Assembly (NCBI GenBank): GCA_016840855.1
Contig: JAEORO010000173.1
Location: 1-18,363, forward strand
Length of the DNA stretch: 18,363 bases
Direction of reading: 5' to 3'
DNA from: Candidatus Thorarchaeota archaeon
Lineage (GTDB): Archaea; Asgardarchaeota; Thorarchaeia; Thorarchaeales; Thorarchaeaceae
Within the stretch, counting starts at the first letter, position 1. The number at the start of each line of letters is the position of its first letter. Below are positions 1 to 18,363 of this stretch, in pieces. The notes under the pieces are model-generated. The model did no database searches. It was not told the origin of the DNA and saw only the letters and a list, made by a program, of their open reading frames with translations. The position numbers were made by a program, and so were the translations under genes.

Positions 1-2
1 CA

Positions 3-1232
3 GATGTTGAAACTGGTAATCCAATTGAAGGAAACATCACAGTGATGGGTGATTTAGAATTCTTCGTTTCTTATAGTCCAGAAAAACCCACCCAAGGTCA
101 AGAGTTAACTGTGGTAGTGAATATTGTTGATGGTTATGGCAATCCAGTTCCAGGTCTGGAGGTAACAATTCAGCTGATGGATCTTCCACCAATGATTGCA
201 CATCCCACAGATCAAATTGGTGAGTACTTCGTAGAAATTCCACACATCCCCACAACTATGGGATATGGAGATTTCACTCTCACAATTACTGCAGTAGGAG
301 AGTATGTTGGGGAATCGATTGATACATCAACAACAATACCAGTCGATCCTGCAACTCCAGATTTCACAATGTCAACTAACACACTATCAATTGGTGCAGG
401 ACTATCATTTGTGCTGAGCCTTATTGGTATGGTAATCTACTTTAGAATTGCATCTTCAATGAAAGTTGATGACAAGTCACTTGAAGGTCGTAAGAAATCC
501 ATCAAGAATATGGATAGACTATACCTTCTAATTGTACTGGCAAGTGCAGCTGGACTTGCAGCATCATATTCAACATATACTGCGGGAGACTATTCTCTTG
601 CTCTAATACTAACAGTTGCTCTTCTTGGTTGTTCTGTACTTCTGTATGGGCTATGGCTTTATCGAGATGCAACTGCGGCTGTGCTTGTTCGAGGTTCACT
701 CAGCAGGAAAAGAATGGTGCTTGGTCTTTGGCATCTGGTGTTCGTCCCAGTCGTAATATTCCTGATCCTTCTGTATGGTGTTGAGATAGATTGGTTCAAA
801 GCATACATCATCGATCAATCATTTACAATTGGCACAATCACTGTACCTACAATTATGACGACTATTTTTGCAGCCTACCTATCTTCAATACTGGTAGTTG
901 TAGTGAATCTCTATAGAGAGGTGAACAAAGGTCTCAAGAAGATTGTGAAAATGGAAGATGCTGGAACACCTGCAAGTGTTGTTGAAGATGAGAAAACATC
1001 TATGGTCAGTAGATTCAGCTCATCTGTTAGAATCAAGTTCTTGATGTTCTTAGTGGTTGTGGGCGCGACTACCGTTATGAGCATGGACTTCTTGGCCAGT
1101 TGGGAGCTTGGTATCATAGTACTCCTGCCAGTAGCATTTCTAGTTGTGATACCATTTATCTCATCCAAAATAATTCAAGTTTTCAGCAAAATGTCTAGAG
1201 GAAGAATACCTTCTGCACCTGCAGATAGCTAG
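3..1232 (+). CDS. 5'-truncated cell-surface/membrane protein: Ig-like beta-sandwich ectodomain(s) followed by about 7 transmembrane helices
   Basis: The frame is open from position 3 (DVETGNPIEGNITV...), so the GTG at 42 is probably internal. Two D-x(2,3)-GNP[IV]-x-G motifs of the kind seen in bacterial Ig-like repeats. Seven hydrophobic segments from about nt 384, separated by alternating basic and short/acidic loops. Stop TAG followed by TAA. Confidence 0.8.
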   Translation, partial: DVETGNPIEGNITVMGDLEFFVSYSPEKPTQGQELTVVVNIVDGYGNPVPGLEVTIQLMDLPPMIAHPTDQIGEYFVEIPHIPTTMGYGDFTLTITAVGEYVGESIDTSTTIPVDPATPDFTMSTNTLSIGAGLSFVLSLIGMVIYFRIASSMKVDDKSLEGRKKSIKNMDRLYLLIVLASAAGLAASYSTYTAGDYSLALILTVALLGCSVLLYGLWLYRDATAAVLVRGSLSRKRMVLGLWHLVFVPVVIFLILLYGVEIDWFKAYIIDQSFTIGTITVPTIMTTIFAAYLSSILVVVVNLYREVNKGLKKIVKMEDAGTPASVVEDEKTSMVSRFSSSVRIKFLMFLVVVGATTVMSMDFLASWELGIIVLLPVAFLVVIPFISSKIIQVFSKMSRGRIPSAPADS

Positions 1233-1248
1233 TAACCGAAGAAGCAAT

Positions 1249-1281
1249 GCGGCCCTGTTCAGGGGCCGCTAATCCTTTTTT
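1249..1281 (+). terminator. Hairpin plus T-tract terminator between convergent genes
   Basis: GCGGCCC (1249-1255) pairs with GGGCCGC (1263-1269), followed by TAATCC and T6 (1276-1281). Starts 16 nt after the stop of the first gene. Confidence 0.65.
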
Positions 1282-1296
1282 CTTGAGTAACTCTGA

Positions 1297-2838
1297 CTAC
1301 TCTTCATGCAAGAATTCATCTGCATCATCGTACTCATCAGAGTAGGCTTCTTCATCAGCATCTTCTTCAGGTACTTCTTCATCACTCACATATTCTTCCG
1401 TTTTGTAAGTTTCTTCGACTGATGATGGCTCCTCTGTGGTTTCTGGTTTCGTATCCTCTTCTAGAATTTCAGGCTCTGCTTTAGGAGCAGCTGCAGCTTC
1501 CTCCTGAGTAGGCAAAATCTTAAGACCTGCATCTTGCTCAGCTACAAATTTCGCAATCTGAGCTTTTCTTGTGAAGTAAAGAGCAACGATAACAGCTAGA
1601 GATAAGGCTGCACCTACAATGGTGAGAGTAGTCAACCAAGCACTTGAGCTATCACCCAAGAGCTGTTGCCAAGTGATAACTAAAAATGCAAGACCTGCAG
1701 TATTCATGACAAAAGATCTAAGAGGTGTCCCCACCTTAGTGATTTCTGTGACATTGGTGTCAACCATAGCAGCAGCAATCACACCAGCGTTGTATTGTGT
1801 AGACTTTGTCTTCTTTGCTAATGTTTTGACATCAGTCGATTTCTTCTTGCCCATCCACCGAAGGGCTGTAGGAACTTTTTCTGAAAGAAGATTTGCATAG
1901 GCAATTTTAGCGTCTTCATGAGACAAGTTACATTTCTTGCACATGTCTAGTTTAGTGTTCCATTTACGTTTGCATTGTGGACATCTATCTGCCTGCCATG
2001 CATCTGGTGCAACTTCTCGAAGTCGCTGACGCACAATGTATTCACTAACACCCGTATCAACGCGACCTTCTTTCTTTTCTTTCTTCATTGAATCGAGTAA
2101 CGAGAAAAGAAGTGGCAATGCACCAAGAACCGTCAGATTTGGAAGAGAACGTATCTCTGATGCTTTCTTATGAATTCCCCTTAGCTTGTAAGCAGTCTTG
2201 AGGCCCTCCCAAAGGCCATTGAGGCTACCTGCAACACCATAAACAGCACCAACTGTAGCAATACTTGCTGTTATACCTGTTACTGAAGTGATGATATCAA
2301 TTGGTGTCGATGGTAGAAGGAATGAAAATTGATGCTGTAATATATGCTGCGTTGAATCTCCTTCAATGTAATAACGAAAATCTACGGTTGCCTCATAGAC
2401 ACCCGTAGCGAGCTTGATTGGACCTAAAACTGACATCATTGCAGAAAAGTCCATGCCCGCACTGACTGGGGGGATAGTGACTGATGGATCGACTGTGAAC
2501 CATGTATTAAGGTGTGAATCAACTATTTGAATTGGAAACAACGGATATCCCTGATACCAAAATGTTATCGTTCCAGTAACGTTGAGAGTCTGAGAACCAC
2601 TTGCATTCAACTGAAGCGTGAGAATCATAGGTCCATCTAGATTTAATGGAAGAGGGGATTCAGGAGAATAATCCTTGAGGTTCATGCCATCCAATGCTGC
2701 ATAGACATATAATCTGCCATCATTAATGAAGTCATCAGGATATACTTGAGCATTGGCGGTCGTAACACCGCCAATCAATATTACTAGAAACAAAGTCATA
2801 AAGCCTATAATTAATAGACGTGATGGGGAGCGACGCAT
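1297..2838 (-). CDS. Hypothetical membrane protein (513 aa): signal/TM segment, beta-rich ectodomain, TM, CxxC-x10-CxxC Zn ribbon, possible winged HTH, 2 TMs, acidic tail
   Basis: ORF track. N-terminal MRR + hydrophobic stretch + ANA-Q cleavage-like site. CPQC-x10-CKKC at nt 1930-1983. E/D-rich C-terminal ~65 aa. Confidence 0.8.
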   Translation of the reverse strand: MRRSPSRLLIIGFMTLFLVILIGGVTTANAQVYPDDFINDGRLYVYAALDGMNLKDYSPESPLPLNLDGPMILTLQLNASGSQTLNVTGTITFWYQGYPLFPIQIVDSHLNTWFTVDPSVTIPPVSAGMDFSAMMSVLGPIKLATGVYEATVDFRYYIEGDSTQHILQHQFSFLLPSTPIDIITSVTGITASIATVGAVYGVAGSLNGLWEGLKTAYKLRGIHKKASEIRSLPNLTVLGALPLLFSLLDSMKKEKKEGRVDTGVSEYIVRQRLREVAPDAWQADRCPQCKRKWNTKLDMCKKCNLSHEDAKIAYANLLSEKVPTALRWMGKKKSTDVKTLAKKTKSTQYNAGVIAAAMVDTNVTEITKVGTPLRSFVMNTAGLAFLVITWQQLLGDSSSAWLTTLTIVGAALSLAVIVALYFTRKAQIAKFVAEQDAGLKILPTQEEAAAAPKAEPEILEEDTKPETTEEPSSVEETYKTEEYVSDEEVPEEDADEEAYSDEYDDADEFLHEE

Positions 2839-2910
2839 GGTACTGTTACATCTCCAATAGCAATGCTAGAGTTCGACTGACGAATTAGGATTGAAAAGGG
2901 TTTTTGCGAC

Positions 2911-3324
2911 CTAGTTTGAATTAGTTTTTGAGGTTGGATCCTTTGTTCCCCTAATCATGTCTGCGACTTTTCTTGCAACTGTTACAAAACCCTCACTCTT
3001 TTTCATGACTCCTTTCGCTCCAACTTCTGCTGCGTGTTTCGCTGTATCAGGATCAAAATATGCTGTTAGAAGGTGGATGTTTTTTATTCCAAGCTCTATG
3101 AGTTTTCGTGTGCATTCGATTCCATCCATGGAGGGCATTTTCATGTCCATCAAGACAATGTCAGGAAACATCCCATTGTCTATCAATCTAGAAGCCTTGT
3201 CAATTGCTTCTTGTCCATTAGACGCAATCAGGAGTTCAAAGTCATCCAAAAAGCGTTTGAGATACATATGCATCACTTCATGAATTGCAGGTTCATCATC
3301 TACGATTAGGATTCGAAAAGTCAT
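2911..3324 (-). CDS. Stand-alone response regulator receiver (CheY-like) protein
   Basis: ILIVDDE acidic pocket, phosphoacceptor Asp in DIVLMDMKMPSMDG, Thr in LLTAY, Lys in GVMKK. ATG at 3324 preferred because it follows GTGAGGATG; alternatives are 3330 and 3336. Confidence 0.92.
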   Translation of the reverse strand: MTFRILIVDDEPAIHEVMHMYLKRFLDDFELLIASNGQEAIDKASRLIDNGMFPDIVLMDMKMPSMDGIECTRKLIELGIKNIHLLTAYFDPDTAKHAAEVGAKGVMKKSEGFVTVARKVADMIRGTKDPTSKTNSN

Positions 3325-3336
3325 ATGCATCCTCAC

Positions 3337-3460
3337 GCGAAATTACTTAATTGCGCTTCAATTTTTCAATGCCTTAATAATCGTGTGTTATATTATTGAA
3401 GATGGTACTTCGCGAACCTATTTATTCTAGAATGCACTTCTTTCAAATGAGGACCCAAAT
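3337..3460. promoter_or_regulatory. Divergent promoter region (receiver gene / aminotransferase gene)
   Basis: AT-rich gap between divergent genes. TATA-like TATTTATT at about 3419-3426 (+) and TTATTAAG at about 3373-3380 (-), both at plausible archaeal distances from the start codons. Confidence 0.4.
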
Positions 3461-4549
3461 TTGACATTTGAAAGAATGCCCTTAGAGATCTGGTTTGATG
3501 AACACCAGTTCGAGGTAGACTATGATATTGGTGAAAGTGGTACCAAGTTTCTAACAGTGAAACAACTTGAGATTGACCTCAATGAGATTCAATTGCGTTA
3601 TGGATACCATCTAGGACATCCAAGTCTAAGAAAAGAGATAGCAAAGCAATACAGGGGCGCTACTTCCAAGAATGTGGCAGTGACAACAGGCGCTAGTGAA
3701 GCTAACTTTGCCATCATTGCTCATCTTGTTGGACCCAGAGACAACATCATTGTGGAACACCCAACATATCCCTCTCTTTATCAGGTTGCTCGTTCTTTGG
3801 GAAAAGACCTTACTCTCTTTAAACTTGAATGGGAGAATGATTTTAGACCTGATTTGGATAAACTTCGTAAATTGATAAAATCCAACACCAAGTTAATCAC
3901 TCTCACCCATCCAAATAACCCAACAGGTTCTGTGATAACTAAGGCGGAACTTAAAGAGGCAATTGAAATAGCAGAAGAGGCGGGAGCGTATCTTATGGTT
4001 GATGAAACCTATAGAGATCTAATGTTTCCGCAACCTCCACCTCTTGCGGCAACTATGAGCCCTAGTGCCATTAGTTTGACAAGCATGTCAAAGACTTGGG
4101 GATTACCAGGCATTCGTATTGGGTGGGCTGTTGCAGAAGAATCGATTGTCGAAGCAATAAGAGCAGTGAGAGAACAGGTCACTATTTGCAATTCATCTGT
4201 TGGAGAGGCCATTGCAAAAGAGGTACTTCAAAAAAGAAGCGAAATATTGCCTGTAATAAGAAAAGCAGTGATTTCTAACTATAAGATTGTAGAAGATTGG
4301 ATGAATTCTCAAGATTGGCTCGAATGGATTGAACCTCAGAGTGGAGTCGTTGGCGCACCAAAATTGAAGCGAGGTGGAAGTACCGATCAACTCTGTGAGC
4401 TTCTAGTAAAGAAGTATAGAACATTCACGGTTCCAGGTTCTAGAATGGAATTGGATGGTCACTTCCGACTAGGATTTGGCGGCGACCACGAGGAACTAAT
4501 CGAGGGACTTGAACAACTTAGCAAGGCTCTGAAAGATATTCACTCATGA
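3461..4549 (+). CDS. PLP-dependent aminotransferase, class I/II (fold type I)
   Basis: Motifs HPNNPTG, DETY, SMSKTWGLPGIRIGW (PLP-binding Lys) and HFRLGF. TTG start preceded by GAGG. Confidence 0.93.
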   Translation: MTFERMPLEIWFDEHQFEVDYDIGESGTKFLTVKQLEIDLNEIQLRYGYHLGHPSLRKEIAKQYRGATSKNVAVTTGASEANFAIIAHLVGPRDNIIVEHPTYPSLYQVARSLGKDLTLFKLEWENDFRPDLDKLRKLIKSNTKLITLTHPNNPTGSVITKAELKEAIEIAEEAGAYLMVDETYRDLMFPQPPPLAATMSPSAISLTSMSKTWGLPGIRIGWAVAEESIVEAIRAVREQVTICNSSVGEAIAKEVLQKRSEILPVIRKAVISNYKIVEDWMNSQDWLEWIEPQSGVVGAPKLKRGGSTDQLCELLVKKYRTFTVPGSRMELDGHFRLGFGGDHEELIEGLEQLSKALKDIHS

Positions 4550-4605
4550 ATCAGAGTGGAGTTCTTTAATCTCAAACGTGACACATCTTCGGATGATGCA
4601 CTAAC

Positions 4606-5097
4606 TTGCACGATGTAGGTGAAACGATAGAAATCCAAGAGGTGGTTTGGACCCCTATTTCCGAACTGACTGTCGAATCAAGAACAATCAATGTCAAATT
4701 CAGTGTGATTAGGAAAGGACAAACACGACATATCAGTTCGAGAGCTACTGGGAAAATACTTCTCATCAATGAGTGCGTAGTTGGTGACGAATCTGCAATC
4801 ATCAATCTTACACTGTGGAATCATGACATAGATGAGATAGAAACTGGGAAGACATACGAATTGTTGAATGGACATATCAGCATCTATGATGAGAGCATGA
4901 GTCTTACAAAAGGTCGATGGGGAATTATCCGAGAGGGGACACCAAGCATTGTTCAAGTAGATGGATCATTAGACATGAGCAGACCGTTTATGGGTCGACC
5001 AAATCGGAAGAAAAGAAAGAGGTCTCAAACAGGCCGTTCATTTCAAGGAACACCTGGAAGAGAAATAAAGGGTTACTGTTCACGGAAGGGCTTTTGA
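4606..5097 (+). CDS. ssb: Single-OB-fold single-stranded DNA-binding protein (crenarchaeal SSB / hSSB1-like) with basic C-terminal tail
   Basis: ISEL...INVKFSV...VGDESAIINLTLW...GKTYELLNGHISIY...LTKGRWG matches the OB-fold pattern of Sulfolobus SSB and eukaryotic SSB1 as I recall them. Start uncertain (TTG 4606 or GTG 4642). Confidence 0.8.
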   Translation: MHDVGETIEIQEVVWTPISELTVESRTINVKFSVIRKGQTRHISSRATGKILLINECVVGDESAIINLTLWNHDIDEIETGKTYELLNGHISIYDESMSLTKGRWGIIREGTPSIVQVDGSLDMSRPFMGRPNRKKRKRSQTGRSFQGTPGREIKGYCSRKGF

Positions 5098-5122
5098 GGC
5101 TGTTCTTGTATGATAGTTCGTT

Positions 5123-6022
5123 ATGAAATTGCGACTCGGAAATAATTTAATCCCGTATCCCATCTTCACTATAAAGGGTCGTTTGCGATTATGTGGGCTG
5201 TCGGATTCAGATGTTTCAGAGGTAGTAAATGATGCAGTGATTTCAGATGCTAATACTGAAGAAGATCTCCTCAATCGCATTCGTGATGTACTAAATTTAA
5301 AACAACCTTCGATTCTAAGAAAATTCGAAATTCTGACCAAATATGAGAAGTTTCGTGGCGATTCTTCAAAACTGCCAGCGATTGTTGTTGTAATCGAGGG
5401 AGCATCGGCTTCTGGGAAGTCACTGATTGCACTCGAGTTGATGCATGATCTTATTGCTACTAGATTCATTAGCACTGATTCAATTCGTCAAGTTCTACGG
5501 GGAATATTGAAGGAAGATGAATATCCGGAATTATTTTGCCACACCTATCAAGCACACACTTTTAGACAATCAGGACCACAGGGCTTGAAACCAATTGTCA
5601 GAGGGTTCTTGGCACAGTGTGAAATCATAAAACCTCATATTGTCACCATGACAAAGAGAGTAATCACTGAAGGAGCTATTGCTGTTGTAGAGGGAGTTCA
5701 CATTCAGCCAGGTACAATTCAAAATTTCAGTTCTGGGATTATTGAAATCTTGGTTGATCCAGATTATGAAACACATAAAGCTATGTTCGCAAGTAAACAC
5801 GAAATTGGCAAACTCCAGTCGGTTTCTGATGACATAATTGTTAGAGATAAAGAGTTTGAAGCCACTCGTTTGATACAGGAGTATTTGCGATCTGAAGCAC
5901 GAAAAGAGGGTGTAGCAATCATTCCTTTAACAAGTTATGAAGATATTCGATTGAAAATCTCAGAGATAATAATGGCGAGAGTAACGCGGCTCCTTGAATC
6001 GTATGAAGAAGGTGTAAGCTAA
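5123..6022 (+). CDS. pgk2: 2-phosphoglycerate kinase family P-loop kinase
   Basis: Walker A-like GASASGKS, followed by the family motifs ISTDSIRQVLR, LFCHTYQA, GFLAQC and VVEGVHIQP. Confidence 0.8.
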   Translation: MKLRLGNNLIPYPIFTIKGRLRLCGLSDSDVSEVVNDAVISDANTEEDLLNRIRDVLNLKQPSILRKFEILTKYEKFRGDSSKLPAIVVVIEGASASGKSLIALELMHDLIATRFISTDSIRQVLRGILKEDEYPELFCHTYQAHTFRQSGPQGLKPIVRGFLAQCEIIKPHIVTMTKRVITEGAIAVVEGVHIQPGTIQNFSSGIIEILVDPDYETHKAMFASKHEIGKLQSVSDDIIVRDKEFEATRLIQEYLRSEARKEGVAIIPLTSYEDIRLKISEIIMARVTRLLESYEEGVS

Positions 6023-6025
6023 AAC

Positions 6026-7414
6026 ATGAAATGGAAAAATGAATCTCTTGACAAGCTATTCAATCCAGAATCAATAGCTATCGTAGGAGCCTCAGATAAG
6101 CCTGACAAACTCGGAGCACTCACACTCCTAGCGCTTCGTGATTACAAAGGAGATGTATACCCAGTTAACCCTCGAATCAAGTCTATTAGAGGTGCAAAAT
6201 GCTATCCATCAATTATTGATATTGACCATCAAGTGGACCTTGCCATGATAGCACTAGGTCCGCAATACATTTTGCAAACGCTTTCCGAGTGTAAAGAAAC
6301 AGGTGTAAAGGGTGCAATCATATTCTCAGCGGGATTTAAGGAACTAGGAGGAATTGGAGAAGAGCATCAACACAGAGTCAAGGAAGTAGCTGATGGAGGT
6401 CATATTGCTGTTATAGGACCAAACTGCCTTGGAGCTGGCAACTGCAATATTGGATTAAATGCTACCTTCTTTCCACATCCCACTCCATTGAAAGGAGGGT
6501 CAGTAGCAATGGTAAGTCAGAGCGGTGGTGTCACTGGGCTAATGATATACCAAGCGGCGGATTCAGAGCTTGGAGTGTCTAAATTCGCTAGTGTTGGAAA
6601 TAGAGTCAATATTGATTTTCACGATATGCTAAGATACCTTAGAGAAGATTCAGAAACCGAAGCAATCTGCCTATTTGTTGAGGGAACTGAATATGCGAGA
6701 GAAATGATGGAAGAGCTTCAAAAGACTACACCAGAGAAACCGGTCATTGTCTTTAAGGTTGGAAAGACTCCTGCTTCAAGGGAAGCGGCTTTAAGCCATA
6801 CAGGCAGTTTGGCGGGCAACTCTGAGTTGTATAGTGCAGCAATGAAACAGGCTGGTGCGATTGAAGTAGCTGGGGTAGGAGAGATGATTGATACTGCTCA
6901 TGTTATTACGTCCTGTAAACATCGCTCAAAGGGGCGAAATGTTGCTATCGTGACACACACATTGGGAATTGCTTTGGTTGCTGCTCAGACACTTGAATTA
7001 AATGGAATCAACCTTCCACCTCCTTCAGATTCAGTAGCATCAAAAATTGAATCTATGCTTAACATGCCTGTGGAAGTTCCTATCAAGAACCCAATCGACC
7101 TCCTTGCACAAGGTTGGGCGGATCCAAGTATCTTCTCAGAGGCTTTCAAATTAATTTTAAACGAAAAACAATTCGACGCTGTTATGATTGTTTTCTCTCC
7201 AAATTACCAAGAAGGAATTGGAGGAGGCGTACCAATAAATGAAATAGTAAAGGCGAGTCAAGAGGTCTCCAAACCAGTAATTAGTATTCTCGCATCGCCT
7301 ATAACAAGAAAACCACCAGGCTATGACATACTCGAGGCAGCAGGAATCCCATTTTTCTCTAGTCCTCAAAGAGCCGCCCAAGCCCTCGCTAACATGTTAA
7401 GACTCTCAAAATAA
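6026..7414 (+). CDS. acdA: ADP-forming acyl-CoA synthetase / acetate--CoA ligase alpha subunit (CoA-binding)
   Basis: LFNPESIAIVGAS, YPVNP, IIFSAGFKE, GPNCLG, SQSGG, SVGN, the phospho-His motif SHTGSLAG and NPIDL. No ATP-grasp (beta) domain is fused or adjacent. Confidence 0.88.
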   Translation: MKWKNESLDKLFNPESIAIVGASDKPDKLGALTLLALRDYKGDVYPVNPRIKSIRGAKCYPSIIDIDHQVDLAMIALGPQYILQTLSECKETGVKGAIIFSAGFKELGGIGEEHQHRVKEVADGGHIAVIGPNCLGAGNCNIGLNATFFPHPTPLKGGSVAMVSQSGGVTGLMIYQAADSELGVSKFASVGNRVNIDFHDMLRYLREDSETEAICLFVEGTEYAREMMEELQKTTPEKPVIVFKVGKTPASREAALSHTGSLAGNSELYSAAMKQAGAIEVAGVGEMIDTAHVITSCKHRSKGRNVAIVTHTLGIALVAAQTLELNGINLPPPSDSVASKIESMLNMPVEVPIKNPIDLLAQGWADPSIFSEAFKLILNEKQFDAVMIVFSPNYQEGIGGGVPINEIVKASQEVSKPVISILASPITRKPPGYDILEAAGIPFFSSPQRAAQALANMLRLSK

Positions 7415-7446
7415 AAAAAAAAGGAACCGCTGCGCAGGGCAGCGGT
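7413..7446 (-). terminator. Hairpin plus U10 terminator of trpB2 (possibly bidirectional)
   Basis: Perfect 8-bp stem ACCGCTGC (7426-7433) / GCAGCGGT (7439-7446). On the minus strand it is followed by TCC and T10 (A run 7413-7422). Starts 7 nt after the trpB2 stop. Confidence 0.75.
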
Positions 7447-7453
7447 GTTTGCA

Positions 7454-8815
7454 TCACTTACCCTGCACAGTGAGGAGATCACCTGTGGTTTGTGGGATAG
7501 TAATTGGGTCATCACCATTCAGAGTACCATTCATAAGAGCTGCATAAGCAGCCATGTCAAAATGACCATGTCCTGATAGGTTGAAGACTATTGTTCGTGA
7601 TTCATTCTTCTTTTTGGATTCTAGGGCAACATCAATTGCCGCCTTGATAGCATGCGCGGATTCCGGAGCAGGAATAATACCCTCAGACTTTGCGAAAAGT
7701 ACTCCAGCATTCAACACATCAACCTGATGATATGCACGTGGAGTTAATCGACCTTCAATAGTAAGGGCGCTGACTGTAGGAGCAACCCCGTGGTATCTTA
7801 AGCCACCTGCGTGGATTTTTGGAGGAGTGAAGTCAGCGCCCAAGGTGTGCATTTTTAGTTTTGGAGTAAGCCCTGCGGTATCTCCAAAGTCATAGCGGTA
7901 CTCACCTTTTGTCAGAGATGGACAGGCTGTAGGCTCGGCAGCAATGAACTTTGTATCTCGAAAACGATCATTTGCGATGAAAGGAAAAGCTAACCCCGCA
8001 AAATTACTGCCTCCACCAACACAGCCAATGACATAATCAGGAGTAAGGTCAGCAGCATCTAGCTGAGCGATTGCTTCCTGACCTATTACAGACTGGTGTA
8101 GCATGACAAAATTAAGGACAGAGCCAAGCGTGTATTTGGTATTTTCATTAGAAATAGTATCTTCCAGAGCTTCACTTATCGCAATACCGAGAGTTCCTGG
8201 ATGGTCTGGTTGTTCTCTATTGATTTTTCGACCGAATTCGGTTAAATCCGACGGACTTGGTACTATTTTAGCTCCATAGGTTCTCATCAAAGTGCCACGG
8301 TACTGTTTCTGTTCGTAACTAATTCGAACCATATAGACCATAGCTTCAAGTTCAAAATATGAACAAGCAAGTGCAACTGCACTTCCCCATTGGCCAGCAC
8401 CTGTCTCGGTTGCCATCCGTTCAATACCCTCCTTCTTTGCGTAATAGGCTTGAGCGGCTGCAGTGTTTAGTTTATGGCTGCCAGTTGGTGAAACATCTTC
8501 ACGTTTGTAGTATATTCGGCAAGGTGTCTTTAGAACTCTCTCAAGACCAATGGCTCTCTGCAATGGAGTAGGTCGTCCTGATCTCATTAAGATCTCTCGA
8601 ACTTCAGTTGGAATGCTGATAGTCTTCTGCATCGAAACCTCTTGTTTAACACATTCTTCTGGGAAGAGTGCAAGTAGAGCTTCAGGATTGACTGGTTCAT
8701 CTGTTGCAGGATTAATTGGTGGTGGAAGTGGATTATTCAAGTATGGTAAGATATTCAGATATTCATCAGGAGTGTCTTCGATATCTAACTGGATTCTAGC
8801 ATGTTCATGTTTCAT
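7454..8815 (-). CDS. trpB2: Tryptophan synthase beta chain, type 2 (stand-alone TrpB2)
   Basis: GSHKLNTA (PLP Lys), ETGAGQWGSA, MVRISY, GCVGGGSNFAG, HAGGLRYHG, PAPESAHA and NLSGHG. Long N-terminal extension typical of TrpB2. No trpA nearby. Confidence 0.95.
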   Translation of the reverse strand: MKHEHARIQLDIEDTPDEYLNILPYLNNPLPPPINPATDEPVNPEALLALFPEECVKQEVSMQKTISIPTEVREILMRSGRPTPLQRAIGLERVLKTPCRIYYKREDVSPTGSHKLNTAAAQAYYAKKEGIERMATETGAGQWGSAVALACSYFELEAMVYMVRISYEQKQYRGTLMRTYGAKIVPSPSDLTEFGRKINREQPDHPGTLGIAISEALEDTISNENTKYTLGSVLNFVMLHQSVIGQEAIAQLDAADLTPDYVIGCVGGGSNFAGLAFPFIANDRFRDTKFIAAEPTACPSLTKGEYRYDFGDTAGLTPKLKMHTLGADFTPPKIHAGGLRYHGVAPTVSALTIEGRLTPRAYHQVDVLNAGVLFAKSEGIIPAPESAHAIKAAIDVALESKKKNESRTIVFNLSGHGHFDMAAYAALMNGTLNGDDPITIPQTTGDLLTVQGK

Positions 8816-8971
8816 GTTTTGGTCTCCGTCTAGGTTCCGATTCTGAGTGCAGAGAATCCATTAAGTTGTTATTACGGGCGTAAATTTGGGTCATCCTAAA
8901 ACGAAGCAGGAATGAGTAGACCAACTCAATAGAATTAGATAATATGATGACTGTGCCATTTGGGAAGTGGA

Positions 8972-9028
8972 TTAAACGGGCCCCATCGAGGGACCCAAAA
9001 GCCATTGGCCAAGGCACACTCGTATCAT
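8972..9028 (-). CDS. Candidate Trp-containing leader peptide (MIRVCLGQWLLGPSMGPV, 18 aa) upstream of trpB2
   Basis: Manual translation from ATG 9028 to TAA 8972, with TGG at codon 9. Preceded by GAGTGTGGA and about 20 nt after the predicted TSS. A GC hairpin covers its last codons. Translation is not demonstrated. Confidence 0.35.
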   Translation of the reverse strand: MIRVCLGQWLLGPSMGPV

Positions 9029-9071
9029 GTTTCCACACTCAGAAACGGTTGGCAACTTCGGTTGAAAGGAA

Positions 9072-9079
9072 CTTATAAA
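9072..9079 (-). promoter_or_regulatory. TATA box, probably of trpB2
   Basis: TTTATAAG on the minus strand is the best TATA match in the 360-nt gap and predicts a TSS near 9050. The core TTATAA is palindromic, so orientation is inferred. Confidence 0.6.
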
Positions 9080-9082
9080 CAT

Positions 9083-9118
9083 TGTGCATAAATGTTCATT
9101 AATGTACAAAAATGTACA
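9083..9118. promoter_or_regulatory. Array of four TRP-box-like operators (TGTACA consensus, N4 spacers); putative TrpY-type binding site
   Basis: TGTGCA 9083-9088, TGTTCA 9093-9098, TGTACA 9103-9108 and TGTACA 9113-9118, with an exact 10-bp period and directly adjacent to the TATA box upstream of trpB2. Confidence 0.72.
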
Positions 9119-9211
9119 ATCAATAGAAGATACAATAGTTTCCTAAGAATCTAGCATCTACCAAATGTTTTTAGAATGAAACCTATCGAACTCAGTTTGA
9201 AGGTGACCTAC

Positions 9212-11182
9212 ATGAATAGCTCTCAGAGTGATGAGAATAGGATTGATTGCTCAATCCTACAGATCCTTTTCGATTCATCTCCACAAGCAGTCCTCATTAT
9301 CGAAGATGGCAAGGTTGTGTATACTAACTCAGCACTTGCACATGCAGTGGGATTCAAGCCACAGCAAGTAGTGGGTCAAGAAGTCACTCATATTGTAAGT
9401 ATGATTGGCATGCAGGACTACGATTCTGTGGTGTCAAGATTCTCAGCAATTAGTGCTGGAAAGATGGAGTCGGATAAGGAACGCTTTCATTTCAAAGATG
9501 CTGAAGGAAGTAGGTACGTTTTGGAATTCTCGGCTAAGATAATTGAAGCTGACAATAAGAGGTATGTAGTTCTTTATGGAAATGATGTTACAGGAGATGA
9601 ACTATCAAAGGAAACTCTCGCAACAGAACGAAGAGCCTATAGTGTGATTGCGGAAGCTGCCCTTAGCTCCGACAAGTTACCTCAAATATGCGACAGAATA
9701 TTAAGAGGTCTTATTGAAACCCTTAGATTTGATCTTGGGACAATTCGACTATATGATGCTGAAGATTGCACTCTTAAGCTGATGACATCCTATGGTATTG
9801 AAAAAGGAGGCACACCTGAAACCATTGCACTAGAGGACCCCAATTTTCTTGTTGCGCGAACTGCTAGAACAAAATCACCACTTTTCACTCAGGATATTGA
9901 AATGACACCTGAGAGCGAAGATAGAATGGTAAGAGCGAGAAACTTGGGTGTGCGCACACTGATTTTCTGGCCTATTTTAGGATCTGAGGAGAACCTTTTG
10001 GGTGTAATCAACGTCGCAACTAAAGAGCCTATCATTTTAGAGCAAGAGCAAAGAACCGTTTTTGCCACCATAGCAGGTATGTTCTCCACTATCCTTGAAC
10101 GAAGGAAAACGGAAGAGGAACTTCAAGAATTCAAAGACCGTTTTACAGCATTTGCTGATAACATGCCAGGCCCGGTATATCTTAAGGATGATAAGTCCAA
10201 GGTTCTTTTTGTGAACAGATACATGCGTGAAGCGACTCAAAAAGCAACTAAGGCTAATTGGGAAGGATTGAGTAACCTTGAGCTATTCCCAAAAGAGCGA
10301 GCAGAAAATCTCACAGAAGAAGATTTGAGAATCTTGGTAAACGGACCAATTGACCGCATTCAAGAAACAATGACAGATGGAGAAATTCGAACTTTTCGAA
10401 CGCATAAGTTTCCCATAATCCGTGAAGGAAAACCACCATTGATTGGTGGATTTTCGATTGACATTACTGATAGAATAGTTGCAGAGAAACAAAGAGAGGA
10501 AGCGAGAGCTCGTGCCATATGGATGTCGGATCTAATGGCTCATGATATCAATAACCTACACCAAGGCATTATGTCTAGTTTAGAGTTGATGCTCGAGGAT
10601 GAACAATTTCCCAGGCACTTAATGGGCATTGCACAGAATGCTTTACTTCAGGTAAATCGAAGTGTATCGCTTATTAATAATGTAAAGAAATTCTCAGTAG
10701 TAAATCAGGAAGAACTCGTTCTTGAGAAAACCGACCCTGCGGAATCTCTTATTGCTGCAATTCAAACCGTCAAACAATCATTTCCTCAACGTAAAATCAG
10801 CATCACAACTAATCTTGAAACTGGGAAATATTGTATCATGTCCAATACGTTTCTTCATGATGTATTCTTCAACCTGCTCCACAATGCTGTGAAATACACT
10901 GTGAGTGAGAGTGTTCGCATAGATGTCACAACTAGTCTTGTTGAGGAGGGAAAATTCATTCGATTTGACTTCGAGGACTGGGGACAAGGGATTGATGATA
11001 GATTCAAGAAGAGTATTTTGACAGGCATTAATGATCGGGTCCATAGAGTATCTGGGGTAGGACTTACTCTTGTAAAACAAATCGTCGACCAGTACGGAGG
11101 AAGCATTTCAGTAGAAAATCGTGAGAAAGGAGATTTCACGAAAGGTACAAGATTCATTATTAAATTACCAAATGGATGCTAG
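9212..11182 (+). CDS. Soluble PAS-GAF-PAS sensor histidine kinase
   Basis: PAS (LFDSSPQAV...YTNSAL), GAF (LVARTARTKSP...WPIL...LLGVINV), PAS (FADNMPGPVYLKD...FVN...DITDR), H-box MAHDINN, N-box NLLHNAVKY, G1 DWGQG, G2 SGVGL. ATG 9212 follows SD GAAGGTGA; the ORF-track start is 9176. Confidence 0.92.
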   Translation: MNSSQSDENRIDCSILQILFDSSPQAVLIIEDGKVVYTNSALAHAVGFKPQQVVGQEVTHIVSMIGMQDYDSVVSRFSAISAGKMESDKERFHFKDAEGSRYVLEFSAKIIEADNKRYVVLYGNDVTGDELSKETLATERRAYSVIAEAALSSDKLPQICDRILRGLIETLRFDLGTIRLYDAEDCTLKLMTSYGIEKGGTPETIALEDPNFLVARTARTKSPLFTQDIEMTPESEDRMVRARNLGVRTLIFWPILGSEENLLGVINVATKEPIILEQEQRTVFATIAGMFSTILERRKTEEELQEFKDRFTAFADNMPGPVYLKDDKSKVLFVNRYMREATQKATKANWEGLSNLELFPKERAENLTEEDLRILVNGPIDRIQETMTDGEIRTFRTHKFPIIREGKPPLIGGFSIDITDRIVAEKQREEARARAIWMSDLMAHDINNLHQGIMSSLELMLEDEQFPRHLMGIAQNALLQVNRSVSLINNVKKFSVVNQEELVLEKTDPAESLIAAIQTVKQSFPQRKISITTNLETGKYCIMSNTFLHDVFFNLLHNAVKYTVSESVRIDVTTSLVEEGKFIRFDFEDWGQGIDDRFKKSILTGINDRVHRVSGVGLTLVKQIVDQYGGSISVENREKGDFTKGTRFIIKLPNGC

Positions 11183-11277
11183 AAGTAGTACTCTCATAAG
11201 ATAAATGCCAAGAAAAATTCCCAGAATGGTTAAATCGTTGGAATGTCCACCACCTTCAAACAGAGGAAGGCTATCTA

Positions 11278-11826
11278 TTGGTCGAAGAAGGTCCCAGTTA
11301 TGTACTAAAAATGGTTGCACTTGGGGATGGGGCAGTAGGTAAAACAAGTTGCATTATGCGTTATACAGAGAATAGTTTTGGAGAGTCGTATAAAGCAACA
11401 ATTGGGACCAATATTGCTGTGAAAAATGTAGAGATTGAGCTTCACCCTGGTGAGTTATCGAGAGCCCAGATTGTTTTATGGGACCTTGCAGGACAACCAA
11501 CTTACAAGGACCTTCGTTCAAGATATATGGTTGGAGCTGCGATTGCATTTATTGTGTATGATGTTACAAGACCGCCAACATTTCTCAATGTGGCAGATTG
11601 GTATGATAATTTCATCACTGTATCTCCAGATGCAGTTGTGATTCTCGTGGCAAACAAAGTTGACAGAGAAGATCGATTAGTCCCTCAAGAGGCAGGCGAG
11701 ATGTTTAGTCGCTGGAGAAAAATTGACTATATTGAAACCTCTGCAAAAACTGGAGAGAATGTTGAAATGATGTTCACAAAATGTGTAGAAATAGCTATCC
11801 GTAATGAAGAAGATCGACTTGGCTAG
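11278..11826 (+). CDS. Rab-like small GTPase (Ras superfamily; eukaryotic signature protein)
   Basis: G1 GDGAVGKT, G2 ATIG, G3 WDLAGQ, G4 NKVD, G5 ETSAK. RabF-like YMVGA and IVYDVT. No C-terminal Cys prenylation motif. TTG start after GAGGAAGG. Confidence 0.93.
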   Translation: MVEEGPSYVLKMVALGDGAVGKTSCIMRYTENSFGESYKATIGTNIAVKNVEIELHPGELSRAQIVLWDLAGQPTYKDLRSRYMVGAAIAFIVYDVTRPPTFLNVADWYDNFITVSPDAVVILVANKVDREDRLVPQEAGEMFSRWRKIDYIETSAKTGENVEMMFTKCVEIAIRNEEDRLG

Positions 11827-11853
11827 GTAACATAGCCAAGTCTTCTGTTTTTT
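11816..11853 (+). terminator. Hairpin plus T-tract terminator overlapping the GTPase stop codon
   Basis: Perfect 10-bp stem GACTTGGCTA (11816-11825) / TAGCCAAGTC (11833-11842), followed by TTCTGTTTTTT, at the convergent junction with nuoN. Confidence 0.65.
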
Positions 11854-11859
11854 GTATAC

Positions 11860-13410
11860 TTAAGGCAGGAGTGTTGGCACTGCATCAAATGCATAGTCCA
11901 TAACTACATCGGGGAATATGAAAAGTGCAATAACCGCGATGACACAAATGATAACCGCTGCAAATGGAATAACTGGCAGTTTGATTCTCGAGTCATTACT
12001 TGGTTTCATCATGTAGGTGTACCTTAGTACTCGCAAATAATAACCCAATGAGAAGACTGAGTTCAGCAGACCGATGAGTGCAAGCCACCACATTCCAGCA
12101 AGCACAGCACTCCAAAAAAGAAAGAATTTAGACCAAAATCCGACTGTCAAAGGCATTCCAGCTAATGAGAGCATCAGGATGGCAAGTAGCCCCGCAGCCA
12201 ATGGTGCACGCTTACTAAGTCCTGCAAGGTCCTCATAGGTAATTCGCTTTGACAGCTTGATTGAAAGTGCCCAGATAAGAATGAAGGCTGAAGTCTTCAT
12301 CAGTGCGTGAGTAAAGGCATGAAATAATGCAGCACCTATTCCCAAAGTATATGCATCAGGGATTGCAGGATTGGCTGCAGCGATGCCTATGAAGAGATAG
12401 CCCATCATAGCTATACTACTGTACGCCAGCATCCGTATAATATCTCTCTGAGCGAGAGCTAATACATTTCCAATAACCATGGTTAGAATGGCAACTCCAA
12501 CAATGAGGAACGTCCATTGCGTTTGAGCAGCAACAAATCCGACTACAAGGATTCGCATCAATGCTCCAACACCTGTCTTCTTAGACCCGCCTGCAAGATA
12601 TGCTGTAACGCTTCCATCTGCACTGGCATATGCATCAGGTACCCATTGCCATCCAGGGAAGACTCCAACCTTGAAACCAAATGAAACTATGAATAATACT
12701 ACAGCCAATAAAATCGTATACGCAGCATTTGGAGTTGTGGAGAACATCACCCAGATGCTATCAACCGCAGCTGCTACCTCAATAAGATTGGTTGTCCCAG
12801 TTACTCCATATACTAGCGCGATTCCGAAGATCATTAACATCGTGGCAAGAAGTCCCATGACAAAGTACTTTGTAGCACCGTCAATTGCTTCTCTAGCAGG
12901 TCCTAATGCAACTAAAATATAGGTAGGAGTGGACATGAGCTCCCAAGCCAAGAACAAGCCGACTAAATCAGTTGCCATCACAACCCAAATCGCTCCTGCA
13001 AAGGAGATCAATAGCAGGAAATTGTACGGACCTTTATCACCACCATAGAGAGTGGAGGACATTAAGACGAGAAAAGCGACGATGAGTATGATGAAGATGA
13101 AGAAATCAGCCATGGGATCTCTCACGAATTGACCAAATGACACTCCACCTTCACCAATGAGAGAAATAATCACTGGATCAAGTGGATTAAGAATAACCAT
13201 TTCAATTGAAGCTAGTATCACACCAACAAAACTGATACCCAGCGGATTGAAACGCATACCAGCAACTAGTGATATGATTGCGAAAAGCACTAGTGTTAAT
13301 GCTGGAAGGGACATGATCCAGCCAGGGGGTGTGATGGAGAGTAGAAGGTCTCTTACAGGAGCCAAAACCCCTCTGAGAATATCAGCAATTTGGGTTAGTT
13401 GAAGTAACAT
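11860..13410 (-). CDS. nuoN: Complex I-like antiporter subunit N (NuoN/FpoN)
   Basis: FLAWELMS, ATKYFVMG, GFKVGVFP..QWVPDAY, GGSKK, MLAYSSI and PLTVGFWSKF (TM12 Lys). ATG 13410 overlaps the nuoM stop (TGATG); alternative start TTG 13413. Confidence 0.9.
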   Translation of the reverse strand: MLLQLTQIADILRGVLAPVRDLLLSITPPGWIMSLPALTLVLFAIISLVAGMRFNPLGISFVGVILASIEMVILNPLDPVIISLIGEGGVSFGQFVRDPMADFFIFIILIVAFLVLMSSTLYGGDKGPYNFLLLISFAGAIWVVMATDLVGLFLAWELMSTPTYILVALGPAREAIDGATKYFVMGLLATMLMIFGIALVYGVTGTTNLIEVAAAVDSIWVMFSTTPNAAYTILLAVVLFIVSFGFKVGVFPGWQWVPDAYASADGSVTAYLAGGSKKTGVGALMRILVVGFVAAQTQWTFLIVGVAILTMVIGNVLALAQRDIIRMLAYSSIAMMGYLFIGIAAANPAIPDAYTLGIGAALFHAFTHALMKTSAFILIWALSIKLSKRITYEDLAGLSKRAPLAAGLLAILMLSLAGMPLTVGFWSKFFLFWSAVLAGMWWLALIGLLNSVFSLGYYLRVLRYTYMMKPSNDSRIKLPVIPFAAVIICVIAVIALFIFPDVVMDYAFDAVPTLLP

Positions 13411-15026
13411 CAAGGTCCAACACCTCCAATGATAAATGTGACAACAGATTGAGTGAAGCTTAGAACCAAGTCGGGCCAGACGCCTAAGAGGATAACAGGG
13501 ATTAACATCAGAATTGGAGCAATAAGGTCACTCCAAGGTGCTTCTGTAACATCTTTTTCTGGGTCCGGATCACTGAAGACGATTCGGTTCAACATCCACA
13601 GGATATAGCCCACAGTGATGAATATTCCAAATGTAATAATGGCAGACCAGAGGTAAATAACCACGGAGCCAAAGATCACAAGAGCCTCTGCGATGAAACC
13701 ACTGAATCCTGGCAAACCAAAGGCTGCGAAAGATGCTAGAATCAAGATAGCTGAGAGCTTTGGTGCTTTTGTCATGAGACCCTTGATGTCAGGAATCTCA
13801 CGTGTTCCTGCAGAGTATTTGAGTTGTCCAGCCATAATAAACATGATAGAGATTATCGTTCCATGACTGAACATCATGAATATTGAGCCCTGAAGCGCCA
13901 GATTAGCAGCATTGATGTAACCAACGTTCTCTGCAACAAGAGGGTCGAGTCCAATTCCAAATGCAGCGACAGCTACACCAAGCAACACCCAAGACATGTG
14001 GTTGATAGAAGTGTACGCAACGAGACTCTTCAGATCGGTCTGTGCCATTGCTGTAAATGCAGCATAGATACAAGTGAAGATAGCCAATGCTGCGAATGGG
14101 ATACTCAATCTCGAAAATGCACTTGGTACTAACCAGAGCCCAAGACGGATGAATGTGTAACCACCCATCTTCAGCAAGATTCCTGCGAGTATAACTGAAC
14201 CTGGTGTCGGAGCCTTCACATGAGCCCAAGGAAGCCAGTTGTGAAGAGGCCAGACAGGTAGTTTTACACCCGCGCCCATGAAAATTGCTAAGGCAAAACC
14301 AATTTGGACCATTGGTGCTAAAGTCGGCAATATGGTTCTAAGGCCTTCAGGTCCACCAGGAATTTCGATGAGTGCGAAGGTATAGATTCCGGAAGCTTCT
14401 CCAGCAACAAGATACAGCACAAAGAATGCAACTAGCATTACAGCTGAACCAAGATGAGTATAAATGAAGAATTTAACAGCCGCATGTTCACAACCTTCTT
14501 CACCCCACCTCCCAATGATAAAGAACATTGGAATGAGTACTAGCTCCCAGAAGATAAAGAATCCAATCAGATCAAGTGACATGAATACTCCCATTAATCC
14601 AGTCTGAAGAAGTAAGAAAAGCGAGTAATAGAATCCTTCAGTGTCATGAATGTGGTTTGAGCTAATAGCAGCAATGAAGACCACAAGATTGGATAACAGA
14701 ATCATGATCGCAGATAGTCCATCAACTCCTAATATGAACTGGAAAACTGTTTCAGGTGTGCCAATTGGCACAGTTCCTAGCACAAAACTGTTGACAAATT
14801 GCATTCCAGCATCTGTAGCGGTAGAGATGATTTCACTCGTATCAACTGCAAGGACTAGCAGGAGAGATAATGCAAGTTCAAGTGTAGTCACTAAGAGTGT
14901 TATTACTCGAGCACCTTTCCCTGCAAAGTATGCAACTAGTGCAGCAACAAGGGGTAGGATTAGCATGAATCCTAATGGCCCAAAAGGCAACGAGTTTAGG
15001 ATGTTAAAGGCAAAACCAAATTGCAT
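13410..15026 (-). CDS. nuoM: Complex I-like antiporter subunit M (canonical NuoM/FpoM)
   Basis: GVDGLS, FFIFWELVLIPMFF, VKLPVWPLHNWLPWAHVKAP, LAGILLKMGGY, AYTSINHM, MFSHG and PGFSGFIAE (TM12 Glu). SD GGAGTGA. Confidence 0.92.
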   Translation of the reverse strand: MQFGFAFNILNSLPFGPLGFMLILPLVAALVAYFAGKGARVITLLVTTLELALSLLLVLAVDTSEIISTATDAGMQFVNSFVLGTVPIGTPETVFQFILGVDGLSAIMILLSNLVVFIAAISSNHIHDTEGFYYSLFLLLQTGLMGVFMSLDLIGFFIFWELVLIPMFFIIGRWGEEGCEHAAVKFFIYTHLGSAVMLVAFFVLYLVAGEASGIYTFALIEIPGGPEGLRTILPTLAPMVQIGFALAIFMGAGVKLPVWPLHNWLPWAHVKAPTPGSVILAGILLKMGGYTFIRLGLWLVPSAFSRLSIPFAALAIFTCIYAAFTAMAQTDLKSLVAYTSINHMSWVLLGVAVAAFGIGLDPLVAENVGYINAANLALQGSIFMMFSHGTIISIMFIMAGQLKYSAGTREIPDIKGLMTKAPKLSAILILASFAAFGLPGFSGFIAEALVIFGSVVIYLWSAIITFGIFITVGYILWMLNRIVFSDPDPEKDVTEAPWSDLIAPILMLIPVILLGVWPDLVLSFTQSVVTFIIGGVGP

Positions 15027-15027
15027 T

Positions 15028-17220
15028 TTATATCACTCCCAAGGTAATCAATGTGAGAATAACCAGTATTCCAATACCGAACATGACAACACTAACATAG
15101 TCGTTAATTCGTCCTGTCTGAGATCCAGCCAATCCAGCTTCAGAAGCTCTTACACTCTCAGTTGAGATCCCCTCAGCAAATCCATCCACGATATTGTCAT
15201 CAAACCAACGCACTTTGGTCGAGATTGAAATAGCGGCGTCAGCTGACTTGAAGTCGATGCCATCAATGATTTTGTCATCCACACTGACTCTCCAGTTCTG
15301 TGCAAATCCAAGAAACTTGTTTACAAGCCAGTAATATGATTCATTAATGTACCAACGATGTTTCAGGAAATTGTGAATACTGCGTCGAACTCCATTCTCT
15401 GGTATCATTGTGTTGGGTGTGTCAGCATTTTTGACATAGATCCAATATGCAGGGATTCCTCCAAGAAGGAGTGCACCAACAGTAATTGCGAAGGGGATGA
15501 TTCCTGGATAGGTTACCTTTACGATAATCATCTCAGTTAGTATCTCGATGAAGAGTTCGAGTGTGATTGGGCCTTCCATATAGAATATTGTTTGAATGAT
15601 TGGAAATATGAGGAATGCAAATATTGTGAAGATCGCTAGGATGTACAGTGGAACCATCATGGCCTTACCTGGGTCATGCGGTTCTTGATGATGACCCTCA
15701 TCATCATGATGTTCAGGCCGTTTTCCATGGAAGACCATTCCAACTAGGCGAATGCTGTAGAAAATGGTACAGGCTGCAGCGGCTACTGCGAGTATGAACA
15801 GGAATATGCCAAGCGGATTGACGGTTGCCAGTTCATATGCGTATTCAATAATGGAATCTTTGGACCAAAAGCCCGACATGGGAGGTATTCCAGCCAATGC
15901 CAAGACACCGATGAGGATGACTCTATAGGTCCAAGGCATTGCATCTTTCAGTCCACCCATTTTTGACATGTATTTTGTATGAACCGCATGAATCACTCCT
16001 CCAGCCGCCAAGAACAGCAAGGCCTTGAATGCACCATGAGATATGATATGCATCACGCTGCTCAGATGCGCCGCTTGGTAATGACCTTCTACAGCGAATA
16101 CACCAGCAGTTCCCAGAGCAAGTATCATGTATCCTAATTGACTCAACGTGGAGAATGCAAGAACCTGCTTCAGTTCATTTGAAACCATGCCCATAGTAGC
16201 TGTCATGAAAGCAGTAACAGCACCTACTATAGCCACAATAAAGAAGAAAGATAGGACGGTCTCGATGCCAAGAGCCTGCAATGGAACGAAACCCGCAACA
16301 TGTTCCTCTCCTCCACCTGTAGCAGTCGCTGCTGCAATTGTTAGGATAAAACGTGCAGTTATGTAAACACCAGCCTTTACCATGGTTGCTGCGTGAATCA
16401 ATGCAGATACCGCGGTCGGACCAGCCATAGCTTCAGGCAGCCATACCTGGAGAGGTGCCTGTCCGGATTTCCCTATTGCTCCAGCAAAGATAAGGAGAAG
16501 AGCAGGAACTAGAACTCCCCAGCTAGCCATTGAACCCCACCAATCATTCACATTCGTCGCAAGATCTGTGAAGAGGAAAGAACCAGCAAATCCAAAGAGA
16601 AGAAGGATACCTCCAAGCATAAGAGCGTCACCAACTCGGGTGACAATGAATGCCTTTGTTCCGCAATGGGTATTGTACTCGCCCTCAGTCTTGAATTGAA
16701 GTAGAGGATTTTTCTGCTCATATCCAAGAGGATCTTCCTCTGGAGGGTTTCGTTTATCGTTCCAGAAGCCAATCAACCCGTAGCTGCAGAAGCCCATGAT
16801 CTCCCATCCGATAAAGGCAATCAGGAGATTGTTTGAAAGGACAAGTGTTAACATTCCGCCTCCAAAAGCCAGCATGAGAAAGAAGAACCGACTACGGTCT
16901 CCCTCGTGAGCCATGTACTCAGTACTGTACACATAGATCAGGAAACAGAGTGTGCTTGCTAAGACAGCCATGATAATGGATAGAGGGTCAAGAAGGACAC
17001 TGAACTCAAGATTTAGTGCGGGGATCCATGTCCATGTGGTTGTCTGAATAGAGTGACCAATCTCCGGAAGAAGTGACCAACAGAGGATCATGGTGATGCC
17101 CATGAAGATTGCAGGAGTCCAGTCCCTGAGTTTTTCATTGAAGCGCCCTACAAGAGGTACAAGCAGTGAACCACCCAGAGGAATCACGAGGATTAGATAG
17201 TAAGGTAGACCAAATAGCAT
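15028..17220 (-). CDS. nuoL: Complex I-like antiporter subunit L (NuoL/FpoL) with lengthened lateral helix, 730 aa
   Basis: DPLS, YSTEYM, GWEIMG, TRVGD, GKSGQAPLQVWLPEAMAGPT, LIHAATMVKAG, STLSQLG, HGAFKALLFL, GFWSKD, and C-terminal RWY...QTG + TM. Start moved from 17298 to ATG 17220 (or GTG 17223) because SD GAGGTGA overlaps the upstream stop. Confidence 0.92.
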   Translation of the reverse strand: MLFGLPYYLILVIPLGGSLLVPLVGRFNEKLRDWTPAIFMGITMILCWSLLPEIGHSIQTTTWTWIPALNLEFSVLLDPLSIIMAVLASTLCFLIYVYSTEYMAHEGDRSRFFFLMLAFGGGMLTLVLSNNLLIAFIGWEIMGFCSYGLIGFWNDKRNPPEEDPLGYEQKNPLLQFKTEGEYNTHCGTKAFIVTRVGDALMLGGILLLFGFAGSFLFTDLATNVNDWWGSMASWGVLVPALLLIFAGAIGKSGQAPLQVWLPEAMAGPTAVSALIHAATMVKAGVYITARFILTIAAATATGGGEEHVAGFVPLQALGIETVLSFFFIVAIVGAVTAFMTATMGMVSNELKQVLAFSTLSQLGYMILALGTAGVFAVEGHYQAAHLSSVMHIISHGAFKALLFLAAGGVIHAVHTKYMSKMGGLKDAMPWTYRVILIGVLALAGIPPMSGFWSKDSIIEYAYELATVNPLGIFLFILAVAAAACTIFYSIRLVGMVFHGKRPEHHDDEGHHQEPHDPGKAMMVPLYILAIFTIFAFLIFPIIQTIFYMEGPITLELFIEILTEMIIVKVTYPGIIPFAITVGALLLGGIPAYWIYVKNADTPNTMIPENGVRRSIHNFLKHRWYINESYYWLVNKFLGFAQNWRVSVDDKIIDGIDFKSADAAISISTKVRWFDDNIVDGFAEGISTESVRASEAGLAGSQTGRINDYVSVVMFGIGILVILTLITLGVI
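15181..15279 (-). repeat. Internal duplication in nuoL with a 78-nt (26-codon) period
   Basis: DDKIIDG (15259-15279) and DDNIVDG (15181-15201) are exactly 78 nt apart and identical at 17 of 21 nt. Confidence 0.75.
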
Positions 17221-17230
17221 CACAATCACC

Positions 17231-18361
17231 TCATGGAACGATAATTCCTTGTACAGCCGGGACAATGACATCCAGTGCCAGTCCTGGGAATATTCCAAAG
17301 ATTACAATTAGAATTCCAAGTATGATCATTGGAATGGTCATAGAATTGGAGCTCTCTTTCACATCCTCCAGCTCATCAGGATGAGGTCCGAGAAAGACCC
17401 TCCAGAAGAAGCGCAGCATATAGCCTGCGCTAAGAATTGAGCTTGTTACTGCAAGGATAGTTAGGATGAGGAAAGGTAGATTTACAACTGCACCTCCAAC
17501 AACAGCCCTCTCGAAGCCTCCAAAGAACATCATCCACTCACTGGCGAAACCAGAGAGTGGGGGACTTCCAGCAATGCTCATCATACCTATAGCTGCTGCG
17601 AATGCAGTGATAGGCATCTTGTTCGAGAGACCACCCATCTTAGTGATATCACGAAGCCCTGTCTGATGAATCACAGCACCTGCAGTCATGAACAGAAGAC
17701 CCTTAGAGAAGGCATGGTTGATTAGATGGAACATACCTCCTGCTGCCCCCATAGGCGAGTATACGCCAAGGGCAAAGAGAACATAGCCCATTTGTGATAC
17801 TGATGAGTATGCAAGTAGTCTCTTAATGTCAATCTGCGCAAGCGCCATAAAGCCACCATAGAACATTGTGATTACGCCCAAGGCGGCAACAAAGAATGAC
17901 AGTCCAATAGCAGCATCAGACAGTGTGATTAATCCGAACCGCATTAACGCGTATGCACCAGTTTCAATCATAGCACCAGATAGCAGAACTGAGATTGGTG
18001 TTGGGGCTTCTGCATGCACTGGTGGAAGCCACCAATGAATTGGGAACACCGCCATCTTAACAAGGAATCCTGCAGCGAGGAGAATGAAGACAACCTTCAA
18101 CACAGTTCCAATAGTTATTGCTAAACCTGGTAATGATGCATACAAGTTGAGAGAATTGATGCCTGCTTGTAGTAATGACAACTCAAAGGAACCTGCGAGT
18201 GAATACAGGATACCAAACCCGACTAGAATACACACTGCACCTGATTGAGTGTATAACCAGAACTTCAAAGCAGTCCGCTTACGTGTTTCAGGCAATCCCC
18301 AGAACAGAATCAGAAAATAGCTTGGGACCAGCATTATCTCCCATGCAATGAAGAACTCAAT
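17231..18361 (-). CDS. 5'-truncated additional antiporter-like subunit (NuoM/MrpD/HyfB-like; M')
   Basis: The frame is open to the window edge (IEFFIAWEIMLVPSY...). Motifs ALKFWLYT, GFLVKMAVFPIHWWLPPVHAEAPTPIS, LLAYSSVSQMG, NHAFSKGLLF and PPLSGFASEW. Stop TGA lies 10 nt before the nuoL ATG. Confidence 0.88.
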   Translation of the reverse strand: MEFFIAWEIMLVPSYFLILFWGLPETRKRTALKFWLYTQSGAVCILVGFGILYSLAGSFELSLLQAGINSLNLYASLPGLAITIGTVLKVVFILLAAGFLVKMAVFPIHWWLPPVHAEAPTPISVLLSGAMIETGAYALMRFGLITLSDAAIGLSFFVAALGVITMFYGGFMALAQIDIKRLLAYSSVSQMGYVLFALGVYSPMGAAGGMFHLINHAFSKGLLFMTAGAVIHQTGLRDITKMGGLSNKMPITAFAAAIGMMSIAGSPPLSGFASEWMMFFGGFERAVVGGAVVNLPFLILTILAVTSSILSAGYMLRFFWRVFLGPHPDELEDVKESSNSMTIPMIILGILIVIFGIFPGLALDVIVPAVQGIIVP

Positions 18362-18363
18362 CA

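Follow-up and report, generated by a model that had tools for sequence, protein, structure and literature searches.

The DNA described here carries the final part of a conserved operon of Thorarchaeota which probably (at roughly 70%, by our own estimate) encodes a redox-driven ion pump of the complex I/Fpo-like type that is head-less, i.e., lacks NuoEFG, and contains four antiporter-like subunits. The four-pump design itself is already known in other microbes, and Thorarchaeota are a new lineage for it. The energy that a cell retains from each electron pair is determined by complex I relatives, and a fourth pump alters this ratio or permits harder reverse reactions. The operon suggests a putative membrane pump of high stoichiometry, linked to ferredoxin or a flavin, in a group that is usually called fermentative. 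Furthermore, the energy metabolism of Asgard archaea bears on models of eukaryote origin.

Operon layout and integrity of M'

The window, i.e., the 18,363-nt stretch that was analysed, is the entire contig C123 of assembly GCA_016840855.1, and its end shares an exact 127 nt with the end of contig C207. Four consecutive minus-strand open reading frames in the window each match PF00361 in a Pfam profile search (Table 1). Read directly from the sequence, the M' stop codon TGA is followed after 10 nt (ggtgattgtg) by the nuoL ATG, the nuoL TAA after 1 nt by the nuoM ATG, and the nuoM stop and nuoN start share the overlap TGATG. The profile matches and the re-read junctions therefore bear out the four tightly coupled antiporter-family genes of the initial annotation. 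Taken from TTG 17298, the nuoL frame comprises 756 aa. A convergent gene for a Ras-family GTPase, on the plus strand, comes after nuoN.

Table 1. Features of the NuoL, NuoM, NuoN and M' genes in the window
Feature	Position	Strand	Remarks
nuoN	11860..13410	-	516 aa from the ATG in TGATG (517 aa from TTG 13413); last gene of the operon
nuoM	13410..15026	-	538 aa; E. coli-like M-type subunit between L and N
nuoL	15028..17220	-	730 aa from the ATG 10 nt past the M' stop; PF00662 and PF00361
Two tandem 26-residue units in HL	15127..15282	-	residues 647-672 and 673-698; each starts [VF]-D-D-x-I-[IV]-D-G
NuoL lateral helix (HL)	15133..15354	-	spans residues 623-696; TM16 comes next at residues 705-727
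M' (archaeal M-type antiporter-like subunit)	17231..18363	-	C-terminal 376 codons and stop

Across the two contigs, the joined operon reads GlcD-like flavoenzyme-NuoB fusion, a small membrane protein (191 aa), and nuoA-J-K-C-D-H-I-M'-L-M-N, with gaps of 0-10 nt or overlaps at its junctions. Pfam and NCBIfam profiles recover the full core of 11 subunits (NuoA, B, C, D, H, I, J, K, L, M, N) on locus L001 and the window, and a profile search of the genome found no PF00361 cluster and no NuoH besides those of the operon. The 191-aa membrane protein has no Pfam or NCBIfam match, and its Atlas matches all lie below 0.9.

M' is cut by the end of the window, where its open frame covers 17231-18361 (376 aa). 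Its first 136 codons are found on contig C207 (L001:10565-11095, including the 127-nt overlap), and across the join M' forms a single frame of 512 aa that begins right after the nuoI stop. It is highly improbable that M' arose through misassembly, has decayed to a pseudogene or closes a separate Mrp/Mbh/Hyf module. The cut at the window end would fit such an origin, as would the nearest non-Asgard relative found, a protein of Bathyarchaeia (L050; 45% identity) whose gene adjoins that of a hydrogenase maturation protease; the exact overlap with the contig carrying nuoA-I and the intact frame speak against it. So do P0001, a 512-aa protein which comes from a different assembly, where its contig measures 88.9 kb, and differs from M' at only 3 N-terminal residues, and 40 related loci with the order I-M'-L. 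Moreover, Mrp small-subunit genes (MrpB, C, E, F, G) were not found in the operon, all nuoA-nuoN frames of which fall in Nuo families. The initial annotation had placed M' in a complex I-like operon, and the upstream contig, with nuoI directly before M' and no intervening small genes of Mrp type, confirms this.

The partial M' matches PF00361 at 3e-67 and scores 282.9 bits with NDH_I_M (cut-off 263.8). In alignment, the subunit retains the glutamate of TM5 (E144), the lysine of TM7 (K238) and the glutamate of TM12 (E411); in TM8, a glutamate (E269) replaces the lysine, as in 7/7 M' proteins of the four-pump operons checked. Leaving aside the consequence of this exchange in TM8, M' looks functional by its retained charged channel residues.

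Conservation in Thorarchaeota and other Asgard archaea

The presumed Asgard origin of the DNA agrees with its relatives, which are named Candidatus Thorarchaeota. As far as they extend, all 49 Thorarchaeota-type loci that were retrieved are colinear with the operon; 40 of them show I-M'-L, 33 show four antiporter-like genes and 23 contain all 13 genes. The order M'-L-M-N is fixed in all 33 loci whose length could accommodate the four genes, and of 17 genomes that were sampled within the family, 12 have an M' at no less than 67% identity. A 50%-representative search for relatives of M' outside Thorarchaeota returned matches at 31-46% identity, plus one fragment at 72%. The order I-M'-L-M-N also occurs in three other Asgard lineages (L055, L056, L059), in two of which (L056 and L059) NuoB is free and not fused. 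The gene order thus recurs in Asgard genomes, where the initial annotation had suggested looking for it.

Ancestry of the two M-type subunits

NCBIfam profiles identify nuoL (NDH_I_L, 449 bits) and nuoM (NDH_I_M, 401.7 bits), while the best matches of nuoN are NuoN families, with a score of 287.9 bits for NDH_I_N that is under the cut-off of 332.6. Both M' and nuoM exceed the NDH_I_M cut-off, carry a glutamate at TM12 and group with M-type subunits in the tree. Among these, nuoM forms a clade with E. coli NuoM (SH-aLRT 100), and its matches among solved structures at E<=1e-30 are NuoM, ND4 or NdhD in 28/28 chains. M' belongs to an archaeal M lineage, in the M-type and not the L clade, and a tree that forces the two M subunits together was rejected (AU test, p = 0.003). 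The phylogeny indicates that the two are of separate ancestry and that M' is no copy of the adjoining nuoM.

Three-pump operons of the Nitrososphaeria-like type have the order K-M-L-N, with M ahead of L. Both the tree and the gene order suggest that M' is the native archaeal M of the lineage, and the E. coli-like nuoM between L and N may be the added subunit, which is likelier than an addition of M'. The original assignment of M' as the extra and nuoM as the canonical subunit is therefore only partly retained: nuoM does group with E. coli NuoM, but it is the likelier addition, and M' the native-looking gene. The four-pump design can thus combine M subunits of different ancestry.

The NuoL lateral helix and the arrangement of the pumps

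The length of the NuoL lateral helix (HL) was measured as the distance in residues from the RWY to the QTG motif. This distance is 78 in the NuoL of the window; with a strict QTG pattern, it is 77 in 26 and 78 in 9 of 35 Thorarchaeota loci, and it is 76-77 in the Asgard loci L055, L056 and L059. For 14 archaeal NuoL proteins that are unduplicated or belong to three-pump operons it amounts to 51-53, and for E. coli to 52, so that the longer lateral helix that had been predicted is indeed found. A helix of 71 residues, seen in 7 loci with a looser helix-end pattern, vanished with the strict one, under which all 35 gave 77 or 78. In an AlphaFold2 model of NuoL (pLDDT 76.4, pTM 0.78), HL is a single unbroken helix of 74 residues, which is predicted with low confidence (pLDDT 45-55).

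Alignment with E. coli and three-pump NuoL places one extra unit in HL, where two tandem units are found (Table 1). The score of one unit against the other was attained by 23 of 2000 shuffles for the NuoL of the window, by 4 of 2000 for locus L045 and by 1166 of 2000 for locus L013, and the duplication signal is accordingly weak in some Thorarchaeota sequences. Four other archaeal NuoL proteins (L057, L073, L074, L077) have a 26-27-residue HL duplication of their own, and genome G264, one of those with a duplicated helix, has only three PF00361 genes; HL length is therefore not a strict pump counter. Among the 24 NuoL proteins compared, the unit of about 26 residues was duplicated or lost at least four times in archaea, where it appears to behave as a reusable ruler, and the matching helix extension arose repeatedly.

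From the genes, all four antiporter-like subunits would be part of one complex, in which L would be distal, with M' and M between L and N. An HL that is longer by one unit of about 26 residues (about 39 Å at 1.5 Å per residue) would span one extra subunit to reach its anchor at TM16, and the complex would move 5 instead of 4 ions per two electrons.

Two other arrangements have to be weighed against this. In the first, only three antiporter-like subunits are present at a time, and M' and NuoM are alternative subunits at the M position, giving two isoforms of the complex. Cyanobacterial NDH-1, with its alternative NdhD and NdhF subunits, is what such a system would resemble. M' and NuoM do come from different lineages, at 27% identity, and since G264 combines a duplicated helix with three PF00361 genes, a long helix is no proof of four pumps. 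We nevertheless consider two isoforms unlikely: both M genes lie in one tightly coupled operon and keep their order in 33/33 loci of sufficient length, and HL is long in every four-gene operon measured, whereas the 14 relatives with three genes or an unduplicated helix have a short one.

In the second arrangement, which we hold to be quite unlikely, the complex contains all four subunits, but M' lies beyond NuoL or at another site and the long helix serves another contact, e.g., with an accessory membrane subunit like the 191-aa protein. This would suit the position of M' ahead of L in the operon, its weak N-terminal match to the NuoL/MrpA-type domain PF00662 (23 bits, below cut-off) and its best solved relatives, which include MrpA and, at the top, MbsH' (6u8y_X, E = 7.7e-57). 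As M also precedes L in the Nitrososphaeria-like three-pump operons, gene order says little on position, and the TM12 glutamate and tree placement of M' are those of an M-type and not an L-type subunit. In addition, the gain in helix length is 26 residues, the size of the HL insertion in Nitrospira 2M NuoL that has been postulated to accommodate a fourth pumping subunit (PMC9040806). An M' located between L and N, together with NuoM, thus remains our preferred placement.

Redox module and possible physiology

Upstream of nuoA, NuoB and a GlcD/LctD-like FAD domain form a single fused protein. Its NuoB portion reaches about 150 bits against chains of complex I/NDH-1 versus about 100 bits against MbsJ/MbhJ, and the translation of this portion, examined by eye, shows CC...C...CP, the four cysteines of cluster N2. 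Regarding the NiFe-binding motifs, to which the initial annotation had drawn attention, NuoD retains one of the four cysteines and both RxCGxC and DPCxxC are degenerate. Both motifs are gone in every four-pump operon checked, including that of the window organism, and both are complete in L052, L061, L062, L063 and L067 (three-pump Asgard relatives among these) and in E. coli HyfG. Judged by a NuoD without NiFe site, the complex is not a hydrogenase.

The operon contains none of NuoE, F and G, and a search of the genome, at 92% completeness, gave no NuoF (PF01512). An electron acceptor is not apparent from the genes; the families MqnA/D and NrfD were likewise searched for and not found. The position aligned with the quinone-binding tyrosine of E. 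coli NuoCD is a methionine in the NuoD of this operon. A functional reading of this loss is weakened because Nitrososphaeria-like NuoD, inspected by eye, also has no tyrosine there.

In most Thorarchaeota loci, a gene for an HdrD-like Fer4+CCG protein adjoins the operon; three close relatives carry it on the operon contig, at 0.2, 4.9 and 9.6 kb upstream. The window genome encodes an orthologue (86.5% identical) on contig C228, beside a cut PKD-domain gene and not on the operon contig; the ends of C228 and C207 do not overlap. The neighbours on C228 include UbiA, a polyprenyl synthetase and a geranylgeranyl-reductase-like gene, which were considered as quinone genes and set aside, since they might just as well be archaeal lipid genes.

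Electrons may enter from ferredoxin at NuoI or via the fused flavoenzyme, and the physiology could involve a large redox span or reverse electron transport. A more specific reading, which we regard as improbable, is that of a 2-hydroxyacid (e.g., D-lactate):ferredoxin oxidoreductase driven by the proton motive force, a step that the fourth pump would make feasible. The GlcD-like flavin on NuoB and the HdrD-like partner would take up electrons and pass them uphill via cluster N2 and NuoI to ferredoxin, driven by the inflow of five ions through the four antiporter-like subunits and the E-channel. With midpoint potentials of about -190 mV for pyruvate/lactate and about -450 mV for ferredoxin, the step from lactate to ferredoxin is about 260-310 mV uphill.

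Comparison with related complexes

The 2M complex I (Chadwick, Hemp, Fischer & Orphan 2018, ISME J 12:2668), as summarised in later work (PMC9040806, PMC7117926, PMC7419157, PMC7300363), has four antiporter-like subunits, two of them M-type. The Thorarchaeota operon resembles these accounts in both respects and in an HL that is longer by about 26 residues. It differs in its gene order M'-L-M-N, compared to L-M1-M2-N in Chloroflexi (PMC7117926), in M subunits that are of different ancestry and not a local duplicate, and in the fusion of NuoB to a flavoenzyme. The initial annotation had treated 2M complexes as bacterial, but they are not confined to bacteria: heterotrophic marine Thaumarchaeota are reported to have an archaeal 2M complex that lacks NuoEFG (PMC7300363), and for Bathyarchaeia there is mention of an fpoM copy that has been inserted (PMC8407382). 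The design, found throughout the Thorarchaeota loci and in three further Asgard lineages, is no bacterial oddity.

For archaeal head-less Fpo-like/Nuo complexes of 11 subunits, ferredoxin oxidation has been proposed, and for some lineages HdrD is the suggested partner (PMC8407382, PMC9723677). The Thorarchaeota system shares with those described there the lack of NuoEFG or FpoF, a complex I-type NuoD without NiFe site and an HdrD-like gene; it adds the fourth antiporter-like subunit, the longer HL and the fusion of NuoB with a GlcD/LctD-like FAD domain. Compared to the 14-subunit Nuo, the NADH-oxidising module of NuoE, F and G is missing. Within Asgard archaea, section 7 of a preprint describes the arms of Heimdall-type complexes as shorter than those of complex I, and an arm of four subunits is not mentioned there (Appler et al., bioRxiv 10.1101/2024.07.04.601786). 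The group 4 [NiFe] hydrogenase complexes of Asgard archaea, which have complex I-like arms, share with the Thorarchaeota operon the phylum, a related NuoL and M-type subunits of the M' clade but, unlike it, have both NiFe motifs, three antiporter-like genes and an HL of 51-52 residues. Finally, the MBS complex of Pyrococcus furiosus provides the best solved match of M', yet MbsH' (PDB 6u8y chain X) has 618 aa and the remainder of the Thorarchaeota operon is Nuo-type.

Operon structure and integrity of M'

The genome holding the window comprises 3.36 Mb in 259 contigs, and the window is the entire contig C123 (18,363 nt). The antiporter-like domain PF00361 is found in four consecutive minus-strand ORFs of the window, encoding the pump subunits M', L, M and N, of which M' is the M-type gene before nuoL. 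Both the M' fragment and nuoM pass the NCBIfam cut-off for NDH_I_M, and nuoL passes that for NDH_I_L. The junctions read 10 nt, 1 nt and a TGATG overlap, as described in the initial annotation, which had recognized the tight coupling of these four genes.

M' is cut by the end of the contig. Genome-wide, the only other PF00361 match and the sole NuoH are both located on contig C207, whose last 127 nt are the first 127 nt of the window's reverse complement. Across this join M' forms a single frame of 512 aa. A public protein of equal length, encoded on an 88.9-kb contig, matches it except at three N-terminal residues. The genes of C207 run in the order GlcD/LctD-like FAD-NuoB fusion, 191-aa membrane protein, nuoA, J, K, C, D, H and I, and M' starts directly after nuoI. 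Since M' is intact over the join and lies directly behind nuoI, two alternatives raised in the initial annotation, namely that M' is the end of a separate Mrp, Mbh or Hyf module or a pseudogene, are therefore excluded.

Coordinates of the features discussed (L001 is the operon locus on contig C207; L069 lies on contig C228 of the same genome)
Feature	Sequence	Position	Strand	Remarks
ORF	window	3-1232	+	409 aa, open at contig start
ORF	window	1297-2838	-	513 aa
Ras-family small GTPase	window	11278-11826	+	PF00071, 7e-42
nuoN	window	11860-13410	-	PF00361; best NCBIfam matches are NuoN families
nuoM	window	13410-15026	-	538 aa, PF00361
nuoL	window	15028-17220	-	730 aa counted from ATG, PF00361
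M' fragment	window	17231-18361	-	376 aa, open at contig end, PF00361
Fusion gene	L001	2623-4563	+	N-terminal GlcD/LctD-like FAD-binding dehydrogenase + NuoB, one 646-aa protein
Membrane protein	L001	4563-5138	+	predicted, 191 aa, acidic tail, between fusion gene and nuoA
HdrD/GlcF-like gene	L069	5541-6767	-	Fer4+2xCCG; 86.5%-identical copy in this genome
nuoL, own helix duplication	L057	10770-12899
nuoL, own helix duplication	L073	11725-13803
nuoL, own helix duplication	L074	11721-13784
nuoL, own helix duplication	L077	8566-10743

Type of complex

The complex is a head-less complex I or Fpo-like enzyme, and neither a hydrogenase nor a classical NADH dehydrogenase. Its NuoD retains one of the four NiFe cysteines; both full NiFe motifs are kept in E. 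coli HyfG, in four three-pump loci of Asgard archaea and in one locus from Elusimicrobia. Against complex I/NDH-1 chains the NuoB part reaches a score of about 150 bits, compared with about 100 bits against MbhJ/MbsJ. A search of the genome, whose completeness is 92%, gave no NuoF family. This head-less relative of complex I, conserved and with genes for four pumps, is real and represents a varied form of the published 2M design, which has two M-type subunits (Chadwick et al., 2018), in a new lineage.

The text of Appler et al. (bioRxiv 2024.07.04.601786) describes the modelling of nine Asgard nuo clusters, with Heimdall-type arms shorter than complex I. No description of a four-pump complex in Thorarchaeota or Asgard archaea was found in the literature searched, outside the figures and supplements of that study, which perhaps include a Thorarchaeota cluster.

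Conservation across Asgard archaea

Searching species-representative genomes with M' yielded 51 loci, 49 of which belong to Thorarchaeota or 'Promethearchaeota' MAGs (hereafter Thor loci); the other two are distant (Bathyarchaeia, 45%; Elusimicrobia, 33%). All 49 Thor loci are colinear with the operon over the stretch that each contains: M'-L is present in 44, I-M'-L in 40, all four antiporter-like genes in 33, the full-length fusion in 25 and all 13 genes in 23. The phylum was sampled with 121 genomes, 17 of them from the same family. M' occurs at an identity of at least 67% in 12 of these 17, and this query gave no match at that level in the five that belong to two other genera. Loci from two of those five (L067 and L068) carry three-pump clusters instead, L067 with both NiFe motifs and L068 with no NuoD homologue within the stretch fetched.

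The order I-M'-L-M-N, together with a NiFe-less NuoD, recurs in three genomes of other Asgard families (L055, L056 and L059), and two of these operons encode a free, unfused NuoB. The four-pump arm therefore predates the flavoenzyme fusion and is more widespread.

The lateral helix of NuoL

The length of the NuoL lateral helix (HL) was measured as the number of residues separating the conserved RWY motif from the QTG motif that precedes TM16. Among 38 readable Thor NuoL C-termini, three without an exact QTG were left unmeasured.

HL distance in NuoL, in residues
NuoL	Distance
Window	78
35 Thor NuoL with exact motifs	77 (26 loci), 78 (9 loci)
L055, L056, L059 (four-pump, other Asgard)	76-77
Nine three-pump Asgard loci	51-52
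Two Nitrososphaeria-like operons	53
Three further archaeal NuoL	51-52
E. coli	52

The extra length corresponds to one 26-residue unit, residues 647-672 lying beside 673-698, and each of the two units opens with the motif [VF]DDxI[IV]DG. Shuffled sequences reached the similarity between units in 23 of 2000 cases for the window, 4 of 2000 for L045 and 1166 of 2000 for L013, a Thor locus. To judge by these sequences, the duplication is old and in part eroded. An AlphaFold2 model built with 36 NuoL sequences (pLDDT 76.4, pTM 0.78) contains an unbroken helix at residues 623-696, modelled at a low confidence of 45-55, followed by TM16 at 705-727; such values would not be surprising for a strap helix whose partners are missing from the model. 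For Nitrospira 2M NuoL, a part of PMC9040806 describes a 26-residue HL insertion, proposed there to span the fourth subunit.

On a tree of the NuoL core, from which the helix was left out (24 rows, the Elusimicrobia row being excluded because its helix was unmeasurable), the long-helix state requires four changes: once in the four-pump Asgard clade, and in L057, L077 and L073/L074. The NuoL of these last four loci (one Asgard, three Thermoproteota) each carry a tandem HL duplication of 26-27 residues of their own, and their nearest relatives have a single unit; HL lengthening is therefore recurrent. An M'-type gene follows the duplicated NuoL directly in L057, L073 and L074 and not directly in L077, with the remaining antiporter-like genes dispersed in all four cases. 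One genome with a duplicated helix (G264; completeness not given) holds only three PF00361 genes in all. Given the four separate changes and this genome, a longer helix recurs in archaea but may not always be a sign of four pumps.

Ancestry of the two M subunits

At the positions aligned to the reference residues E144, K234, K265 and E407 of E. coli NuoM, each E or K in the sequence compared, M' carries E144, K238, E269 and E411. The TM8 Lys-to-Glu change is common to all seven M' checked from four-pump operons, and is also seen in M-position subunits of Asgard hydrogenase-type complexes. Within the operon, M' is 27% identical to NuoM, 30% to NuoL and 25% to NuoN. With the M-position subunit of L058, an Asgard three-pump cluster that has no NuoD homologue within the stretch fetched, the identity rises to 43%. 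The best matches of M' are MbsH' and MrpA; for the second M, all 28 solved chains matching at E<=1e-30 are NuoM, ND4 or NdhD.

Quick, unrooted IQ-TREE trees (LG+G4, SH-aLRT support only) were computed from 69 and then 85 rows, six L062 and L066 rows being dropped from the latter. M' sequences from four-pump operons cluster in a single clade (SH-aLRT 94 and 98, respectively), nested in an archaeal M-type clade (96, then 92). The latter has three other components: the M from Nitrososphaeria-like operons of the order K-M-L-N, M-position subunits from hydrogenase-type loci of Asgard archaea and Thermoproteota, and a Bathyarchaeia gene adjoining a hydrogenase maturation protease. The second M of the operon groups with NuoM of E. 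coli, at a support of 100 each time. Uniting M' and NuoM of four-pump operons in one group, which was named after the tree had been seen, was rejected (lnL 80.8 lower, AU p = 0.003). M' would be the native M of the lineage, and the E. coli-like M between L and N the likelier addition, the direction being unproven in unrooted trees. L072 and L081, which are Nitrososphaeria-like nuo operons of two Thermoproteota genomes (G125 and G168), have the order A-B-C-D-H-I-J-K-M-L-N, with a single M of the M' clade before L and a lateral helix of 53 residues; their gene order seems to be the template into which the Asgard second M was inserted.

Possible electron input and output

The fusion protein is the only NuoB available to the complex. 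The 191-aa membrane protein is retained at the same place in Thor loci (32-80% identity), and it matched neither a Pfam nor an NCBIfam family, nor any Atlas entry at 0.9 or above; a role as accessory subunit is possible. Divergently upstream of the fusion gene, most Thor loci carry a 408-aa HdrD/GlcF-like gene (Fer4+2xCCG). In the present genome, its copy adjoins a cut PKD-domain gene on C228, and in three close relatives it lies 0.2-9.6 kb upstream on the same contig as the operon. In the present genome it seems to have been separated from the operon by inserted PKD-domain genes. Beside the HdrD/GlcF-like gene, C228 also carries (187-5474) two PNPOx-like genes, a UbiA prenyltransferase, a polyprenyl synthetase and a geranylgeranyl-reductase-like gene. 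Searches for the MqnA/D and NrfD families found neither. By midpoint potentials, the energy of electron transfer to a menaquinone-like acceptor from ferredoxin could suffice for five ions, and transfer from lactate to ferredoxin would need inward ion flow.

Other genes of the window

The two ORFs at the start of the window have no Pfam or NCBIfam match. They are followed by ordinary genes (2911-11182) for a response regulator, a class I/II aminotransferase, an SSB-like OB-fold protein, a 2-phosphoglycerate-kinase-like protein, the alpha subunit of ADP-forming acetyl-CoA synthetase, a TrpB-like PLP enzyme and a PAS-GAF-PAS histidine kinase. The Ras-family small GTPase, convergent to nuoN, is a typical Asgard 'eukaryotic signature' gene, and another member of this family is found near the L-M' pair of L057.

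Follow-up and report, generated by a model that had tools for sequence, protein, structure and literature searches.

The window, as the whole 18,363-nt stretch of Candidatus Thorarchaeota DNA analysed here is called, carries on its reverse strand four PF00361 antiporter-like genes (Mx, L, M and N) in one tight operon, in which the genes are 1-10 nt apart or overlap. Their products resemble the antiporter-like subunits of complex I. The four genes are as follows.

17231..18361, reverse strand: Mx, M-like antiporter-like subunit 5' of nuoL, cut by the window end (PF00361, TIGR01972)
15028..17220, reverse strand: nuoL-like gene, 730 aa from an ATG start (PF00361, PF00662, TIGR01974)
13410..15026, reverse strand: canonical nuoM-like gene (M2), 538 aa (TIGR01972, NuoM clade)
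11860..13413, reverse strand: nuoN-like gene, 517 aa, last gene of the operon (PF00361, TIGR01770, NuoN clade)

The window stops inside Mx at position 18363, which leaves the 5' portion of the operon (nuoA-K) outside it; the full-length Mx has 512 aa in the database protein P0270. In related archaeal loci Mx is located between nuoK and nuoL within the nuo operon, and nuoA..K are directly upstream of it in L011 and L005. By indirect contig matching of the match lists, close homologs of L, Mx and M2 occur together on at least 13 further contigs, a lower bound that cannot show absence (contigs common to the L, Mx and M2 match lists: 38, 35 and 14 of 120). Gene order was compared in 80 loci among the NuoL matches listed, none of which is from Thorarchaeota.

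The nuoL-like gene probably starts at the ATG at 17220 (730 aa) and not at the alternative TTG at 17298 (756 aa), because the database protein P0001, which is 100% identical to the window NuoL, has 730 aa. The product contains a PF00662 domain (E 3.4e-14) and a PF00361 domain (E 1.5e-58); it exceeds the cut-off of TIGR01974 NDH_I_L (449.4, cut-off 407.5) and scores 488 against the equivalog NF005141, under its cut-off of 556. An AlphaFold2 model built from a 96-sequence alignment (pLDDT 90.8, pTM 0.87) has NuoL/ND5/NdhF chains as its best fold matches, and it features the C-terminal extension of the NuoL family, in which a further transmembrane helix comes after a long lateral helix. Compared with canonical chains, the model has the same fold, with a TM-score (normalised to the target) of 0.66-0.86. 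Full-length superpositions give an rmsd of 10-12 angstrom, whereas 7aqw_L and 8qc1_L, whose descriptions name tip or focus maps, give 4-5 angstrom, a contrast that in the model is consistent with a displaced lateral helix and TM16.

The neighbours of NuoL are two M-type subunits and one N-type subunit. Mx and M2 both score above the cut-off of TIGR01972 NDH_I_M (282.9 and 401.7, respectively), and the nuoN-like product scores 287.9 against TIGR01770 NDH_I_N, under the 332.6 cut-off, and falls in the NuoN clade of the tree. In the same tree M2, which lies between L and N, groups with E. coli NuoM inside the NuoM clade, and Mx is placed in an archaeal clade of M-like subunits encoded upstream of L, which provides the sole M-type subunit of the operons of ammonia oxidisers. 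By these placements, the two M-type genes are old paralogs, one from the archaeal Mx clade and one a canonical NuoM, and not close duplicates; which of them is 'extra' depends on the comparison chosen. At the columns of E. coli NuoM 144/234/265/407, Mx has E-K-E-E, M2 has E-K-K-E and the nuoN-like product has E-K-K-K. All four antiporter-like subunits retain Glu in TM5, Lys in TM7 and either Lys or Glu in TM12.

Anatomy and predicted structure of the lateral helix

The lateral helix (HL) of complex I lies on the surface as one long helix. From the distal subunit L it extends back past the adjacent antiporter-like subunits, and it terminates in a transmembrane anchor helix, TM16. In the window NuoL this region is composed of part A (WYINE..., 25 aa), two modules named B1 and B2, a QTG turn and the anchor.

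15112..15354, reverse strand: HL, the 81-aa span from WY to QTG, supported by the AlphaFold2 helix and the length class
15202..15279, reverse strand: HL module B1, 26 aa, opening with DDKIIDG, aa 674-699 in the 756-aa numbering
15124..15201, reverse strand: HL module B2, 26 aa, opening with DDNIVDG, aa 700-725 in the 756-aa numbering, followed by the QTG turn
15031..15111, reverse strand: C-terminal anchor helix (TM16) after QTG, AlphaFold2 helix 705-726, with a conserved QTG-x-x-x-Y

In the 756-aa reading, DDKIIDG occupies aa 674-680 (nt 15259-15279) and DDNIVDG aa 700-706 (nt 15181-15201), a spacing of exactly 26 aa (78 nt) with a nucleotide identity of 17/21. The initial annotation had reported an 81-aa span with a doubled D-D-x-I-[IV]-D-G motif at this distance and this identity, and all of these values were confirmed. 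Both motifs recur at the fixed 26-aa spacing across the listed Thorarchaeota NuoL, in which the D-[NH]-[VI]-[VI]-D-G core of B2 is nearly invariant.

Among 234 NuoL, the HL spans fall into discrete classes of 27-28 aa (7 proteins), 47-58 aa (116), 79-85 aa (98), 90-92 aa (4) and 100-108 aa (9). The canonical class is that of 47-58 aa; E. coli NuoL belongs to it with 51 aa and is without the DG motif, so that the canonical span of roughly 50-55 aa in the initial annotation holds. The canonical NuoL/Nqo12/ND5/NdhF chains (3rko, 4he8, 6hum and 8qby) and the window protein have the same fold and the same order of parts, namely TM15, an HL starting from W/Y-Y-x-D/N-x-x-Y, a D-x-x-[IV]-[IV]-D-G module, QTG and TM16; the canonical HL has one module, whereas that of the window has two. 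These lengths and motifs support the assignment of the window span as a NuoL lateral helix that is one module of about 26 aa longer than the canonical one.

AlphaFold2 predicts a single continuous DSSP helix of 79 residues (622-700), followed by TM16 at 705-726 (730-aa numbering); in this model, which is a monomer, pLDDT declines along the HL, starting at 93 and coming down to 63 near its end. Over the whole HL the best hydrophobic periodicity is 96 degrees per residue, equal to 7 turns per 26 residues, with an amplitude of 0.226 that is not above that of shuffled sequences (mean 0.205, maximum 0.31). Of the continuous amphipathic helix that had been anticipated, the continuity is thus borne out by the model, which has no loop here, and the amphipathic character does not rise above shuffles.

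Homology of the two modules

A canonical NuoL comprises part A and a single B module, and it is proposed that B1 and B2 descend from a tandem duplication of B. The nucleotides add nothing to this beyond the amino-acid motif. In the motif codons of B1 and B2, positions 1 and 2 match in 13/14 cases and position 3 in 4/7, and in the rest of the 78-nt units, outside the motif, the identity is 11/57; the 17/21 identity follows from the conserved residues.

Taken alone, the window sequence is borderline. The ungapped unit-against-unit score over 20 aa is 9 (offsets 24-29), with p = 0.06 against 1000 shuffles, and BLOSUM scores averaged at each offset along the entire window HL do not single out offset 26. 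Together with an amphipathic periodicity at the level of shuffles, this p value leaves some room for the repeat being a coincidence in an amphipathic helix of simple composition. We consider such a coincidence extremely unlikely, since both motifs are conserved at their fixed spacing across the listed Thorarchaeota NuoL and the score between the profiles of the two units is beyond that of shuffled columns. Profiles of the units from 114 distinct Thorarchaeota sequences align in register, columns 6-27 to columns 6-27 (hhalign), with a score of 18.5 and P = 1.8e-4 for unit 1 against unit 2; none of 200 column shuffles scored as high, the highest reaching 16.4.

A second alternative is that the extra 26 aa are an unrelated insertion, in which the second motif arose by convergence, because the stretches of the HL each contact the corresponding surface of one homologous subunit after the other. 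The confinement of the similarity in the window to the 7-residue motif, along with the borderline single-sequence test, would be expected from such an origin. At the profile level, however, the alignments stay in register over 22-30 columns, beyond the motif, and both Thorarchaeota units align equally well with the one canonical unit, represented by 94 NuoL (score 27.2, P ~3e-8). The same is seen more widely: unit 1 against unit 2 gives a P of 1.6e-13 in 59 diverse long-HL proteins, and significantly similar units (p <= 0.01) are present in 65/90 long-HL NuoL, with a best offset of exactly 26 in 50 of these 65. Near-identical HL repeats in two further proteins, P0139 and P0152, indicate that such duplications do occur in the NuoL family. 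These observations make an unrelated insertion with a convergent motif very unlikely. Consistent with a single ancestral module, the one motif of 6hum_F (residues 599-612) was paired separately with both of the window motifs through the same target residues, and so was that of 8qby_L (residues 648-654).

At the profile level, the adjacent segments are thus homologous in register both to each other and to the canonical segment, as a tandem duplication would leave them. Of 120 listed Thorarchaeota NuoL rows, 117 cover the region, and all of these share the doubled module; so do their nearest non-Thorarchaeota relatives, the sister lineages in the NuoL tree. A match at the profile level, a poor nucleotide identity and a distribution common to Thorarchaeota and sister lineages suggest an ancient tandem duplication, which points to an event before the radiation of the listed Thorarchaeota. 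The mechanism put forward in the initial annotation is therefore retained on the strength of the profiles; its description as 'visible' is not, the duplication being old and the nucleotides outside the motif no longer displaying it.

Lateral helix length and the number of antiporter-like genes

At 1.5 angstrom per residue, the 26 additional helical residues would amount to about 39 angstrom, and the longer strap would reach across three adjacent subunits where the usual one crosses two, in keeping with the presence of Mx, L, M and N in the operon. Insertions of 6-7 residues placed between L and M have been reported to lower pumping (PMC3274701). We propose that the window encodes the HL of a Thorarchaeota complex I-like NuoL, lengthened by a tandem-duplicated module into a strap fitting four antiporter-like subunits, and regard this as a probable reading. 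We infer that the four subunits share one membrane arm, and likewise their physical order within it and a contact between the extra module and the extra subunit.

A different explanation takes the long HL for a trait of particular lineages that has nothing to do with how many antiporter-like subunits are present. It might serve another anchoring point or partner, and the four genes here would be coincidental or only loosely linked to it. Several observations are in its favour. Among the loci of the matches listed, 15 of the 19 long-HL NuoL are encoded in clusters with three antiporter-like genes. Two of these cases are complete 11-gene operons, L030 from Melioribacter (nuoABCDHIJKLMN) and the archaeal L011 from Methanodesulfokora (nuoABCDHIJK-Mx-L-N), the latter with an 84-aa HL and a doubled motif. 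HL length is a labile character, as indicated by at least 37 changes of HL class on a 231-tip NuoL tree, and PMC9040806 reports NuoL insertions in three-pump complexes, that is, in complexes without extra pump genes, to which the 15 long-HL three-gene loci are a parallel. On the other hand, all 4 four-gene clusters found among the 80 loci of the matches listed have a long HL (4/19 long-HL against 0/62 canonical-HL NuoL), although these 4 loci and the window represent only about three independent lineages. Moreover, HL lengths differ by increments of about 26 aa, close to one subunit width, and the genomes with three-gene clusters could encode a fourth subunit elsewhere. On balance we consider a trait independent of subunit number unlikely, and prefer the four-subunit strap.

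The association between a long HL and an extra gene, for which strict co-occurrence had been suggested as a check, therefore runs in one direction only, and a fourth subunit cannot be deduced from a long HL by itself. An archaeal three-subunit NuoL of the same length and with the double motif had been named as the finding that would speak against the initial annotation, and L011 is in part such a case. The use of the HL as independent evidence for a fourth subunit in the arm accordingly survives in a weaker form, upheld by the four-gene operon and by the long HL of every four-gene cluster, and undercut by the long-HL proteins with three genes.

A more general scheme, which we offer tentatively and as one possibility among others, would treat the HL as a modular ruler consisting of an N-terminal piece and 0-3 tandem D-x-x-[IV]-[IV]-D-G modules of 26-27 aa (about 28, 55, 81 and 107 aa). 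Bacteria and archaea may have gained or lost copies on dozens of occasions, with one copy for each antiporter-like subunit spanned; long-HL three-gene operons may recruit a fourth pump encoded elsewhere, and the four-pump version of Asgard and TACK archaea may have arisen from two anciently diverged M-types and not from a recent duplication of nuoM.

Relation to 2M-type complex I

A complex I of the 2M type with a NuoL insertion of about 26 aa was published in 2018 (Chadwick, Hemp, Fischer, Orphan, ISME J), as described in papers citing it (PMC9040806, PMC6606698, PMC7117926 and PMC7300363), and the insertion in the HL was proposed to accommodate a fourth pumping subunit (PMC9040806, PMC6606698). 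As these papers describe it, the 2M-type enzyme and the window are alike in having a second NuoM-type gene in the nuo cluster and a NuoL extended by about 26 aa in its C-terminal amphipathic helix: Mx and M2 flank nuoL in the window, and the HL is 81 aa compared with 47-58 aa. The window enzyme is a new case of this already published architecture. In a search of the literature on Thorarchaeota with NuoM/NuoL or a 26-aa NuoL insertion, only PMC9040806 was relevant, the study of Chadwick et al. being known through citing papers.

The Nitrospira four-gene loci L029 and L039 resemble the window in their 80-aa HL with two related modules, in agreement with the insertion of about 26 aa that the initial annotation had given for 2M complexes. 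They differ in gene order, L-M-M-N in Nitrospira versus Mx-L-M-N in the window, and the order nuoLM1M2N given for Chloroflexi in PMC7117926 is different as well. The host of the four-gene operon in the window is a Thorarchaeota archaeon, and in the tree its NuoL groups with long-HL archaeal-like representatives, apart from the Nitrospira loci. In PMC9040806, Complex_I_3 of Candidatus Manganitrophaceae is described with a conserved 26-aa HL insertion in its distal pump subunit, which is read there as room for an extra pump; unlike the window, it has five pumping subunits and bears the helix on an MrpD-like subunit. No structure of a four-pump complex I was found among PDB sequences or folds.

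Within archaea, a further comparison is with the 11-subunit operons of ammonia oxidisers and relatives (L001, L003 and L062), whose Mx, likewise encoded 5' of nuoL, shares a clade with the window Mx. These operons have Mx-L-N only and a canonical HL of 55-56 aa, whereas in the window and in loci L004 and L005 a canonical NuoM is added and the HL is 81 aa.

Unusual membrane arms can be flagged cheaply from sequence by the stepped HL lengths, although this marker alone cannot call a fourth subunit, since most long-HL NuoL examined here are in three-gene clusters. Duplication of a module would be a simple genetic route to fit the strap to an extra subunit. Four-pump variants of complex I are thought to alter how many protons are moved for each electron pair, and such a change would matter to organisms living near the thermodynamic limit, or where the enzyme is run backwards. 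With its Mx-L-M-N genes and an HL one module longer, conserved across the listed relatives, Thorarchaeota would add an Asgard lineage to the four-pump picture.

The nuo operon and its neighbours

Four antiporter-like genes, each matching PF00361, lie consecutively on the minus strand of the window, and they are listed here with the other annotated genes (NCBIfam scores for the four).

17231..18361, minus strand: Mx, M-like gene upstream of nuoL, cut by the window end; NDH_I_M 282.9 against a cut-off of 263.8
15028..17220, minus strand: nuoL, read from ATG (longest reading from TTG at 17298); NDH_I_L 449.4 against 407.5
13410..15026, minus strand: M2, second M-like gene; NDH_I_M 401.7 against 263.8
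11860..13413, minus strand: nuoN; best fit NDH_I_N, 287.9, under the cut-off of 332.6
11278..11826, plus strand: gene for a small GTPase of the Ras/Roc family (Pfam Ras, E 7e-42), on the opposite strand, immediately downstream of the nuo operon
9176..11182, plus strand: gene for a PAS- and GAF-domain sensor histidine kinase
2911..3336, minus strand: stand-alone response-regulator receiver gene

Mx and nuoL are separated by 10 nt, nuoL and M2 by 1 nt, and M2 and nuoN overlap slightly, which indicates that the four genes form one operon. No Pfam match at E <= 0.001 was obtained for the ORFs of 299 aa (5123..6022, +), 513 aa (1297..2838, -) and 409 aa (3..1232, +). An antisense ORF of 171 aa (14650..15165, +), opposite the nuoM/nuoL junction and overlapping the end of the lateral helix region, is in all likelihood a side effect of the opposite coding strand. 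Most named close homologs of NuoL are from Candidatus Thorarchaeota, which assigns the window to an Asgard archaeon; among 120 listed Thorarchaeota NuoL, indirect co-location was found with an Mx homolog for at least 38, with an M2 homolog for at least 35 and with both for at least 14, the last including the window's own contig.

The lengthened lateral helix

In the window NuoL the span of the lateral helix (HL) from WY to QTG is 81 aa (nt 15112-15354) and contains DDKIIDG (nt 15259-15279) and DDNIVDG (nt 15181-15201), 26 aa apart and identical at 17/21 nt; length, spacing and identity are exactly as given in the initial annotation. The nucleotide identity of the motifs adds no information, since matches at codon positions 1 and 2 (13/14 sites) are demanded by the identical residues; the rest of the two 78-nt units matches at 11/57 nt, and by eye the duplication is visible as the 7-residue motif only.

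HL spans, counted with the W/Y of the W/Y-Y-x-D/N motif as first and the G of QTG as last residue, were measured in 234 NuoL proteins: E. coli NuoL, the window protein and those of 7 other Thorarchaeota, 143 representatives from a 50%-identity library and 82 NuoL ORFs from fetched genome loci (L-numbers). A few rows are junk, such as frameshifted C-termini (P0195, L009).

Table. HL span classes among 234 NuoL proteins; because relatives of the query are over-represented in it, the long-HL share is not a natural frequency
27-28 aa: 7
47-58 aa: 116
79-85 aa: 98
90-92 aa: 4
100-108 aa: 9

The lengths step by about 26 aa; the window NuoL, like that of the two Nitrospira loci L029 and L039 (80 aa), is in the "+1 module" class. 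The proposed lengthening is borne out against E. coli NuoL (51 aa against 81 aa); the span is 56 aa in the Methanosarcinales-related archaeon L018 and 55-56 aa in the ammonia oxidisers L001, L003 and L062. Six representatives (P0133, P0134, P0145, P0150, P0164 and P0206) have an HL of 27-28 aa, one module shorter than canonical, and six others (P0152, P0155, P0160, P0173, P0225 and P0254) one of 105-108 aa, two modules longer, with three clear tandem copies in P0225 and P0152.

A search of solved chains with the C-terminal 150 aa of the window NuoL produced two alignments each for cyanobacterial NdhF (6hum_F) and Paracoccus NuoL (8qby_L), both re-using the same target residues of the single motif, one covering the upstream flank and motif 1, the other motif 2 and the downstream flank; the E-values are weak (0.08 and 0.22), and the pattern is that predicted by duplication. 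Profiles of the two Thorarchaeota units (30 columns each, 114 distinct sequences) align in register with a score of 18.5 (P 1.8e-4; reversed control 12.9; 0/200 column shuffles reaching 18.5), and both align to the single unit in 94 canonical proteins with equal strength (score 27.2, P about 3e-8). A profile match to the N-terminal part of HL was rejected as a 7-column overlap between slices. In a diverse set of 59 long-HL proteins, the match between the two units has P 1.6e-13; individually, 65/90 long-HL proteins show significant similarity (p <= 0.01), at a best offset of 26 in 50, 27 in 10, 28 in 4 and 25 in 1, and the copies are almost identical in P0139 (two units), P0152 and P0225 (three units each). 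Together, the double alignments, the Thorarchaeota profiles, the canonical-module match and the wider-family similarity indicate that the extra piece is a duplicate of the neighbouring module. The tandem duplication first read from the window thus stands at the family level, but the window sequence alone reaches only p 0.06 in the unit-against-unit test.

The AlphaFold2 model of NuoL (96-sequence alignment; mean pLDDT 90.8, pTM 0.87) has one DSSP helix at residues 622-700, a short turn and a second helix at 705-726, the WY to QTG span being residues 623-703; the insert is therefore predicted to extend the helix, as initially suggested, rather than to form a loop. Along HL the pLDDT drops from 93 to 63 toward its end, which is to be expected when a strap is modelled in the absence of its partner subunits. 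By arithmetic rather than from coordinates, 79 helical residues at 1.5 angstrom each give about 118 angstrom. Hydrophobic periodicity over the whole helix is strongest at 96 degrees per residue, equal to 7 turns in 26 residues, and does not exceed that of shuffles. All of the top fold matches are NuoL, ND5 or NdhF chains, and none of the 50 listed comes, judged by its description, from a four-pump enzyme. Three non-helical loops (residues about 151-171, 302-312 and 499-518 in the 730-aa numbering of the gene at 15028..17220, -) supply part of the NuoL extra length beyond the helix insertion; one, around HHDDEGHHQEPHDPG, is rich in His and acidic residues, and another has pLDDT below 50 at residues 306-309.

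An 80- or 81-aa span with both module positions occurs in 117/117 region-containing sequences among the 120 listed Thorarchaeota NuoL; the second motif is nearly invariant, and in the first the second position may be D, E or N. In a tree from 530 columns upstream of HL (P0195, P0159, P0170 and L009 removed beforehand), Thorarchaeota nest in a ladder of long-HL representatives (P0122, P0123, P0143, P0125 and P0126; supports 0.88-0.995, one node 0.20), so the insertion is older than the group. At least 37 HL class changes on the 231 tips of the whole tree (midpoint root, Fitch count) show that module gain and loss are common.

Helix length and the fourth antiporter-like gene

For 81 NuoL in the fetched loci, same-strand antiporter-like ORFs no more than 6 kb away were counted, leaving out L009 for its broken C-terminus. 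Of 62 NuoL with canonical HL, 0 are in four-gene and 56 in three-gene clusters; of 19 with long HL, 4 are in four-gene clusters, namely L004 (Nitrososphaerales), L005 (Bathyarchaeota), L029 and L039 (both Nitrospira), and 15 in three-gene clusters. Where at least 1.6 kb of sequence flanks both sides, four-gene clusters number 0/44 and 4/17, respectively. In these loci four genes always accompany a long HL, but the reverse fails, so the relation runs one way only. Strict co-occurrence of insertion and extra gene, a check named in the initial annotation, accordingly holds from the gene side (4/4) and breaks down from the helix side (15/19).

By Pfam scan, L030 (Melioribacter) is a plain nuoABCDHIJKLMN operon and L011 (Methanodesulfokora) reads nuoABCDHIJK-Mx-L-N, both with long HL and doubled motifs. 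L011, archaeal and three-gene, in part contradicts the expectation that such NuoL lack both features; these two genomes may carry a fourth antiporter-like gene elsewhere. A long HL is weaker ground for inferring a fourth subunit than the initial annotation assumed. The same puzzle, a long HL without extra pump genes, is reported for Manganitrophaceae in PMC9040806.

A two-module HL of 80-90 aa is found in the three-gene clusters L013, L014, L015, L020, L028, L030, L032, L040, L041, L046, L052, L064, L066, L067 and L011. More antiporter-like genes lie nearby on the opposite strand in L014, L032 and L067, those of L014 and L032 being a second L-M-N set with canonical HL.

Relation to 2M complex I and origin of the two M-like genes

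In the literature (PMC9040806, PMC6606698, PMC7117926, PMC7300363), 2M complex I is defined by a second NuoM and a lengthened NuoL, and the 26-aa HL insertion is proposed to accommodate the fourth pump. The window shares both sequence-level features. The HL finding holds and its location is correct; systems of this kind are already known. In the literature searched, which did not include the paper defining the 2M type, no account of Mx-L-M-N with long HL in Thorarchaeota was found and the insertion was nowhere termed a duplicated module; we claim no priority for either.

Charged residues of the window proteins were compared at the alignment columns for E144, K234, K265 and E407 of E. coli NuoM, whose sequence does carry these residues there.

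Table. Residues at the E144/K234/K265/E407 columns
Mx: E-K-E-E
M2: E-K-K-E
N: E-K-K-K
L: E-K-K-K

The sampled Mx clade lacks the TM8 lysine (K265 column) throughout; this column holds Glu in the window Mx and Gly in L003 and L004, the other two Mx aligned.

An L-rooted tree of 100 L, M and N sequences puts the two Nitrospira M genes at separate places within the NuoM clade. The Mx genes upstream of nuoL that form their own clade are those of the window (17231..18361, -), L001, L003, L004, L005, L011 and L062, and in ammonia-oxidiser operons (Mx-L-N) this clade is the sole source of the M-type subunit. E. coli NuoM and the M2 genes of L004 and L005 group with the window M2 in the canonical NuoM clade (support 0.985), and the window Mx belongs to the separate archaeal clade (0.645), which is the sister of NuoM (0.937); the putative archaeal four-pump set therefore combines two old paralogs.
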